DNA from: an uncultured Clostridium sp.
Lineage (GTDB): Bacteria; Bacillota; Clostridia; Oscillospirales; CAG-272
Direction: 5' to 3'
DNA length: 55,467 bases
Assembly: GCA_964463245.1 (NCBI GenBank)
Contig: CAYXBU010000004.1
Coordinates: forward strand, 1-55,467
Shown here: positions 1 through 55,467 of the stretch, piece by piece
How positions within the stretch are numbered: the first letter of the stretch is position 1
How the letters are laid out: the number at the start of each line of letters is the position of its first letter
Translations under genes and position numbers: made by a program
The notes under the pieces: generated by a model
Database searches by the model: none
Told to the model about the DNA's origin: nothing
Seen by the model: the letters and a program-made list of their open reading frames with translations, nothing else

Positions 1-230
1 TTGCCGGCTTGGTCGCGGGCTTAGTAGCAGGCTCGGTAGGCGGTTCTGTGGGTGGCTCGGTGGGGACCGCAGTTGCCGGCTTGGTCGCAGGCTTAGTAGC
101 AGGCTCGGTAGGCGGTTCTGTGGGTGGTTCGGTGGGTGGTTCGGTGGGTGCCGCTGTTGCCGGCTTGGTCGCGGGCTTAGTTGCCGGCTCGGTCGCCGGT
201 TCGGTCGCCGGCTCGGTAGGTGCGGTGGTC
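1..230 (-). repeat. In-frame tandem DNA repeats (72- and 84-bp units) inside the Pro/Thr-rich CDS
   Basis: TTGCCGGCTTGGTCGC... restarts at nt 1, 73 and 157. Units 1 and 2 are identical over about 55 nt except one G/A change, and unit 2 carries an extra 12-nt subunit. The array continues beyond the window edge. Confidence 0.85.
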
Positions 231-892
231 GTTGGCTCGGTGGGCGGCTCGATAGGCGGCTCGGTAGGCGGCTCCACGGCAGATTCGCTCTCGCCGGGGG
301 TGATCTCGCTGTCTGTGGCATCCGAAGGGTCGGTCTCGGTGACAGGGGGATCGGTGTCGGGGGGCGTGGTCGCATCGGAGGTCGGCTCGCTCGTGTTCCA
401 CCAGGAGGGCGGCGCGATGGTTTCTCGATCGGACTTGCTCTCGCTGGGACGAGTGGTCTCGCGATCGCCGGTTCCCGGTTCGCCCTCGGCGGTCTCATCA
501 TACCCGGGGATTATGTAGTTTCCGTTTTTATCAGTCTCGATGATGGGGTCTCCGTTTTCGTCGGTGGGGAGTTCATAAATAGGTGCTGCTGTCTCCGGGC
601 GGATATAGGTGCCCGGGCGGTCGATCTTGGGACCATCTACATAGGAGGTGTCATTGAAACGCTTGTATTTCGAATAGAGGAAGATTCCGATTGCTAAGAT
701 GAGTGCCAGGATGAGAGAGCCGATCACGATCAGGACGATGCTCGTGATGCGCCATGCCAGCGAACGCTTCTTCTTAGTCGGCTTTGGAGGTTCCTCGGTC
801 GGAGAGTCCTCGATTGGAGTGTCCTCGATTGGAGTGCCTTCAGTCAGAGCATTCTCGTGTAGAGCATCCTCGTTTTGCCTGTTTTCCTGCAT
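1..892 (-). CDS. Single-pass membrane protein with Pro/Thr/Glu/Lys-rich tandem-repeat C-terminal region (3' end cut by window edge)
   Basis: Absent from the ORF track because it has no in-window stop. ATG is the rc of 890-892, with GGAG 4 nt upstream. The frame stays open to nt 1 (297 codons, hand-translated): MQENRQNEDALHENALTEGTPIEDTPIED...KKKRSLAWRITSIVLIVIGSLILALILAIGIFLYSKYKRF (one TM helix), then TEPP/TEPA/TKPA repeats. The + ORFs 9..518 (GSV-rich) and 699..1079 are its antisense shadows. Confidence 0.7.
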   Translation of the reverse strand, partial: MQENRQNEDALHENALTEGTPIEDTPIEDSPTEEPPKPTKKKRSLAWRITSIVLIVIGSLILALILAIGIFLYSKYKRFNDTSYVDGPKIDRPGTYIRPETAAPIYELPTDENGDPIIETDKNGNYIIPGYDETAEGEPGTGDRETTRPSESKSDRETIAPPSWWNTSEPTSDATTPPDTDPPVTETDPSDATDSEITPGESESAVEPPTEPPIEPPTEPTTTAPTEPATEPATEPATKPATKPATAAPTEPPTEPPTEPPTEPATKPATKPATAVPTEPPTEPPTEPATKPATKPA

Positions 893-955
893 GATTCTCC
901 GTGCCCGCCTGCGGGCGTCCTTTCCAAGAGGCAAAATGCCTCTTTTATATCCTTT

Positions 956-984
956 ATTATACCACATTTGGCTCTGTATCGCAA
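956..984 (-). promoter_or_regulatory. Sigma-A type promoter TTGCGA-17-TATAAT (extended -10 TGG) for the repeat-protein gene
   Basis: rc of 979-984 is TTGCGA and rc of 956-961 is TATAAT, with an exact 17-nt spacer. It lies about 65 nt upstream of the ATG at 892. Confidence 0.55.
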
Positions 985-1140
985 CAGGTTTCCAGAAAAG
1001 TTTACAAGTCGTTCGCACAGAGGATCCGGGCGGTAGAAGTCTGTTGAACCGTGTCATATCCTGCCGCCGTCGCATATGATGGGAGTGGGCAAGACCCTCC
1101 GTGGGTAAACCCCAACCATTGCTTCAAGGAGGTCATCCAT

Positions 1141-2043
1141 ATGTCTGAGAATAAGTTCCCCTGCGGCGCACCGCCCGCCCAGAACGGTTGCGGCAGAGAG
1201 GGTCCACGGGGCAGTGCCTGCATCGAGACCGGCCGCATCCTGGATTCCTGTCGGGACAGGGATTGCTTTGAGAATGTCCGCGTATTTCTGACCGAGATGG
1301 GACAGGAGCTGATCGAGAGCACGAGTCAGGTGCGGGTCAAGGAATGCTGCATCGCCTGGACCTACATCGGCATCGACCCTGTGCAGTTCAATCGGGGCTT
1401 CTACTCCATCACCGTCCGCTTTTTCGTCAAGCTGATCTGCGAGGCCTGCGTGTGCGGCGGTCGCGGGCAGGAGTTTGACGGCATCGCCGTGCTGGAGAAG
1501 CAGGTGGTGCTCTTCGGCGGGGACAGCAGTGTCAGCGTCTTCCGCAGCAGCGGGGATTCCTCCACCTTCTGCGCCGAGCCGGAGCCGTGCTACAAGGAGC
1601 GCAGTGTGCCTACCGCCGTGGTGGAGGTCGTGGATCCCATTGTGTTGGGGAGCCGCGTGCTGGAGCCGTGTGACGGATCGGGTCTGCCGGACGGTCGCCC
1701 CGGGGACATCCCGGAGTCCATTGCGGCCTGCCTGTCGGGACCTTTGGCCTCGGATGCGCCGTCCGGCACCTGCGGGTGTGGCAACCCGCCGCCCCGTCCG
1801 CGCCGCGTGCTGAGCGTGTCGCTGGGCATCTTCTCCCTCATCCGCGTGGTGCGCCCCGCGCAGTATATCATCACGGCCTCCGAGTTCATCATTCCCGACA
1901 AGGAGTGCGTGACCGCCACCCCGAGTGACCCCTGCGCCCTGTTCCGCTCCATGGCTTTCCCGGTGTCGGAGTTCTCGCCGGTCGGCTTGACTCCCCCGCC
2001 GAGCGGCGGCGAGAAGCCCGGTCGGTGCGGCTGCGGCGGCTGA
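1141..2043 (+). CDS. Cysteine-rich hypothetical protein (300 aa, 20 Cys)
   Basis: ORF track 1051..2043 trimmed to ATG 1141 (MSENKFPCG...), which has AGGAGG 8 nt upstream. Contains CC, CxC and CGCG(G/N) motifs. No TM helix or signal peptide. No family recognised. Confidence 0.75.
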   Translation: MSENKFPCGAPPAQNGCGREGPRGSACIETGRILDSCRDRDCFENVRVFLTEMGQELIESTSQVRVKECCIAWTYIGIDPVQFNRGFYSITVRFFVKLICEACVCGGRGQEFDGIAVLEKQVVLFGGDSSVSVFRSSGDSSTFCAEPEPCYKERSVPTAVVEVVDPIVLGSRVLEPCDGSGLPDGRPGDIPESIAACLSGPLASDAPSGTCGCGNPPPRPRRVLSVSLGIFSLIRVVRPAQYIITASEFIIPDKECVTATPSDPCALFRSMAFPVSEFSPVGLTPPPSGGEKPGRCGCGG

Positions 2044-2067
2044 GGATACGCTCATACCGACAAGGGA

Positions 2068-2097
2068 GGGGAGGAGCTTCTGCAGAAGCTCCTCCCC
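2068..2097 (+). terminator. Perfect 13-bp GC-rich hairpin after the Cys-rich gene (no clear U-tract)
   Basis: GGGGAGGAGCTTC-TGCA-GAAGCTCCTCCCC, starting 25 nt after the stop codon. It is followed by AAAAGCATTTCTT, so it is not a canonical U-tract terminator. Confidence 0.5.
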
Positions 2098-2104
2098 AAA
2101 AGCA

Positions 2105-2462
2105 TTTCTTAAAGGTACTGGGGGTAGGGATCCCACAAGGAATACGACCTGCGGGTCGCAGCGATTGACGGTTTCAGACACAACTCCGACGGAGTGCGAG
2201 TAGACAAACTATAGGTAAGCATTCCCTCGACAGAATAAAGGGCACCTCTAAATATTCCGCGTGCTACGAGCGGCGAGAAGATTTTTTGTCAGTTTAAACA
2301 AAAAGTCGCGCGCGTAGTTCACCCTACGCGAAGGCTTTTTGTGACAAATGACGGAAAAGCTTCCGCCGATTCGTGGTGCGCGGGATTTTTAGAGGTGCCC
2401 TAAAATGTCAGGAAAGTCCTTGATGGGGGTCTGGTGGAAACTTCCTTCAGAAAGTTTCCCCC
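2105..2462 (+). repeat. Intergenic repeat family 1, copy A (5' hairpin module + 3' hairpin module, interrupted by a nested element)
   Basis: 5' module CTGGGGGTAGGGATCCCACAAGG (2118-2140). 3' module AAAGTCCTTGATGGGGGTCTGGTGGAAACTTCCTTCAGAAAGTTTCCCCC (2413-2462). These are homologous to copies at 19231-19380 (rc) and 40494-40633. Confidence 0.75.
2240..2400. mobile_element. 161-bp palindromic MITE-like element with 13-bp perfect terminal inverted repeats (repeat family 2, full copy)
   Basis: GGGCACCTCTAAA...TTTAGAGGTGCCC. The interior folds into one long imperfect hairpin with apex CGCGTAG-TTCACC-CTACGCG. No ORF. It sits inside family-1 copy A at a site that is contiguous in copy B. Confidence 0.6.
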
Positions 2463-2476
2463 GGAAAAAATGAAAC

Positions 2477-3553
2477 TTACATCCCGTGTATGACCCGCCC
2501 CGACAGGTAGGCGGGGTAACCGTCCTCACCGTCCTCGCACAGAGTCGGATCGAAGATCGGATTCTGGATCACCCCAAGCCCGCCCGGCTCGGACACCTGC
2601 AGGAAGCGACGACCGCTCGAATCCTTCCGGAAGGAGATGTTCATGTTGTCCACGATGGCGCAGAACTTCCCGCCGACGCAGTCAAAGCCGATCTCCATGT
2701 CCCCCGGCGCGTACCACAGGGCAAAGCAGTGCTGGTAGACCGGCGTAGCCCCGCCGAGGAGGCGGAAGCCGGTGGCCATCTGGTCGCTGTAGCAGTAGCT
2801 GTACCAGTTATTCTGGTGGCTCTGATCGTCAAAGCCGATGCTCTTCTTGAAGTCGATGGCATACTCCCGACCGTCGGCCAGGGCAGGGATGTGGTTGCGG
2901 GGCGCACCACCGAAGATGAGGAGCGGATGGATGTCCCGCAGGGAGTTCCCGCCACTGCGCAGGAGGATACCTGTCTGCACCGCCGCGATGCGCATATTGT
3001 GGGCGGTGTTGTCGTAGCCTTCCAGCAGGACTCCGATGGAATCCGGCATATTGTTGCCGACGATGTTGACCTCCTCGATGTCGGCATCCGAGGATCCACT
3101 GTTGGCACCGAACTTGATGTGGATGCCGACCTGGGTGTGCTTGATGGACACGTGGGAGATCAGGGTCTCGCGGCCGCTGTCCACGGATATGCCGTTTGCT
3201 AAGTGATTTCCGTCGATGATGCCGCCGCGGATGCCGTAGTTGCTCCCGTTGATCTCGATGGTGTTGTACGGCTCCTTGCCCCCCAGACGGATGAGTGCCT
3301 CGGTGTCCGTCCAGCTGTCGGCGGCCTTGATGGTGGCAAAATCCGACAGCACTAAGGACACCGCGTGCGCGGGGTCAGCGGGGGTACAGATGGGCTTGGC
3401 TAAGATGTATTCCCCGTCGGGGAAGTAGATGGTTCTGTGCGGGTTCTCGTCAATGATACGCTGGAGCGCGTCCGAAAGGTCGGCACCCGTGTTGGCCTCC
3501 AGATGATCTGTCACGACAAGGTAGCCCGGCAGGGGCTGTTCCGAAATGCTCAT
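2477..3553 (-). CDS. Right-handed beta-helix protein (pectate-lyase-3 / GH28-GH55-like fold), no signal peptide
   Basis: ORF track 2477..3664 trimmed to ATG 3553 (MSISEQPLPGY...), which has GGAGGAG 6 nt upstream. Motifs IYFPDGEYIL and repeated G-x-I-x-G/N-x beta-helix turns (GIRGGIIDGNHLANGISV, IEEVNIVGNN). The family call rests on pattern recognition only. Confidence 0.7.
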   Translation of the reverse strand: MSISEQPLPGYLVVTDHLEANTGADLSDALQRIIDENPHRTIYFPDGEYILAKPICTPADPAHAVSLVLSDFATIKAADSWTDTEALIRLGGKEPYNTIEINGSNYGIRGGIIDGNHLANGISVDSGRETLISHVSIKHTQVGIHIKFGANSGSSDADIEEVNIVGNNMPDSIGVLLEGYDNTAHNMRIAAVQTGILLRSGGNSLRDIHPLLIFGGAPRNHIPALADGREYAIDFKKSIGFDDQSHQNNWYSYCYSDQMATGFRLLGGATPVYQHCFALWYAPGDMEIGFDCVGGKFCAIVDNMNISFRKDSSGRRFLQVSEPGGLGVIQNPIFDPTLCEDGEDGYPAYLSGRVIHGM

Positions 3554-3567
3554 GTGAGGCTCCTCCT

Positions 3568-5652
3568 TTACTCGCGGTAGAGAAAATTGAACCGCCCGAT
3601 GGGCGCTGTCGACCCGTTCTCGTAGAAGTCCATGACCTCTGGCTTCTGCATATGGTCGCTCCACTTGAACTCAAAGTCCAGCTTGCCGACCGGCATATAG
3701 CTGCGGGGCAGGGCGACCGTCAGGCTCTTGCCGTTGACGTGCAGGGCGACCCTGCCGAGGGACTGCCAGGTAAAGCTGCCCGTCTGCGCGGTCGGGAGGT
3801 AGGCCTCCAGTGTGGCGCGACCTGCGGGGGCGGGCAGACGGCCGATGACCAGATCGTAGCCCTCCCAGCCGGTCTCTCGCTTGCGGTCGGTGTTGATGAA
3901 CAGGGTCATCCAACCCTCCCCCTCGCGCGGGGTGATGGGTTCGGCGCAGGTGACATGGAAGTAGACATAGTCGGCATCCCGCGCGACCTGCGCCTCCACG
4001 ATGTCGTTGCGCCCGCTGGTGTTGACGTAATGGTAGCCCTTGAAACCGTCCCAGTCGCGGTGCAGGGTCAGACCGCGCGGGGAGCGGTAGACAGGAGTCA
4101 CGTCCCGCCACTGACGCTCGCCGCCGGCCACACGGATGGTCTTCTCGGGGGACACCGCCTGACGGGCACCCGCTCCCTTGAAGCGGCGGATGTTGTGCGC
4201 CAGCTGGAGGTAGTAGGTGTCCAGGTAGCCGTCCCTGTCCATCTCAATGTCGCGGCTGTGCTCGCGGTCGTATTGATCCACCATGGCCAGCTGGGTGGAG
4301 TCGTTGTCCTTGAGCCACGGCTCGTGGAACTGCCCCATGATCCACTCGTTCCAGCCCGTGACGAACACCAGGTCGGGGTCAAGGTCAATGGCGCGATCCC
4401 ACTGCTCCTGCACATTGTAGCCGTACTTGTAGGAGTCACCGTTCAGGTGTGCAAAGCCGTCTCGGCCGGTGTAGCTCCGCCCGAAGGTGTCCTTCGCGTT
4501 GAAGTGGGTACAGATGCGTTCGGGGTTGGCGTTCTGCCCGACCCCCACCACGACCTCTTCGCAGCTGCCGTCGGGGCGGGTGACATACTTGTTCTGCGGG
4601 TAGACCTCCAGCCAGCCCCACTGGTCGGGGCGGGTGGCTCCGCCTGCGTACAGGGGTTGTCCCGGTCGGAAGGTGAAGAAGTTGCGGATCTCGTCCAGCA
4701 GCTTGGTGTCGCTTTCGCACAGCCCGACCTCGGGCAGAGCCTCGGGGTAGGCCATGACCAGCGGCTTGCCGTCCACGCGGAACCACAGGTCGGAGTACAG
4801 CCCCGGCTTGTACAGGTTCTGGTACAGGGCACGGAGCATCAGGTCGGTCTCGTGCATGGGACCGAAGTTCATCATGAAGGCGACCTGCGGGGTGCGGATG
4901 CCGTCCTCGCGCGCCTCGTGCAGACCTTGCAGGAGCGGCTCGTAAGCATCCCGCCAGAGCAGGGCACCGTTGGTGCAGTCGAACATGATCATGTCCACCC
5001 CTGCGGCGGCCAGGAGGGCGGCATGATGGCGAATGATCCACGGGTCGGAGTTGCGGTAGAAGCCATAGAACGGCTCATGCCAGTGGCACTGGAAGGGACC
5101 CTCGCCCCACGCGGGGTGATCCTTGCGGTACTCGGCGGCGGGGTATTGATCCAGCACGTCCACCACGTCCACGGGGCGCAGGTGCGCGTGGGACTCCCGC
5201 CATGTCCAGTAGAAGATACCTACCTTCTTATCCCGCCGCTTGCCCCGCACATCCTCCACCGAGGCGGCCTTGCGCCCCAGCATATCCGTGACCTCCCAGC
5301 TCTCGGAGGCGAAGTCGAGCAGATCCTTCTCGGGGGTCGGGGTATAGGTGGACGGCGGGTAGGCCTCCTCGGGGGAGACCGAGAGGGCGTACAGCTTGCC
5401 GCTCCGCTGGAGCTTGACCGTGACCTCATGTATGCCGACCGTTTCGTCGATGGCGAACACCACCTCGGTGGTGGGCTTTCCGTCGCTGGAAAGAGCCGTC
5501 GCGCCGATGGTCTTTCCGTCGGCGAACAGGATGGCGAAGCCGGTGTTCCCGGCATCCGAGAAGGTCAGGCGGGCACTGCGCGCACCGGTGCCGAAATCCA
5601 GCTGTCCTGCGCGGTAGATGCGATTTTCTGTATCGAATATCAGGTCTGTCAT
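3568..5652 (-). CDS. Putative cytoplasmic glycoside hydrolase (N-terminal beta-sandwich/CBM-like domain + TIM-barrel-like core); family not assignable
   Basis: ORF track 3568..5670. ATG 5652 (MTDLIFDTENRIY...) has AAAGGA 9 nt upstream, while ATG 5670 has no RBS. Shows GIFYWTW, DMIMFDCTNG and WNEW motifs typical of uncharacterised GH-like families. It sits 14 nt upstream of the beta-helix gene, so the two are probably co-transcribed. Confidence 0.7.
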   Translation of the reverse strand: MTDLIFDTENRIYRAGQLDFGTGARSARLTFSDAGNTGFAILFADGKTIGATALSSDGKPTTEVVFAIDETVGIHEVTVKLQRSGKLYALSVSPEEAYPPSTYTPTPEKDLLDFASESWEVTDMLGRKAASVEDVRGKRRDKKVGIFYWTWRESHAHLRPVDVVDVLDQYPAAEYRKDHPAWGEGPFQCHWHEPFYGFYRNSDPWIIRHHAALLAAAGVDMIMFDCTNGALLWRDAYEPLLQGLHEAREDGIRTPQVAFMMNFGPMHETDLMLRALYQNLYKPGLYSDLWFRVDGKPLVMAYPEALPEVGLCESDTKLLDEIRNFFTFRPGQPLYAGGATRPDQWGWLEVYPQNKYVTRPDGSCEEVVVGVGQNANPERICTHFNAKDTFGRSYTGRDGFAHLNGDSYKYGYNVQEQWDRAIDLDPDLVFVTGWNEWIMGQFHEPWLKDNDSTQLAMVDQYDREHSRDIEMDRDGYLDTYYLQLAHNIRRFKGAGARQAVSPEKTIRVAGGERQWRDVTPVYRSPRGLTLHRDWDGFKGYHYVNTSGRNDIVEAQVARDADYVYFHVTCAEPITPREGEGWMTLFINTDRKRETGWEGYDLVIGRLPAPAGRATLEAYLPTAQTGSFTWQSLGRVALHVNGKSLTVALPRSYMPVGKLDFEFKWSDHMQKPEVMDFYENGSTAPIGRFNFLYRE

Positions 5653-5705
5653 AGGGATACATCCTTTCATGACTGATTTGCGTGCAGCTGCTCTGCACTG
5701 CTATC

Positions 5706-5734
5706 ATCCTACCACATTTTGGCGAGAAAGTCAA
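5706..5734 (-). promoter_or_regulatory. Promoter TTGACT-17-TAGGAT (TGG extended -10) for the GH/beta-helix operon
   Basis: rc of 5729-5734 is TTGACT and rc of 5706-5711 is TAGGAT, with a 17-nt spacer. About 50 nt upstream of the ATG at 5652. Confidence 0.5.
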
Positions 5735-5828
5735 CCGGTTTCAAGCAATTATTCGACCTTTTATACAATTTCGGACGACCACCTGCGGGCTGCTCGGCTC
5801 GATTTTTTACAAAAAAAGCGATTTACCC

Positions 5829-5857
5829 TTTACAAATGCCTCCATTCGTGCTATAAT
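5829..5857 (+). promoter_or_regulatory. Promoter TTTACA-17-TATAAT (TGC extended -10)
   Basis: TTTACAaatgcctccattcgtgcTATAAT, 55 nt upstream of the ATG at 5912. Confidence 0.55.
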
Positions 5858-5911
5858 ATCCAAGTACGAAGCCCACCGATCGAGATCGGTGAGCGAGAAA
5901 GGAGTATGATC

Positions 5912-6391
5912 ATGTCATATTGTAAGAAATGCGGCACAGAGATCGAGGACGGCGTTAAGTTTTGTCCCTCCTGCGGCACGGCTACCGGGGAAAAGGCTGA
6001 TGAGACCTCCGGCAAGAGCTTTACCGACTCTGTGGCGGATCTGAACAACACCGCCGATACGACGGCAGAGTTCGATGCTAAAGACATTGAGGACAACAAG
6101 GTCATGGCGCTCTTGTCCTACATAGGCCCCCTGTTCTTGGTGCCTATGCTGGCGGCACCCAATTCCAAGTTTGCCCGCTATCACGCCAACCAGGGACTGG
6201 TGCTCTTTTTGGCAGAGCTGATCCTCAGCGCAGTGTCGTGGGTGATCGGGTTTATTCCGTTTGTGGGCTGGATATTCGGACTTGTGGCCGGGGTGGCCTC
6301 TTTAGCCGGTCTCATTCTGGGGATCGTCAACGCTGCCAACGGACGGGCAAAGGAGCTCCCGCTGATCGGGCACATTCGCCTGTACAAGTAA
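5912..6391 (+). CDS. Zinc-ribbon + DUF4870-like membrane protein
   Basis: ORF track 5618..6391 trimmed to ATG 5912 (MSYCKKCGTEIEDGVKFCPSCG), which has GAAAGGAG 7 nt upstream. C-terminal half has 3 hydrophobic helices with YHANQGLVLF. Confidence 0.8.
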   Translation: MSYCKKCGTEIEDGVKFCPSCGTATGEKADETSGKSFTDSVADLNNTADTTAEFDAKDIEDNKVMALLSYIGPLFLVPMLAAPNSKFARYHANQGLVLFLAELILSAVSWVIGFIPFVGWIFGLVAGVASLAGLILGIVNAANGRAKELPLIGHIRLYK

Positions 6392-6404
6392 GGCGGTATA
6401 CACG

Positions 6405-6440
6405 AAAAAGGGACGACCTTCAGAGGCCGCCCCTTTTTTT
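6405..6440. terminator. Bidirectional intrinsic terminator between convergent genes
   Basis: AAAAAGGGACGACC-TTCAGA-GGCCGCCCCTTTTTTT. The stem has two mismatches. There is an A-tract on the 5' side and a T-tract on the 3' side. Confidence 0.7.
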
Positions 6441-6441
6441 G

Positions 6442-7110
6442 TCAGATAGGTCTGACATAATGCGTATTCAGGAATGTCTCGATCACCCGAGCCAGCCGTG
6501 CGTTGCCCGCATCGTTGGGGTGCAGACCGTCCGGCATATAGGTCTCGCGCTGTATCGGGATGCGGGGATGCACACCGAAGCTCGCGTACAGATCCAGCAC
6601 GGGGATGGCGTACCGCTCGGCGACCTCCCGCATGATGTCCACATAGCCCTTGAGGGGGAGCATGGGCGGCTTGAAGCCGTCCCCGCGCGGATCCTCCTCG
6701 TTCCACCGACGGAGGGGGGTCATGAAGAAGATGAACTTGTCGGGGTAGGTGGTCAAGAGGTAGGAGAAGAGATGATCCAGTGCCCCGTAGAAGCTGTACA
6801 CATCCGTGTCCTGCGGGGTGCCGATGGGAGCCTGACCGTGTCCGTAGTCGTTTGTGCCGCCGAACACGCAGATTATGTCGGCATCCTTGTCCATGCTCTC
6901 GGCGCGCAGGTTGAAGTCCAGATCAAAGGACTCGGGGACACTTTTCTGTGTCTGCCGCGCAACGCGGGTACCGCTGACTCCGTACCCGACCGTCTGCATC
7001 CCGGTGCTCTCGCCCAGCACGCGCCAGTAGACCTTGTCAGGGGACGAGGTACCGACCCCCTCGGTGATGGAGTCTCCGAGAAATATGGCCTTAAGACCCT
7101 TGAGTTCCAT
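6442..7110 (-). CDS. SGNH/GDSL-family hydrolase
   Basis: 222 aa. Block I FLGDSITEG, block III GGTNDYG, block V DGLHPND. Confidence 0.85.
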   Translation of the reverse strand: MELKGLKAIFLGDSITEGVGTSSPDKVYWRVLGESTGMQTVGYGVSGTRVARQTQKSVPESFDLDFNLRAESMDKDADIICVFGGTNDYGHGQAPIGTPQDTDVYSFYGALDHLFSYLLTTYPDKFIFFMTPLRRWNEEDPRGDGFKPPMLPLKGYVDIMREVAERYAIPVLDLYASFGVHPRIPIQRETYMPDGLHPNDAGNARLARVIETFLNTHYVRPI

Positions 7111-7129
7111 GAGAAAAGCCTCCTTGAGA

Positions 7130-7777
7130 TCACGCCTTCGGCTTGCCGAAGATGTAGAATTTCTTTTCCGTTCCGTGGCAGAGCCGCACGATATTCGCGT
7201 GGTGTCGCAGGATCATAAAGAGAACGCACAGGGAGAAGAGGATCGTCGGGAGCAGGGAGTAGCTCCCCGCAGCGAACAGACCCCACAGGACTCCCGCCGA
7301 GGCGAGCATACCCGCCATGGTGGCCAGCGACATGAGGTTGAGGCAGAGGAGCAGGACGGTCATGAGCACTGTGCCGAGTAGGCCGGCTCGCCAATCTAAG
7401 AACCAGGAGGCGGTCAGGCAGACCAAGAACCCCTTGCCCCCCTTGAAGCCGTACCAGACGGGAAAGGCGTGTCCCAGCATGGCGGCGACGGCGGTCACCG
7501 AGACCCCCACCGTCCGACCGAGTCCGAAATGGCGGAACAGGAGACCGAACAGGGTAAAGAGCAGTGCCCCCTTGGCGATGTCCAGAAAGAAGACGAACCA
7601 AGCATACTTGCCGCCGAAGGAGCGTTTGAAGTTGGTAAAGCCCGCGTTTCCGCTCCCACAGGTGCGGATGTCCTTGTGGTAGATGGCGCGGGAGAGGATG
7701 ATGGCAGGGTTAAGCCCCGAGATCAGGTAACCCGACAGGACAGCGGCGATATACAGCAGAACAGTCGTAAGTTTCAT
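7130..7777 (-). CDS. plsY: Glycerol-3-phosphate acyltransferase PlsY (paralog 2)
   Basis: 215 aa polytopic. Motifs CGSGNAGFTN and FKGGKG. Its start codon abuts the stop of the upstream paralog (7778). Confidence 0.85.
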   Translation of the reverse strand: MKLTTVLLYIAAVLSGYLISGLNPAIILSRAIYHKDIRTCGSGNAGFTNFKRSFGGKYAWFVFFLDIAKGALLFTLFGLLFRHFGLGRTVGVSVTAVAAMLGHAFPVWYGFKGGKGFLVCLTASWFLDWRAGLLGTVLMTVLLLCLNLMSLATMAGMLASAGVLWGLFAAGSYSLLPTILFSLCVLFMILRHHANIVRLCHGTEKKFYIFGKPKA

Positions 7778-8512
7778 TCAGACAGATTCCTTTCTGTCGG
7801 CATCGGTCGCCTCGACGGGCAACTCATCGGTCGGAGCCACCTCGTCCTGCCCGCCGGCGGAGCTTTGGGCAACGCGATCCAGCTCCTTCTTGCGGTTCCA
7901 GAGCAGACTGAAGTGCGCCTCGGTACCGTTTGCGATGCGCTTGATGTTGACCATATGCTTGCCCCATACGGGCGGGATGGCGATACAGAGGATCAGAGCG
8001 GTGGCGAGGCTGCCGGTCGTCAGTCCCCGCAGGAGCGGGTAGACCACCGTCAGCATGAGCGGTGCGATGCAGATGTAATCGGTGATCAGGACTGCCAAGA
8101 GGGTTACGACCAAAAGCCCCAGGAACAACCGCCAGTCGTCCGCCAAGACGAGACCGCCCAGGCAGGCCAGACCCTTGCCGCCGCGGAATCCCATGAAGAC
8201 GGGGAACATATGCCCCATCATGCAAGAGATCCCCGCCAGCTCACCCGCGATCACCACACCGCCCACCACCAGCCGAGGGAAGAGGCGACCGGCCAAGAAG
8301 ACCGCGATGGAGGCTTTGAAAATGTCGAACAGGGCAGAGAAGATACCAACGCCCTTGCCCATGGTAATGACGGCGTTGGAGGCACCGGCGTTGCCGGAGC
8401 CGCGGCTGCGGATATCAAAGCCCCGCGCGCGAGCGATGAGGTAGGACGGGTTGATACAGCCGAGAAAATAGCCCATAAGGGTACAGAGGATCACAGACAG
8501 CCAGACAGGCAT
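7778..8512 (-). CDS. plsY: Glycerol-3-phosphate acyltransferase PlsY (paralog 1) with about 45-aa acidic C-terminal tail
   Basis: 244 aa. Motifs RGSGNAGASN and FRGGKG. Tail: ...NRKKELDRVAQSSAGGQDEVAPTDELPVEATDADRKESV. Confidence 0.85.
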   Translation of the reverse strand: MPVWLSVILCTLMGYFLGCINPSYLIARARGFDIRSRGSGNAGASNAVITMGKGVGIFSALFDIFKASIAVFLAGRLFPRLVVGGVVIAGELAGISCMMGHMFPVFMGFRGGKGLACLGGLVLADDWRLFLGLLVVTLLAVLITDYICIAPLMLTVVYPLLRGLTTGSLATALILCIAIPPVWGKHMVNIKRIANGTEAHFSLLWNRKKELDRVAQSSAGGQDEVAPTDELPVEATDADRKESV

Positions 8513-8579
8513 ACGAAATTATCCTTTCCGATAAGGTTCCGCGAGGATAATACGTGGCAGTCGAAAGATAGGTGAAAAA

Positions 8580-9233
8580 TTATTTTTCGGGGTCGAGATA
8601 CTTCCACATCCCGACAAAGTAGTTGACACCCGACCAGACCGTGAACAGGATCATGGCGGCGCAGGAGAGGTAGGTCAGAGGTGTGTACTGCACCCACCAA
8701 GCGGGCAGAAGCTCCCGCAGGAAGGGGATCTCATAGAGCATAGGCTCGATGATGGCGGCACTGACACAGACGATCTGGGTGACGGTCTTGATCTTGCCCA
8801 GCATATTGGCGGGTACCACCACGCCGCCCGAGGTCGAGGCGACCAGGCGCAGGGAGGTGACGGCCAGCTCGCGGAAGACCACGATGAGCATTGCCCAGAC
8901 AAAGACCGGTCGCAGGGCATCGTAGCGGTAGACGATGGTTGCCAGCGCGCCGATGACCATGAACTTGTCGGCTAAAGGATCCATCAGCTTGCCGAAATCC
9001 GTCACGAGATGGTGCTTGCGGGCGATCTTGCCGTCCAGCATATCCGTCACGGAGGCGAAGATGAACAGGAACGCTCCCACGATCCCCGTGACCAACTCGG
9101 GCACCAGGCTGTCGGGCAGTACCATGACCGCGATCATGACCGGCACAAGGCAGAGACGGAGCACCGTCAGCTTGTTGGGGAGATTCATGTTGACCTTCTT
9201 TTTGGGGGTGGTGGTCTCGGTGTTCTTACTCAT
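8580..9233 (-). CDS. pgsA: CDP-diacylglycerol--glycerol-3-phosphate 3-phosphatidyltransferase
   Basis: ORF track 8580..9317 trimmed to ATG 9233 (MSKNTETT...), which overlaps the rimO stop by 8 nt (ATGAGTAA). CDP-alcohol phosphatidyltransferase motif DMLDGKIARKHHLVTDFGKLMDPLADK. Confidence 0.85.
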   Translation of the reverse strand: MSKNTETTTPKKKVNMNLPNKLTVLRLCLVPVMIAVMVLPDSLVPELVTGIVGAFLFIFASVTDMLDGKIARKHHLVTDFGKLMDPLADKFMVIGALATIVYRYDALRPVFVWAMLIVVFRELAVTSLRLVASTSGGVVVPANMLGKIKTVTQIVCVSAAIIEPMLYEIPFLRELLPAWWVQYTPLTYLSCAAMILFTVWSGVNYFVGMWKYLDPEK

Positions 9234-10620
9234 GATCCTGTATCTCCTTTGCGGGCACCTCAGTGCCGTACATATCGTAGTCCACGACCTCTTCAATGCA
9301 CACGCGGATGATGTCACCCGGGGCGGGGCGGGTCTTGCCCGCAGGACGGAAGAACACCTTGCCGTCGATCTCGGGCGCGTCGGCGGTGGAGCGACCGTAG
9401 CAGGACTCGCTGACGGGGTCGTAGTCCTCGCACAGCACCGAGACGGTCTGTCCGACCTTCTGCTCGTTCAGCTCGGTGTTGATGAGCATCTGCTCCTTCA
9501 TAAGGATGTCGCGGCGACGCTCCTTCTCCTCCTCCTCGATCTGATCGGGGAAGTCATAGGCGGGAGTCCCCTCCTCGCGGGAGTAGGTGAACACGCCCGC
9601 GTGGTCGAACCGCTCCTCCTTCATGAAGTCCGCCAGCTCCTCGAAATCCGTCTCGGTCTCGCCGGGGAAACCCACGATGAAGGTGGTGCGGATGACGATG
9701 TCGGGCACCTCGTGTCGCAACTTCGCCAGCACCTCGCGGATCAGAGCCGAGTCCCCGTGGCGGTTCATGGCCGAGAGCATCCGGTCGCTGATATGCTGGA
9801 GCGGCAGGTCGATGTACTTGAGTACCCGCGGGTTGTCGCGGATCTCGGCGATCAGCTCGTCGGTGATCTTGTCGGGATAGCAGTAGAGCAGGCGCACCCA
9901 CGGGATGTCGGTCTCGGTGGTGATGCGGTGGATCAACTCATGCAGGGCATAGTGCCCGTAGAGATCCTTTCCGTAGCGGGTGATGTCCTGCGCGATCAGG
10001 GTCAGCTCCTTGACCCCCAGCTCGGCCAGCTCGGCGGCCTCCTTGACCAGCTCCTCCATCGGGCGGGAGCGGAAGTCCCCGCGTATGTAGGGGATGGCGC
10101 AGTAGGCACAGCGGTTGTCACAGCCCTCGGCGATCTTGAGGTAGGCGGCGTAGTCCGGGGTGGTCAGCACGCGGTCGCCGCCCAGTCTGACCGTGTTCTT
10201 GTCCTCAAAGGAGCTGTACTTGCAGGCCGCCTCGGTGGGGCTCCCGCCCGCTTCCTCGGCCTTGACCTGCGCCTCCACGGCGCGGATGGCATCCACGATA
10301 TGGTGGATACTGCCGACACCCAGGATGGCATCCACCTCCGGCATATCCTCGAATATCTCCTCCCGATACCGCTCCGAGAGGCATCCGGTGACGATGATGC
10401 CCTTTAAGTGGCGGTTCTCCTTGAGCCACGCCACGTCCAGGATATTGTCCACCGCTTCCTTGCGGGCACTTTCGATGAATGCACAGGTGTTGATGATGAT
10501 GATGTCTGCGTCGATGTCCTCAGCCGTGATCTCGTAGCCCGCCTCCACGACCTCGTGGAGCATGACCTCGGTGTCCAGCTGGTTCTTGGGGCAACCCAAG
10601 GAAATAAAACCGATCTTCAT
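9226..10620 (-). CDS. rimO: Ribosomal protein S12 methylthiotransferase RimO
   Basis: ORF track 9226..10731 trimmed to ATG 10620 (MKIGFISLGCPKNQLDTE). Radical-SAM CDNRCAYC motif and a C-terminal TRAM-like region. Confidence 0.85.
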   Translation of the reverse strand: MKIGFISLGCPKNQLDTEVMLHEVVEAGYEITAEDIDADIIIINTCAFIESARKEAVDNILDVAWLKENRHLKGIIVTGCLSERYREEIFEDMPEVDAILGVGSIHHIVDAIRAVEAQVKAEEAGGSPTEAACKYSSFEDKNTVRLGGDRVLTTPDYAAYLKIAEGCDNRCAYCAIPYIRGDFRSRPMEELVKEAAELAELGVKELTLIAQDITRYGKDLYGHYALHELIHRITTETDIPWVRLLYCYPDKITDELIAEIRDNPRVLKYIDLPLQHISDRMLSAMNRHGDSALIREVLAKLRHEVPDIVIRTTFIVGFPGETETDFEELADFMKEERFDHAGVFTYSREEGTPAYDFPDQIEEEEKERRRDILMKEQMLINTELNEQKVGQTVSVLCEDYDPVSESCYGRSTADAPEIDGKVFFRPAGKTRPAPGDIIRVCIEEVVDYDMYGTEVPAKEIQDHE

Positions 10621-10702
10621 AGGGAATCCGTTCATCCTTTCCGACGGGGCGGCCTGTCGGCTCCCCGTAAGGGCATGATACCGCCCTTTTTCTCCACTGT
10701 AT

Positions 10703-10731
10703 ATGGTATCATATTTTCCCCTTTTTGTCAA
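10703..10731 (-). promoter_or_regulatory. Promoter TTGACA-17-TACCAT for the rimO-pgsA-plsY-plsY operon
   Basis: rc of 10726-10731 is TTGACA and rc of 10703-10708 is TACCAT, with a 17-nt spacer. About 80 nt upstream of the rimO ATG. Confidence 0.45.
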
Positions 10732-10818
10732 GAGTTTTTCCGCTTTTTGCGGGGAACGGCTCGGAAAAAGAACGGCGGAGCACCTTCCTGAGAAGGAGTT
10801 GCCCCGCGCTCTGTATGG

Positions 10819-11025
10819 TCAGTTCTTACCTTGATTTCCGGACGGGGGATCGGTCGGGAGCGGTATCTCACCGTCGGCGGCCTCAAACTCGCGGATGCAT
10901 TTGCGGATCAGGTACAGCACCTGCCCGTTGGCAGAGCGACCCTCGTAGCGGGCGATGTAGTGGAGCTTGTAGTGAAGGACGGGGTCGATCTCCAATCCCA
11001 GATGCTTGTTTGTCTTGTTCCTCAT
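10819..11025 (-). CDS. Small putative DNA-binding protein (possible ribbon-helix-helix/Arc-like)
   Basis: ORF track 10819..11046 trimmed to ATG 11025 (MRNKTNKHLGLEIDPVLHYKLHYIARYEGRSANGQVLYLIRKCIREFE...), which has AGGAG 9 nt upstream. The strand-helix-helix pattern is my inference. Confidence 0.55.
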   Translation of the reverse strand: MRNKTNKHLGLEIDPVLHYKLHYIARYEGRSANGQVLYLIRKCIREFEAADGEIPLPTDPPSGNQGKN

Positions 11026-11134
11026 GAAAAAAATCTCCTGAATCATCTCGATATGAGTACATTTTAAGATTATTTTGTGCTATAATGTGGGAAGTATACT
11101 CAAATCAAGTAGACTAATTTGGAGGGGCAAGCAT

Positions 11135-11497
11135 ATGAAACTGGCGATCATCGGCTCAAGAGGACTGTATATACGGAATATCGGGGCGTACCTGCCGCCC
11201 GGGGTGACCGAGTTGGTCTCGGGCGGAGCGCGCGGGGTGGACAGCTGTGTGCGGGACTTTGCGCAGGAGAGCGGGATCCCCCTGCGTGAGTTCCTGCCGG
11301 ATTATCCGCGCTACGGGCGCGGCGCACCGCTCAGGCGTGATCGGGAGATCGTGTGCTATGCGGACGAGGTACTGGCCTTCTGGGACGGGCAGTCGCGCGG
11401 CACCGCGTATGTTTTGAGGCTGTGCGAGCGGCTCGGCAAGCCGACGCGGGTCGTCCTCCTGCCGCCCTCGGCAGGGAACGGGCAGGATCCCGCCTGA
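11135..11497 (+). CDS. SLOG/DprA-like Rossmann protein (DUF2493-like)
   Basis: ORF track 11075..11497 trimmed to ATG 11135 (MKLAIIGSRG...), which has GGAGGGG 7 nt upstream. Motifs GSRG, SGGARGVD and VLAFWDGQSRGT. Confidence 0.65.
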   Translation: MKLAIIGSRGLYIRNIGAYLPPGVTELVSGGARGVDSCVRDFAQESGIPLREFLPDYPRYGRGAPLRRDREIVCYADEVLAFWDGQSRGTAYVLRLCERLGKPTRVVLLPPSAGNGQDPA

Positions 11498-11525
11498 CAT
11501 TTTTGCAAAAATGTGCATTTCCCTA

Positions 11526-11554
11526 TTGACAGCAGACCGAAAATCGGGTAAAAT
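11526..11554 (+). promoter_or_regulatory. Promoter TTGACA-17-TAAAAT for the rpiB-like gene
   Basis: TTGACAgcagaccgaaaatcgggTAAAAT, 60 nt upstream of ATG 11615. An 18-bp perfect palindrome lies 12 bp upstream (11497-11514). Confidence 0.5.
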
Positions 11555-11614
11555 AACGGTGGACGGCTCACCGGCCGCCAAGCATCCTGTACATGAGATA
11601 AAGGAGATAACCGT

Positions 11615-12187
11615 ATGAAAACCATCAAGAATAAGGAACTGTTGGTCGCGGCGGATTTTGCCGGATTCCCGCTGAAGGAGGCGGTCGTAGAGCACTTGCA
11701 GAATAAGGGCTGGAAGATCACGGATATCGGTGTTCGCGCCGACAGCGACCCGAACGACACCGACCTGATGTTCCACCGCGTGGGACTGCGTGTCGGTTCC
11801 ATGATCGCCGAGGGAGAGTTTGAGCGCGCACTCATATTCTGCGGAACCGGTATGGGTATCCATATCGCCGCATCCAAGTGCCCTCACGTCCATGCGGGCG
11901 TGGTGGAGAGCGTGCCCGCCGCCCTGCGCGCCATCACCGGCAACGGGGTCAACGTGCTGGCTATGGGTGCCTTCTATGTCGCTCCCAAGATGGGCTGTGA
12001 CATTGCGGATGCATACCTCAATGCCGAGCTGGGTTCCGGCTACGAGTGGTGGCACAACTTCTACGAGTTCCACAAGCTGGCCATCGACGAGCTGGAGGCC
12101 TTTGACTACGAGGAGTATAAGAAGAACGGCTTCAAGGTCAACAAGCTGGGGGACTACGACCTCGTGCTGGAGGACAAGCCGGAGTAA
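11615..12187 (+). CDS. RpiB/LacA/LacB-family sugar-phosphate isomerase with about 45-aa C-terminal extension
   Basis: 190 aa. Motif FCGTGMGIHIAASK and GGAG RBS. The extension WWHNFYEFHKLAIDELEAFDYEEYKKNGFKV... lies beyond the usual ~145-aa domain. Confidence 0.75.
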   Translation: MKTIKNKELLVAADFAGFPLKEAVVEHLQNKGWKITDIGVRADSDPNDTDLMFHRVGLRVGSMIAEGEFERALIFCGTGMGIHIAASKCPHVHAGVVESVPAALRAITGNGVNVLAMGAFYVAPKMGCDIADAYLNAELGSGYEWWHNFYEFHKLAIDELEAFDYEEYKKNGFKVNKLGDYDLVLEDKPE

Positions 12188-12207
12188 TACGGCAGGAAAA
12201 AAGAGAA

Positions 12208-12238
12208 GGGAAGCCCCACGGGAGGCTTCCCCTTTCTT
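12208..12238 (+). terminator. Intrinsic terminator
   Basis: GGGAAGCC-CCACGGGA-GGCTTCCC followed by CTTTCTT. Confidence 0.6.
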
Positions 12239-12255
12239 GCGGATCGGAGGTTCAT

Positions 12256-13212
12256 ATGGAGGAACGAATGACGGCGGGGTGCGTACAGTGTCCCCGCCTG
12301 TGCGGTGCCGCGCGGGAGGGAGATCGTCTCGGCATCTGCGGTATGCCCCGCGACTTGTATGTGGCGCGGATCGCCCCCCACCACTGGGAGGAGCCGCCCA
12401 TCAGCGGGACGGCTGGCTCGGGGACGGTGTTCTTTTCCGGGTGCAGCCTCGGCTGTGTGTTCTGTCAGAACCACGATATCAGCCGTGGGCGGCAGGGTAC
12501 TCGCCTTACGGAGAGGGAGCTGACCGACCGCCTGCTGAGGCTGGCCGAGAGCGGGGTACACAACCTCAATCTCGTCACCCCGACCCACTATACCGACATA
12601 CTGGTACGGGTGCTGGAGAGGATCAAGCCCCGCCTGTCCGTGCCGGTGGTGTGGAACAGCGGCGGGTATGAGTCGGTGGAGTCCCTTGGGCGGCTGGAAG
12701 GGCTGGTGGATGTGTACCTGCCGGACTTCAAGTATGCCTCCTCCGCCTTGGCAAAGGCACTGTCCGCAGCACCGGACTACCCGGAGGTCGCCGTCGCCGC
12801 CCTGACCGAGATGTACCGTCAGACGGGGCGGGTGCAGTTCAGCTCGGAGGGGGAGGACGGGCTGCTCCTGCGTGGTGTGCTGGTACGGCACCTTGTCCTG
12901 CCGGGGTGTCGGCGGGATTCCATCGCCGTGCTGGAGCGGCTGGCGGCTCTGCTCCCGGCGGGGGATATCCGCCTGTCAGTCATGAGCCAATACACCCCGG
13001 ATTTCCTTGACCCCGCCTTCGCGCTCTCGCCCGACACGGTGGCGGCTCTGGAGGCTGAGGGCATCCGTCCCGCCCTTCGCCGCCGCCTGACGGATTTTGA
13101 GTACCGCTCGGTGCTGGATGCCACCGACCGCTTGGGGCTTGTCGGCTACCGCCAGGATCGCGCCTCGGCGCAGACCTGCTTCACACCGGACTTCGCGGGA
13201 GGTCTGCTCTGA
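12256..13212 (+). CDS. Radical SAM protein, PflX-like (pyruvate formate-lyase activase-related, COG1313-type)
   Basis: 318 aa. Contains the CSLGCVFCQN CxxxCxxC cluster and an N-terminal extra Cys cluster CVQCPRLCG. GGAGG lies 5 nt upstream. Confidence 0.75.
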   Translation: MEERMTAGCVQCPRLCGAAREGDRLGICGMPRDLYVARIAPHHWEEPPISGTAGSGTVFFSGCSLGCVFCQNHDISRGRQGTRLTERELTDRLLRLAESGVHNLNLVTPTHYTDILVRVLERIKPRLSVPVVWNSGGYESVESLGRLEGLVDVYLPDFKYASSALAKALSAAPDYPEVAVAALTEMYRQTGRVQFSSEGEDGLLLRGVLVRHLVLPGCRRDSIAVLERLAALLPAGDIRLSVMSQYTPDFLDPAFALSPDTVAALEAEGIRPALRRRLTDFEYRSVLDATDRLGLVGYRQDRASAQTCFTPDFAGGLL

Positions 13213-13224
13213 GTCGCGTATCGA

Positions 13225-13260
13225 AAAAGCCGTTCCCCTGCCAAATGGGGAACGGCTTTT
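13225..13260. terminator. Bidirectional intrinsic terminator (ends the radical-SAM gene and the aromatic supraoperon)
   Basis: AAAAGCCGTTCCCC-TGCCAAAT-GGGGAACGGCTTTT, a perfect 14-bp stem with A/T tracts on both sides. Confidence 0.85.
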
Positions 13261-13269
13261 CCTTTCGGC

Positions 13270-14301
13270 TCAGAGCGTGTCGGCTATATCCAGGATCAGA
13301 CGCTCGGTCTTCTCCCAGCCGATGCAGGGATCGGTGATGGAGCGACCCAACTCCTCATGGTCGGAGATGCTCTGGGAGCCATCCAAAAGGTAGCTCTCGA
13401 TCATCAGACCCTTGACCAGGCGGCGCACATCCTCCGAGTGGCGGCGGCTGTGGAGGACCTCCTTGGAGATGCGGATCTGCTCCAGATACTTCTTGCCGGA
13501 GTTGGCGTGGTTGGTGTCGATGATGGCGGCGGGATTCTCCAGCCCCGAGGCGGCGTACCGCTCGGCCAGCGCAAGCAGGTCTTCGTAATGGTAGTTCGGG
13601 TAGGAGCGACCGTACTGGTCGACATACCCGCGCAGGATGGCATGGGCGTAAGGATTGCCCTGGCTCTTGACTTCCCAGCCGCGATAGCAGAAGATGTGGG
13701 AATGATGTGCGGCGGTGATGGAGTTCATCATGACCCCGATGTCCCCGCCGGTCGGGTTCTTCATGCCCACCGGGATGTCCAGACCGCTGGCGGTCAGGCG
13801 GTGCTGTTGATCCTCCACCGAGCGGGCACCGACGGCGGTATAGGCCAACAGGTCGGACAGGTAGCGGTGATTCTCCGGGTAGAGCATTTCATCGGCGCAA
13901 GCCAATCCGGTCTCCTCCAGGGCGCGCATATGCAGGCGGCGGATGGCCAAGATGCCCTTGAGCAGGTCGGGGGCGGCGTTGGGGTCAGGCTGGTGCAGCA
14001 TCCCCTTGTAGCCGTCACCCGTGGTGCGGGGCTTGTTGGTGTAGATGCGCGGGACGATCAAGAGCTTGTCCGCGACCTGCTCCTGTACGCGGCGCAGGCG
14101 GTGGATGTACTCCAGAACCGTCTCCTCGTGGTCGGCCGAGCAGGGACCGATGACAAGAATGAACTTATCGGTCTTCCCGGAGAGAATGTCCTTCAGCTCT
14201 GCGACGGTCTTCTCACGGGTGGCAACAGCCTTCTCAGAGGCGGGGTACTGCTCCTTGATCTCCTTGGGGATGGGGAGCTTGCGGTAGAATTGCATATTCA
14301 T
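13270..14301 (-). CDS. 3-deoxy-7-phosphoheptulonate (DAHP) synthase, class I-alpha (AroF/G/H type)
   Basis: 343 aa. IGPCS, KPRTT, GARSVEDQQHR and PVGMKNPTGG align by eye to E. coli AroG motifs. Confidence 0.9.
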   Translation of the reverse strand: MNMQFYRKLPIPKEIKEQYPASEKAVATREKTVAELKDILSGKTDKFILVIGPCSADHEETVLEYIHRLRRVQEQVADKLLIVPRIYTNKPRTTGDGYKGMLHQPDPNAAPDLLKGILAIRRLHMRALEETGLACADEMLYPENHRYLSDLLAYTAVGARSVEDQQHRLTASGLDIPVGMKNPTGGDIGVMMNSITAAHHSHIFCYRGWEVKSQGNPYAHAILRGYVDQYGRSYPNYHYEDLLALAERYAASGLENPAAIIDTNHANSGKKYLEQIRISKEVLHSRRHSEDVRRLVKGLMIESYLLDGSQSISDHEELGRSITDPCIGWEKTERLILDIADTL

Positions 14302-14312
14302 GGTATATCACC

Positions 14313-15200
14313 TCACTGTGTTTCGATGGGGGAATCGTTGGTCTGTGGTTTGTCAAAAAGGGAACGGCGGGCAGTCGCCAGCTGCATCTTCTCCCGCATT
14401 CCGGGGATGTCGCCGTCGGCCAGCAGGGAGCGGAAGGCCGCGAACTCGGCGGCAAATGCATCCATCTCGGCCAGCAAGGCCTCGCGGTTGGCGGAGAACA
14501 GCTCCGCCCACATGGCATCGTTGATCTTTGCAATGCGGGTCAGGTCGCGGAAGGAGTCTCCCGTGTACTTTTCCAGCCCGGTCATGTCGCCTGCATCCAT
14601 CAGGGTGACCGCGATGACGTGGGTCAGCTGGGACAGGAAGGCGATCATGCGGTCGTGCTCGGCGGGGGACAGCTCGGAGATGCGGGAGAAGCCCAGCACC
14701 CGCCCCAGCTCGCGGCAGGTCGCAATGGCCTCGGGGGTATTCCTCTCGGTGGGGGTGACGATGTAGTTCGCGCCGTGAAAGACACTGTCGTCACTGAAGG
14801 CGATGCCAGACCGCTCCCGTCCCGCCATGGGGTGTGCCGAGATGAATTCAACACCATCGGGGAGAAGGGCTTGCACCGTCTCCACCACCCCTGACTTCAC
14901 ACCGGTCACGTCTGTGACCAGTGCTCCGGGGCGGATGAGGTGACCGTAGGTTTGCACCCACTCGATGAAGGTGTGGGGGTAGAGGGCAAAGATCAGAAGG
15001 TCTGCCGCGCCTACATGGGCGGGATCGACTGTTGTGGTGGCGTGCTCCAAGATGCCGTTCTTGCGGGCGTAGCTCACATCGGCCTCCTCCTTGGTGATGG
15101 CCGAGACGGTGTAGCCCTGCCGCGTAAGGGCGCGGGCGTAGCCGCCGCCGATCACGCCGAGACCGATGATAAGGATATGGGTATGTTTGTCAAGCTTCAT
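14313..15200 (-). CDS. tyrA: Prephenate dehydrogenase
   Basis: 295 aa. N-terminal Rossmann IIGLGVIGGG and an HPMAG motif. Overlaps the aroA stop by 11 nt. Confidence 0.85.
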   Translation of the reverse strand: MKLDKHTHILIIGLGVIGGGYARALTRQGYTVSAITKEEADVSYARKNGILEHATTTVDPAHVGAADLLIFALYPHTFIEWVQTYGHLIRPGALVTDVTGVKSGVVETVQALLPDGVEFISAHPMAGRERSGIAFSDDSVFHGANYIVTPTERNTPEAIATCRELGRVLGFSRISELSPAEHDRMIAFLSQLTHVIAVTLMDAGDMTGLEKYTGDSFRDLTRIAKINDAMWAELFSANREALLAEMDAFAAEFAAFRSLLADGDIPGMREKMQLATARRSLFDKPQTNDSPIETQ

Positions 15201-16410
15201 GCTGTATGATCTCCAATTTGATGCCGAGCCTCGTCAGGTCGGCGAAGAAGGTGGGGTAGCTCTTGCACACCGCCTCGGCTCCCGTGATCTCCCCGCCGAG
15301 CAGAGAGAGCAGGACAGAGAGAGCCATGACGATGCGGTGGTCGTTATGCCCGCAGAGCGGGCGGGTCGGGGGATGAAGTTCGACGGGGGACACCGTGACC
15401 CTGTCCTCCTCCACCGTGACGGCCACGCCGCAGGCAGACAGCTCCTCGGCCATGGCGGCCGCGCGGTCGCTCTCCTTGATGCGGAGGCGTGCCGTACCGG
15501 TAAAGGTTCCGCCGTGGCATACCGCCGCGACCGCAAACAGGATGGGGGCAAGGTCGGGGCAGTCCCCGATGTGCAGGGTGGGACAGCCGTCGACCAATCG
15601 GGCAAAGTGGGCACGGTATACGCGGTCGCCCTGCAGGGAGTCGTCGTCCAGCCCCTCTATGACTACCGAGGAGCCGAACAGGTTCAGAGCATCCGGGAAG
15701 GCGGCATTCGACCAGTCCCCCTCTACCCATACCTCTCGTGGCGCATAATGTTGCCCGCCCGGGATGACCAGCGTCTGCCGATCCTCCCACGCGACCTTGA
15801 CACCAAAGGCGGCAAGGGCGCGGATGGTCATGTCGATATACGGGCGACTCTCCACGGCGGTGGAGATAGAGATGCGGCTGTCCTCCGACAGGAGGGGCAG
15901 AGCATAGAGCAGGCCGGTCAAGAACTGACTGCTGATGTTGCCGGCCACGGAATAGGCTCCCGTCCGCAGCTGTCCCTTGACCCGTAGGCGGCTGTTCTCG
16001 CGCTCGAAGAGCAGTCCCTGCTCGGATGCGATCTGCTCGTATACCGAGAGGGGACGGGCAAACAGCCGCTCGGCTCCGACAAAGACCGTCTCCTGCTCGG
16101 AGAGCAGGGCGATCGGAATGAGGAATCGCAGAGTACTGCCACTCTCGCGGCAGGGGAGGGTAGCCCCTGATAGGAATTGTGCAGGTCGGAGACCCCTTAC
16201 AGTGGAAACACCATCGGCAAGGGTGATATCCGCGCCCAGGGCGCGGAGGCAATCCACCGTGGCGGAAACGTCCTGACTATCAGCTATGCCGTGGACGCGG
16301 CTGGTCCCCTCGCACAGGGCGGCGGCCAGAAGCAGGCGGTGCGCCATGCTCTTGGACGGGGGAGCCTGCAGGGAGCCGTGGGCGGTGCTTTTCTCAATGC
16401 GGACACGCAT
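15190..16410 (-). CDS. aroA: 3-phosphoshikimate 1-carboxyvinyltransferase (EPSP synthase)
   Basis: ORF track 15190..16623 trimmed to ATG 16410 (MRVRIEKSTAHGSLQAPPSKSMAHR...), 1 nt after the aroQ stop. Confidence 0.9.
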   Translation of the reverse strand: MRVRIEKSTAHGSLQAPPSKSMAHRLLLAAALCEGTSRVHGIADSQDVSATVDCLRALGADITLADGVSTVRGLRPAQFLSGATLPCRESGSTLRFLIPIALLSEQETVFVGAERLFARPLSVYEQIASEQGLLFERENSRLRVKGQLRTGAYSVAGNISSQFLTGLLYALPLLSEDSRISISTAVESRPYIDMTIRALAAFGVKVAWEDRQTLVIPGGQHYAPREVWVEGDWSNAAFPDALNLFGSSVVIEGLDDDSLQGDRVYRAHFARLVDGCPTLHIGDCPDLAPILFAVAAVCHGGTFTGTARLRIKESDRAAAMAEELSACGVAVTVEEDRVTVSPVELHPPTRPLCGHNDHRIVMALSVLLSLLGGEITGAEAVCKSYPTFFADLTRLGIKLEIIQHEA

Positions 16411-16411
16411 A

Positions 16412-16849
16412 TCAGCTGTCCTCTCTGTTGCACAGCATATCCATGGCCTCGCGGTAGCCGTCGATGCCGTGACCGATGATCGAGGCCACGCAGGCCGCGC
16501 GGATATAGCTGACCTGTCGGAAGTCCTCGCGTTGACTGACATCCGAGATATGCACCTCCACCGTCGGGAGGGAGACCGCCTTGAGGGCATCCAGAAGGGC
16601 GATGCTGGTGTGAGTGTAGGCACCGGGGTTGATCACGATGCCGTCCGCACCGGCGAAGTAGGCTTCCTGTATCTTGTCCACAAGGTCGCCCTCATGGTTG
16701 GATTGATACAGGACAAGCTCCACGCCGCGCTGTGCGGCATGAGTCGTCAGCATCTCGCACAGCTCGGTGTAGCCGGTCTTTCCGTACAGGCTCGGCTCGC
16801 GAATGCCCAGCATATTGAGGTTGGGGCCGTTTATGACATATAGTTTCAT
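16412..16849 (-). CDS. aroQ: Type II 3-dehydroquinate dehydratase
   Basis: MKLYVINGPNLNMLGIREP...HISD. ATG 16849 overlaps the upstream stop (ATGA). Confidence 0.9.
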   Translation of the reverse strand: MKLYVINGPNLNMLGIREPSLYGKTGYTELCEMLTTHAAQRGVELVLYQSNHEGDLVDKIQEAYFAGADGIVINPGAYTHTSIALLDALKAVSLPTVEVHISDVSQREDFRQVSYIRAACVASIIGHGIDGYREAMDMLCNREDS

Positions 16850-18084
16850 GATGACCACTCCTTCAGAACAGCTTCTGTGACCTCATCGATGTCACCGGAT
16901 GCCTCCACGCGACAGTCGGCTGTTTCGACATAGCGCGGGAACCGCTCCTTGTAGCGACGGCGTATGGCCTCGCGGTCGGAGGCCAACGGGCGGTCGGCGG
17001 TGGGGGTCAGCAACTCGGGCGGGCGATCCAAGAAGAACAGCCGCCCGTTCTGCCGCAGGGCGCGGACATTCTCCTCACGCAGGATGCTCCCGCCGCCGGT
17101 CGCAATGACCACTCCCGTCAGGGGGGCAAGCTCGGCTCGGATGACCTGCGACTCCAGCTCTCGGAAGCCACTCTCCCCTTCGGCGGCGAACACGGCGGGA
17201 ATGCTCCGTCCGTGCGCCTCGATGCAGGTGTCGGCATCCAAAAATCGTCTCCTCAGCCGTGCGGCCAGCCGCCGCCCGATGGTGCTCTTGCCGGAGGCGG
17301 GCATACCCGTCAGGACGATGTTCTCCCGCCCTGTCAGCATTTTTTTGTACACTTCATCGGTCGTGCCGTCGGGGTAGACCGTGTCAAGGAACAGTTCGGA
17401 GGCGCGGACGGCCTGCGCCACCAGCATATACAGCCCACCCTCGGCGGGAATGCCGCGCTCGCGCGCATCCAGCACCAGATTCGTGCGGAGGGGATTGTAG
17501 ACCGCATCCACCACCCCGCAGAGGGCGGGGAAGTAGGACAGATCCAGCAGCCTGTCCTCGGCGTGGGGGTACATCCCGACCGGGGTGGTGTTGATGAGGA
17601 AGGTAATGTCGGTGTGATGTGTCTGCAGCTGCTCGTAGGTGATACTGCCGTCCCGTCCCGTGCGCCCGACCCGCAGGATCTCGCGTGCGCCCAGGCTCTC
17701 TGCCACGGCCACCGCCGTGCGGGAGGTACCGCCGGTACCCGTGACCGCCACCTTCTGTCCGCGCAGGTCTATATTCAGGCGGCGGATGAGGGCGGTCATG
17801 CCGTACAGGTCGGTGTTGTAGCCGCAGAGCATCCCGCCTTTGTTGACCACCGTGTTGACCGCGCCGATACGGGCGGCGGTCTCCTCCACCCGGTCAAGGT
17901 ACGGGATGACCGCCCCCTTGTAGGGGATGGTCACATTGATGCCGCAGAAGTCCCGCTTGCGGAGGAAGCCCTCCAGCGCATCGGGGGGCAGGGGGCAGAG
18001 CTCGTAGTCGGGGTTGCCCAGGAGGGCATGGATGTCAGCCGAGAAGCTGTGCCCCAAACGCTCGGCGATACAGCCGTACTTCAC
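16846..18084 (-). CDS. aroE/aroK: Bifunctional shikimate dehydrogenase / shikimate kinase fusion
   Basis: 412 aa. The N-terminal ~265 aa are AroE-like (GINVTIPYK, IGAVNT, GYNTD). The C-terminal ~150 aa are AroK-like (Walker A GMPASGKST). GTG start overlaps the aroC stop (GTGA). Confidence 0.85.
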   Translation of the reverse strand: MKYGCIAERLGHSFSADIHALLGNPDYELCPLPPDALEGFLRKRDFCGINVTIPYKGAVIPYLDRVEETAARIGAVNTVVNKGGMLCGYNTDLYGMTALIRRLNIDLRGQKVAVTGTGGTSRTAVAVAESLGAREILRVGRTGRDGSITYEQLQTHHTDITFLINTTPVGMYPHAEDRLLDLSYFPALCGVVDAVYNPLRTNLVLDARERGIPAEGGLYMLVAQAVRASELFLDTVYPDGTTDEVYKKMLTGRENIVLTGMPASGKSTIGRRLAARLRRRFLDADTCIEAHGRSIPAVFAAEGESGFRELESQVIRAELAPLTGVVIATGGGSILREENVRALRQNGRLFFLDRPPELLTPTADRPLASDREAIRRRYKERFPRYVETADCRVEASGDIDEVTEAVLKEWSS

Positions 18085-19199
18085 GATGTGGCCTCCTCGC
18101 GCAAGCGATCCGGGCAGGCCAGCACGTCGGTGCCATAGCGGCGGGTGATGAGGTCGGCCAGCCCCAGAGCCGTGACCGCCTCCACCACGGGGGCGGCGCG
18201 GTGCAGGATGGCGGGATCATGCCGCCCGTGCAGGGTCAGGGTCTCCTCCCGCAGGGTGATCGGGTCGGCTGTCCGCTGGGGCTTGAAGATGGAGGGGGTC
18301 GGCTTGACCACGACTCGGAAGCGGAGGGGCATACCGTTGGTGATGCCGCCGTTAATGCCGCCGTTGCGGTTGGTCAGGGTGACGACCCGCCCGTCGCGGA
18401 TGACAAAGGGGTCGTTGGCGGTGCTCCCGCGCAGGGTGGCAAAGCCGAAGCCGTCCCCGAACTCCACCCCCTTGACGGCGGGCACCGAGAACAGGAGCTT
18501 GGACAGCTCGCCCTCCACCGTGTCAAACCACGGTTCTCCCAGCCCTACGGGCAGACCGCTGACCAGGGTCTCCAGTATCCCGCCCACGCTGTCGCCGTCC
18601 TCGGCGGCGGCGCGGATGGCCTTGATCATGCGGATGCCCGCCTCGGCATCCAGCACGGGGAAATCCATTTGCGTAAGGCGGGGAAGGTCATCCGGGGTCA
18701 AGGGACAGGTGTCCTCCACCCCCGCGACCTGCGAGATGCGGGTACCGATGCAGATACCGGCATGAGACAGGGCAGGCTCTATGATGGCGGCGGCCGCCAC
18801 GAGCGCGGCGGTCAGACGACCCGAGAAGTGCCCGCCGCCCCGCCTGTCCTCGTAGCCGTGATACTTGCAATAGCCCGCATAGTCAGCGTGACCGGGGCGG
18901 GGCAGGAAGCCCTCGGATGCATAGTCTGCCGAGTGCTGACGGGTGTTGGGGATCAGGATGGTCAGCGGTGTGCCGGTCGTGTGTCCCTGCCATGCGCCGC
19001 TGAGGATGCGGAACTCATCCGGCTCCCGCCGCCCGGTGGACAGGTCATCCTTGGGACGACGACGCGCCAGCCGCGCGGCAATATGCCCCTCGTCGATCGG
19101 GATGCCGGGGGCAAGCCCGTCCAGCACTGCGCCGATGGCCTCCCCGTGACTCTCGCCGAACAGCGTGACGGTCAGGGCTGATCCAAACGTATTCTTCAT
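18081..19199 (-). CDS. aroC: Chorismate synthase
   Basis: ORF track 18081..19379 trimmed to ATG 19199 (MKNTFGSALTVTLFGESHG), which has AAAGGAA 8 nt upstream. The 60 extra N-terminal codons in the track read through repeat copy B. Confidence 0.9.
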   Translation of the reverse strand: MKNTFGSALTVTLFGESHGEAIGAVLDGLAPGIPIDEGHIAARLARRRPKDDLSTGRREPDEFRILSGAWQGHTTGTPLTILIPNTRQHSADYASEGFLPRPGHADYAGYCKYHGYEDRRGGGHFSGRLTAALVAAAAIIEPALSHAGICIGTRISQVAGVEDTCPLTPDDLPRLTQMDFPVLDAEAGIRMIKAIRAAAEDGDSVGGILETLVSGLPVGLGEPWFDTVEGELSKLLFSVPAVKGVEFGDGFGFATLRGSTANDPFVIRDGRVVTLTNRNGGINGGITNGMPLRFRVVVKPTPSIFKPQRTADPITLREETLTLHGRHDPAILHRAAPVVEAVTALGLADLITRRYGTDVLACPDRLREEATS

Positions 19200-19230
19200 G
19201 TGCTCAGTTCCTTTTTCGTTTCTTTTTTCT

Positions 19231-19380
19231 GGGGGGAACTTCCTGAAGGAAGTTTCCCCCGGACTCCTTTCAAGGACTTTTCCGATAATTTTCCTTGTCG
19301 AGGGTAGGCTTGATGACAGTCCTTCTTGTCTCCTTCGCTTATGTGGGAGCCGTGCCCCACAGTGTATTTGAAAAATCAAG
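19231..19380 (-). repeat. Intergenic repeat family 1, copy B (inside the aromatic operon, sense orientation)
   Basis: The rc reads ...CAAATACACTGTGGGGCACGGCTCCCACATAAG...AAAGTCCTTGAAAGGAGTCCGGGGGAAACTTCCTTCAGGAAGTTCCCCCC. It fills most of the 195-nt aroB-aroC gap. Confidence 0.75.
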
Positions 19381-19394
19381 TACTTTTCGATTGT

Positions 19395-20408
19395 CTATCG
19401 CATCTCGTATGCAAGCAATTTCGCCTCCAGCTCGGAGAGCGGGGTCTTCCGTATCTCCCCGTGCCCGATCTTGTCCACGGTCACGGCATACACCGACTCC
19501 GCCTCCCGCTTCTTGTCATGCAGCAGGTAGGGGAACAGGGTGGACATGGGGGCGGGCATCTCGGTCGGGAGACCCAGCCGCGCCCAGATCGGCAAAAGTC
19601 GCTCCCGAACAGCGGGGGCGCACATCGGGAGCATCCCGAGGGCAACGCTCTCCCCGTGGGTCAGACCCCCCAAGCCCTCATGGGCTTCCAGCGCGTGCCC
19701 CAGCGTGTGCCCAAAGTTGAGGATGCGGCGAAGTCCTGCTTCCCGCTCGTCCTCTGCTACCACGGCGGCCTTGATCGCTACGGCGCGGGAGACCAGCTCC
19801 TCCATCGGCGGCAGGGGGTCTTTTTCAAAGAGAGCAAAGCCCTCGGCATCCGAGGTCAATGCCATCTTGACCGCCTCGGCCAGCCCCGAGGAGACCTGGC
19901 GGGGTGGGAGAGTAGCCAGCGTGTCGCAGTCCGCGACTACGCGGCGGGGCTGATAAAAGGAGCCGACGATGTTCTTCACGCCGCCCAGATTGACGGCGGT
20001 CTTGCCGCCGACCGAGGAGTCCACCATGGAGAGAACCGTGGTGGGCAGGTTGTAGAAGTCGATCCCCCGCATATAGATCGAGGCGGCAAAGCCGGCCAGA
20101 TCACCGACTACGCCGCCGCCTACCGCGACCACGCAGTCGGAGCGGGAGAAGCCGTGCTCCAGCATGGCGGAGAGCAAGGTCTCCAGGCAGGAAAGGCTCT
20201 TGGAACCCTCCCCCTGCGGGACGGTCACGCAGACAGGCTCTGCCGCCGCACGGCGGACGGCCTCGGCGTAGGCGGCGGGAACGCCGCTGTCGGTCACGAT
20301 CAGCACCCGCCGCCGAAGCGGGATCAGCTCCCCGATCCGCGCAAGCAGACCGTGTCCGACCAGCACGTCATAGCTGTCCTTTCCCAATTCTACCCGAACG
20401 CTCGTCAT
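19395..20408 (-). CDS. aroB: 3-dehydroquinate synthase
   Basis: ORF track 19395..20432 trimmed to ATG 20408 (MTSVRVELGKDSYDV...), an ATGA overlap with the pheA stop. Motifs GGGVVGDLAGFAA and GHTLGHALE. Confidence 0.9.
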   Translation of the reverse strand: MTSVRVELGKDSYDVLVGHGLLARIGELIPLRRRVLIVTDSGVPAAYAEAVRRAAAEPVCVTVPQGEGSKSLSCLETLLSAMLEHGFSRSDCVVAVGGGVVGDLAGFAASIYMRGIDFYNLPTTVLSMVDSSVGGKTAVNLGGVKNIVGSFYQPRRVVADCDTLATLPPRQVSSGLAEAVKMALTSDAEGFALFEKDPLPPMEELVSRAVAIKAAVVAEDEREAGLRRILNFGHTLGHALEAHEGLGGLTHGESVALGMLPMCAPAVRERLLPIWARLGLPTEMPAPMSTLFPYLLHDKKREAESVYAVTVDKIGHGEIRKTPLSELEAKLLAYEMR

Positions 20409-21496
20409 GCGCGTGCTCCTTCCCGATAGCAACCGACGATCTTGAGCTGCTCGCAGCAGGGAGCCAGATCGGAGAGCAGTGCCTTTCCCTCCGGCTCGTA
20501 CAGGTTGCCGTCTGCCTCGGCAAAGAAATAGTATTGCCAGAACAGCTCCTTCATGGGGCGACTTCGCAGGGTACGCAGGTTGAAGCCGTGCGAACCGATG
20601 ATGTCAATGGCACGAGCCAATGCCCCCGCCTGATTGGGCACGGTAAAGAGGAGGATGGAGTGGACTCCCTGCTCGGCAGACGACGGGCGGTGGGGGGTGC
20701 GGGAGAAGACCGCGAAGCGGGTGGAGTTGGTGTTGGCGGTATTGATATTCGTGGCCAGCACCTCCAGCCCGAACAGCTCCGCCGCCTCCCGTGAGGCGAT
20801 GGCGGCGACCGTCCGATCCTCGGAGTTGGCAACGAAGCGGGCGGCCAGTGCCGTGTTGGAGTGCTCCTCGGTGCGGAAGCCGTGCTTTTGAATGTAGGCG
20901 GCGCACTGACCCAGTGCCTGCGGGTGGCTGACCACCGTGCGGATGTCCGCCAGCTGTGTGCCGGGCTTGGCCAGCAGATCCTGCGTGACCGGCAGCTCGG
21001 TCATCTCGTTGACCGACAGGGAACCCGAGAACATCAGGTCGGTCACGGCACCCACCTCGCCCTGAAAGCTGTTCTCCACCGGCAGGAGCACCAGGTCGCA
21101 CTCCCCCTCCTCCACTGCACGGTAGGCGGCGGCGAAGTCCGGGTAGGGAACCGCCGTGGCGGCCGGGTAGAGCTTCCGCACGGCTAAGTGGGCGAAGGCT
21201 CCCTCGGTGCCCGCGTAGGCGACACGAACCCCCGAAAGCAGATACCGCTGGTATTGGCGGGAGACGGACATGGTGTCCCTCAGAAACTCAACATAAAAGG
21301 AGCGCAGCTCCTCCGGTACCGACTCGGCGCGCCGACTGACAATGTCGGCCTCTCGCGCCGCGTCCAGTATGGGTAGCCCGCGCTCTCCCTTGAAGGCGGC
21401 TACCGACTCGGCCGCCCGCATCCGTCGGCAGAACAGCTCTGCCATCTCGCGATCGATCTGATCAATCTCGGCTCTTGCCGCTTGTAACTCGTTCAT
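20405..21496 (-). CDS. pheA: Bifunctional chorismate mutase / prephenate dehydratase (CM-PDT-ACT)
   Basis: 363 aa. N-terminal CM helix (LQAARAEIDQIDREMAELFCRRM), a PDT core (TRF, ESRP-like SRPMK) and a C-terminal ACT region. Confidence 0.88.
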   Translation of the reverse strand: MNELQAARAEIDQIDREMAELFCRRMRAAESVAAFKGERGLPILDAAREADIVSRRAESVPEELRSFYVEFLRDTMSVSRQYQRYLLSGVRVAYAGTEGAFAHLAVRKLYPAATAVPYPDFAAAYRAVEEGECDLVLLPVENSFQGEVGAVTDLMFSGSLSVNEMTELPVTQDLLAKPGTQLADIRTVVSHPQALGQCAAYIQKHGFRTEEHSNTALAARFVANSEDRTVAAIASREAAELFGLEVLATNINTANTNSTRFAVFSRTPHRPSSAEQGVHSILLFTVPNQAGALARAIDIIGSHGFNLRTLRSRPMKELFWQYYFFAEADGNLYEPEGKALLSDLAPCCEQLKIVGCYREGARA

Positions 21497-21570
21497 GTAC
21501 CTGCCGCGGATGCTCCGCGTCTCCTTTGTGATGTATATCTTTTATTGATGAATATCTGCCATCGCTCGGA

Positions 21571-22773
21571 TCATTGTCCGGGGGTCAACCCGTATTCCTG
21601 CGCCAGAGCCATGAAGCCGGGCAGAGCCAGCTCAACTGTGCGGCGGCTGACACAGTAGGCGATCCGCACATAGCCGGGACAGCCAAAGCTGTCCGACGGG
21701 ACAAACAGGATGCCGTGGGTCTTGGCTCTCTCCAGGAAGGCATTGGCATCCGACTCGGGGGACTTCAAAAAGAGGTAGAAAGCACCCTTCGGGCAGACTG
21801 CCTCGAATCCGTAAGAGGTCAGCTCATCATACAGCAGGCGGCGGTTGCCGTCATAGACCGACAGGTCTGCCGTCTTGCCGAGGCAGGCGGGGATCATGCG
21901 CTGGAAGAGCGCGGGGGCGCAGACATAGCCCATCCCTCGCGCCGCGCCCATCAGAGCCTCGTAGACCGCACGGGCATCCGCCGCACCGGGGTGCACCAGC
22001 ACATACCCGATGCGCTCGCCCGGCAGGGACAGCGACTTACTGAAGGAGTAGCAGACCAGCGTGTTCTCGTAGTAGACAAGCGGTGCCGGGACAGACTTCC
22101 CGTCGTACACCAGCTCGCGGTACGGCTCGTCCGACACGAGGTAGATGGCGTGTCCATAGGTCGCCGACTTCTCACGGAGCAGAGCCGCCAGCGCGGTCAG
22201 CTCCTCGACCGACAGGATAGCCCCGGTGGGGTTGTTGGGGGAGTTGATCACCACCAGCCTTGTGTGCGCCGTGATGGCGCGGCCGAGAGCTTCCATGTCC
22301 GGGGCAAAGCTCGGTTCACGGGCGGGTACCTCCACGACCCGTGCGCCGGCGTGCTCCAAGAACACCCGGTATTCCGGGAAGCAGGGGGTGAGGATGACAG
22401 CCTCGTCCCCGTCTCCGGGGGAGAGCAGAGCACCAAAGCAGGCCGTCAGAGCGGCGGCGGCTCCCACTGTCAGGTAGATCAGGGCGGGGTCGACCTCGAC
22501 TCCCGTGGTCTCGCGTGTATAGGCGGCGATGGCGGCACGGACGGTCGGGTCTCCCGCCGCTGTGGTGTAGCCGTGCAGGGCGGTCGGGTCACTGTCTCGC
22601 AACAGGGTCTCCAGGGTCTCGGTGACCACCGATGGGGGCGGAACCGAGGGGTTGCCGATGGTGAAATCCAGCACGGCATCCTCGCCCGCCTCCTGCTTGC
22701 GGCGGGTCGCATACTCAAACAGCTCCCGAATGGCCGAGCGATTCGCCCCCAGCCTGCGGGCTGACTCATTCAT
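21571..22773 (-). CDS. Class I/II pyridoxal-phosphate aminotransferase (likely aromatic/aspartate aminotransferase)
   Basis: ORF track 21571..22854 trimmed to ATG 22773 (MNESARRLGANRSAIRE...). Motifs INSPNNPTG and SFSKSLSLPGERIGY (PLP lysine). Confidence 0.85.
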   Translation of the reverse strand: MNESARRLGANRSAIRELFEYATRRKQEAGEDAVLDFTIGNPSVPPPSVVTETLETLLRDSDPTALHGYTTAAGDPTVRAAIAAYTRETTGVEVDPALIYLTVGAAAALTACFGALLSPGDGDEAVILTPCFPEYRVFLEHAGARVVEVPAREPSFAPDMEALGRAITAHTRLVVINSPNNPTGAILSVEELTALAALLREKSATYGHAIYLVSDEPYRELVYDGKSVPAPLVYYENTLVCYSFSKSLSLPGERIGYVLVHPGAADARAVYEALMGAARGMGYVCAPALFQRMIPACLGKTADLSVYDGNRRLLYDELTSYGFEAVCPKGAFYLFLKSPESDANAFLERAKTHGILFVPSDSFGCPGYVRIAYCVSRRTVELALPGFMALAQEYGLTPGQ

Positions 22774-22819
22774 GTGAAAGCACTTCCTTTTCTTGTGGGT
22801 TGCGGTCGCTTGTCGCGGC

Positions 22820-23614
22820 TTACCCCAGCAGTCCGCGGTCGCTGGTGAACTCACTGCCGCTGCAGGCGGCGAACTTTTCCAGAAGCTCCGCTACGGTAAG
22901 GTTCTTTTTCTCCTCGCCCGCAATATCCAGAATGATGCGCCCCGCGTGGAGCATGATGAGCCGGTCGCCGTAGCGGATGGCATCCTTCATGTTGTGGGTG
23001 ATCATCAGGGTGGTCAGGTTCTCCTCGCGGACGATGCGCTCGGTGATGGACATGACGGTATCGGCGGTCTTGGGGTCAAGTGCGGCGGTATGCTCGTCCA
23101 GAAGGAGCAGACGCGGCTTTTGCAGGGTCGCCATCAGAAGGGTGAGAGCCTGCCGCTGACCGCCCGAGAGGGTACCGGCCTTAGCCGACAGGCGGGTCTC
23201 CAGTCCCAGCCCCAACTCGGCCAGCCGACGGCGGTAGTCCTCGCGCTCCTCGCGGCGGATGCCGGGCAGGAGGGTGCGGGACTTGCCGCGCCGATAGGCC
23301 AGCGCAAGGTTCTCCTCGATCTGCATAGCGGCGGCGGTGCCGACCATCGGGTCTTGATACACCCGCCCGAGGTATTTGGCTCGCTTGTGCTCGGGCAGGC
23401 GGGTCACATCGATGCCGTCCAAGAGGATGCTCCCCTCGTCCGGCAGCCAAGTCCCGCAGATGGCGTTCTGCATGGTGCTCTTACCGGCACCGTTGCCGCC
23501 GATGACGGTCACGAACTCGCCGTCCTGCAGGGTCAAGGACATATCATCCAGAGCCACCTTCTCATCGATGGTGCCCTTATTGAATATTTTGGTCACGTTT
23601 CGCATCTCAAGCAT
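22820..23614 (-). CDS. ABC transporter ATP-binding protein (partner of the PF04392-type binding protein)
   Basis: ORF track 22820..23677 trimmed to ATG 23614 (MLEMRNVTKIF...), an 8-nt overlap with the permease stop. Walker A GGNGAGKST, signature LSGGQRQ, Walker B LLLDEHTAALD. Confidence 0.88.
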   Translation of the reverse strand: MLEMRNVTKIFNKGTIDEKVALDDMSLTLQDGEFVTVIGGNGAGKSTMQNAICGTWLPDEGSILLDGIDVTRLPEHKRAKYLGRVYQDPMVGTAAAMQIEENLALAYRRGKSRTLLPGIRREEREDYRRRLAELGLGLETRLSAKAGTLSGGQRQALTLLMATLQKPRLLLLDEHTAALDPKTADTVMSITERIVREENLTTLMITHNMKDAIRYGDRLIMLHAGRIILDIAGEEKKNLTVAELLEKFAACSGSEFTSDRGLLG

Positions 23615-24512
23615 GGTGTTTTCCTCCCTTCCCGGAGTGGAGGCCGGTGCGGATCTTGCCGGCAACATAGGGGACACCCAAGAAGATCACGACCACCACG
23701 GCAGACAGTGCCTTGAGCAGGTCGGCATCAAGTCCTAAGAAGATGACGGTCTGGTAGACGAAGTAGTAGATGACAGCACCGACCATGACGCCACCCAGCT
23801 TGATGGCAAAGTTGGAGCCGATGTGCTTGACTACCGCCTCGCCGATGACCACGGCGGCCAGACCGATGACCACGGCGCCGCGTCCCATGTTGATGTCGGC
23901 GGCACCCTCATACTGACAGCGGAGACCGCCTGCCAGCGCGACCAGCCCGTTGGACAGAGCCAGCCCGATGATCTTGCAGACACCGGTGTTGATGCCCTGT
24001 GCGCGGCTCATGATGGGGTTGCAACCGGTCGCACGGATGGCACAGCCCAGCTCGGTGCCGAAGAAGAGGTACAGAAGCCCGACTAAGATCACCGCCGCGA
24101 TGCCCAGGAGGATCAGGGCGGAGGGGATGTTCATCTGGGACAGCAATACGGGGTAGTTACGGGCAGGGAGAGCCTGATTGGCTTTTCCCATGATCTTCAG
24201 ATTGACCGACCACAGCACCATCTGGGTCAGAATACCCGACAGGATGGCGGGGATGCCCAGCCCGATATGCAGGGCACCGGTCACACACCCGGCGATCAGC
24301 CCGGAGGCGAAGGCCGCCAGCAGTGCCAGCCATGGGTTCACACCGCTCCTCATGAGCATGGTGCAGACAGCCGCGCCGGTGCAGATCGAGCCGTCCACCG
24401 TCATATCGGCCATGTCCAGAATACGGTAGGTAATGTATACGCCCAGTGCCACGATGCCCCAGGTCAATCCCTGTGCTGCGGCACCCGGCAGGGAGGATAG
24501 CCAGTCTAACAT
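23607..24512 (-). CDS. ABC transporter permease (BPD/LivH-like fold)
   Basis: 301 aa, polytopic. Lies directly between the binding-protein and ATPase genes. Confidence 0.85.
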   Translation of the reverse strand: MLDWLSSLPGAAAQGLTWGIVALGVYITYRILDMADMTVDGSICTGAAVCTMLMRSGVNPWLALLAAFASGLIAGCVTGALHIGLGIPAILSGILTQMVLWSVNLKIMGKANQALPARNYPVLLSQMNIPSALILLGIAAVILVGLLYLFFGTELGCAIRATGCNPIMSRAQGINTGVCKIIGLALSNGLVALAGGLRCQYEGAADINMGRGAVVIGLAAVVIGEAVVKHIGSNFAIKLGGVMVGAVIYYFVYQTVIFLGLDADLLKALSAVVVVIFLGVPYVAGKIRTGLHSGKGGKHHA

Positions 24513-24563
24513 ACGGTCAACTCCTTACATTTCGTGATGGATGTTCAAGCGGACGGAGTACCG

Positions 24564-25541
24564 TCACTCGCCGATCTTCTTGTAGTCAGCGGGGGGCGTG
24601 ATGCCCAGCTCGGCGCAGACATCCGCGTTGTATTGCTTGGTGGCACTTGCATACTCAATGGGCATCTCGGAAATATCTGCCTCGCCCTTGAGGACCTTGA
24701 CTGCCATCTCACCGGTCTTGTAGCCGAGATCATAGTAGCTGATGGCAAGGGTCGCCGCGCCGCAGGCATTGCAGATACCGGATTCTCCCGCGATGACCGG
24801 TACCTTGGCGGGACGAACCACTCCGCCGATGGCCTCGGCGCAGGTGGCGGCGGTGTTATCGGTCGGGACATAGATGACATCGCTGTTGTTGGTGGCGGTC
24901 GTGGTCACCGAGATGACATCGTTGGAGTCCGAGAAGGGGAAGCGAGTGCAGACAAGACCCTTGCCGGTCAGGTATTCCGCCACGACCTTGACTTGATACT
25001 CCGAGTTCGGCTCGGCCGAGCAATAGAGGAGTCCCACCTTCTCGGCATTCGGGAACAGCTCCATGAGCATATCCGCCTGCTCAGTCAGGGGAGCGAGGTC
25101 GGAGGTGCCGGACACATTACCGCCGACGGTTCCGTTGAAGTCCTTGAGCCCCAGCGCGAAACCGTATTCGGTCACGGAGGTGCCCAAGATCGGGATGGTC
25201 TCGGTCGCGTTGTAGGCGGCCTGAAGAGCCGAGGTGGCATTGGCCATGATCAGATCCACCTTCTTGGATACAAAGGAATTGACGATGGTGGTACAGGTCT
25301 GGGTATCCCCTGCGGCGTTCTGCAGGTCAAAGGTCACATTCTCCTCGCCCAGCCCGGCGATGACGGCATCCTGAAAGCCCTTTGTGGCGGCATCCAGCGC
25401 GTCGTGGGTGGTCAGCTGGCAGATGCCGATGGTGTACTTGGTCTTGGCGCCGCAGGACGCGAGCGGCAGGACGGATGAGAGAGCCAGCACCAGTGCCAGC
25501 AGGATAAGACATACGGAACGACGGGTCTTGACGGTCTTCAT
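24564..25541 (-). CDS. ABC transporter substrate-binding lipoprotein, ABC_sub_bind (PF04392-like) family
   Basis: ORF track 24564..25643 trimmed to ATG 25541 (MKTVKTRRSVCLILLALVLALSSVLPLASCG, lipobox LASC), which has GGAGGAG 6 nt upstream. IGICQLTTHDALDAA, NVSGTSD and DVIYVPTDNT match the family pattern from memory. Confidence 0.85.
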   Translation of the reverse strand: MKTVKTRRSVCLILLALVLALSSVLPLASCGAKTKYTIGICQLTTHDALDAATKGFQDAVIAGLGEENVTFDLQNAAGDTQTCTTIVNSFVSKKVDLIMANATSALQAAYNATETIPILGTSVTEYGFALGLKDFNGTVGGNVSGTSDLAPLTEQADMLMELFPNAEKVGLLYCSAEPNSEYQVKVVAEYLTGKGLVCTRFPFSDSNDVISVTTTATNNSDVIYVPTDNTAATCAEAIGGVVRPAKVPVIAGESGICNACGAATLAISYYDLGYKTGEMAVKVLKGEADISEMPIEYASATKQYNADVCAELGITPPADYKKIGE

Positions 25542-25589
25542 AGGAAGCTCCTCCAAAATGAATAGATTTGGATACGCGAGGGGGGGGGC

Positions 25590-25632
25590 GCGGTAAAAAA
25601 GCAAAAACCGCACGGACTTGCGATCCATGCGG
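25590..25632 (-). terminator. Leader (attenuator) intrinsic terminator
   Basis: RNA: CCGCAUGGA-UCGCAAG-UCCGUGCGG (9 bp, one GU) followed by UUUUUGCUUUUUU. It sits between the leader ORF and the binding-protein RBS. Confidence 0.8.
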
Positions 25633-25714
25633 CAACACCTCATACCTTTTGCTTTCCTTTGTAAGGACGGTCGGCTTTATGCAGGTACCTGTTCATGTGC
25701 ATCACAAATCGCTT

Positions 25715-25798
25715 TTACTTCGTTTCCATAAAGGAATAAAAGTAAAAGTAGCTAAAGCTGTAAAAGCGAACTGCCATGCTGTGAGCCATGCCTGCCAT
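25715..25798 (-). CDS. Candidate Phe/Tyr-rich leader peptide (27 aa) MAGMAHSMAVRFYSFSYFYFYSFMETK
   Basis: This is the 3' part of track ORF 25715..25954. ATG 25798 has GGGAG 8 nt upstream and lies about 30 nt downstream of a consensus promoter. 5 UUU and 4 UAC/UAU codons fall within 12 codons. The stop codon is embedded in a stem. Confidence 0.6.
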   Translation of the reverse strand: MAGMAHSMAVRFYSFSYFYFYSFMETK

Positions 25799-25831
25799 CT
25801 TCCGGTCTCCCTTCCGCTGAAAGTTGTATGG

Positions 25832-25860
25832 ATTATACCACATTCCCGCGCGGTTGTCAA
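25832..25860 (-). promoter_or_regulatory. Consensus promoter TTGACA-17-TATAAT (TGG extended -10) of the leader/ABC/aromatic operon
   Basis: rc of 25832-25860 is TTGACAaccgcgcgggaatgtggTATAAT. Confidence 0.7.
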
Positions 25861-25950
25861 GGGGTTTTTCGCTATTTTGTGTCATGGAAATGCATAAAAA
25901 TTGCAACTCGTGCGGGAAATGCCGGATATACGGGAAAAACGCGGGATCAT

Positions 25951-27006
25951 TCAATATTTGAACAGCTCGACGGCATTGGTACGCAGGGACATCTGCCGCG
26001 AGAGTGTCGGGTCAGCCTTCTGTGTCATGGAGAGGGTCACATGACGGAGGGACAGCCGCCGATTGTCGGGGTCGGTTTGAGGTCTCCCGATCTCCATCTT
26101 CACCCGTGAGCCGTTGAAGGCCGAGGCCGCCGACAGGCACTCGTATCCGCCCAGAAGACTGCCCATCCTGTCCCGCGTGCGGTAGACCGTCTCCAGCCCG
26201 GGGATGGGCTCGGCGATCCGCAGGGTCTCCACATCCATGTCCAGACGGATGGAAAGCGGCTCGGCGGACAGGGCATCGGGGGCATTGAGTGTAAAGGAGA
26301 CCATGCCGTCGTGGGAGGCATAGGTGCGCGCCATGGACAGACCGTACAGAAGAAAAGCCTCCCAGATGAGCGGGTGTGAGAAGAACACATCCTGCGTCGG
26401 CAGGAATCCGTTGTGCAGCTTCTCCTGCGCCTCGCACCCGATGGCGGTCGCAAAGGAGCATATGGCGGCGGCTATGGTACGCAGAGAGACGGTGGGTGCA
26501 TCGCCCTGCGGCAGGAGAAAGGGCAACCGCTCGGTCAGATCGTAGGTGGTCTCTCGCATGACCATGTAGGTCTCCGGGTCGCAACGCGCGCCGCCTCGCC
26601 GCCGTACCTCCTCGGATATGATCCAGTCGGGGTGTAAAAAGCCCCGGCAGGCGGCCGAGGCGGCACGGGTGACCGGTGCGTGGAAGTGGATCAGGAGTCC
26701 CAACCCGCAGGGGATATAGTAGCGCTTGGACAGCAGAGCCGGTCCGTGCGCGGTCATGATCAGGAGCGGGCGGGTCTCGCAGGAGGAGAACCACGCTCGC
26801 GCCTCGTCCGAGAAGTGGACGAAACGGTAGATGTTCTTGCCCGGCTCCCAAGTGCGGACGGGAGCGCGGGAGGCCACGATCTGGCCGGGCAGGACATCCA
26901 GCCCGAACAGGGCATAGCTGACGCCGTACACATACCCGGGCGGCAGGATCGCCTCCGGTGGATAGTTGAAGGACCATCGGGTGTATGTACTGGTGGTGCG
27001 GGACAT
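25951..27006 (-). CDS. Hypothetical protein (351 aa), no recognisable domain
   Basis: ORF track 25951..27153 trimmed to ATG 27006 (MSRTTSTYTRWSFNYPPE...), which has AAGGAGG 8 nt upstream. No TM helix or signal peptide. The overlapping track ORF 26012..27535 (Arg/Gly/Pro-rich) was judged spurious. Confidence 0.65.
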   Translation of the reverse strand: MSRTTSTYTRWSFNYPPEAILPPGYVYGVSYALFGLDVLPGQIVASRAPVRTWEPGKNIYRFVHFSDEARAWFSSCETRPLLIMTAHGPALLSKRYYIPCGLGLLIHFHAPVTRAASAACRGFLHPDWIISEEVRRRGGARCDPETYMVMRETTYDLTERLPFLLPQGDAPTVSLRTIAAAICSFATAIGCEAQEKLHNGFLPTQDVFFSHPLIWEAFLLYGLSMARTYASHDGMVSFTLNAPDALSAEPLSIRLDMDVETLRIAEPIPGLETVYRTRDRMGSLLGGYECLSAASAFNGSRVKMEIGRPQTDPDNRRLSLRHVTLSMTQKADPTLSRQMSLRTNAVELFKY

Positions 27007-27168
27007 ACGAAAAGCCTCCTTGTCGTTCTGCTGGTAATTGATAGACTCTGTTGTTGCCCAACAGCGCAATGAGGTGCAATGCCGGGTTGAAAAGGGTGTT
27101 GTTCTCAGGGCGCGGGAGAAAAGCCTCTTCCGAGCCGCTTCTCTCCCGCGCATAAGTGCTATATGATC

Positions 27169-29103
27169 TTACTTCGCCTTGGTCGCGATCTCCACAAGAG
27201 CCTTCTGCAGGAACTCGTCCACCGTGACGTCGTTGGTGACCTCTCCCTTGCGGGAGCGCACCGACACCGTCCCGGTCTCGACCTCCTTGCCGCCGACTAC
27301 CAGCATATAGGGAACCTTCTCCTGCTGTGCCGCACGGATCTTGTAGCCGATGGTGTTGTTGCTCTTGTCCACCTCGACCCGCATACCGGCGGCCGAGTAC
27401 TTGTCCGCCAGCTCCTGGCAGTAGGCCAGCTCGTTCTCGCCCATGGGCAGGATGCGTACCTGAACAGGAGCCATCCACATGGGCAGGGCACCGGCGTACT
27501 TTTCGATCAGGTATGCCAAAGTACGCTCGTAGCAACCGAGGGAGGTGCGGTGGATGATATAGGGACGCTTGAGCTGTCCGTCGGAGTCCACATAGGACAT
27601 ATCGAACTGCTCGGCCAGCAGCTGATCCACCTGGATGGTGACGATGGTGTCCTCCTTGCCGAACACGTTCTTGTACTGGATGTCCAGTTTGGGACCGTAG
27701 AAGGCGGCCTCATCGATGCCGATGGTGTACTTCACGCCCAGGTCGTCCAGAATCTTACCCATGATGGACTGCGCTTCTTCCCACTGCTCGGGGGTGCCGA
27801 TATACTTGGTGCCTGCCTTGGCGGGATCCCACTGGGAGAAGCGGAAGGAGCAGTCCTCCAGCATTCCGACGGTGTCCAGCACATACTTGGCCAGCTCCAG
27901 ACAGCCGCGGAATTCGTCCTCCAGCTGCTCGGGGCGTAGGATGTAGTGCCCCTCCGAGATGGTGAACTGCCGCACGCGGATGAGTCCGTGCATCTCGCCG
28001 GAGTCCTCGTTGCGGAACAGGGTGGAGGTCTCGGTCAGGCGCATGGGAAGGTCGCGGTAGGAACGCTTCTTGTTCAGGAATACCTGATACTGGAACGGGC
28101 AGGTCATGGGACGGAGAGCAAAGCACTCCTTTGTCTCGTCGTTCGGGTCGCCCAGCACGAACATACCGTCCAGATAGTGATCCCAGTGACCCGAGATCTT
28201 GTACAGCTCCCGCTTGGCCATGTACGGGGTTTTGGTCAGCTGACAGCCGCGCTTCTGCTCCTCGTCCTCGATCCAACGCTGGAGCACCTGGATGACCCGT
28301 GCGCCCTTGGGCAGGAGGATGGGCAGACCCTGCCCGATCACATCCACGGTGGTGAAGTATTCCAGCTCGCGACCCAGCTTGTTGTGGTCGCGCTTCTTGG
28401 CCTCCTCGACCGCCGTCAGGTGGGCATTCAGCTCGTCCTTGGTGGGGAAGGCGGTGCCGTACACCCGCTGGAGCATCTTGTTCTTCTGGTCGCCCTTCCA
28501 GTAGGCACCGGTGCACTGGGTCAGCTTGAAGGCCTTGACCGCGCCGGTGGCGAACAGGTGAGGCCCTGCACACAGGTCGGTGAACTCGCCCTGACGGTAG
28601 AAGCTGATGACCGCATCGGCCGGCAGCTCCTCGATGAGCTGGACCTTATAGGGCTCGTCCTTCTCCTTCATGAAGGCGATGGCCTCCTCGCGGGGCAGCT
28701 CGAACCGCTCGATCTTCAGGTTCTCCTTGACGATCTTCTTCATCTCGGCTTCGATGTTCTTGAGGATCTCGGGGGTGAAGGCGACATCACTGTCAAAGTC
28801 GTAGTAGAAGCCGTTCTCGATGGCGGGGCCGATGGTCAACTTGGTCTCGGGGTAGAGACGCTTGACCGCCTGCGCCAGAATGTGAGAGGCGGTGTGGCGG
28901 AAGATATGCTTGCCGTCCTCGTCGGCAAAGGTCAACAGCTCTACGTCTGCATCAGCCTCCAGAGTTTGGGTCAGGGCGCAGAGCTTGCCGTTGACGTGCG
29001 CCGCCAGAACGGCGCGACTGATCAGCCCCGCCGCCGCCGCGGCATCGTAGACCGAGAGGGGGGACTCAAAGTCCATCTGAACACTTCCGAAATTGATCTT
29101 CAT
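27169..29103 (-). CDS. thrS: Threonine--tRNA ligase
   Basis: ORF track 27169..29163 trimmed to ATG 29103 (MKINFGSVQMDF...), which has AAGGAG upstream. TGS, editing, class II core and anticodon-binding regions are recognisable (FRHTASHILAQAV, HRTSLGCYER). Confidence 0.92.
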   Translation of the reverse strand: MKINFGSVQMDFESPLSVYDAAAAAGLISRAVLAAHVNGKLCALTQTLEADADVELLTFADEDGKHIFRHTASHILAQAVKRLYPETKLTIGPAIENGFYYDFDSDVAFTPEILKNIEAEMKKIVKENLKIERFELPREEAIAFMKEKDEPYKVQLIEELPADAVISFYRQGEFTDLCAGPHLFATGAVKAFKLTQCTGAYWKGDQKNKMLQRVYGTAFPTKDELNAHLTAVEEAKKRDHNKLGRELEYFTTVDVIGQGLPILLPKGARVIQVLQRWIEDEEQKRGCQLTKTPYMAKRELYKISGHWDHYLDGMFVLGDPNDETKECFALRPMTCPFQYQVFLNKKRSYRDLPMRLTETSTLFRNEDSGEMHGLIRVRQFTISEGHYILRPEQLEDEFRGCLELAKYVLDTVGMLEDCSFRFSQWDPAKAGTKYIGTPEQWEEAQSIMGKILDDLGVKYTIGIDEAAFYGPKLDIQYKNVFGKEDTIVTIQVDQLLAEQFDMSYVDSDGQLKRPYIIHRTSLGCYERTLAYLIEKYAGALPMWMAPVQVRILPMGENELAYCQELADKYSAAGMRVEVDKSNNTIGYKIRAAQQEKVPYMLVVGGKEVETGTVSVRSRKGEVTNDVTVDEFLQKALVEIATKAK

Positions 29104-29138
29104 GGGTAATGATCTCCTTTTGTGATGATTTTTGTATT

Positions 29139-29342
29139 TTATAAGTGTAAAAACCGTATCCACCGGTATTTCAGGGATATCTTTTCCACGGTGTACCCGT
29201 ATGCCCGTGCCTCCTGCTTACAGCCGAGGAAGCCGTGACCCAGCGTGAACCCAAGTATTCCCTCGATCTCCTCAAAGGAGAGCTGAATAACGGGGCGACC
29301 ATCCTCCCTCAGGAAGACCCACAAGGGCTCGTACTTGCTCAT
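29139..29342 (-). CDS. Small hypothetical protein (67 aa) between the T-box and thrS
   Basis: ORF track 29139..29399 trimmed to ATG 29342 (MSKYEPLWVFLREDGRPVIQLSFEEIEGILGFTLGHGFLGCKQEARAYGYTVEKISLKYRWIRFLHL), which has AAGGAG 10 nt upstream. The start is 30 nt after the T-box terminator. Confidence 0.55.
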   Translation of the reverse strand: MSKYEPLWVFLREDGRPVIQLSFEEIEGILGFTLGHGFLGCKQEARAYGYTVEKISLKYRWIRFLHL

Positions 29343-29370
29343 GCGGCTGTTTCTCCTTTCTGACGAAATA

Positions 29371-29610
29371 CAAAACCCCGGAGACAGTGCTGACGGCACG
29401 GTTCTCCGGGGTGCATGATCGGATGGTCGGAGCAGTGCTACACCGACGACATATCATACACGGTTCCACCCAAAGGTTTCACTCGTATGCATTTTTTGTG
29501 GGGAATTCCCCTTCGCGCGGGCGGTACCTGTGACCGGTGCTGTTTGCGGGAAGGCTCTCAGCTTGCCCTTCCTCTCTGTGCGCCGCGCTCCGGTCGGCAT
29601 ATTCCGCGTG
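29371..29610 (-). promoter_or_regulatory. T-box riboswitch leader (Thr; candidate ACC specifier)
   Basis: The rc contains Stem-I-like AGAGAGG...GCUGAGAG, candidate ACC codons (AGCACCGG / GGUACCGC) and the T-box sequence AAACCUUUGGGUGGAACCGUG (29459-29479). It also has the terminator CCCCGGAGA-N18-UCUCCGGGG-UUUUG (29375-29411). Confidence 0.8.
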
Positions 29611-29697
29611 TTTGTTGGCTGTTATGGTCAGGCGGTGCTTTGGCAATGACCCGCGCGACCCGCGCTCGGGCGTCTTCGCGCAAGACTTTACCCGACC

Positions 29698-30129
29698 TTA
29701 TCCGAGCTTTTTCCGCTTGCGATTGTACTCGGAGCGGGGGTTGAGGATCTCGCGCCAATCCAGATCGCCGCGATCCAGTGCCATGATGAGCACCTCGGCG
29801 GTGGCGATGTTGGTAGCGACCGGGATGTTGTACATATCGCACATCCGTTGCAACTCGTTCTCGGACTCGCTGTAGGCGGTGGGTCTGGTGTCGCGGAAGT
29901 AGAGAAGCACATCGATCTCGTTGTAGGCAATGCGGGATGCGATCTGCTGTTCGCCGCCCTGCTCCCCGTTCAGCAGACGCTCGATCTGCAGGCCGGTCGC
30001 CTCCGAGATGTACTTGGCGGTCGTGCTGGTGGCGCACAGATTATGCTTGCTTAGTACGCCGCAATAGGCGATACAGAACTGGGTCATCAGCTCCATCTTC
30101 ATGTCGTGTGCAATGATTGCAATCTCCAT
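29698..30129 (-). CDS. Methylglyoxal synthase-like protein with substituted catalytic motifs
   Basis: ORF track 29698..30135 trimmed to ATG 30129 (MEIAIIAHDMKMELM...), which has GAGGAGG 8 nt upstream. Strong MgsA similarity (EATGLQIER, NIPVATN). However GGDQQ is replaced by GGEQQ and P-H-D/E-P-D by S-E-S-E-N. Confidence 0.75.
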   Translation of the reverse strand: MEIAIIAHDMKMELMTQFCIAYCGVLSKHNLCATSTTAKYISEATGLQIERLLNGEQGGEQQIASRIAYNEIDVLLYFRDTRPTAYSESENELQRMCDMYNIPVATNIATAEVLIMALDRGDLDWREILNPRSEYNRKRKKLG

Positions 30130-30225
30130 CAGCAAGACCTCCTCTTCGTTTTGAAAAACGTCATGTGCCCCTTCAGGGGGGGATATTCGGGATCAGCAGG
30201 GAAACAATACCCCACTTTTGTAGAT

Positions 30226-30254
30226 ATTATACCACAATCTCTCCGCTTTGTCAA
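30226..30254 (-). promoter_or_regulatory. Consensus promoter TTGACA-17-TATAAT (TGG) for the mgsA-like gene
   Basis: The rc reads TTGACAaagcggagagattgtggTATAAT, about 95 nt upstream of ATG 30129. Confidence 0.65.
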
Positions 30255-30398
30255 GAAGTTTGAAAAATTTTTCAAAAATTTCGAGTTTTGCGGTTTTCGC
30301 GGCGCACCATGTGCGTCTCGGACTCGGCGGGAGGGGGTTCCATACCGAACTGTCCCAATTCCGTATTCATTATTTTTTGTATTTATGCATTTTTCATG

Positions 30399-30427
30399 TT
30401 GACATTTCCCGGAAAAAGCTGTATAAT
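30399..30427 (+). promoter_or_regulatory. Consensus promoter TTGACA-17-TATAAT for the nusB cluster
   Basis: TTGACAtttcccggaaaaagctgTATAAT, 95 nt upstream of the nusB ATG. Confidence 0.65.
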
Positions 30428-30522
30428 AATAGGAGTATGGACTTGTTCATTGATAATGGCCGAACCGCATCCGAGGATTTCCCCTCGGAGAGGCACCGAC
30501 AGGAAAGGGAAGGGAACAGAAC

Positions 30523-31020
30523 ATGGCAAACGAAAAGAGAGCCGCCCGAAAGCAGGCGCGGGAGGAGGTATTCCGCCTCCTGTATGAGACGGAATTTCAC
30601 GAGGGCGAGACCCCCGAGGACATTTGGTCACGCGCCGTGGAGGCGCGGGAGATCAACACCGAGGATGCCTACCTGCGGCGCACCTACTTCGGCGTGATGG
30701 AGCGTCTGACCGAGATCGACGAGCTGATCGGGAGCTATGCCAAGGGCTGGAAGACCCGACGGCTGTCGCGAGTGTCTCGCGCTGTCCTGCGGCTGGGTAC
30801 CTACGAGGTCGCGTTTGCAAAGAACATTCCGGCGGCGGTGGCCATCAACGAGGCGGTCGAGCTGAGCAAACGGTTCGATGAGCCGCGTGCTCGCGCCTTC
30901 GTCAACGGCGTGCTCAATGCCGTGAAGGATGCCTCCGCCAAGCCTCCTCGGGAGACTGCGGACGAGACGGCACTCCCCGCGGATGCACCCGCCGCGACCG
31001 ACACCGCATCGGAGGATTGA
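30523..31020 (+). CDS. nusB: Transcription antitermination factor NusB (with Ala/Pro/Asp-rich tail)
   Basis: 165 aa. AREEVFRLLYETEF..., LRLGTYE and AINEAVELSKRF are typical NusB helices. Confidence 0.88.
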   Translation: MANEKRAARKQAREEVFRLLYETEFHEGETPEDIWSRAVEAREINTEDAYLRRTYFGVMERLTEIDELIGSYAKGWKTRRLSRVSRAVLRLGTYEVAFAKNIPAAVAINEAVELSKRFDEPRARAFVNGVLNAVKDASAKPPRETADETALPADAPAATDTASED

Positions 31021-31030
31021 CAGCATTCCC

Positions 31031-32050
31031 ATGGCAGAAAAGATACCCTGCTGGGTCGGGATCGACACCAGCAACTACACGACCTCGGCGGCTCTGGTCA
31101 TTCCCGACCCGGAGCGGGCGGGGCAGCTGACGGTGGTGTCCAACCGCAAGGCACCTCTTCCCGTCACGGCGGGGGCGCGGGGTCTGCGGCAGAGCGACGC
31201 ACTGTTCGCCCATACCCGCAACCTGCCGGAGCTGATGCGCGGGATACGGGCGGATATGGCGGCGGCGGGACTCTTCCCGGTCGCGGTGGGCTGTTCGACC
31301 CGCCCGCGTGACGCGGCTGACTCCTATATGCCCTGCTTCCTGGCGGGTGTGGCGGCGGCCGAGGCCTTTGCCGCAGGAGCCGACCTCCCTCTGTATCGCC
31401 TGTCCCACCAGAGCGGACACATCATGGCGGCACTGTACTCCTCGGGGACACTGTATCGGGCTCGCAAGGCGGGACAGCCCCTTGATGGCGAGTTCCTCGC
31501 CTTCCATGTCTCGGGCGGTACCACCGAGGCGGTGGTTGCACACCCCGTGGAGGGGGGCTTCTCGGTGGAATTGGTCGGCTACGGAGCCGATCTGCACGCC
31601 GGGCAGGTTGTGGATCGTGTGGGGGTCATGCTGGGGCTGGACTTCCCCTGCGGCGCGGCACTGGAGCGGCTGGCGGTGACCTGCACCGAGAAGCTGCCTC
31701 CCGTCAAGCTGTCAGTCAAGGACGGTGTCTGTAATCTTTCGGGGTTTGAGAATCAAGCGGCCAAACTGTGCAAGGATACCGGCGACCCGTCGCTGGTGGC
31801 GGCGTGGGTGCTGACGGCACTGGGGCGCACACTGCGCCGCATGACGGATCAGATACAGTCCAAGCGGGAGACCCCTCTCCCGGTGCTCTACGCAGGCGGG
31901 GTGATGAGCAACCGCTTCATCCGTCCGCTCCTGACCGAGGGTGCCGCGTGGGAGTGCCTGTTCTCGGAGCCTGCGTATTCGGCGGACAACGCGGCGGGGG
32001 TGGCTCTGCTCACCGCCGAGGGTCACTTGTCGAAGCACACAAGTCAATAA
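31031..32050 (+). CDS. TsaD/Kae1-like (peptidase M22, ASKHA-fold) family protein, divergent paralog
   Basis: ORF track 30929..32050 trimmed to ATG 31031 (MAEKIPCWVGIDTSNYTTS...). HQSGH metal motif and C-terminal YAGGVMSN. Confidence 0.75.
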   Translation: MAEKIPCWVGIDTSNYTTSAALVIPDPERAGQLTVVSNRKAPLPVTAGARGLRQSDALFAHTRNLPELMRGIRADMAAAGLFPVAVGCSTRPRDAADSYMPCFLAGVAAAEAFAAGADLPLYRLSHQSGHIMAALYSSGTLYRARKAGQPLDGEFLAFHVSGGTTEAVVAHPVEGGFSVELVGYGADLHAGQVVDRVGVMLGLDFPCGAALERLAVTCTEKLPPVKLSVKDGVCNLSGFENQAAKLCKDTGDPSLVAAWVLTALGRTLRRMTDQIQSKRETPLPVLYAGGVMSNRFIRPLLTEGAAWECLFSEPAYSADNAAGVALLTAEGHLSKHTSQ

Positions 32051-32109
32051 GCGCATTTCCGAATGCGAGTGCAAAACGAGAAATGAGTCGTATGAAAGGG
32101 GGGCTCTCC

Positions 32110-33384
32110 ATGAGATCCGACGGACGGGTGACCCTGTCGGTCAGCCAACTGAATGAATGTGTTCGGGCGGCACTGGAGAACTCCCCCCTCCTGCGGGAGG
32201 TATATGTCGAGGGGGAGCTGTCCGGGGTCAAGCTGTATGCGTCCGGGCATCTCTACTTTTCCCTGAAGGATGCCGAGAGCACGGTCAGCTGTGTGATGTT
32301 CGCACGGCAGGTCACGGGTCTGCGCTATACTCCCGAGAACGGGATGCGGGTCATCCTGCACGGGCGGGTGTCGGTCTACCCGCCGCGCGGGCAGTATCAG
32401 TTGGTGGCAGATGCGCTGGTGCCGGTGGGAGTCGGCGACCTGGCGGTCGCGTTTGAACAGCTCAAGGCGAAACTTGCGGCGGAGGGACTGTTTGACGAGT
32501 CCCGCAAAAAGCCCCTGCCGCGCCATCCGCACCGCATCGGGGTCATCACCTCTGCCTCCGGGGCGGCCATCCACGACATCATCCGCGTGGCGCGGGGGCG
32601 TATGCCCTCGGTGGAGATATTGCTGTTCCCCTCGGAGGTGCAAGGCGCACGCGCTTCCCGCTACTTAGCGGGAGGGGTGCGCTACTTCAATTCCCCCGCC
32701 GTGCGGAGCGACTCGGAGCAAGCGGTGGATGTCATCATCATCGGGCGGGGCGGTGGCTCGACAGAGGATCTTTGGTGCTTCAACGACGAGACCCTTGCTC
32801 GTACCATTGCCGCCTCGGATATTCCCATCGTGTCGGCGGTGGGACATGAGGTGGATTATGCCATATCCGACTTTGTTGCCGACCGCCGTGCGGCTACCCC
32901 CTCGGCCGCCGCCGAGATGGTCACGCCGGATCGGGAAGACCTCGGGCGGCAGGTGCAGGCTCTGTCTTGCCGAATGGATACCGCGCTGGACACCCGCCTG
33001 GCGCGAGCGCGGAACCGCCTGACCGAGCTGGCGGGGCGGCGGGTGCTGTCCGCACCGGAGGGAGTCATCCTGCAGCGGAGAGAGCGGCTGTCCCCGCTGT
33101 CCCATCGGCTGGAGACCGCCATCGGACGGGCTTTGGAAACAAGGGAACGGGAGATGACCCGCCTGTGCGGTCAGCTGGAGGCGCTCAGCCCCCTGGCCGT
33201 TCTGGGGCGCGGGTATACCCTGATGCGGGGCGAGGACGGACATCTGATCCCACGCGCCGAGCGGCTGACGAGCGGGGAGCGAGTTACCGTGCAGTTCTCG
33301 GACGGCAGGGCGGAGGCCTTGATCGAATTGGTTGAGAAAGTACCGACGGCACCTGCGGGTGCGGAAAGCGAGACGGATATATGA
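32110..33384 (+). CDS. xseA: Exodeoxyribonuclease VII large subunit
   Basis: ORF track 31768..33384. Start chosen at ATG 32110 (MRSDGRVTLSVSQLNECV...); alternatives are 32083 and 32092. OB-fold N-terminus (GHLYFSLKD, CVMF). Confidence 0.85.
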   Translation: MRSDGRVTLSVSQLNECVRAALENSPLLREVYVEGELSGVKLYASGHLYFSLKDAESTVSCVMFARQVTGLRYTPENGMRVILHGRVSVYPPRGQYQLVADALVPVGVGDLAVAFEQLKAKLAAEGLFDESRKKPLPRHPHRIGVITSASGAAIHDIIRVARGRMPSVEILLFPSEVQGARASRYLAGGVRYFNSPAVRSDSEQAVDVIIIGRGGGSTEDLWCFNDETLARTIAASDIPIVSAVGHEVDYAISDFVADRRAATPSAAAEMVTPDREDLGRQVQALSCRMDTALDTRLARARNRLTELAGRRVLSAPEGVILQRRERLSPLSHRLETAIGRALETREREMTRLCGQLEALSPLAVLGRGYTLMRGEDGHLIPRAERLTSGERVTVQFSDGRAEALIELVEKVPTAPAGAESETDI

Positions 33385-33713
33385 CGGATATGGAGCAGAA
33401 CACAGTCCCCGAGGCGGCTGTGCCAAAGAAGAAGCGGGCGACCTCTGCTAAGAAGAAGTCCCCCGAGGAGGCCGCCGCCGCCCTCTCCTTTGAGGCGCGG
33501 AGCGAGCGGTTGGGGGAGATCGTGGGGCGGCTGGAGAACGGTACCCTGTCCTTGGAGGAGAGCCTTGCCCTCTACGAGGAGGGGGTCGCTCTGGTGCGTG
33601 CTTCCACCCGCGAGCTGGACGAGGCGGAGCAGAAGGTCAAGATATTGCGCCGCACGGCCGAGGGGGATATTCGCCCGGCCGATTTCGTGGATACCGAGGA
33701 GGGACAGTCATGA
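33381..33713 (+). CDS. xseB: Exodeoxyribonuclease VII small subunit (long basic N-terminal extension)
   Basis: 110 aa. SFEARSERLGEIVGRLENGTLSLEESLALYEEG. ATGA overlap with xseA. Confidence 0.85.
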   Translation: MTDMEQNTVPEAAVPKKKRATSAKKKSPEEAAAALSFEARSERLGEIVGRLENGTLSLEESLALYEEGVALVRASTRELDEAEQKVKILRRTAEGDIRPADFVDTEEGQS

Positions 33714-34630
33714 CGAATGAGATACACATGACCGAGGCGCAGACCGCGCTGGTGCAGGCCCTGTTGACCGAGAACGCGGCGGCGGTGGAGCGGTACCTGG
33801 ACGGCTTATATCGCGGTGAGGACGGCCGAGCCGATGCCTCTCTGAACGAGGCCGTGCGCTACTCCCTGTTGGCAGGGGGCAAGCGGGTACGCCCGACCTT
33901 GACAATGGAATTCTGCCGCCTGTGCGGCGGGAGAGCCGAGGCCGCCCTCCCGTTTGCGGCGGCGGTGGAGATGGTGCATACCTTCTCCCTCATCCACGAT
34001 GACCTGCCCTGCATGGACGACGACCAGCTGCGCCGCGGTCGCCCGACCAACCACCGTGTGTACGGGGAGGCCACTGCACTCTTAGCCGGGGACGGCTTGG
34101 CACTGGATGCCTTCGGGATGATCGCGGGAGCGGAGCATCCTGCCGAGACGCGGATCGCGGCGGTCAAGGTGCTGTCGGATGCCGCCGGGTGCGCGGGGAT
34201 GGTGCGCGGACAGATCATGGATATGTTCGGCGAGACCGTCCGGCTGACCAGGGAGGAGCTGTTGCTCCTGCAGGCACGCAAGACGGGTGCCCTCATTCGG
34301 GCGGCGGCACAGCTGGGCGTGCTGGCGGCCGGGGGCGGCGTGGACTCTGCCGAAATGGAGTTGGCGGCGGCGTATGCGGATCGCATCGGGCTGGCGTTCC
34401 AGATCGTGGACGATGTGCTGGACGTGACCGCTACCGAGGAGCAGATGGGCAAGTCGGTCGGCAGTGATGCGGAGCACCATAAGAATACATTCTTGACATT
34501 CTCCACCAAGGAGGAGGCTCTGTCCGAGGCCTACCGCCTGTCCCGCGAAGCTGCTGATTTAGTCGGCCGTCGGGCGCGCGGGGAGCGGCTGAGCGCACTG
34601 GCACTCTCCTTGGCGGTTCGACAGCACTGA
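33710..34630 (+). CDS. ispA: Farnesyl/geranylgeranyl diphosphate synthase (polyprenyl synthetase)
   Basis: FARM LIHDDLPCMDDD and SARM FQIVDDVLD. ATGA overlap with xseB. Confidence 0.88.
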   Translation: MTNEIHMTEAQTALVQALLTENAAAVERYLDGLYRGEDGRADASLNEAVRYSLLAGGKRVRPTLTMEFCRLCGGRAEAALPFAAAVEMVHTFSLIHDDLPCMDDDQLRRGRPTNHRVYGEATALLAGDGLALDAFGMIAGAEHPAETRIAAVKVLSDAAGCAGMVRGQIMDMFGETVRLTREELLLLQARKTGALIRAAAQLGVLAAGGGVDSAEMELAAAYADRIGLAFQIVDDVLDVTATEEQMGKSVGSDAEHHKNTFLTFSTKEEALSEAYRLSREAADLVGRRARGERLSALALSLAVRQH

Positions 34631-35412
34631 TGCGCGCCGATCTGTATTTGGTCGAGCGCGGAGCCGCCGCCTCCCGCACGCTGGCGCGGAAGCTGATCGA
34701 GGCTGGGGTGGTCTCAGTGGATGGTCGGACGGTCGGAAAGCCCTCGGAGGACATATCGGAGGGTCAGCACGACTTAACGGTCGGGGAGACCTGCGAGACT
34801 CGCTACGTCGGGCGCGGCGGCTTAAAGCTGGAGGCGGCACTGGATGCCTTTCCGGTCTCGGTAAGCGGTGGTATCTTCGCCGATGTGGGTGCCTCCACGG
34901 GGGGCTTTACTGACTGCCTGCTTCGGCGCGGCGCAGCACGGGTCTTTGCCATCGATGCGGGACACGGACAGCTCCACCCCCTTCTGCGGGAGGACGAGCG
35001 TGTGCGCTCGGTCGAGGGGTGTAACGCCCGCACGCTCAGTCGGGAGCTGATGCGCTCCTTTGAGCCGTCGGGCAGGACTCCGAGCGGCGACCGGTTCGAC
35101 GGATGGGTGGACGGCGCGGTGATGGATGTTTCCTTCATCTCACAGACCCTGATCTTGCCCGCGCTGACCAACGTCATCCGCCCGGGCGGGTGGCTCATCA
35201 GCTTGATCAAGCCGCAGTTTGAGTGCGGGGCGGGGGCACTGTCCCGCCGCGGGATCGTGAAGGATGTCCGCGATAGGGAGGCCGCCGTCCGGCGGGTGCA
35301 GGGATCTGCCGCCGCCTGTGGTCTGGAGCCTCGCGGGCTGATCCCATCCCCCATCGAGGGCGGGGACGGCAACCGAGAATATATGGCGTATTTTATTCGA
35401 CAAGAGAAATGA
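34630..35412 (+). CDS. tlyA: TlyA-family rRNA 2'-O-methyltransferase (S4 + FtsJ-like domains)
   Basis: 260 aa. RADLYLVERG (S4), DVGASTGGFTD (SAM motif). Start overlaps the ispA stop (TGATG). Confidence 0.85.
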   Translation: MRADLYLVERGAAASRTLARKLIEAGVVSVDGRTVGKPSEDISEGQHDLTVGETCETRYVGRGGLKLEAALDAFPVSVSGGIFADVGASTGGFTDCLLRRGAARVFAIDAGHGQLHPLLREDERVRSVEGCNARTLSRELMRSFEPSGRTPSGDRFDGWVDGAVMDVSFISQTLILPALTNVIRPGGWLISLIKPQFECGAGALSRRGIVKDVRDREAAVRRVQGSAAACGLEPRGLIPSPIEGGDGNREYMAYFIRQEK

Positions 35413-36356
35413 TGGTAGATATGGACAAAGAAAAGCAGATCGACACGGCGACGCGGACAAGCAGCTTCCGCAAGATCGCCCTGATCACAAACTTCAATAT
35501 TTTTGAAAAGGCCGGAGCCGCCATGCAGGTGGCACTGCGCCTCTCGCGCTTCCCTTGCGAGGTCATGGTCGCCTCCTTCAATCGGGACAAGGTACTGCGG
35601 ATGAACCGCGGGCGCATGACCTTTACCTTCCTGCCCATGGACGAGCTGTACGCCCGCGCCGATCTCATCATCGTGCTGGGCGGGGACGGCAGTATCCTGG
35701 AGGGGGCGCGCCGCGCCGCACCGCGCGGGACACCCATCCTGGGCATCAATCTCGGGCGGGTGGGATACATGGCCGAGCTGGAGGTCGGGGAGCTGGATAT
35801 GCTGGCTTGCCTGTTCCCGCCTGCGGGAGAGACTCCCACATGGCACATCGAGACACGCTCCATGCTGAACGTGGAGATCCTGACTCCCACGCAGGAGGTG
35901 CGGGCTACCATGTACGGGCTGAACGATGCTGTGATCACCAATGGCTCCATTGCCCGCATCATCGATCTGGAACTGTATGAGAACGGCCGTGCGGTCACGA
36001 GCTACCGCGCCGACGGGCTGATCGTGGCGACCCCCACCGGCTCCACCGCCTACTCCATGTCGGCGGGCGGCCCCGTGGCGGATCCGCGAGTCTCCTGCTT
36101 CTGCGTGACCCCCATCTGCCCCCATTCCATCGCGGCACGGCCGCTGATCTTCCCGGATGATGCCTCCATTGAGGTGAAAAATGTGTGTCAGCGCGAGAAG
36201 ATGCTGTTTCTGACGGTGGACGGCCGCACCAACTGCGAGCTCTACCGCAACGAGACCGTCCGCGTGACTCGCTCCCCCTTGCAGACCCATCTGGTTCGCT
36301 TACGCAGCTATGGCTTTTACGATCGCCTGCGCATCAAGATGGCCGAGCATTCATGA
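35409..36356 (+). CDS. nadK: NAD(+) kinase
   Basis: 315 aa. GGDGSIL, NDAVI and ATPTGSTAYSMSAGGP. ATGA overlap with tlyA. The exact start is uncertain (MMVDM...). Confidence 0.85.
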   Translation: MMVDMDKEKQIDTATRTSSFRKIALITNFNIFEKAGAAMQVALRLSRFPCEVMVASFNRDKVLRMNRGRMTFTFLPMDELYARADLIIVLGGDGSILEGARRAAPRGTPILGINLGRVGYMAELEVGELDMLACLFPPAGETPTWHIETRSMLNVEILTPTQEVRATMYGLNDAVITNGSIARIIDLELYENGRAVTSYRADGLIVATPTGSTAYSMSAGGPVADPRVSCFCVTPICPHSIAARPLIFPDDASIEVKNVCQREKMLFLTVDGRTNCELYRNETVRVTRSPLQTHLVRLRSYGFYDRLRIKMAEHS

Positions 36357-36383
36357 CCTCTGTCGAAAAAAAGGAGAAGCTAC

Positions 36384-36869
36384 ATGAAAAAGAATCGACT
36401 TGAAAAGATCATTGAGATCATCGACCGATACGAGGTCGAGACCCAGGACGAGCTGATCGACTACCTGGGTCGGGAGGGCTTTGACGTGACCCAGGCTACG
36501 GTGTCCCGTGACATCCGTGAGCTGAAGCTGGTCAAGATCACCACGGGGCACGGTCACTACCGCTATGTCCTGCCGCAGGAGGAGACCAAGGGTCAGACCT
36601 CCCTGCATATCAGCAACGCGCTGGCCGAGACCATCGTCCGCACTGATTGCGCCGGCAACCTGATCGTCCTGCACACCTACCCCGGTATGGCAAACGCCAT
36701 CGCCGTGGAGGTGGATCGGCTGGATCATCCCGCTATCCTCGGCTGTATCGCGGGAGATGACACGGTCCTGATCGTGGCGCGGGATGTCGAGCGTGCCTCG
36801 CAGGTGAGCGACCAGATCAAGGATATGGTGCGTCATCGCTCCCAGAGTCTGCAGGAAGGGGGCAGGTAA
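36384..36869 (+). CDS. argR: Arginine repressor
   Basis: 161 aa. Winged helix (QDELIDYLGREGFDVTQATVSRDIREL) and C-terminal GDDT oligomerisation motif (IAGDDTVLIV). Confidence 0.88.
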   Translation: MKKNRLEKIIEIIDRYEVETQDELIDYLGREGFDVTQATVSRDIRELKLVKITTGHGHYRYVLPQEETKGQTSLHISNALAETIVRTDCAGNLIVLHTYPGMANAIAVEVDRLDHPAILGCIAGDDTVLIVARDVERASQVSDQIKDMVRHRSQSLQEGGR

Positions 36870-36870
36870 G

Positions 36871-38565
36871 ATGCTCCGTTCCCTCCACATCGAAAACGTA
36901 GCGGTCATTCGGCGTGCGGATGTGGACTTTTCCGAGGGGCTGTGTGTCCTGACGGGCGAGACCGGAGCAGGGAAGTCCCTCCTGATCGACAGCCTGAATG
37001 CCCTGATCGGCGGGCGTGTCAGCCGCGAGTTGATCCGTACCGGGGAGGATCGCGCGGAGGTCTCGGCTCTGTTTGACGGGCTGGACGAGACGACCCGCAT
37101 CGCCCTGTCCGAGTTGGGGATCGAGCCGGAGGAGGGAGAGCTTCTGCTACGCCGAACCATCAATCGGGACGGCCGCTCGGTCTGCCGTATCGGGGGTAGA
37201 GCCGTGACCCAGAGCCTCCTGCGGGACGCGGGGGCACTCTTGATCAATATCCACGGGCAGAGCGACAACCAAAAGCTGATGCAGAAGTCCGCGCACCTGT
37301 CCCTCCTGGATGCATACGCAGGGGACGGGCAGGAGCTGGCGACCTATCGCCGCGCCTATGCCGCATGGCGGCATACCTCCGAACGCTTGCGGGAGCTGCG
37401 CTTGGATGAAAGTCAGCGGTTGCGGACACGGGAGATGCTGGCCTACCAGATATCTGACATTGATGCCGCTAAGCTCAAGCCGGGTGAGGAGGAGCGACTG
37501 ACCGCACGGCGGGATCGCCTTCAGCATCAAGAGAAGATCGACAAGGGACTGCGCTATGCCGCCCGCGCCCTGCGGGACGGCGAGAAGGCCACAGCGGTCG
37601 CCCTGATCGACCGCGCCGAGACCGCCCTGTCCTCGCTGGCGGGGCTCCTGCCCGAGACCGAGGGGCTGACCGAGCGGCTGGAGGCTCTGCGCTGTGAGGC
37701 CGAGGACATTGCCGAGCGTGTCAGTGCACTCATGGATTCGGATGTGGAGGATCCGACCGCCGAGCTGGACAAGCTGGAGGGGCGGCTGGATATCATCCAG
37801 CGGCTGGGGCGCAAGTACGGCGCGGGCGTGGAGGCTATTTTGACCTTTCGCACCGAGGCGGCGGCACGGCTGGCCGAGCTGGATGACTCGGATGGGCGGA
37901 TCGCCGAGCTGGAACGGGAGGAAATGGCACTGCGTGCCGCCCTGGACGAACAGGCGGCGGTGCTGACGTCGCGGCGTAAAACGGCGGCGGAGAGCCTGTC
38001 TGCCGAGGTGGCGGAGTCGCTGACCTTTCTGGATATGCCGCGAGTGCGCTTTGCCGTGTCACAGCACCCCCTGCCCGCGCCCGGCGCGGACGGCGCGGAT
38101 GATGTGGAGTTCTGTATCTCCACAAACCCCGGTGAGCCGCTCCTGCCCATGATCCGCATAGCCTCGGGGGGTGAGCTGTCCCGCATCATGCTGGCTCTGC
38201 GGAGCGTGCTGAATGAGAGGTACGGCATCCCGGTCTCCATCTACGACGAGATCGACACCGGTATCTCGGGGCGAACCGCACGGAAGGTGGGCATGAAGTT
38301 GCATGAGATCGCCTCGGTCGGGGACTCGCAGGTCATCTGCGTGACCCATTCGGCACAGGTCGCCTCGCTGGCGGATGCTCATTTCCGCATTGAAAAGAAA
38401 GAGGTAGACGGTCGCTCCGAGACCTCGGTGCGCCGCCTCTCCGACGACGAGCGGGTGGAGGAGATCGCCCGCATTTTGGGCGGCCTTGACCCGACCGATG
38501 CCCAACGCGCCGCCGCCCGCGACCTGATACGGGAGCGCGGGGGCGCGGCGGTAGATGCACGCTGA
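36871..38565 (+). CDS. recN: DNA repair protein RecN
   Basis: 564 aa. Walker A GETGAGKS, coiled-coil middle region, C-terminal signature/Walker B (GGELSRIMLAL, IYDEIDTGISG). Confidence 0.92.
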   Translation: MLRSLHIENVAVIRRADVDFSEGLCVLTGETGAGKSLLIDSLNALIGGRVSRELIRTGEDRAEVSALFDGLDETTRIALSELGIEPEEGELLLRRTINRDGRSVCRIGGRAVTQSLLRDAGALLINIHGQSDNQKLMQKSAHLSLLDAYAGDGQELATYRRAYAAWRHTSERLRELRLDESQRLRTREMLAYQISDIDAAKLKPGEEERLTARRDRLQHQEKIDKGLRYAARALRDGEKATAVALIDRAETALSSLAGLLPETEGLTERLEALRCEAEDIAERVSALMDSDVEDPTAELDKLEGRLDIIQRLGRKYGAGVEAILTFRTEAAARLAELDDSDGRIAELEREEMALRAALDEQAAVLTSRRKTAAESLSAEVAESLTFLDMPRVRFAVSQHPLPAPGADGADDVEFCISTNPGEPLLPMIRIASGGELSRIMLALRSVLNERYGIPVSIYDEIDTGISGRTARKVGMKLHEIASVGDSQVICVTHSAQVASLADAHFRIEKKEVDGRSETSVRRLSDDERVEEIARILGGLDPTDAQRAAARDLIRERGGAAVDAR

Positions 38566-38621
38566 GGGACTCCTGCCAAGAGCCTAAAACGCCGCTACAG
38601 CGGAATATTTACAAAAATCTA

Positions 38622-38650
38622 TTGCAATTCCAAGCCAACCGTGCTATAAT
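38622..38650 (+). promoter_or_regulatory. Promoter TTGCAA-17-TATAAT (TGC extended -10) for argS
   Basis: TTGCAAttccaagccaaccgtgcTATAAT, 40 nt upstream of ATG 38691. The leader is too short for a T-box. Confidence 0.6.
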
Positions 38651-38690
38651 ATATCGGTTTGAGACTAACGAAAGAGAGGAAACTCCACAG

Positions 38691-40445
38691 ATGATGCTTC
38701 AGATCAAGCAAATGCTGGCTGAGGAGATCCGGAGCGGCCTTCAGAGCATATCGCCCGAGGGCGCGGCGGCTCTGACCGAATCCGACATCCAGGGCCTGCT
38801 GGAATATCCACCCGATCCCGCCATGGGGGACATCGCGCTCCCGTGCTTCAAGCTCTCCCGCACACTGCGCCGCTCTCCGGTGCAGATAGCGAATGCGCTG
38901 GCTCCCGCCATTGCGGGGGATTGCATTCAGCGTGCCGAGGCGGTCAACGGATACCTCAATATCTACCTGTCGGGGGAATACCTGCTGAGTACCCTGCTTC
39001 CCCGTATTTTGGAAGAGGGCGAGTCCTACGGCTCCCCGCATATTGGCGAGGGAAAGGTGGTGGTGCTGGACTACTCCTCCCCGAACGTCGCAAAGCCCTT
39101 CCACATCGGGCATCTCGGTACCACCGTGATCGGTCACGCCCTCAAGAAGCTGCATGAGTTTGCGGGCTATACCTGCATCGGCATCAACTACCTCGGCGAC
39201 TGGGGGACTCAGTTCGGTAAGCTGATCGTGGCCTACCGCCTGTGGGGCTCCAAGGAGGCGGTGGAGCAGGGCGGCATCGACGAGCTGGTCAGCCTGTACG
39301 TCCGCATCAATAACGCCATCAGCGGCAACGAGGCCGAGGGGATCGCACCGGATCCGGCTCTGGCTGAGCAGGCGCGCGCCGAGTTCCACAAGATGGAGAT
39401 CGGCGACCCGGAGAATATCGCGCTGTGGAAGTGGTTCGTGCAGATCAGCTTGGATGAGTATCAGAAGACCTACCGCCAGCTGGACATCACCTTCGACAGC
39501 TACAAGGGGGAGTCCTTCTATACCGATAAGATGCCCGCGCAGGTGCAAAAGCTGCGGGATATGGGGCTGATGAAGCTCGACGACGGCGCGTCCATCGTAG
39601 ACCTGTCTGAATATGATATGCCCCCTTGTCTGATCCTTAAGCGGGACGGCTCCACTCTCTACCCCACCCGCGATATCGCCGCGGCGGTCTACCGTAAGCA
39701 GGAGTACCATTTCGACAAGTGCATCTACGTCACATCGGCACAGCAGATATTGCACTTCCGCCAGTGGTTCAAGGTGGTGGAGCTGATGGGCTATGACTGG
39801 TACGACCAGCTGGTTCATGTCCCCTACGGCACGGTGTCGGTCAACGGTGCCAAGCTGGCCACCCGCACCGGTAACGTCGTCCTGCTCCGTGACCTGTTCG
39901 CCGCCGCCATCGACAAGGTGACCGAGATCATGGAGACCAAGAACCCGTCGCTCAAGGGGCGCACCGACATCGCCGAGGCGGTCGGCGTGGGCGCGATCGT
40001 GTTCTACTACCTGTCCAACAACCGCATCAAGGACATCAACTTCAACATGGAAGAGGCTCTGTCCTTTGACGGCAACACGGGTCCCTATGTCCAGTACACC
40101 TACGCCCGCGCCTGCTCCATCCTGGAGAAGGCCGGCGTGACCGCTGAGACGGCGACCCCCGCCGAGCTGATCCTGTCCGATCCGCTTGAGAAGTCCCTCT
40201 GCGTGGTGCTCTCGGAGTTTGAGGAGCGGGTACGCATGGCTCTGCGGGATTATGAGCCGTCCTACATCACCCGTTACATCCTCGATGTGGCGACCGCCTT
40301 CAATCGGTTCTACCACGACTGCGCCATTGCGACCTGCGAGGACGCACGCGTGCGGGCGACCCGTCTGGCTTTGACGCAGGCGACCAAGAACGTGCTGGGT
40401 GCGGCCTTCGGACTCATCTGCCTGCGTAAGACCGAAAAGATCTGA
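38691..40445 (+). CDS. argS: Arginine--tRNA ligase
   Basis: ORF track 38622..40445 trimmed to ATG 38691 (MMLQIKQMLAEEI...). HIGH motif PFHIGHLGTT. DALR anticodon-binding C-terminus. Confidence 0.92.
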   Translation: MMLQIKQMLAEEIRSGLQSISPEGAAALTESDIQGLLEYPPDPAMGDIALPCFKLSRTLRRSPVQIANALAPAIAGDCIQRAEAVNGYLNIYLSGEYLLSTLLPRILEEGESYGSPHIGEGKVVVLDYSSPNVAKPFHIGHLGTTVIGHALKKLHEFAGYTCIGINYLGDWGTQFGKLIVAYRLWGSKEAVEQGGIDELVSLYVRINNAISGNEAEGIAPDPALAEQARAEFHKMEIGDPENIALWKWFVQISLDEYQKTYRQLDITFDSYKGESFYTDKMPAQVQKLRDMGLMKLDDGASIVDLSEYDMPPCLILKRDGSTLYPTRDIAAAVYRKQEYHFDKCIYVTSAQQILHFRQWFKVVELMGYDWYDQLVHVPYGTVSVNGAKLATRTGNVVLLRDLFAAAIDKVTEIMETKNPSLKGRTDIAEAVGVGAIVFYYLSNNRIKDINFNMEEALSFDGNTGPYVQYTYARACSILEKAGVTAETATPAELILSDPLEKSLCVVLSEFEERVRMALRDYEPSYITRYILDVATAFNRFYHDCAIATCEDARVRATRLALTQATKNVLGAAFGLICLRKTEKI

Positions 40446-40493
40446 TCTATGCGCTATATCGGACGAATTACAGGTGCACTGAAGATTGTTAAC

Positions 40494-40633
40494 TTTTTTG
40501 AATACATTGTGGGGTAGGGACTCCACAGGACGGCAAATAACGCAAAAGACGATCCGACAACCATATTTCGATATGATAACGTGATTAAAGTCCTTGAAGG
40601 GGTTTGGGGAAACTTCCTTCAGGAAGTTTCCCC
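40494..40633 (+). repeat. Intergenic repeat family 1, copy C (best-preserved)
   Basis: TTTTTTGAATACATTGTGGGGTAGGGACTCCACAGGA...AAAGTCCTTGAAGGGGTTTGGGGAAACTTCC-TTCA-GGAAGTTTCCCC, with a perfect 12-bp terminal hairpin. Lies between argS and yebC in sense orientation. Confidence 0.8.
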
Positions 40634-40667
40634 AATAAAAATAATAAGTAAATGAGAGGTATATACT

Positions 40668-41402
40668 ATGTCCGGACACAGCAAATGGGCGAACATCAAG
40701 CACAAGAAGGAAAAGACCGACTCCGCCCGCGCCAAGATATTCACCAAGATCGGCAAGGAGCTGACCATCGCCGTTCGCGAGGGCGGCCCCGACCCGGCCT
40801 CCAACTCCAAGCTGCGTGACCTGATCCAGAAGGCCAAGGCCAACAACGTCCCGAACGACAACATCGAGCGCACCATCAAGAAGGCGCAGGGCGCGCAGGG
40901 CGAGAACTTTGAGGAAGTGACCTACGAGGGCTACGGTCCCGCAGGTGTGGCTGTCATCGTCACCGCCACCACCGACAACCGCAACCGTACCGCCGGCAAT
41001 ATCCGTTCCTACTTCTCCAAGTTCCACGGGAACATGGGGCAGACCGGTTGCGTCGGCTACCTGTTCGCCAACAAGGGCGTGGTGGTTATCACCGACGAGG
41101 ACGGTGACTACGAGGAGGATAAGCTGATGGAGCAGGCTCTGGAGGCCGGAGCCGAAGATTTCTCGGCCGACGAGGGCGTGTTTGAGATCACCACCGAGCC
41201 GGAGGATGTCTACGTCGTGGCGGATGCGCTCAAGGAGCTGGGCTATGCCATTGCCTCCGCCGAGGTGACCAAGGTGCCCTCCACCTATGTCAACATCGAC
41301 GGCGAGGAGGAGCAGAAGTTCATGGGTCTCCTGCTGGATAAGCTGGACGAGGACGACGACGTGCTGGATGTCTACCACAACTGGGAGAACTGCGACCGAT
41401 AA
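40668..41402 (+). CDS. yebC: YebC/PmpR-family DNA-binding transcriptional regulator
   Basis: MSGHSKWANIKHKK...; 244 aa. Confidence 0.92.
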   Translation: MSGHSKWANIKHKKEKTDSARAKIFTKIGKELTIAVREGGPDPASNSKLRDLIQKAKANNVPNDNIERTIKKAQGAQGENFEEVTYEGYGPAGVAVIVTATTDNRNRTAGNIRSYFSKFHGNMGQTGCVGYLFANKGVVVITDEDGDYEEDKLMEQALEAGAEDFSADEGVFEITTEPEDVYVVADALKELGYAIASAEVTKVPSTYVNIDGEEEQKFMGLLLDKLDEDDDVLDVYHNWENCDR

Positions 41403-41430
41403 CCATCCGTGCCGGGGGGAGCCTGCGGTC

Positions 41431-41459
41431 TTGACCGGGCTTCCCCCGCATTGTATATT
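41431..41459 (+). promoter_or_regulatory. Possible promoter TTGACC-17-TATATT embedded in the yebC terminator-like hairpin
   Basis: TTGACCgggcttcccccgcattgTATATT. It overlaps the hairpin GGGGGAGCC...GGCTTCCCCC (41414-41447). Confidence 0.4.
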
Positions 41460-41485
41460 CGATTTTGCGAAAGGACGGTGATACA

Positions 41486-42964
41486 ATGGCTCAACCAGCC
41501 GAAACCACCCCCTTCGGCAGGGGACTCTTCAAGCGCACCGTCCTTCTGACGGTGGGACGGTTCGTGTCCAAGCTGATGGTCTTTTTCATGGTGCGGCTGT
41601 ATACCGCCTGCTTAAGTCCCGCCGAGTACAGTGCCGCCGATCTGATCGCGGACATGGCCAACCTGCTCATCCCGTTGGCCTCGCTCGGGGTCAGCGAGGG
41701 CATCTTCCGCAACGCCGCCGACCGTGCCCGCGACAAGGAGACCTACCTGACGGCGGGGCTGTTCCTGCTGGGGGGCGGGAGCCTCTTGTTCCTCTGCCTG
41801 TCCCCGTTGCTCACCTGCATCCCGCTGTTCTCTGAGACGGCATGGCTGATCGTCCTGTATGTCCTCCTCTCCAATATCCACTCGGTCGTGTCGCAATACC
41901 TGTTTGCCATTGGCCGTGTCCGATTGTTTGCAGGGCAGGGCATACTGAACACGGCTCTGCTCATCGGGCTGAATATCCTGTTCCTGCCCGTCCTGAAGTT
42001 GGGCGTGACGGGGTATATCATGTCCACCTTTATCGCAGACGGGCTGACCACCCTGTTCTTAGTGCTGTACACCCGCCTGTGGCGTTCGGTCAAGCAACTG
42101 CCGCGACGGGAGCTGTGGGACACGGTGCGGGGGCTTTTGCGCTTCTGTCTGCCGCTGGTGCCGGCGACCCTTTGCTGGTGGATCACCAGTGTGTCGGATC
42201 GCTACATGATCTACTATATGCGCTCGGCGGCCGAGAACGGACTGTACACCGCCGCCTACAAGATACCCACCATCCTGACTTTGGCTGTCAGCATCTTCTC
42301 GACCGCGTGGAAAGGCAGTATCAGTGCCGAGGAGGACGACCCCGCGCTCTGGAGCCGGCACTACACTTACTCTTGGCGGGGGTACACCGCCGCGGCCTTC
42401 TTCGGGGGCGGGTGCCTGATACTCGTCTCGCGGGTGCTGGCGAATATTCTGTATGACGATGCGTATCGGGGGGCGTGGGTGTATATCCCGGTGCTGATCG
42501 TGGCGACCCTGCTCTGCGGGCTGGATACCTTTCTGGATTCTGTCTACTTCACCGCCCGCCGCACCACATGGTCGATGATCTCGGCTCTGACGGGAGCCGT
42601 GCTGAACATCCTGCTCAATGCACTCTGGATCCCGGAGCATGGTGCCCTGGGCGCATCGGTCGCCACCCTGTTGAGCTACCTGGCGGTGCTGATCCTGCGG
42701 CTGATCACCACGCGACGACTGATCGGATTCCGCCAAGCCCCCCTGCGCCTTGGCGGGAATATCCTGCTACTGTCCGCCGAGGCCGCGCTCATGACCGCCG
42801 CCGGGGAGGGCTACCTCTCCCCGCTCCCGGGTTACGCGGCGGCGGGAGTCTGTCTTGCGGGGCTTATCGCCCTGAATGCAAGGCCTCTCCTGCAGCTTTT
42901 GAATCGCCTGTTGCATCGTTCGCACAGCCGTGCGGACGGGAAAGAAACCTCTGAGGATATATGA
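41486..42964 (+). CDS. MOP-superfamily oligosaccharide/polysaccharide flippase (Wzx/SpoVB/MurJ-like)
   Basis: ORF track 41465..42964 trimmed to ATG 41486 (MAQPAETTPFGRGLFKRTVLLTVGRFVSK...). About 12-14 predicted hydrophobic helices. Confidence 0.8.
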   Translation: MAQPAETTPFGRGLFKRTVLLTVGRFVSKLMVFFMVRLYTACLSPAEYSAADLIADMANLLIPLASLGVSEGIFRNAADRARDKETYLTAGLFLLGGGSLLFLCLSPLLTCIPLFSETAWLIVLYVLLSNIHSVVSQYLFAIGRVRLFAGQGILNTALLIGLNILFLPVLKLGVTGYIMSTFIADGLTTLFLVLYTRLWRSVKQLPRRELWDTVRGLLRFCLPLVPATLCWWITSVSDRYMIYYMRSAAENGLYTAAYKIPTILTLAVSIFSTAWKGSISAEEDDPALWSRHYTYSWRGYTAAAFFGGGCLILVSRVLANILYDDAYRGAWVYIPVLIVATLLCGLDTFLDSVYFTARRTTWSMISALTGAVLNILLNALWIPEHGALGASVATLLSYLAVLILRLITTRRLIGFRQAPLRLGGNILLLSAEAALMTAAGEGYLSPLPGYAAAGVCLAGLIALNARPLLQLLNRLLHRSHSRADGKETSEDI

Positions 42965-42965
42965 T

Positions 42966-45353
42966 ATGAGCTTTTCTGAAAAGACCATACGAACACTGGA
43001 ATTTGATAAGATATGCGCCATGCTGGCCGAATGCGCCGAGACCGAGGGGGCAAGAAGCATGGCACAGAACCTGCGCCCCTCGGCCGACCCGCTGACGGTA
43101 CGGCGGCGGCAGGAGCGCACGACGGATGCCCGCCGTCTGGCGGATGCCAAGGGCGCACCCTCCTTCGGGGGCGTGCGGGACATCTCGGCTGTCTGCGAGC
43201 GGGCAGAGAAGGGAGCCGTGCTCTCCATGCGCGACCTGCTGGATGTGGCGAATGTCCTGCGTACGTCGCGCATCCTGACCGACTACCACGCAGGGAACCA
43301 CCCCTTTGACACCGTGCTGGACGAGGTCTTTGATCGCCTTCTGCCGGATCGTCGGCTGGAGGAGCGTATCAGCCGCGCCATCCTGTCAGAGGACATGATG
43401 GCAGATGAGGCCTCCCCCCTGCTGGCCGACATCCGCCGCAAGATACGTAACGAGAACGCCCGCATCCGCGAGGTGCTCCAGAAGATGATCTCGGGCAGTT
43501 CCAAATACCTGCAGGAGAACATCGTGACCATGCGCGGCGGGCGGTATGTCATCCCGGTCAAGGCCGAGTGCAAGAACGAGGTCAAGGGACTCATCCACGA
43601 CACCTCCTCTACCGGCGCGACCATATTCGTCGAGCCGATGGCGGTGGTGGATGCCAACAACGAGATCCGCCTACTCCAGACCAAGGAGGAGCGGGAGATC
43701 GAGCGCATCCTGTCCGAGCTGTCGGCACAGGTCGCGGGAGCGGCGGATGCGCTGTGGCTCAACTACCGCAACATTAACGAGCTTGCCTTCGCCTTCGCCT
43801 GTGCCGAGCTGTCGGTGCGGATGCGCGGGGTCTCGCCCCACCTGTCAAGCGGGCGGGAGGTAGACCTGGTGCAAGCGCGGCACCCCTTGATCGACAAGGA
43901 AAAGGTCGTGCCCATCCACCTGACTCTCGGCAAGGATTTCGATACCCTGGTCGTTACGGGACCCAACACGGGCGGTAAGACGGTCTCTCTCAAGACTCTG
44001 GGACTGTTCGCCCTGATGACCCAGTCGGGTCTGCATATCCCCTGTGACGAGACCTCCTGCATCTGCCTGTATGATGACATTCAGGTAGACCTCGGGGACG
44101 AGCAGAGCATCGAGCAATCGCTGTCTACCTTCTCCTCCCACATGGTCAACATCGTGTCCATCATGGAGGAGGTCGGCGCGGGGTCGCTGGTGCTGTTCGA
44201 CGAGCTGGGCGGCGGTACCGATCCGGTCGAGGGCGCGGCGTTAGCCATAGCCGTCATCGAGGCGGTGCGGGAGGCAGGAGCCTCCTGCGTGGCGACCACC
44301 CACTATGCCGAGCTGAAGGCCTACGCGCTGGACACCCCCGGGGTGTGCAACGCCTCCTGTGAATTCGACGTGGAGACTCTCAAACCGACCTACCGGTTGG
44401 TCATCGGTGCCCCCGGCAAGTCCAATGCATTTGCCATTTCCGAGAAGCTGGGGCTGTCCCCCGCCATCATCCGTCGGGCGGAGCTGCTGGTCAGCTCCGA
44501 GAACAAGAGCTTTGAGAATGTGATCGAGAAGCTGGAAGAGAGCCGCGTGCAGATGGAAAAGGAGCGGGCGGAGGCACAACGCCTGCGCGAGGAATTCGAG
44601 ACCTTCAAGGCAAATGCCGAGGCCGAGATCCGCAAGAAGACCCAGAACGCCGAGCGCGAGGCCGAAAAGGCACGTCAGCGTGCGGCGGCTATGGTGGCCT
44701 CGGCGAAGGCCTCCTGTGACTTCCTGTATGAGCAGATGGACAAGATGCGCCGTGCACAGGAGTCTGCCAAGGCCGCCGAGGAGCTGGAGGCGGCGCGGCG
44801 AGCCGTGCGGGAGCATTTGCGCGCCACGGGGGACACCTACGACCCCGTGGAGGAGGTGTATGAGGAGGATGGAGAGTACGTCCTGCCTCGCCCCCTGCAC
44901 AAGGGGGACAAGGTGCGGCTGGTGACCGTCAACAAGGTCGGCGAGCTGACCGACGAGCCGAAGAACGGCATGGTCACCTTCCAGGCGGGTGTCCTGCGGG
45001 TGCGGGCGCGGGTGGCTGACCTACGGCTCCTGACCGACGAGGACAAGAAGAAGCAATCCGAGCGGGAAAAGAAGCCTAAATCCAGCGTGTATGTCGAGCG
45101 GTCGAGCGGCTTCCGCAACGAGATCGACCTGCGCGGCATGATGGGGGACGAGGCCTGCATGGCGGTGGATCAGTACCTTGATGAAGCTGTTCTGAACGAC
45201 TGCGAGTCGGTGCGCCTCATCCACGGGAAGGGAACCGGTGCCCTCCGCGCCGCCCTTTGGAAGTACCTCAAGGGGGATCGCCGCATTGCCTCCTTCCGCA
45301 TCGGCCGCTACGGCGAGGGTGACGGCGGCGTGACCGTTGTGGAATTGAAGTAA
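42966..45353 (+). CDS. mutS2: Endonuclease MutS2 (MutS domain + C-terminal Smr)
   Basis: ORF track 42930..45353 trimmed to ATG 42966 (MSFSEKTIRTLEFDKI...). Walker A GPNTGGKT. Smr domain IDLRGMMGDEA...LIHGKGTGALR. Confidence 0.92.
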   Translation: MSFSEKTIRTLEFDKICAMLAECAETEGARSMAQNLRPSADPLTVRRRQERTTDARRLADAKGAPSFGGVRDISAVCERAEKGAVLSMRDLLDVANVLRTSRILTDYHAGNHPFDTVLDEVFDRLLPDRRLEERISRAILSEDMMADEASPLLADIRRKIRNENARIREVLQKMISGSSKYLQENIVTMRGGRYVIPVKAECKNEVKGLIHDTSSTGATIFVEPMAVVDANNEIRLLQTKEEREIERILSELSAQVAGAADALWLNYRNINELAFAFACAELSVRMRGVSPHLSSGREVDLVQARHPLIDKEKVVPIHLTLGKDFDTLVVTGPNTGGKTVSLKTLGLFALMTQSGLHIPCDETSCICLYDDIQVDLGDEQSIEQSLSTFSSHMVNIVSIMEEVGAGSLVLFDELGGGTDPVEGAALAIAVIEAVREAGASCVATTHYAELKAYALDTPGVCNASCEFDVETLKPTYRLVIGAPGKSNAFAISEKLGLSPAIIRRAELLVSSENKSFENVIEKLEESRVQMEKERAEAQRLREEFETFKANAEAEIRKKTQNAEREAEKARQRAAAMVASAKASCDFLYEQMDKMRRAQESAKAAEELEAARRAVREHLRATGDTYDPVEEVYEEDGEYVLPRPLHKGDKVRLVTVNKVGELTDEPKNGMVTFQAGVLRVRARVADLRLLTDEDKKKQSEREKKPKSSVYVERSSGFRNEIDLRGMMGDEACMAVDQYLDEAVLNDCESVRLIHGKGTGALRAALWKYLKGDRRIASFRIGRYGEGDGGVTVVELK

Positions 45354-45369
45354 CAGGAGATACTGTCTT

Positions 45370-46080
45370 ATGAAAGAATTCGATCTGATCCGCCATCTGA
45401 AAACGGCAGTCTACCCCGACACCGGCGCACCGCTGGTCGCCTTCTTCGGCGACAGCGTGACCCACGGTGCGTTTGAATGCATCGAGACGACAGGAGCCGA
45501 CTGCGTATTCGACTTTGATGCGGTATACCACGCGGTCTTTGCGCGGGAGCTCCGCCGCATCAACCCGTGGTTGCCGGTGAGTGTTTTGGATGCCGGGGTG
45601 TCCGGGGGAAGTGCACGGAGCGGGCTTGCCCGCATGGAGCGGGATGTCATTGTCCATCGCCCCGATCTCTGCGTGGTCAACTTTGCTCTCAATGATGTCA
45701 ACGACCCCTTGGATGTATACCGAGCCTCGCTGTCCGAGGTGTTTGACCGCCTGTCCGCCACCGAGATCCCGACCGTCCTCTTGACCCCGAATATGCTCAA
45801 CACCTATGTCCACCCCGACACCATCCCGAAGTTCCGAGACTACGCCGCCGTGACGGCCGAGTATCAGAACGGCGGCCGCATGGATGCCTATGTGGATGCG
45901 GCGCGAGAGGTGGCCACCGCGCGGAACATCCCCATCGCGGATGCCTATGCGAAATGGAAGGCCATGGCGGCCTCCGGGCAGGACACCACGGTGTGCTTGG
46001 CCAACTATATCAACCACCCAACGCGGGAGATGCACCGCCTGTTCGCCGAGACCCTGATCGAGACGTTGAGCGCGATGTGA
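45370..46080 (+). CDS. SGNH/GDSL-family hydrolase
   Basis: 236 aa. FFGDSVTHG (block I), GVSGGSA, NFALNDV, and a C-terminal ...NHPT block V-like region. Confidence 0.8.
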   Translation: MKEFDLIRHLKTAVYPDTGAPLVAFFGDSVTHGAFECIETTGADCVFDFDAVYHAVFARELRRINPWLPVSVLDAGVSGGSARSGLARMERDVIVHRPDLCVVNFALNDVNDPLDVYRASLSEVFDRLSATEIPTVLLTPNMLNTYVHPDTIPKFRDYAAVTAEYQNGGRMDAYVDAAREVATARNIPIADAYAKWKAMAASGQDTTVCLANYINHPTREMHRLFAETLIETLSAM

Positions 46081-46102
46081 CCCGCCTCGGGACAAATACG
46101 AA

Positions 46103-46150
46103 AAAGACCGCCGAGCCGTCCCCACACGGGGGAACGACTCGGCGGTCTTT
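46103..46150. terminator. Bidirectional intrinsic terminator
   Basis: AAAGACCGCCGAG...CTCGGCGGTCTTT, a 13-bp perfect outer stem with an inner imperfect extension. Lies between convergent genes. Confidence 0.8.
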
Positions 46151-46160
46151 CGACAGCCGC

Positions 46161-47633
46161 TTAGCCGAAGATCTTCTTCAGGCTCTTGTCGGCACTCTTC
46201 TTTTGGCTTTTATAGAAGGAGGCATAGTTGGTGTTGCCGCTCTCGCAGAGCAGGGGAACCATGTAGACCAGATTATTGATGTGGTCGGCGCAGGCCAGAC
46301 CGATGTCGTTGGTCTGGGACTTCCAGATGAGATCCAGCATCTCGGCATCCTCGGGCGCGTTGACGATGGAGGTGCCCAGCTGGGTCTCGTAGTAGGCGGT
46401 CTTGACAGGCGCGGTGTAGTAAGCCAGCAGCTCCAGTACCTCACCTACCATCTGCTTATTCTTTACCGAGGCGGGAACGCACATCAAGCCGTTCCAGTTC
46501 ATGCTCTTGTACTCCTCCTGTGCGGTATCGTACAGGGGGTAGGGCAGGATGCCGAAGCGAATGTCCGTGGTGGCCAGCGAGGGGAGGGAGATCGTGTTGT
46601 ACAGCTGGAACAAGGCTCGACCGGTGGAGATATCCACCGTGGTGGTAAAGGTGGACGGCCACATATAGGAGTAGTCTGCCGTGTACATGGCGTAGATCTT
46701 GTCGATCAGCGCCTGCAGCTTGATGCCCTCCCGCGGATAGGAGACACTGTACTTGCCGGTCTCGGGATCAATGTCCATGATGGTCATGTCGCTGGAGGTC
46801 ACAAAGGAGATCAAGAAGATCCAGCCCCACCCGGTCAGACCATACTGGTCATTCTCGTCCCAGACGCCGTCGCCGTTGTCCTTTGCGGCGACTGAGGCCA
46901 TCTCAAACAGCTTATCAAGTGTCCAGGTCTTATTGTGCACAAGGTCGTAGGGGGATTCCATGGCGTAGGTGCCGAGAATATCCTTGTTGAAGGTCACGCA
47001 GTGTGTGCTGGAGAGCAGGAAGTCGCTGTAGCCCATCATGTAGCGGTCGTTGATCTTAAGCTGATCCATGACCTTCCTGTTCCAGTAGGAGGCATCCAGA
47101 TTGATGACCGGAATGTCGGCAAAGTCCAGAAGGATGTTCTCGCCGGTTGCCAGGGTGGTGACCCCCTGGTGGACGTGAGTGGTGACCAGCTGGTAGGCAT
47201 CCTCGCCGGTCTGCACGGTGCGGGTTACCTTGTTGGCGTACTCGATCCAGGAGCCGGCATCGGCCAGCACGCATTTGACGCCCAGGTGATCTTCAATACG
47301 GGCACACCGCTCAAAGACGGTCTCATTGAGGACATTGCCGCTCTGGACATTCTCCTCGTCGATCACCAGCCAATCCTTGTTGAAGTAGACATTGGTGATG
47401 TTGAAGTCAGTTTTGTAGTTCTTCTTTTCAATGGTGGGGACATACTCGGGCTCAGTCTCGACCGAGGTGTCGTCGGCATCCTTCGAGCCGTCGGCGACCT
47501 CGGATGTTCCCGTGGCATCCTTGTCAGAGGCATCCGTGTCGGCGCAGGCAACAAGGGAGCTTGCGAGCATCAGGCAAGCCAGCAGAAAGGCAAGAACTTG
47601 CAGGATGCGGTGGGGGGAGGCAGGTGCGTTCAT
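46161..47633 (-). CDS. Extracellular solute-binding lipoprotein (sugar-type family 1-like), orphan
   Basis: ORF track 46161..47651 trimmed to ATG 47633 (MNAPASPHRILQVLAFLLACLMLASSLVACA, lipobox LVAC), which has GAAAGGAA 8 nt upstream. No adjacent permease or ATPase genes. Confidence 0.75.
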   Translation of the reverse strand: MNAPASPHRILQVLAFLLACLMLASSLVACADTDASDKDATGTSEVADGSKDADDTSVETEPEYVPTIEKKNYKTDFNITNVYFNKDWLVIDEENVQSGNVLNETVFERCARIEDHLGVKCVLADAGSWIEYANKVTRTVQTGEDAYQLVTTHVHQGVTTLATGENILLDFADIPVINLDASYWNRKVMDQLKINDRYMMGYSDFLLSSTHCVTFNKDILGTYAMESPYDLVHNKTWTLDKLFEMASVAAKDNGDGVWDENDQYGLTGWGWIFLISFVTSSDMTIMDIDPETGKYSVSYPREGIKLQALIDKIYAMYTADYSYMWPSTFTTTVDISTGRALFQLYNTISLPSLATTDIRFGILPYPLYDTAQEEYKSMNWNGLMCVPASVKNKQMVGEVLELLAYYTAPVKTAYYETQLGTSIVNAPEDAEMLDLIWKSQTNDIGLACADHINNLVYMVPLLCESGNTNYASFYKSQKKSADKSLKKIFG

Positions 47634-47708
47634 AAACGAGGTTCCTTTCAAAAAGCATGATTTGGTCGGTCTTGGTTACCCTGCGAGGGAATATGGGAAT
47701 ACACTTTC

Positions 47709-47737
47709 ATTATACCGATTTTTCTTAGGCGTGTCAA
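47709..47737 (-). promoter_or_regulatory. Consensus promoter TTGACA-17-TATAAT for the orphan binding-protein gene
   Basis: The rc reads TTGACAcgcctaagaaaaatcggTATAAT. Confidence 0.65.
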
Positions 47738-47796
47738 CCGGCAAACAGCCGAAATTGGCGGGTCGTTTTTGGGCATTTTGCCCCTGCGAATGCGAC

Positions 47797-47825
47797 TTGA
47801 CAAGCCGAGGTATCTGTGCTATAAT
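47797..47825 (+). promoter_or_regulatory. Consensus promoter TTGACA-17-TATAAT (TGC) for the MFS/ArsB-NhaD pair
   Basis: TTGACAagccgaggtatctgtgcTATAAT, 38 nt upstream of ATG 47864. Confidence 0.65.
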
Positions 47826-47863
47826 GCGGTGGTTTGACCGAATACGCGGAAAGGACTGTTTCC

Positions 47864-49084
47864 ATGAGCATACGCACTTCCTATCGACATACCCTGTACG
47901 CAAGCTACCTGGGGTATGTGACGCAAGCTATCGTCAATAACTTCATCCCGCTCCTCTTCCTGACTTTTCAGAAGACCTGGGATATATCCCTGACCAGCTT
48001 GGCTACCCTAATCTCCATCAACTTCGGCATCCAGCTGGCGGTGGATCTGGCGGGTGCCAAATTCGTGGATCGCATCGGTTACCGCCCCTGCATCGTGGCG
48101 GCGCATATCTTCTCGGGGGTGGGGATGCTCTGCCTGGGGCTCCTGCCGTACTGGTTGCCTGACCCGTTTGTGGGCATCCTGATCTCCATCTCGCTCTACG
48201 CCGTCGGCGGCGGGCTGACCGAGGTGCTCATCAGTCCCATCGTGGAGGCCTGCCCCACCGATCATAAGGAGGCAGCCATGAGCCTGCTGCACTCCTTCTA
48301 CTGCTGGGGGCATATGTTCGTGGTCATCGCCTCGACGGCCTGCTTTGCCCTGTTCGGCATCGAGAACTGGCGGTATGTAGCCTTCATCTGGGCGGCTCTG
48401 CCGCTGGCCAACGCGGTGTACTTCTCTCTGGTGCCCCTGCGGCGGCTGGAGGGCGAGGAGGGCGCGGCGCCGATGACGGTCGGTCAGCTGTGCTGCAAGC
48501 CGGTCTTTTGGCTGTTCGTGGTGCTGATGCTGTGCGCCGGCGCGAGCGAGCAGGCCATGAGTCAGTGGGCATCCGCTTTCGCCGAGCAGGCCTTTGGCGA
48601 GATCGAGTCCCTGCAGGGCACGTCCCTGCTCAAGACCCTGTCGGACTTGGCGGGACCCTGTATGTTCGCTCTGCTCATGGGTACGGCGCGGGTGGTCTCC
48701 TCCCGTCTTGCCCGCAAGCATGATATGCGCGGGATGATGTTGATCTGCTGCATCTTCTGCGCGGTCAGCTACCTGGTCGCCGCCCTGATCCCGTCCCCCG
48801 TGGCGGCGTTGGTGGGGTGCGGTCTGTGCGGCCTGTCGGTGGGTGTCATGTGGCCGGGTACCTTCAGCCTGTCCACGCAGGTCTGCCCCGGCGGCGGGAC
48901 TGCTATGTTCGCCCTGCTGGCACTGGCGGGAGACCTCGGTTGTATGGCGGGGCCGTGGCTGGTAGGCAGACTGGCGGGCGAGACGGTGCGCTCGGGGCTT
49001 CTGCCTGCGCTGATCTTCCCACTCCTCCTGTTCGCAGGTCTGATGGTCACGCGCCTTATGCGCAGGGGAGGCAAGCGGTCGTGA
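47864..49084 (+). CDS. MFS transporter
   Basis: ORF track 47834..49084 trimmed to ATG 47864 (MSIRTSYRHTLYASYLGY...), which has GAAAGGA 8 nt upstream. 12 hydrophobic segments. Confidence 0.8.
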   Translation: MSIRTSYRHTLYASYLGYVTQAIVNNFIPLLFLTFQKTWDISLTSLATLISINFGIQLAVDLAGAKFVDRIGYRPCIVAAHIFSGVGMLCLGLLPYWLPDPFVGILISISLYAVGGGLTEVLISPIVEACPTDHKEAAMSLLHSFYCWGHMFVVIASTACFALFGIENWRYVAFIWAALPLANAVYFSLVPLRRLEGEEGAAPMTVGQLCCKPVFWLFVVLMLCAGASEQAMSQWASAFAEQAFGEIESLQGTSLLKTLSDLAGPCMFALLMGTARVVSSRLARKHDMRGMMLICCIFCAVSYLVAALIPSPVAALVGCGLCGLSVGVMWPGTFSLSTQVCPGGGTAMFALLALAGDLGCMAGPWLVGRLAGETVRSGLLPALIFPLLLFAGLMVTRLMRRGGKRS

Positions 49085-50400
49085 GTGTATCTTTGATCAT
49101 CTTTATTCTGACCTGCCTGACCCTGCTCGTGCTGGTGTTCTGTAAGCCCTCGGTCACCATCCGGGGGCATCGGGTCAGCATATTTTGGATAGCCCCGCTG
49201 GCGGGAGCGATTGCCATGGTGGCTTCGGGGCAGATCAGCCCCGCCGAGGTGGCGGAGGGTCTGACCTCGGCGGGGGAGGTCAACCCCTTGAAGATACTCA
49301 TCCTGTTCTTCTCCATGACCATGATGTCGGTCTATTTGGACGAGTTGGGCTTCTTTCGCCTGCTGGCGGTCAAGGTGATGAGGCGAGCGGGGGGTGACCA
49401 GCGGACGCTGTTTTTCCTGCTCTACGCGCTGGTGTCGGTGCTGACCGTCTTTACCTCCAATGACATCATCGTTTTGACCTTCACCCCCTTCATTTGCCAC
49501 TTCGCCGCCGGGGCGCGGATCGATCCCGTGCCGTATCTGGTGTCCGAGTTCGTGGCGGCCAACACCTGGAGCATGGCTCTGGTGATCGGCAATCCCACCA
49601 ACATATACCTGATGAGCGATGCGGGGGTGTCCTTCGGAGCCTATACCCTGCGGATGCTCCTGCCGACCGTGCTGGCGGGGCTGGTCTCCTGCGGGGTGCT
49701 GTACCTGCTCTTTCGGCGGCGGCTGGCGGCTCCGCTCTCGGCGCGGGAGGAGCGCCTGCCGCGCATCGACCGCCCGACCGAGATCATCGGACTCTGCCAT
49801 CTGGGTGGGTGCATCCTGCTTTTGTCGGTCTCTTCCTTCCTTGACCTGCCCATGTGGCTCATCACCTGCTGTTTCTTCGGGAGCCTCGTGCTGTTCACCA
49901 TGGGGGTCAGCTTCTTCCGCCGCCGTGCGCCCTACCTGATCGCTCGTTGCTTCGTGCGGGCTCCGTGGGATCTGGCTCCCTTCGTGCTGTCCATGTTCGT
50001 GCTGGTGCTGGCATTGGAAAAGCACGGTGTGACATCGGCTCTGGGGGACATCCTGAGCACCCCGCAAAGCAGCCTCGGACAAGTCCTTTCCTTCGGCGGC
50101 TCCTCCTTCATCGCCGCCAATCTGGTCAACAATATCCCCATGAGCGTGCTCTACCGCTCGGTCATCGTGGGTCTGCCCGGCGGGGTGGCCGCGAACGCCG
50201 CCGCACTGTACGCCGCCGTGATCGGATCGAATCTCGGAGCCTTCTTTACCCCGATGGGCGCGCTGGCGGGGATCATGTGGACGGGACAGCTGCGGGATCA
50301 CGGCGTTCCTTTCACCTTTGCCTCGTTCGTCAAGTACGGTGCGGCGGTGGCTATGCCTGCCTTGGCGGCGGCTCTCTTGGGGCTGTGGATGGTGACCTGA
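49081..50400 (+). CDS. ArsB/NhaD-superfamily permease (anion/citrate-transporter-like)
   Basis: In frame of track ORF 48817..50400. GTG 49081 overlaps the MFS stop (GTGA). Starts VSVSLIIFILTCL.... Motifs SNDIIVLTFTP and NLVNNIPMS. Confidence 0.75.
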   Translation: MSVSLIIFILTCLTLLVLVFCKPSVTIRGHRVSIFWIAPLAGAIAMVASGQISPAEVAEGLTSAGEVNPLKILILFFSMTMMSVYLDELGFFRLLAVKVMRRAGGDQRTLFFLLYALVSVLTVFTSNDIIVLTFTPFICHFAAGARIDPVPYLVSEFVAANTWSMALVIGNPTNIYLMSDAGVSFGAYTLRMLLPTVLAGLVSCGVLYLLFRRRLAAPLSAREERLPRIDRPTEIIGLCHLGGCILLLSVSSFLDLPMWLITCCFFGSLVLFTMGVSFFRRRAPYLIARCFVRAPWDLAPFVLSMFVLVLALEKHGVTSALGDILSTPQSSLGQVLSFGGSSFIAANLVNNIPMSVLYRSVIVGLPGGVAANAAALYAAVIGSNLGAFFTPMGALAGIMWTGQLRDHGVPFTFASFVKYGAAVAMPALAAALLGLWMVT

Positions 50401-50443
50401 TGCCATCCCGAGGGGGCGTTTTACGCAAATTTTATCCAAACTC

Positions 50444-50472
50444 TTGACAAATTCATTCCCGTGTGGTATAAT
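50444..50472 (+). promoter_or_regulatory. Consensus promoter TTGACA-17-TATAAT (TGG) for the tRNA pair
   Basis: TTGACAaattcattcccgtgtggTATAAT, 52 nt upstream of the first tRNA. Confidence 0.65.
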
Positions 50473-50523
50473 CAACGGGTGGTGAGCGTATGCCGCCGAG
50501 GCAAACGATGTTTGCCTGTCTGC

Positions 50524-50600
50524 GGGCCATTAGCTCAGTTGGTCAGAGCTACCGGCTCATAACCGGTTGGTCCTGGGTTCAAGTCCCCGATGGCCCACCA
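50524..50600 (+). tRNA. tRNA with CAT anticodon (elongator Met or, more likely, lysidine-type Ile2), CCA encoded
   Basis: Hand-folded cloverleaf. Acceptor GGGCCAT/ATGGCCC, D-arm AGCTCAGTTGGTCAGAGC, anticodon arm ACCGG-CTCATAA-CCGGT, T-arm CTGGG-TTCAAGT-CCCCG. Not an initiator: G1-C72 pairs and there is no GGG/CCC anticodon stem. Confidence 0.9.
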
Positions 50601-50640
50601 AAAGGGGTGCGCCCGACATACCGTGTCGGTGTACCCCTTT
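50601..50640 (+). terminator. Hairpin plus T-run between the two tRNAs (terminator or processing structure)
   Basis: AAAGGGGTGCGCCCGACA-TACCG-TGTCGGTGTACCCCTTT followed by CTTT. Confidence 0.55.
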
Positions 50641-50675
50641 CTTTACAGAGTTTCGCCACGCATAATTGAATACAC

Positions 50676-50750
50676 GCCCTCATAGTTAAATGGATATAAT
50701 AAGCCCCTCCTAAGGGTTAGTTATGGGTTCGATTCCCGTTGGGGGTGCCA
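50676..50750 (+). tRNA. tRNA-Arg (anticodon CCT), unusually AT-rich, CCA encoded
   Basis: Hand-folded 75 nt. Acceptor GCCCTCA/TGGGGGT (G1-U72 and U5-G68 wobbles), D-arm GTTA-AATGGATA-TAAT, anticodon arm AGCCC-CTCCTAA-GGGTT, 4-nt variable loop, T-arm ATGGG-TTCGATT-CCCGT. Confidence 0.75.
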
Positions 50751-50790
50751 AAAATTCCGCACACATAAGTGTGCGGAATTTTTACTTTTT
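50751..50790 (+). terminator. Intrinsic terminator of the tRNA operon
   Basis: AAAATTCCGCACAC-ATAA-GTGTGCGGAATTTT followed by TACTTTTT. Perfect 14-bp stem. Confidence 0.85.
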
Positions 50791-50811
50791 CACTCTTCAC
50801 TCTTCACTCTT
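50791..50811. repeat. 7-bp microsatellite (CACTCTT)x3
   Basis: cactcttcactcttcactctt, directly after the tRNA terminator. Confidence 0.9.
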
Positions 50812-50861
50812 CATAAAAATCGACAGCCGATAGCTTATGGCGAAGAAGTGCCGCGCCGCCC

Positions 50862-50901
50862 GAAAAGCCCGATCTTCCGTCCCGGAGAAGTCGGGCTTTT
50901 C
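50862..50901 (+). terminator. Orphan terminator-like hairpin upstream of the fused ABC gene
   Basis: GAAAAGCCCGATCTTC-N10-GAAGTCGGGCTTTTC (one bulged T). No CDS ends nearby. Confidence 0.45.
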
Positions 50902-51038
50902 ATGTTACCTTCATTTTTCAAGAAAAATACGATACCACTTCACAACAGATTCATGTTTCCGTGTTACAATGTCGGGGAAATGTGAGAATGTACAGTGGGG
51001 TGCCCTGTCATAGCACCCTGCCGTGAGGAGGTAGAGCA

Positions 51039-54000
51039 TTGCTTCAATTAAAGAACATTGAGAAGATCTACGACGCGGGGGACTCCAAGGTTCAGGCACT
51101 GCGCGGCGTGAGCATTGAGTTCCGAGAGAACGAGTTCGTTTCCATTCTGGGTCAGTCGGGATGCGGAAAGACCACCCTGCTCAACATCATCGGCGGGTTG
51201 GATCGCTACACCGAGGGCGACCTCGTGATCAACGGCAAGTCCACGAAGGACTTCAAGGATCGGGATTGGGACACCTACCGCAACCACAGCGTGGGCTTCG
51301 TTTTCCAGAGCTATAACCTGATCCCGCACCAGACCGTGTTGGCCAACGTGGAGCTGGCTCTGACCCTCTCAGGGGTTTCCAAGACCGAGCGTCGCCGCCG
51401 CGCCGCCGATGCCCTGCGGAAGGTGGGCCTGGGCGACCAGATGAAGAAAAAGCCCAACCAGATGTCGGGCGGTCAGATGCAGCGTGTTGCCATCGCCCGC
51501 GCCATCGTCAACGACCCGGACATCCTCTTAGCCGACGAGCCGACCGGTGCACTGGACACTGCGACCAGCATCCAGATCATGGATATCCTCAAGGAGATCG
51601 CCAAGGATAAGCTGGTCATCATGGTCACCCATAACCCCGAGCTGGCGGAGCAGTACTCCACCCGTATCGTCCGTCTGCTGGATGGTGTCGTGACCGATGA
51701 CTCAGATCCCATCCGCCCGGAGGAGCGTGACCGCCCCATCGTACGGGAGACCACCGTTGCCAAGGGGAAGAAGACCTCCATGTCCTTCCTCACGGCTCTC
51801 TCCCTCTCGCTGAATAACCTCATGACCAAGAAGGGACGCACCTTCATGACGGTCTTTGCCGGGAGCATCGGCATCATCGGCATTGCGCTGATCCTGTCCC
51901 TGTCCAACGGCATCAACGATTACATCGACACGGTGCAGAAGGACACCCTCTCCTCCTACCCCATCACCATCAACAAGCAGTCCATGGATATGACCAGCAT
52001 GATGGCGAACATGATGAGCGATAAGAGCAGCACCGTGGATTACTCCAAGCGCGACCCGAACAAGATCTACTCCAGCAATATCTTGAGCGATATGATGACC
52101 TCCATGAACGAGGGCGTGACCTTCAACAACATGAAGGATTTCAAGACCTTTATCGAGAATACCGAGGAGTTCGGGGACAAGGATATCACCAGTGCCGTTC
52201 AGTACACCTACGACATGACCATGAATATCTACAAGGAGGACACCTCGAACGGTATCCTGCAGGTCAACCCCAGTACCATCATGAGCCAGATGATGGCGAT
52301 GGTCGGTCTGACGACCTCTACCGACTCGAACATGAGTGCCATCACCAGTATGTCGGGCTTCAATGTCTGGTCGGAAATGCTGGACAATCAGACCCTGCTG
52401 GACTCGCAGTACGAGCTGCTTGATCCGGAGACCATGCGCTGGCCGCAAGCCTACGATGAGGTCATCATCGTGGTGGACAAGCACAACGAGCTGAGCGACG
52501 TTGCCCTGTACGCGTTGGGACTGCGGGACTCCGCCGAGCTGACCAAGCTCATGCAGGCCTTGCAGAAGGGCGAGACCTACGAGGTGGAGGAGTCCTCCTA
52601 CACCTATCAGGACTTGATGGATCTGTCCTACAGCGTTGTCCTGCCGGCCGACCTGTATGTCAAGAACGACGACGGCACCTACACCAACAAGAGCCGCAAC
52701 GAGGCCTTCCTCAAGGAGAAGATCGCCGAGGGTGTCAAACTCAAGGTGGTCGGCGTGGTTCGCGCCAAGGACGGTGCGGTGTCCACCTCCATCAGCGGCA
52801 CGGTGGGCTATACTCACGCCTTGACCGAGTTCGTCGTGGGGCTCAACAACAAGACCCAGCTGGTGAAGGATCAGCGGGACAATGACAAGCTGAATATCAT
52901 CACCGGGCAGGAGTTCGATGTCGGTCAGTACGACAACCTGTCCGCGGCCGAGAAGGCGGATCTCTTTCGCCGCTACGCCGCCGGAGATATGCCGTTCTCC
53001 ATGTCGCAGGACGATAAGTCCCGCGCACTGATCTCCCTGCTGGGCAGCATGAGCCCCGAGGAGCGTGAGGCTCTCCTGGACGGCTTGACCGACGAGGAGC
53101 GGGAGCACCTCCTGCAAAACCTGACCGATTTCAGCGACTATACCGCCGATCAGCTGATCGGGTATATCAAGCTGCACGGCGCCGCCCACCCCGACATTAC
53201 AGACGGCATCACCCTGTTCCTGTTCACGGATGCCGCCCGCATGACCCAGCTCTGCGGGACGCAGGAATTTAAGGATTACTTCATCTCCCTCATGCCGGAG
53301 GAGAACCGTGAGCAGATCACGGCCATGCTCAAGGATATGGACGGTGCAGGTGTGTATGCCATGGTACAGCAGTTCATGGGCATGGGCGGCGGTGCGACCG
53401 GAGACGATCAGCAGGAGCCGACCGAGATGACCCCCGAGCAGGCCGAGGCCTACGCGCAGGTCTCCAATATCGCGCTGAGTATGCTCTCCCGCGAGGAGCT
53501 GTTGAACTTTGCAAACCGTATCGCCGAGGCCGAGCTGTTTGACTCCTTAGCAAGCCTGAGCGGACAGAAGGAGCAAATGGCGGCCATTCTGGACAGCGTT
53601 CTGCCGACACTGGTCGAGGATAAGGTCGTGGCTCTGTACGACGAGTATATGCCCCAGTTGGTGTCCGACCTGACCTACGAGGAGGTCATGCGGGAGTTGG
53701 GCGGCGTGGATCTGGAGGATCCCGCCAGCATCAACATCTATGCGGCCAGCTTTGAGGGCAAGGAGAAGATCCAGAGTCTGATCGACAGCTACAATGCCTC
53801 GGTCGCCGAGGAGGATCAGATCGAGTACACCGACTTGGTCGGTCTGATGATGTCCTTCTTTACCGACGTGATCAACGCCATCTCCTATGTGCTGATCGCC
53901 TTTGTCAGCATCTCGCTGGTGGTCTCCTCCATCATGATCGGGATCATCACCTACATTTCGGTGCTGGAGCGCACCAAGGAGATCGGTATCCTGCGGGCTA

Positions 54001-54284
54001 TGGGCGCATCCAAGGGGGATGTCTCCCGCGTGTTCAACGCCGAGACCATGATCATCGGTGTGACGGCAGGCCTGTTCGGCATTCTGGTAACGGTTCTGCT
54101 GTGCTTCCCCATCAACGCGATCATTCGCTCGGTGACCGGCATCCCGATCCTGACAGCCTCCCTGCCTGTCAAGGGCGGCGTGTTCTTAGTCGCGGTCAGC
54201 GTGATCCTGACTCTGCTGGCGGGTCTGTTCCCCTCGCTGGGAGCCGCCAAGAAGGATCCCGTGGTCGCACTGCGGACAGAATAA
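51039..54284 (+). CDS. Fused ABC transporter: N-terminal ATPase + MacB/FtsX-type permease with about 640-aa extracytoplasmic domain
   Basis: 1081 aa. TTG start with GAGGAGG 7 nt upstream. Walker A GQSGCGKTT, signature MSGGQMQR, Walker B ILLADEPT. First TM helix around residue 265. C-terminal FtsX helices (ERTKEIGILRAMGASKGDV...). Confidence 0.88.
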   Translation: MLQLKNIEKIYDAGDSKVQALRGVSIEFRENEFVSILGQSGCGKTTLLNIIGGLDRYTEGDLVINGKSTKDFKDRDWDTYRNHSVGFVFQSYNLIPHQTVLANVELALTLSGVSKTERRRRAADALRKVGLGDQMKKKPNQMSGGQMQRVAIARAIVNDPDILLADEPTGALDTATSIQIMDILKEIAKDKLVIMVTHNPELAEQYSTRIVRLLDGVVTDDSDPIRPEERDRPIVRETTVAKGKKTSMSFLTALSLSLNNLMTKKGRTFMTVFAGSIGIIGIALILSLSNGINDYIDTVQKDTLSSYPITINKQSMDMTSMMANMMSDKSSTVDYSKRDPNKIYSSNILSDMMTSMNEGVTFNNMKDFKTFIENTEEFGDKDITSAVQYTYDMTMNIYKEDTSNGILQVNPSTIMSQMMAMVGLTTSTDSNMSAITSMSGFNVWSEMLDNQTLLDSQYELLDPETMRWPQAYDEVIIVVDKHNELSDVALYALGLRDSAELTKLMQALQKGETYEVEESSYTYQDLMDLSYSVVLPADLYVKNDDGTYTNKSRNEAFLKEKIAEGVKLKVVGVVRAKDGAVSTSISGTVGYTHALTEFVVGLNNKTQLVKDQRDNDKLNIITGQEFDVGQYDNLSAAEKADLFRRYAAGDMPFSMSQDDKSRALISLLGSMSPEEREALLDGLTDEEREHLLQNLTDFSDYTADQLIGYIKLHGAAHPDITDGITLFLFTDAARMTQLCGTQEFKDYFISLMPEENREQITAMLKDMDGAGVYAMVQQFMGMGGGATGDDQQEPTEMTPEQAEAYAQVSNIALSMLSREELLNFANRIAEAELFDSLASLSGQKEQMAAILDSVLPTLVEDKVVALYDEYMPQLVSDLTYEEVMRELGGVDLEDPASINIYAASFEGKEKIQSLIDSYNASVAEEDQIEYTDLVGLMMSFFTDVINAISYVLIAFVSISLVVSSIMIGIITYISVLERTKEIGILRAMGASKGDVSRVFNAETMIIGVTAGLFGILVTVLLCFPINAIIRSVTGIPILTASLPVKGGVFLVAVSVILTLLAGLFPSLGAAKKDPVVALRTE

Positions 54285-54285
54285 A

Positions 54286-54400
54286 GGCACCACCGCACAA
54301 TTCTTTTTGCGGGGTTGCGCAGTCAGAAAATTCGTCAGATGAGACAAATTTCCGCGCGCGTACTTCACCCTACGCGAATGAAATTTGTGAAATATGACGG
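54286..54400. repeat. Repeat family 2, degenerate copy (hairpin core conserved, right inverted repeat missing)
   Basis: TTCGTCAGATGAGACAAATTTCCGCGCGCGTACTTCACCCTACGCGAATGAAATTTGTGAAATATGACGG (54331-54400) aligns with 2285-2354. The left end GGCACC and 13 nt to its left also match copy 1. Confidence 0.65.
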
Positions 54401-54533
54401 ATCCTATGCAAGCAAGTGAGTAAAAAAGCTACTGCCGTGGATCGTGCGGTGTTGCCTAAAGTATACCCTGTGGGGCACGCCCGCTTTCCCGGCGGAGTGT
54501 CCCTCATTTTTTACGCTTTTTTCGGGAAAACTA

Positions 54534-54562
54534 TTGCTTTTTCTCGCAAATATATGTATAAT
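54534..54562 (+). promoter_or_regulatory. Promoter TTGCTT-17-TATAAT for the MBL hydrolase gene
   Basis: TTGCTTtttctcgcaaatatatgTATAAT, 40 nt upstream of ATG 54602. Confidence 0.55.
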
Positions 54563-54601
54563 ATAGACAGCCGCACGGCGCGGCGACAAGGAGGTTTGCA
54601 C

Positions 54602-55393
54602 ATGAAATTGACCTTTCTCGGAACCGGTGCGGCGGACTGGGACATCAACGCCTACACACCGGGGATATTTCACCGCCGATTCTCCTCGGCACTGATAAAC
54701 CGTGACCTGTTGATAGACCCGGGACCACACATATTCCATTACGCCGAGGAGCACGACCCGCACATCCTGGACGAGGTGCGGAATATCATCGTGACCCATA
54801 CTCACGACGACCATTTTTGCCCGGAGACGGTCAAGCGGCTGTGTCTGGATCGGGATTGCACCCTCTGGGGGGATATGGCCTGTCTGAAACGTCTGCGGGC
54901 GGTGCTGGGGACGGAATGCACCCGCCGCATCCGCTTCGCGGACACCCACGTCCGTCCCGAGCATCCCTATCCCATCGGGGGTTACGAGGTCTTTTCCCTG
55001 CGCTCCAACCATGCGACCGAGATACCCGAGGAGGACACCCGCCTGTACTTGATCGGGGACGGCCAGCGGTGGCTGTACTACGGCTGTGACAGCGCATGGA
55101 TCCCGACTACCTCTTGGAACGTCATGCGAGATATGCCCATCAACGCCATGGTCATGGAGCTGACCTGCGGCGAGACGGCACCCGACGATTGGCGCAGCTT
55201 CGAGCACAACACGTTGGATATGCTGGAGGTGATGCTGCGGAGCTTCCGCAAGTATGACCGCTTCGCACCGGACGTGAAATTCTATGTTTCGCACATGGCG
55301 CGTACCCTGCACACCGATCACGAGACCCTGGCGCGACGGCTGGAGCCGCTGGGGGTCACGCCCGCCTATGACGGGATGAGTATAGATATCTAA
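54602..55393 (+). CDS. MBL-fold metallo-hydrolase
   Basis: ORF track 54416..55393 trimmed to ATG 54602 (MKLTFLGTGAADW...), which has AAGGAGG 7 nt upstream. HxHxDH motif THTHDDH. Confidence 0.85.
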   Translation: MKLTFLGTGAADWDINAYTPGIFHRRFSSALINRDLLIDPGPHIFHYAEEHDPHILDEVRNIIVTHTHDDHFCPETVKRLCLDRDCTLWGDMACLKRLRAVLGTECTRRIRFADTHVRPEHPYPIGGYEVFSLRSNHATEIPEEDTRLYLIGDGQRWLYYGCDSAWIPTTSWNVMRDMPINAMVMELTCGETAPDDWRSFEHNTLDMLEVMLRSFRKYDRFAPDVKFYVSHMARTLHTDHETLARRLEPLGVTPAYDGMSIDI

Positions 55394-55409
55394 GGAACCA
55401 CTGATTTAT

Positions 55410-55467
55410 TCAGCGGCACATCTTCGGCACATCTTTTCCCGCCTGCTTCTTGCCGAAAAACTCGATG
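55410..55467 (-). CDS. 3' end of an unidentified minus-strand gene entering from the right window edge
   Basis: The rc reads ...IEFFGKKQAGKDVPKMCR-stop (TGA is the rc of 55410-55412). Only 18 codons are visible, so coding status is inferred from the convergent arrangement. Confidence 0.3.
   Translation of the reverse strand, partial: IEFFGKKQAGKDVPKMCR

Follow-up and report, generated by a model that had tools for sequence, protein, structure and literature searches.

Probable control of a recently fused aromatic importer and biosynthesis gene array by a single Tyr/Phe leader in an uncultured Clostridium sp.

We describe a twelve-gene array that, to judge by gene order in related genomes, is a recent fusion of two ancestrally independent operons, one for an aromatic amino-acid importer and one for aromatic amino-acid biosynthesis (aro). 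It lies in the window, the 55,467-nucleotide stretch of DNA from an uncultured gut Clostridium sp. The same comparison indicates that the fusion removed the terminator of the importer operon and the promoter of the aro operon. We consider it fairly likely that read-through from the importer's leader now extends through all twelve genes on a single transcript that responds to tyrosine and phenylalanine, and that one leader probably governs both uptake and synthesis. If this is correct, Tyr/Phe starvation would induce uptake and synthesis together.

The twelve genes run in one orientation on the minus strand from 25541 to 13270 (Table 1). Pfam and NCBIfam profile searches agree with the gene identities proposed in an earlier, sequence-only reading of this DNA, and each overlap or gap in its list of junctions matches the ORF coordinates and the sequence. 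Adjacent genes are joined by ATGA overlaps (20408-20405 and 16849-16846), a GTGA overlap (18084-18081), an 8-nt overlap (23607-23614), and an 11-nt overlap (15190-15200), or are separated by 1 nt (16411) or 11 nt (14302-14312). Larger gaps measure 46 nt (22774-22819), 74 nt (21497-21570), and 195 nt (19200-19394); a further gap of 51 nt (24513-24563), absent from the earlier list, separates the binding-protein gene from the permease gene. The aminotransferase is a class I/II enzyme (NF005305, 503 bits compared to a cutoff of 376). The true start of the binding protein is the ATG at 25541 (MKTVKTRR..., lipobox LASC); a longer ORF from 25643, inside which the attenuator terminator falls, was rejected as spurious. 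The terminator that ends the array (stem at 13256-13229 plus U-tract) also serves a convergent gene, at 12256-13212.

Table 1. Features of the fused array, in order of transcription.
Feature	Coordinates	Strand	Basis or remarks
Sigma-70-type promoter	25832..25860	-	TTGACA (25860-25855), 17-nt spacer with TG, TATAAT (25837-25832); 12/12 matches, extended -10
Leader ORF, MAGMAHSMAVRFYSFSYFYFYSFMETK followed by stop	25715..25798	-	5 Phe, 4 Tyr, no Trp codons
Region 2, GUAAAAGCGAUUUGUGAUGC, near-invariant switch strand	25699..25718	-	Invariant columns in leader alignment
Attenuator terminator, 11-bp hairpin GCCGCAUGGAU-CGCAA-GUCCGUGCGGU, then UUUUGCUUUUUU	25594..25633	-	-17.8 kcal/mol
Substrate-binding lipoprotein (PF04392), CD0873-like tyrosine-type pocket (Glu253, Tyr269)	24564..25541	-	Pfam, NCBIfam, PDB comparison
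ABC permease (BPD_transp_2)	23607..24512	-	Pfam
ABC ATPase	22820..23614	-	Pfam; overlap with permease same in relatives
Fusion junction, 46-nt spacer	22774..22819	-	No hairpin, no promoter-like site; crossed by RNA contigs in 3 runs
Class I aminotransferase (PRK06836 type)	21571..22773	-	First gene of ancestral 9-gene aro operon
PheA, chorismate mutase-prephenate dehydratase-ACT (CM_2-PDT-ACT)	20405..21496	-	Pfam, NCBIfam
AroB, 3-dehydroquinate synthase	19395..20408	-	Pfam
Inserted dispersed repeat filling aroB-aroC gap	19200..19394	-	Two hairpins; second (19260-19231) then A-rich tract
AroC, chorismate synthase	18081..19199	-	Pfam
AroE-AroK fusion (shikimate dehydrogenase + shikimate kinase)	16846..18084	-	Pfam, NCBIfam
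AroQ, type II 3-dehydroquinate dehydratase	16412..16849	-	Pfam
AroA, EPSP synthase	15190..16410	-	Pfam
TyrA, prephenate/arogenate dehydrogenase	14313..15200	-	NCBIfam
DAHP synthase, class I-alpha (AroFGH type)	13270..14301	-	TIGR00034, 265 bits vs 173
Bidirectional intrinsic terminator: AAAA, GCCGUUCCCC, 8-nt loop, GGGGAACGGC, UUUUU	13224..13260	.	-21.8 kcal/mol

In relatives, the two halves of the array are found apart. Homologues of the Tyr/Phe-rich leader, which share an xVxAICDA tail and the RNA motif of region 2, precede orthologous binding proteins in 39 of 80 related species-representative genomes, where the leader with its covarying terminator heads a stand-alone binding protein-permease-ATPase operon. 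These stand-alone operons have a hairpin terminator directly 3' of the ATPase gene. No aro genes were found near the transporter in any of 160 related loci (0/80 species genomes and 0/80 metagenome loci, 50 of the latter reaching >1.5 kb downstream of the ATPase gene). The aro operon stands alone in L009, L010, and L011, where its nine genes and their order match those of the window. In L009 and L010, the two loci whose upstream region was covered, it is preceded by a TTGACC-17-TATAAT promoter of its own, a TGTTAAC repeat (TGTTAAC-nn-TGTTAAC), and a divergent TetR-family gene. In contrast, the window has neither a terminator after the ATPase gene nor the aro promoter at the junction, and neither the TGTTAAC repeat nor the TetR gene was found in it. 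Among the loci examined, the fusion is confined to the window and a second lineage, L005/L006, whose proteins are 94-99% identical to those of the window. The presence of the fusion in two lineages and the separation of importer and aro genes in the other relatives argue for a recent operon fusion, in which the leader is, by ancestry, the transporter's own attenuator. The earlier reading had proposed a supraoperon of twelve genes that one leader may control; given the restricted distribution of the array, this supraoperon is not a conserved one, and the leader belongs by ancestry to the importer, not to the aro pathway. The same reading had named, as an observation that would count against it, orthologous transporters with no link either to aromatic genes or to this leader; a link to aromatic genes is indeed never seen in the orthologues, but the link to the leader is present in about half of them.

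The leader has the features expected of a ribosome-mediated attenuator. The promoter upstream of it (TTGACA-17-TGnTATAAT) is the sole perfect site in a scan that returned 5 matches compared to 3.0 +/- 2.1 in shuffled sequences, and L005 carries a sigma-70-type promoter too. The 27-codon leader ORF is preceded by a GGGAG Shine-Dalgarno sequence, and its UAA stop codon lies within region 2. This region has two alternative pairing partners, the Phe/Tyr codon region (1:2) and the terminator apex (2:3, the antiterminator). Across 23 leaders, 94.9% of the terminator cells are paired and 6 of the 11 pairs have changed on both sides, a covariation equalled in 0 of 500 shuffles. The antiterminator cells are 95.2% paired, compared to 29-50% when the strands are slid, and on the 3' side all changes are compatible with wobble pairing except for an A-C mismatch at one pair (10/23) and one further cell. 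The 1:2 pairing, with at least 7 contiguous pairs, is present in each of the 23 leaders but barely exceeds chance in a swap control (7.39 vs 7.06) in these U/A-rich sequences. When the nascent RNA is folded without the 3' arm, the minimum-energy structure is the antiterminator at -27.9 kcal/mol, with -24.2 kcal/mol for the 1:2 pairing and -17.8 kcal/mol for the terminator. No terminator is obvious behind the upstream gene (25951-27153), and some transcription may therefore come in from that side; it would be subject to the attenuator as well.

These features suggest how the array could be regulated. The first ancestral unit would be a tyrosine-type importer (lipoprotein, permease, and ATPase) that came with a ribosome-mediated attenuator of its own. 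With Tyr-tRNA and Phe-tRNA charged, the ribosome would complete the leader and halt on UAA within switch strand 2. That strand would then be either occluded or base-paired to the Phe/Tyr codon region; the 11-bp terminator could form, and transcription would stop near 25594, ahead of the first gene. In a shortage of Tyr or Phe, the ribosome would stall on UUU UAC AGC UUU AGC UAC UUU UAC UUU UAU UCC UUU, strand 2 (GAUUUGUGAU) would pair with the terminator apex (AUCGCAAGUC), and RNA polymerase would read on. In the window's lineage, a rearrangement is predicted to have placed the second unit (aminotransferase, pheA, aroB, aroC, aroE-aroK, aroQ, aroA, tyrA, and DAHP synthase) directly behind the first, deleting the importer's terminator along with the aro promoter, operator, and TetR gene. 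Leader read-through would then most likely carry polymerase across all of the array as far as the terminator at 13260-13224. Because Trp, folate, and quinones also depend on the common shikimate pathway, tight shut-off by Tyr and Phe alone would be risky, an objection that speaks for termination that is leaky or for additional weak promoters.

A rather unlikely alternative is that leader control extends no further than the three importer genes, or than aroB, and that the aro genes are expressed mainly from internal promoters, located in the ATPase gene and the 46-nt spacer or within the repeat that separates aroB from aroC, the close packing reflecting fusion history and not common regulation. 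The independence of the importer and aro blocks in every other relative examined is in keeping with this, and the need for chorismate in Trp and folate synthesis argues for some Tyr/Phe-independent expression. However, a promoter scan found no sigma-70-like site in any intergenic gap, including the repeat, and the ancestral aro promoter and its regulatory features are missing. The one strong internal promoter-like match, at 15193-15166 inside tyrA, was rejected as a by-product of the codons for MKLDK, and its -10 element is not conserved in L009. A sense-strand scan for hairpins with U-tracts from 25900 to 13150 recovered two strong sites, the attenuator (3' end about 25609, -15.3 kcal/mol, its stem clipped by the 40-nt scan window) and the end terminator; four further matches are weak, irregular hairpins (-10 to -11) inside coding sequence. 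The earlier observation of no hairpin plus U-tract between these two sites thus holds, in that no strong terminator lies between 25594 and 13260.

Metatranscriptome contigs span the ATPase-aminotransferase junction in three runs (22236-23014, 22655-22908, and 22748-22907), which speaks against separate units; these are assembled contigs that lack strand information, may include DNA, and yield no usable depth profile. Others run across the attenuator and on into the gene for the binding protein (25347-26004 and 25286-25742). The aminotransferase-pheA gap is crossed by no RNA contig in X21, X22, or X24 and by a low-depth contig in X23 (21431-21653). Contig depth in X21 is lower over the binding-protein gene than over the downstream genes, including aro, a pattern that would fit extra internal initiation but is unreliable because of cross-mapping from related species and conserved ATPase motifs; DNA shows the same inflation.

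The 195-nt repeat also bears on separate expression of the aro genes. It is absent from relatives, in which aroB and aroC overlap. The repeat could pause or partly terminate transcription, act as an RNA processing site, or carry a non-sigma-70 promoter. It has stable hairpins, one of them very stable but with no U-tract after it. No RNA contig bridges the whole gap. The spike in RNA depth at the repeat is about 16-fold, as is its copy number in DNA, so this spike does not point to a strong promoter within it. Overall, the loss of the importer's terminator and the aro promoter, the lack of strong internal signals, and the contigs across the junction support control of all twelve genes by the single leader.

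It is very unlikely that the leader region instead switches in response to a protein or a tRNA, in the manner of TRAP or a T-box, and that the short ORF is incidental. Firmicutes usually sense amino acids through T-boxes, and the related TrpXYZ system is under T-box control (PMC9382623), but no Rfam family matched 25500-25900 at E <= 1 and no T-box reached the gathering score in the window. Moreover, a Shine-Dalgarno sequence precedes the leader ORF, the Tyr/Phe run of this ORF is kept as protein between species despite nucleotide changes, and this run overlaps the strand that pairs with region 2. An assembly chimera is extremely improbable: although the window appears metagenome-assembled and a multi-copy repeat, a typical misassembly site, lies inside the array, the junction is not at the repeat and recurs independently in L005 from another sample (same ABC-aminotransferase-pheA-aroB order), in a 3012-nt X1 DNA contig (21300-23012), and in the RNA contigs, while a 9466-nt X1 contig (one gap) and a 5995-nt X2 contig run through the repeat and its flanks with no base differences, and DNA contigs of other runs are collinear over 18800-19800 and 21300-23012.

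The sequence-only reading called the importer uncharacterized, yet its family has solved members: the tyrosine-binding lipoprotein CD0873 of C. difficile, VC_1101, which binds Phe, and SP1069, which binds Trp (PMC6816091). That reading was correct in naming family members as streptococcal TrpXYZ Trp importers (PMC9382623), and its suggestion of Phe and/or Tyr import is narrowed here: the importer very probably takes up aromatic amino acids and is of the tyrosine type. The window's binding protein scores below the TrpX equivalog cutoff of NCBIfam (211 bits vs 390), and its best PDB match is CD0873 (PDB 6HNI, E = 7e-51), in which Glu263 and Tyr279 set tyrosine specificity (PMC6816091). Equivalents of these residues are kept in 89 of 94 binding-protein matches, the remaining 5, extra tandem or distant copies, having Asp for Glu. 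The binding protein of the window resembles CD0873 in keeping both tyrosine-specifying pocket residues.

The twelve genes of the array, all encoded on the minus strand, are best explained as a lineage-specific fusion that has placed the whole Phe/Tyr pathway behind a putative tyrosine importer's own Tyr/Phe leader-peptide attenuator. The window has a G+C content of about 62%, and its array consists of an importer followed by nine aro genes, as identified by Pfam and NCBIfam. The route from PEP and E4P to Phe and Tyr is complete, with seven shikimate steps, chorismate mutase, prephenate dehydratase, prephenate dehydrogenase and an aminotransferase, and all pathway domains exceed the Pfam gathering scores except ACT (25.1 versus 27). 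Each of the steps claimed in the sequence-only reading (the seven of the shikimate pathway, the two branch enzymes and the aminotransferase) was found. Its overlaps and gaps between genes are likewise correct in coordinates and sequence; an additional gap of 51 nt, between the binding-protein and permease genes, was absent from its list.

Features of the window, and base pairing of the leader across its relatives
Feature	Position (strand)	Description
Leader promoter	25860-25832	sigma-70 type, TTGACA-17-TGnTATAAT
Leader ORF	25798-25715	27 codons, MAGMAHSMAVRFYSFSYFYFYSFMETK
Attenuator terminator	25633-25594 (hairpin 25633-25607)	11-bp hairpin and U-tract
Terminator pairing (3:4), 23 leaders		94.9% of cells paired; 6/11 pairs altered on both sides; 0/500 shuffles as good
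Antiterminator pairing (2:3), 23 leaders		GAUUUGUGAU with terminator apex AUCRCAAGUC; 95.2% of cells paired versus 29-50% when slid
Anti-antiterminator pairing (1:2), 23 leaders		at least 7 contiguous pairs in 23/23 leaders; weak swap control, 7.39 versus 7.06
Twelve-gene array	25541-13270 (-)	
Genes 1-3		PF04392 substrate-binding protein, BPD_transp_2 permease, ABC ATPase (Pfam/NCBIfam)
Genes 4-5		class I/II aminotransferase (NF005305), PheA (CM_2-PDT-ACT) (Pfam/NCBIfam)
Genes 6-9		AroB, AroC, AroE-AroK fusion, type II AroQ (Pfam/NCBIfam)
Genes 10-12		AroA, TyrA, AroFGH-type DAHP synthase (Pfam/NCBIfam)
End terminator	13260-13224	strong, bidirectional; 3' end of the array
Dispersed repeat, copy in aroB-aroC gap	19200-19394 (-)	
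Dispersed repeat, second copy	40500-40667 (+)	
Dispersed repeat, third copy	~2330-2480 (+)	

The region upstream of the importer is very probably a classical ribosome-mediated attenuator in its architecture. The leader promoter is the only perfect site found by a promoter scan of 12500-26500, and it is followed by a Shine-Dalgarno sequence (GGGAG) and a short ORF in which nine Phe/Tyr codons fall within 12 positions. The intrinsic terminator lies between this ORF and the first structural gene. Switch strand 2 can pair either with the Phe/Tyr codon region (1:2, -24.2 kcal/mol) or, as the antiterminator, with the apex of the terminator (2:3, GAUUUGUGAU with AUCGCAAGUC); when the 3' arm of the terminator (-17.8 kcal/mol) is left out of the nascent RNA, the antiterminator is the minimum-energy fold, at -27.9 kcal/mol. 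Rfam returned only two tRNAs at gathering score in the entire window and no family at E <= 1 in the leader (25500-25900), and the T-box covariance model RF00230 had no match at gathering score in the window and none at E <= 1 in 25500-25900.

The binding-protein gene starts at ATG 25541, and its product opens with a lipoprotein signal that ends in LASC; an ORF beginning farther upstream, at 25643, is an artefact that takes in the attenuator terminator. Public gene models start this ORF too far upstream, inside or before the terminator (25541-25643 in the window and L005:2094 in a related locus), yielding proteins of 353-428 aa, for example P0001 (353 aa) and P0002 (428 aa). By calling the gene through the attenuator, present annotations conceal both the leader and the attenuator. 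At the other end, the leader region is preceded by a same-strand gene (25951-27153) that has no NCBIfam match. No terminator is visible between this gene and the promoter (25861-25950) and one RNA-library contig runs across the promoter region (25347-26004), so transcription may partly enter the leader from upstream.

The leader is conserved well beyond the window. We took orthologous binding proteins (60-78% identical) from 80 species-representative genomes, mostly Oscillospiraceae, Acutalibacteraceae and Eubacteriales MAGs, and found a Tyr/Phe-rich short ORF upstream of the binding-protein gene in 39 of them, for example MKLVRRVADLYYYYYYFYFTKVIAICDAHKRIFA and MLGRTGGRNSANRYYSYYYFYFYLYSSEVKAICDAHEQVPA. 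The proposed leader family is thereby widespread in gut Clostridia, occurring in about half of the species genomes sampled. The leaders share a tail, xVxAICDA, encoded by an RNA strand, GUAAAAGCGAUUUGUGAUGC, that hardly varies. When 23 distinct leaders were aligned (A1), the terminator and antiterminator pairings were retained, and a 1:2 pairing may be as well (see table). Variation on the 3' side of the antiterminator is compatible with wobble pairing, except for one mismatched pair (A-C, 10/23 sequences) and one further cell; compensatory double changes are not possible in this helix because its 5' strand is invariant. In the 1:2 pairing, CUUUUAC/GUAAAAG becomes CUAUUAC/GUAAUAG in some species, and the swap test discriminated only weakly. 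The window's leader, with five Phe to four Tyr codons, falls inside the range of relatives with a stand-alone importer, and we therefore rejected the idea that Phe enrichment is particular to the fused lineage. Leaderless orthologues (Blautia, Ruminococcus and others) showed no T-box before the binding-protein gene.

The position of the leader's stop codon varies. The ORF of the window ends at a UAA within switch strand 2 (AAG UAA AAG CG, 25715-25720). In most relatives it passes strand 2 in another frame and stops 10-15 codons later (xVxAICDA..., e.g., L001:9698-9823 and L004:9764-9871), suggesting that the window's lineage and its relatives may occlude strand 2 differently.

Comparison with related loci indicates how the leader came to precede twelve genes. 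In L001, L004, L007 and all 80 genome loci (L012-L091), the three importer genes, with the leader where present, stand alone and are followed directly by a hairpin terminator and then by unrelated genes, often convergent. Aro genes were found near the transporter in none of the 80 genome loci and in none of 80 metagenome loci retrieved by the ATPase, 50 of which reach more than 1.5 kb downstream of the ATPase; the top ATPase identity within the metagenome set was 80%. L009 (PheA 76% identical) and L010/L011 (66%) carry these nine aro genes, in unchanged order, as an operon of their own. In L009 and L010, the loci that include the upstream region (L009, 362-1672; L010, 7896-8763), this operon is headed by a strong TTGACC-17-TATAAT promoter with TGTTAAC-nn-TGTTAAC directly after it, and a conserved TetR-family gene (57% identity between the loci) lies divergently upstream. 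We regard this gene as a candidate for a protein that regulates the synthesis of aromatic amino acids in these Clostridia.

Among the loci compared, the fusion is common only to the window and to L005/L006, a second lineage with 94-99% protein identity to the window; neither the genome scan with the binding protein nor the metagenome scan with the ATPase yielded further fused lineages. Independent DNA contigs rule out a chimeric assembly. In the window, a 46-nt stretch lacking both a hairpin and a promoter-like site comes after the ATPase stop codon, and neither the TGTTAAC repeat nor the TetR gene is present. With all of these elements missing, the rearrangement appears to have removed exactly the two signals that separate the units. 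An alignment of the 46-nt spacer with the ancestral aro 5' UTR as its homologue was unconvincing, and we thus claim no exact breakpoints. The twelve-gene supraoperon suggested in the sequence-only reading is accordingly not a conserved one but a lineage-specific fusion of units that are separate in relatives: across orthologous transporters, linkage to aro genes was seen in none of the 80 genomes, and linkage to the leader in 39. Ancestrally, the importer would have had its own leader, and the aro operon would have stood apart, with its promoter and TetR neighbor. A single fusion would then have put the biosynthetic pathway, stripped of its promoter, operator-like repeat and TetR neighbor, under an RNA device responding to tRNA charging.

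Whether the fused genes form a single unit depends on the signals inside the array. A sense-strand scan found only two strong hairpin-plus-U sites, the attenuator and the end terminator; four other matches are weak and lie within coding sequence. The genes share one strand, have short or overlapping junctions and contain no internal intrinsic terminator, as expected of a single operon. A scan for sigma-70-like promoters found none in the intergenic gaps of the array, and promoters of other types may be present. One internal candidate (15193-15166, 11/12 matches) was rejected: it lies within the first tyrA codons (MKLDK), its TTGACA is forced by the TyrA residues L-D-K, and its -10 element is not kept in L009. 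RNA evidence came from assembled metatranscriptome contigs (Logan), which are unstranded and may include DNA carry-over. Contigs from three runs cross the ATPase-aminotransferase junction (22236-23014, 22655-22908 and 22748-22907), and RNA-library contigs, with the same caveats, also cross the junction between the attenuator and the binding-protein gene. These contigs fit read-through and co-transcription at the two junctions. On balance, we lean toward the view that the leader governs all twelve genes.

The remaining weak point of the single-unit reading is the 195-nt gap between aroB and aroC, which is absent in relatives, where the two genes overlap. The gap holds one copy of an intergenic repeat, about 175 nt long and dispersed, with two further copies in the window and none in the loci of 91 relatives. 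The repeat consists of a TGTGGGG...CTCCACA hairpin, then AAAGTCCTTGAAGGGG, then a very stable GGGGAAACTTCC-TTCA-GGAAGTTTCCCC hairpin, which is followed by an A-rich tract; the copies at 19200-19394 and 40500-40667, though not the third, then have a ribosome-binding site and ATG. Given the A-rich tract in place of U residues, the hairpin does not qualify as a canonical terminator of aro transcription. DNA depth over the 50-nt core of the repeat is about 16-20 times that of the flanks, which points to some 15-20 copies per genome. The ratio in RNA contigs is similar, so the repeat is multi-copy rather than over-expressed. A spike in RNA depth at 19231-19280 was rejected as an abundant small RNA or promoter for the same reason, as DNA runs show the same ~16-fold excess. 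Rfam returned nothing for the gap at E <= 1. The repeat could be REP- or MITE-like or could be a 5'-UTR stabilizer; it could affect pausing, processing or stability of the aro transcript, and it might also hold a promoter of another type.

The sequence-only reading had called the importer uncharacterized, yet its nearest solved relative is a tyrosine-binding protein. The PF04392 domain of the binding protein scores 178.8 bits, the permease 94.3 and the ATPase 98.2 (Pfam). Among solved structures, C. difficile CD0873 (6HNI, E = 7e-51) comes closest, ahead of SP1069 (3LFT) and VC_1101 (3LKV); these proteins bind Tyr, Trp and Phe, respectively (PMC6816091). Two residues set the specificity of CD0873: Glu263 forms a hydrogen bond with the Tyr hydroxyl, and Tyr279, replaced by Gln in SP1069, keeps Trp out (PMC6816091). 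Glu253 and Tyr269 of the window protein align with this pair, which is kept in 89 of 94 binding-protein matches; the five exceptions, which are extra tandem or distant copies, carry Asp in place of Glu. Identity as the tryptophan-binding protein TrpX failed, with 210.9 bits against a cutoff of 390 for the equivalog NF041285 and Tyr at the position of SP1069 Gln284. The pocket residues, the low TrpX score and the Tyr-dominated leaders together make tyrosine the likeliest substrate, with phenylalanine possible, and by these sequence criteria we regard a Tyr(/Phe) importer as likely. Some leaderless relatives carry a tandem second binding-protein gene upstream of the first (L044:3735-4604, L059:8977-9873, L062:8032-8988, L085:2193-3116 and L090:13-324), with Asp for Glu at the tyrosine-hydroxyl contact position (motif GD[TFA]), which may be a sign of another ligand preference. 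In L059, a T-box leader (12887-13128, 96.9 bits) lies directly 3' of the first ABC operon and precedes a second ABC system of PF04392-like type, only distantly related, with a binding protein of about 29% identity.

Aro operons, importers of the CD0873 type and attenuation by leader peptides are each already known. Of wider reach, and newer, is what seems to be a hitherto undescribed family of Tyr/Phe leaders that is widespread in gut Clostridia; we found no published description of this leader or a relative in the open-access papers searched. There is perhaps an even chance that this leader is the first recognized member of an undescribed attenuator family whose native target is the importer, the pathway having swapped regulators by fusion. 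If so, the window would represent a natural "regulator swap", in which a biosynthetic pathway moved to an RNA device reading tRNA charging. The locus offers a dated before-and-after case of regulon rewiring through operon fusion, with the ancestral states still seen in relatives. The leader would also take classical leader-peptide attenuation into Clostridia of the gut that are abundant but uncultured, and onto a transporter, and the covarying RNA alignment provides a basis for a possible family model. The predicted substrate of this very common gut ABC importer, tyrosine and perhaps phenylalanine, bears on how microbes handle aromatic amino acids and the metabolites these give rise to.

The aromatic supraoperon of B. 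subtilis (aroF-aroB-aroH-trpEDCFBA-hisC-tyrA-aroE) includes trp genes, TRAP control and internal promoters, and is not known to contain a transporter or to be headed by a leader peptide. It resembles the window in that many aromatic genes, among them tyrA and an aminotransferase gene, follow one another on a single strand and overlap at their junctions; in contrast, the window's unit comprises seven shikimate steps, pheA and tyrA, with no trp genes. The leader resembles E. coli pheL-pheA and trpL-type systems in its short ORF with a run of regulatory codons, its predicted, mutually exclusive 1:2, 2:3 and 3:4 pairings, its intrinsic terminator before the first gene and the presence of pheA (CM-PDT) downstream. 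It differs from them in lacking sequence similarity or an Rfam match, in its Clostridia host, in mixing Tyr and Phe codons, in an antiterminator strand that pairs with the terminator loop and apex, in an ancestral target that is an importer rather than a biosynthetic operon, and in heading twelve genes in the window. Leader-peptide attenuators are rare in Clostridia (PMC2965389, PMC9413887) and known but uncommon in Firmicutes (PMC2965389, PMC9413887, PMC5794164). His-leader attenuators occur in the B. cereus group, Peptostreptococcaceae and Erysipelotrichales and, according to these reports, sit upstream of his operons and hisS/hisZ paralogues (PMC9413887, PMC2965389); S. aureus ilv has a Leu-rich attenuator (PMC5794164). 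These are precedents for leader-peptide attenuation that differ from the window in amino acid, sequence and target.

For the importer, CD0873 (6HNI/6HNJ/6HNK; PMC6816091) is a PF04392 lipoprotein in an identical three-gene SBP-permease-ATPase layout, with Glu263, Tyr279 and the VPTDN segment conserved in the window. Identity is only moderate, the window protein has Gly for CD0873 Ala262, and the adhesin role of CD0873 is not implied for the window protein; we found no Tyr/Phe leader described for CD0873 in the papers searched. Streptococcal TrpXYZ (SP1069, 3LFT), named in the sequence-only reading as a predicted Trp importer, is an experimentally established, T-box-regulated one in S. suis (PMC9382623). 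It belongs to the same transporter family and is likewise governed by an RNA device that senses charging of the cognate tRNA. The window protein differs from SP1069 in having Tyr for the Trp-accommodating Gln284 and Glu for Ala, and its sensor is a leader peptide, whereas that of TrpXYZ is a Trp T-box.

Follow-up and report, generated by a model that had tools for sequence, protein, structure and literature searches.

A conserved Phe/Tyr-rich leader proposed to attenuate transcription of aromatic amino acid transport and biosynthesis genes in gut Oscillospirales

The leader of a TrpX-like ABC transporter operon in an uncultured Clostridium sp. of the Oscillospirales is best read as a classical ribosome-mediated transcription attenuator sensing charged tRNA-Phe and tRNA-Tyr together, a reading to which a probability of about 0.85 is assigned on the basis of sequence comparison and RNA modelling. 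It lies in a contig stretch of 55,467 nucleotides, hereafter the window, and belongs to a family with at least 72 distinct copies in Oscillospirales-type genomes, whose carriers include the cultured Hominicoprocola fusiformis and Oscillibacter sp. ER4. The copies have in common a promoter, a Shine–Dalgarno (SD) sequence, a Phe/Tyr-rich mini-ORF, a 14-nt core (GCGAUUUGUGAUGC), and a terminator with an apex complementary to the core. The family is a previously uncatalogued, widely conserved example of the classical mechanism, absent from Rfam, Pfam, and NCBIfam, and it appears to be the first in which Tyr codons of a leader peptide carry the signal alongside those for Phe.

Read directly from the sequence, the elements of the leader are all found on the minus strand at the coordinates originally predicted (Table 1). 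The promoter, from which transcription would start at about 25825, is the sole site of its type within 24500-27000; an equivalent TTGACA...TATAAT is present in the relatives at the same distance, and their leader SD, GGAAAGGAG, occupies the matching place. In the regulatory codon run, nine of the 12 codons specify Phe (five) or Tyr (four), and all five Phe codons are UUU, a codon that accounts for only 27% of the Phe codons in the window's genes. The UAA (25717-25715) stands just 5′ of the core, and the stop-region segment AAGUAAAAGCG is complementary to both CGCUUUUAC (25768-25760) and CUUUUACUU (25748-25740), pieces of the aromatic codon run. The terminator hairpin (25633-25607) is followed by UUUUGCUUUUUU, a premature 3′ end being expected near 25595-25600, and about 40 nt past the U tract comes a GGAGGAG ribosome-binding site (25554-25548) for the binding-protein gene, whose AUG is at 25541. 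The predicted promoter with its downstream GGGAG and AUG, the aromatic leader ORF, the stop-region complementarity, and the strong terminator preceding the ribosome-binding site were all borne out. Compared with shuffled controls, the window leader folds with z = −4.2, none of 200 shuffles being as good.

Table 1. Features of the leader and of the genes behind it, in window coordinates.
Feature	Coordinates	Strand	Details or basis
Sigma-70-type promoter, TTGACA-17-TATAAT with TG extension	25832..25860	-	12/12 positions match
SD of leader ORF, GGGAG	25807..25811	-	8 nt 5′ of AUG at 25798
Leader ORF, 27 codons + UAA, MAGMAHSMAVRFYSFSYFYFYSFMETK	25715..25798	-	sequence read and family alignment
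Region 1, long-range copy, GCAGUUCGCUUUUAC	25760..25774	-	pairs with region 2 (25718-25703) as anti-antiterminator
Regulatory codon run, codons 12-23, proposed ribosome stall zone	25730..25765	-	codon content, family indels
Region 1, local copy, F/Y codons ACUUUUACUU	25740..25749	-	pairs with region 2 AAGUAAAAG(C) as helix P2
Region 2, GUAAAAGC then invariant core (25712-25699)	25699..25718	-	alignment, within covariance model match
Spacer from core to terminator, local hairpin + GUCCUUAC...GGAAAG	25634..25698	-	complementary to leader 5′ UTR/SD; MFE
Region 3, antiterminator target, registers A and B	25615..25629	-	family pairing, duplex energies
Intrinsic terminator, stem GCCGCAUGGAU/GUCCGUGCGGU, loop CGCAA, U tract 25606-25595	25595..25633	-	11 pairs
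ABC substrate-binding lipoprotein (SBP), TrpX-like, first regulated gene	24564..25541	-	PF04392, E 1e-52
ABC permease	24512-23607	-	PF02653
ABC ATPase, start uncertain	about 23617-22820	-	PF00005
Closely spaced same-strand aromatic gene cluster	13270..22776	-	Pfam matches
Aminotransferase	22776-21571	-	Pfam
pheA (CM-PDT)	21496-20405	-	Pfam
aroB, aroC, aroE/aroK		-	Pfam
aroQ	16849-16412	-	read by eye
aroA	16410-15190	-	Pfam
tyrA	15200-14313	-	Pfam
DAHP synthase	14301-13270	-	Pfam

A covariance model built from 31 relatives, with the window excluded, finds a single match in the 55 kb, at 25774-25689 on the minus strand (58.5 bits, E = 3.2e-11). The same model matches copies linked to pheA and DAHP synthase genes at 62-73 bits and gives no match to six loci suspected of being chance similarities; it is confirmed that the window element lies far beyond chance. 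A second copy of the core was sought within the window, and none was found. In a gapped comparison the window leader is identical in four metagenome strain-level copies, which add no further information. In the family, each of the 38 aligned leaders has an ORF rich in F/Y codons, complete with SD and start codon, as anticipated. Phe and Tyr together make up 45% of the family codons preceding region 2, with 196 Tyr and 148 Phe codons across the family leaders and only three Trp among 765 codons; indels in the F/Y run are multiples of three.

No regulatory RNA catalogued in Rfam accounts for the element. Rfam 15 yields no family match at E ≤ 10 over 24500-27000, whether T-box, riboswitch, or leader family, and nothing but two tRNAs across the whole window at the gathering threshold, which agrees with the expectation that no riboswitch or T-box covers the leader. 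The known Rfam leader families (Phe_leader, the leu/phe leader, and the Trp, His, Thr, and Leu leaders) give no covariance-model match, and the leader peptides belong to no Pfam or NCBIfam family. The T-box reading was rejected for the window leader, with no match over it at E ≤ 10. A T-box in the window would have been detected, since the same method found one for an orthologous transporter (L032), where the leader is absent and a Phe T-box (specifier UUC, 103 bits with Rfam) stands at the same position. A regular-expression T-box screen upstream of all SBP loci gave three to four candidates, only that of L032 being confirmed by Rfam.

The genes behind the leaders are concerned with aromatic amino acids. 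The window SBP scores 211 bits (E = 2e-62) against the TrpX equivalog NF041285, which has a cut-off of 390 bits; it is therefore regarded as a TrpX homologue rather than an equivalog, and a different aromatic specificity is likely. Given the leader codons and the Phe T-box of the L032 orthologue, the substrate of the transporter is predicted to be Phe/Tyr. The order SBP-permease-ATPase is kept in all relatives. At four loci of other genomes (L090, L095, L110, and L124), the leader directly precedes a CM-PDT pheA-aroB-aroC(-aroEK) operon, and at L101 it stands before a gene for DAHP synthase. In the window, it probably heads a Phe/Tyr supraoperon of about 12 kb, the distal biosynthetic genes being co-transcribed with it, judging from the gene spacing and from the position of the first strong minus-strand terminator downstream of the leader (12233-12206). 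An aminotransferase gene, pheA, and aro genes were looked for after the transporter operon of the relatives and none was found; the fused arrangement of transporter and biosynthesis appears specific to the window.

The 1:2 / 2:3 / 3:4 logic of ribosome-mediated attenuation put forward in the original prediction is supported by covariation in the family, the F/Y ORFs, the gene context, and the lack of any Rfam match. In the proposed mechanism, RNA synthesis would begin at the consensus promoter and a ribosome would load onto the leader ORF. With ample Phe and Tyr, this ribosome would pass the F/Y codons to the UAA and cover region 2, which, after ribosome release, would re-pair with the F/Y-codon segment (helix 1:2); with region 2 either covered or in that helix, the terminator would form and transcription would end at the U tract. 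When Phe or Tyr is scarce, the ribosome would stall within the codon run, masking region 1 and freeing the core, which could then form helix 2:3 with the emerging 5′ arm and loop of the terminator and block the latter. RNA polymerase would thus go on to transcribe the genes of the TrpX-like ABC transporter and probably also the entire Phe/Tyr biosynthesis cluster. The stalling itself and the timing of ribosome and polymerase at the leader are inferred.

Helices 3:4 and 1:2 show the compensatory changes that had been anticipated for orthologous leaders. The terminator is found in all 38 leaders, with seven of its 11 pairs changed on both sides and 93.7% of cells paired, a level that none of 500 shuffles reaches; its family loop, CACAA, is nearly invariant and varies only between A and G opposite a U of the core. 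Helix P2, predicted independently by RNAalifold, has 95.8% of cells paired and five of nine pairs changed on both sides, and one of its pairs alternates (AU in 11, UA in 10, UG in 6), following the F/Y codon switch. The long-range copy of region 1 forms with region 2 an isolated duplex of −18.1 kcal/mol that is also present in the window MFE. Region 2 is proposed to act as the switching strand, paired with either region 1 or the terminator, and within it UUUGUGAU is unchanged in 32 of 32 aligned leaders.

The antiterminator exists in two registers, each mutually exclusive with the terminator. Register B, in which GCGAUUUGUG (25712-25703) pairs with CAUGGAUCGC (25629-25620), is the one originally predicted; RNAduplex recovers it exactly in the window, together with the extra 3 bp (−16.8 to −18.7 kcal/mol). 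It is the energetic optimum in the window only, and as a family-wide antiterminator it was rejected, C103:219 being a mismatch in 22 of the 32 leaders. Register A, the optimum in 36 of 38 members, lies 5 nt further 3′ and joins GAUUUGUGAU to AUCACAAGUC at the terminator apex; its target in the window, AUCGCAAGUC (25624-25615), is conserved across the family, and it is 91.9% paired, versus 85.3% for register B. The core is complementary to the terminator apex at 9-10 of 10 positions in nearly all members. In energy, the antiterminator and the terminator stand at −18.7 and −18.3 kcal/mol in the window, and the helices average −15.3 and −20.3 kcal/mol, respectively, in the family, these means being similar to those of the E. 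coli trp leader. No double-sided covariation was found in the antiterminator helix across the family, as follows from the invariance of the core; the support for this helix thus comes from one-sided compatible changes and conservation of the loop.

Such invariance could also be explained by an attenuator of the TRAP, PyrR, or riboswitch type, in which a protein, tRNA, or metabolite recognises the core and/or the terminator loop and the F/Y ORF is incidental or a second input. The 14-nt core and the CACAA loop are indeed conserved more strictly than simple pairing normally demands, and the antiterminator has no compensatory changes. However, the strictness can be explained by a triple constraint, given that the core must match both region 1 and the apex while the apex must pair within the terminator, and an incidental ORF accords poorly with an SD and a start codon in every aligned leader, the 45% share of F/Y codons, and indels confined to multiples of three. 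Moreover, the regulatory codons fit the controlled genes and their products (pheA, tyrA, aro genes, DAHP synthase, and the TrpX-like importer), and no Rfam family matches. A purely factor- or ligand-dependent switch is therefore considered quite unlikely. There is a slim chance that the invariance of the core and loop marks a trans-acting partner (protein, tRNA, or small RNA) within a hybrid attenuator, in which stalling at Phe/Tyr codons is combined with a second signal; we know of no leader-peptide system described as combining the two.

The way in which the core is translated bears on a further alternative, namely that the product of the small ORF itself has a function, either as a hydrophobic micropeptide or as an arrest peptide of specific sequence with a ...KAICDAxxR tail, the hairpin being an ordinary terminator or stability element. 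At the amino acid level, 33 of the 38 members keep the tail KV(I/K)AICDA, the leader ORF of most members running through the core and stopping 19 nt past it. Yet family members translate the core in three different frames, its nucleotides giving ...SDL-stop in L003, L040, and L041 and RFVMS in L030, and in the window a 2-nt indel puts the UAA ahead of the core, which is left untranslated although its nucleotides remain invariant. Taken together, these frames and the early stop of the window ORF argue that the core is conserved at the RNA level and that the C-terminal peptide of the leader is dispensable. Furthermore, the leader peptides match no Pfam or NCBIfam family, and a constitutive terminator lying 3′ of a consensus promoter and 40 nt before the first gene would silence the operon, so that a peptide function is very improbable. 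It should be noted that the stop codon just before the core, as originally predicted, is true of the window but atypical of the family. Least credible of all is that the half-sites TTTGTGAT and ATCACAAA are the halves of a DNA operator for a repressor, or that the loci resemble one another through a recently spread mobile promoter cassette without regulatory logic: the inverted repeat does resemble TGTGA/TCACA-type protein sites, and the core does not differ between hosts that share only 60-78% identity in their SBPs, but both readings were rejected, given that the half-sites are 60-95 bp apart with variable spacing and lie 3′ of the promoter inside the transcribed structure, that the flanking stems covary in RNA fashion, and that the flanks have diverged normally, which speaks against recent spread.

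The leaders were folded with and without a modelled ribosome. When it is absent, 30 of the 38 leaders have the core paired upstream, and the terminator persists in every equilibrium fold of the full-length leader. The mutual exclusion of terminator and antiterminator expected from the original prediction was recovered, but with masking confined to the ribosome footprint, so that the RNA behind the stalled ribosome can still pair, just 15 of 38 leaders have the antiterminator as their equilibrium MFE; the switch model thus relies on kinetic and steric assumptions. Given that equilibrium MFE was judged the wrong test for a kinetic switch, the classical treatment was used instead, in which the RNA behind the ribosome is unavailable and the transcript is cut before the 3′ arm of the terminator. 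Once the RNA 5′ of the stalled ribosome is removed in this way, nearly all leaders show pairing between core and apex. In the window, with a stall in the middle of the F/Y run and the RNA cut before the U tract, the antiterminator is the MFE despite the presence of the full terminator; when the folded RNA extends through the U tract, the MFE is the terminator, not the antiterminator, for two of three stall positions. When the ribosome is placed at the stop codon, the terminator is predicted to form in all 38 leaders, that of the window included.

The family resembles the enterobacterial pheA (pheL) and pheST (pheM) attenuators (Rfam Phe_leader) in its short ORF with a Phe run and in its overlapping 1:2, 2:3, and 3:4 helices, and the pheA attenuator also in having an intrinsic terminator before a CM-PDT gene, as at the four pheA-linked loci. 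In contrast to these leaders, it has Tyr codons as frequent as those for Phe, its ORF mostly reads through the antiterminator strand, and its commonest target is an ABC transporter; the window leader has no covariance-model similarity to Phe_leader, and its host belongs to the Clostridia. Multivalent leader peptides are known from thr (Thr + Ile) and ilvGMEDA (Leu/Val/Ile) of E. coli. As in these, codons are combined for amino acids whose pathways have the controlled genes in common, Phe and Tyr in the present case, with pheA, tyrA, and common shikimate genes in the window operon; the amino acids and the phylum are different, and there is no sequence relation.

A literature search found no description of a Phe/Tyr leader family, and to this extent the predicted novelty stands, whereas leader-peptide attenuators in Firmicutes have proved to be rare rather than unprecedented (PMC2965389, PMC9413887, PMC5794164, PMC8632094). 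His leaders occur in the B. cereus group, Eubacteriales, and Erysipelotrichales (PMC2965389, PMC9413887), and S. aureus has a Leu-rich ilv-leu attenuator peptide (PMC5794164). Like the present family, they represent classical attenuation in a phylum dominated by T-boxes, with leaders where other lineages have T-boxes; they differ in amino acid specificity, in sequence, and in order, the present family being from Oscillospirales. The uORFC-13-1 motif, reported upstream of aroF in Acholeplasma, comprises a uORF with Phe codon(s) adjoining an intrinsic terminator, and its 24 representatives come only from Acholeplasma and environmental DNA (PMC8632094). It likewise places a Phe uORF before a gene for DAHP synthase, and its lineage, too, is not proteobacterial; compared by description only, it differs in that its U run is said to code for "at least one" Phe, Tyr codons being unmentioned in the accessible text of that report (PMC8632094). 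The streptococcal tryptophan importer TrpXYZ, which is regulated by a T-box (PMC9382623), shares with the window operon the transporter family (PF04392) and a tRNA-charging sensor in the 5′ leader, but in the present case the sensor would be a translated leader, with codons for Phe and Tyr instead of Trp.

The leaders add a well-supported cis-regulatory family for gut Oscillospirales, predict a Phe/Tyr substrate for a widespread TrpX-like ABC importer, and define an aromatic amino acid regulon (transporter, pheA-aro operon, and DAHP synthase) in bacteria that do not lend themselves readily to genetic work; they may also have potential as a compact Phe/Tyr sensor for engineering. Since a ribosome-dependent attenuator needs a ribosome that keeps pace with RNA polymerase, the family would provide a natural test of transcription–translation coordination in a Firmicutes lineage. 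In B. subtilis, by contrast, a largely uncoupled mode of transcription and translation ("runaway transcription") has been reported (PMC7858274), a finding that counts against the model.

As a side observation, the spacer between the core and the terminator can form duplexes with the 5′ UTR across the family, with a mean z of −2.1 and values below −2 in 21 of 38 leaders, that of the window being only −1.2.

All of the elements foreseen in the original prediction, including the promoter, SD, short ORF, terminator, and RBS, were found on the minus strand, as were all of the complementarities that it listed; the proposed antiterminator pairing, with its extra 3 bp, was recovered by RNAduplex. Codons 12-23 of the leader comprise five Phe and four Tyr, and every Phe codon of this run is UUU, compared with 27% of Phe codons in the window genes, which have 61% G+C. 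Shuffled controls fold far worse than the leader (z = -4.2). The observation is thereby confirmed, and the attenuator interpretation is supported with corrections to the pairing register, the stop position, and the precedents in Firmicutes; conserved features and modeled folds together suggest, with a probability of about 0.85, a ribosome-mediated Phe/Tyr attenuation mechanism. Just past the terminator lies a poly-C tract (25580-25590, minus) of unequal length in four metagenome copies (L143-L146) that show no other difference. Directly upstream of the leader promoter lies a 351-aa ORF (25951-27006, minus), which has no Pfam match and is predicted by gene callers in metagenome copies too.

Features of the candidate attenuator and the genes that follow it
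Feature	Position	Strand	Remark
Sigma-70 promoter, perfect, TG extension	25860-25832	minus	sole such site in 2.5 kb
SD GGGAG, 8 nt, then AUG	AUG at 25798	minus	sequence reading
Leader ORF, 27 codons, encoding MAGMAHSMAVRFYSFSYFYFYSFMETK	25798-25715	minus	
Terminator hairpin, 11 bp, G+C-rich, then UUUUGCUUUUUU	25633-25607	minus	
RBS and AUG of lipoprotein gene	AUG 25541	minus	~40 nt past terminator tract
PF04392 substrate-binding protein, permease, ATPase	downstream of leader	minus	
Class I/II aminotransferase	downstream of transporter genes	minus	
pheA (chorismate mutase/prephenate dehydratase)	downstream of leader	minus	
aroB, aroC, aroE-aroK fusion	downstream of leader	minus	
aroQ	downstream of leader	minus	identified by eye
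EPSP synthase, tyrA (prephenate dehydrogenase), DAHP synthase	downstream of leader	minus	

A known element does not account for the leader, as Rfam 15 returned no family over 24500-27000 even at E<=10, and thus no riboswitch or T-box covering it. In the whole window, the sole Rfam matches at the gathering threshold are the tRNA genes at 50524-50597 and 50676-50747 (+). Relatives of the binding protein were sought in one genome per species, giving 80 loci, all from Clostridia and labeled mostly Oscillospiraceae, Eubacteriales, or Clostridiales. The 37 loci nearest the window have in common, upstream of the binding-protein gene, an F/Y-rich mini-ORF, a 14-nt core GCGAUUUGUGAUGC (perfect in many loci, with <=3 mismatches in the rest, UUUGUGAU within it being always exact), and the terminator apex GGAYCACAARUCC, with promoter and SD at equal distances. 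When run on the genome collection, the joint pattern of core and apex gave 65 loci, of which ~6, from unrelated phyla and without an F/Y ORF, are chance matches, in agreement with the few expected from the collection size and the pattern information. In total, 72 distinct leader sequences were gathered. A covariance model built from 31 relatives, with the window left out, and spanning the F/Y run through the core matches the window once (25774-25689(-), 58.5 bits, E 3.2e-11) and newly found leader copies at 62-73 bits; it matches neither the six suspected chance loci nor the leaderless transporter loci. The leader peptides have no match among Pfam and NCBIfam models. The family is clean, widespread, and uncatalogued, and of practical use for annotation. 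More distant variants probably exist. Two divergent members are L010 (1687-1751), with an F/Y ORF, a variant core UUCUUUUGUGAUGC, and only 26.9 bits with the covariance model, and L042, at a contig start, where the contig end truncates the F/Y ORF.

Conservation of the ORF can be separated from that of the RNA. SD and start codon are present in all 38 aligned leaders, F and Y account for 45% of codons preceding region 2 (the strand with the core) against 3 Trp codons in 765, and indels within the F/Y run are multiples of three. The F/Y-rich ORF is kept in 38/38 aligned leaders, with compensatory stem changes in 1:2 and 3:4, but the stop position is not: compared with L001 and L002, the window has a 2-nt indel that puts UAA directly before the core, whereas in 33/38 leaders the core is translated as ...KAICDA..., with the stop 19 nt past it. 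In L003, L040, and L041 the ORF ends at a UGA within the core, and in L030 a third frame is used. Because its nucleotides are invariant while the frame changes, the core is evidently maintained at the RNA level, and the leader can do without the C-terminal peptide.

The F/Y codons (region 1), region 2, and the terminator apex and 5' arm (region 3) would form an anti-antiterminator (1:2), an antiterminator (2:3), and a terminator (3:4). The two terminator arms are paired in 93.7% of cells, with double-sided changes at 7 of 11 pairs and 0/500 shuffles as good. In the local 1:2 helix (P2), the F/Y codons ACU(U/A)UUACUUU pair with AAAGUAA(A/U)AG (95.8% paired; 5/9 pairs compensatory), and one pair switches among AU, UA, and UG, that is, an F-to-Y codon change plus its compensation; RNAalifold independently predicts P2 and the terminator. 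An outer 1:2 helix joins a GCAAAUCG-type segment before the run to the core part CGAUUUGU (77.6% paired). For 2:3, register A (GAUUUGUGAU with apex AUCACAAGUC) is 91.9% paired, and register B, proposed originally (GCGAUUUGUG with CAUGGAUCGC), 85.3%, one position being mismatched in 22/32. Register B is optimal in the window, where the terminator loop is CGCAA, but only there, A having the lowest energy in 36/38 leaders; either would block the terminator alike. Compensatory change in register A is impossible because the core never varies. The terminator loop is near-invariant, its sole variation being A/G opposite U in register A, and such conservation, hard to explain otherwise, seems best accounted for by pairing with the core. 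One of the main caveats is that the antiterminator is backed by conserved complementarity, not by compensatory change. Mean energies are -15.3 (antiterminator) and -20.3 kcal/mol (terminator), and those of the window -18.7 and -18.3 kcal/mol.

The spacer that separates the core from the terminator (25634-25698) could pair with the 5' UTR and SD of its own leader (25799-25826, minus), to which it is complementary, likewise in leaders L001-L075, and this would give a large hairpin around the entire ORF. The family mean z is -2.1, with values below -2 in 21/38 leaders and only -1.2 in the window. This hairpin might limit repeat leader translation, a role reportedly suggested for a structure in the trp leader of E. 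coli.

With no ribosome and a transcript that ends before the terminator 3' arm, 30/38 leaders have the core paired to upstream RNA. A ribosome at the stop codon is predicted to yield the terminator in 38/38, and a stall on any F/Y codon, with the RNA behind the ribosome unavailable, core-apex pairing in nearly all. The expected alternation between stall and stop masks is reproduced in the window with a reservation: for a mid-run stall and RNA cut before the U tract, the antiterminator is the MFE even with the whole terminator hairpin present, but once the U tract is included, the terminator folds at 2/3 stall positions. Masking the 29-nt footprint alone, with upstream RNA free, lets the antiterminator win in a minority of leaders, which makes the model reliant on kinetics and ribosome bulk, as textbook attenuators are. 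Another main caveat is that it assumes ribosome-polymerase coordination in Oscillospirales (cf. PMC7858274).

Given that the downstream genes are tightly packed or overlapping, and that no strong minus-strand terminator was found between the leader and 12233-12206, the leader looks like the head of a ~12-kb operon for Phe/Tyr uptake and synthesis, whose gene content matches the mixed codon run. The complete Phe/Tyr pathway occupies a single close gene string at 13270-22776 (minus; aminotransferase, pheA, aroB, aroC, aroE/K, aroQ, aroA, tyrA, DAHP synthase), in which no trp genes were found. A promoter-like site at the aroA/tyrA junction (15193-15166, 11/12 positions) could be an internal promoter. 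In relatives, the leader mostly precedes the three transporter genes alone; in other genomes it stands directly ahead of pheA-aroB-aroC-aroEK (loci L090 and L095), pheA-aroB-aroC (L110), pheA (L124), or a DAHP synthase gene with aroB and aroC behind it (L101). The window arrangement looks like a transporter unit fused with a pheA-aro unit. Homology links the binding protein to streptococcal tryptophan-binding TrpX (211 bits vs an equivalog cut-off of 390), and TrpXYZ is under T-box control (PMC9382623). At locus L032, a genuine T-box (5651-5897, 103 bits) lies directly upstream of the orthologous binding-protein gene, at the leader's position, and its specifier, GAA-UUC-A, reads Phe under the standard T-box layout; the same substrate class is thus indicated by two charged-tRNA sensors of different kinds. 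At L048 and L051, T-boxes lie past the ATPase gene, governing whatever comes next.

The logic of the leader is common to the enterobacterial pheA, pheST, and trp attenuators, and its mix of Phe and Tyr resembles the thr and ilv leaders, which combine codons for more than one amino acid. Leader-peptide attenuators are uncommon in Firmicutes but have precedents: His leaders occur in bacilli (PMC2965389) and also in Eubacteriales and Erysipelotrichales (PMC9413887), S. aureus has a Leu-rich attenuator peptide (PMC5794164), and Acholeplasma has a Phe uORF ahead of aroF (PMC8632094). In Actinobacteria, a survey turned up no RNA element for genes of either Phe or Tyr (PMC1262725). The literature search yielded neither a description of this element from Oscillospirales nor one of a leader with Tyr codons, in keeping with the suggestion that the element is possibly undescribed. 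What is new is the Phe+Tyr specificity, the host order, the main target (an ABC importer), and a sequence family of its own; the mechanism is classical and involves no new principle.

The region upstream of thrS (29375-29583, minus) is probably a divergent T-box: Stem I is matched below threshold (18.4 bits, E 0.1), a GGGTGGAACCGTG box lies near 29470, and a hairpin that resembles a terminator is found with a U tract near 29400-29375. It precedes a 67-aa ORF and thrS (29103-27169). If so, thrS in this genome would be under a T-box and the aromatic operon under a leader peptide.
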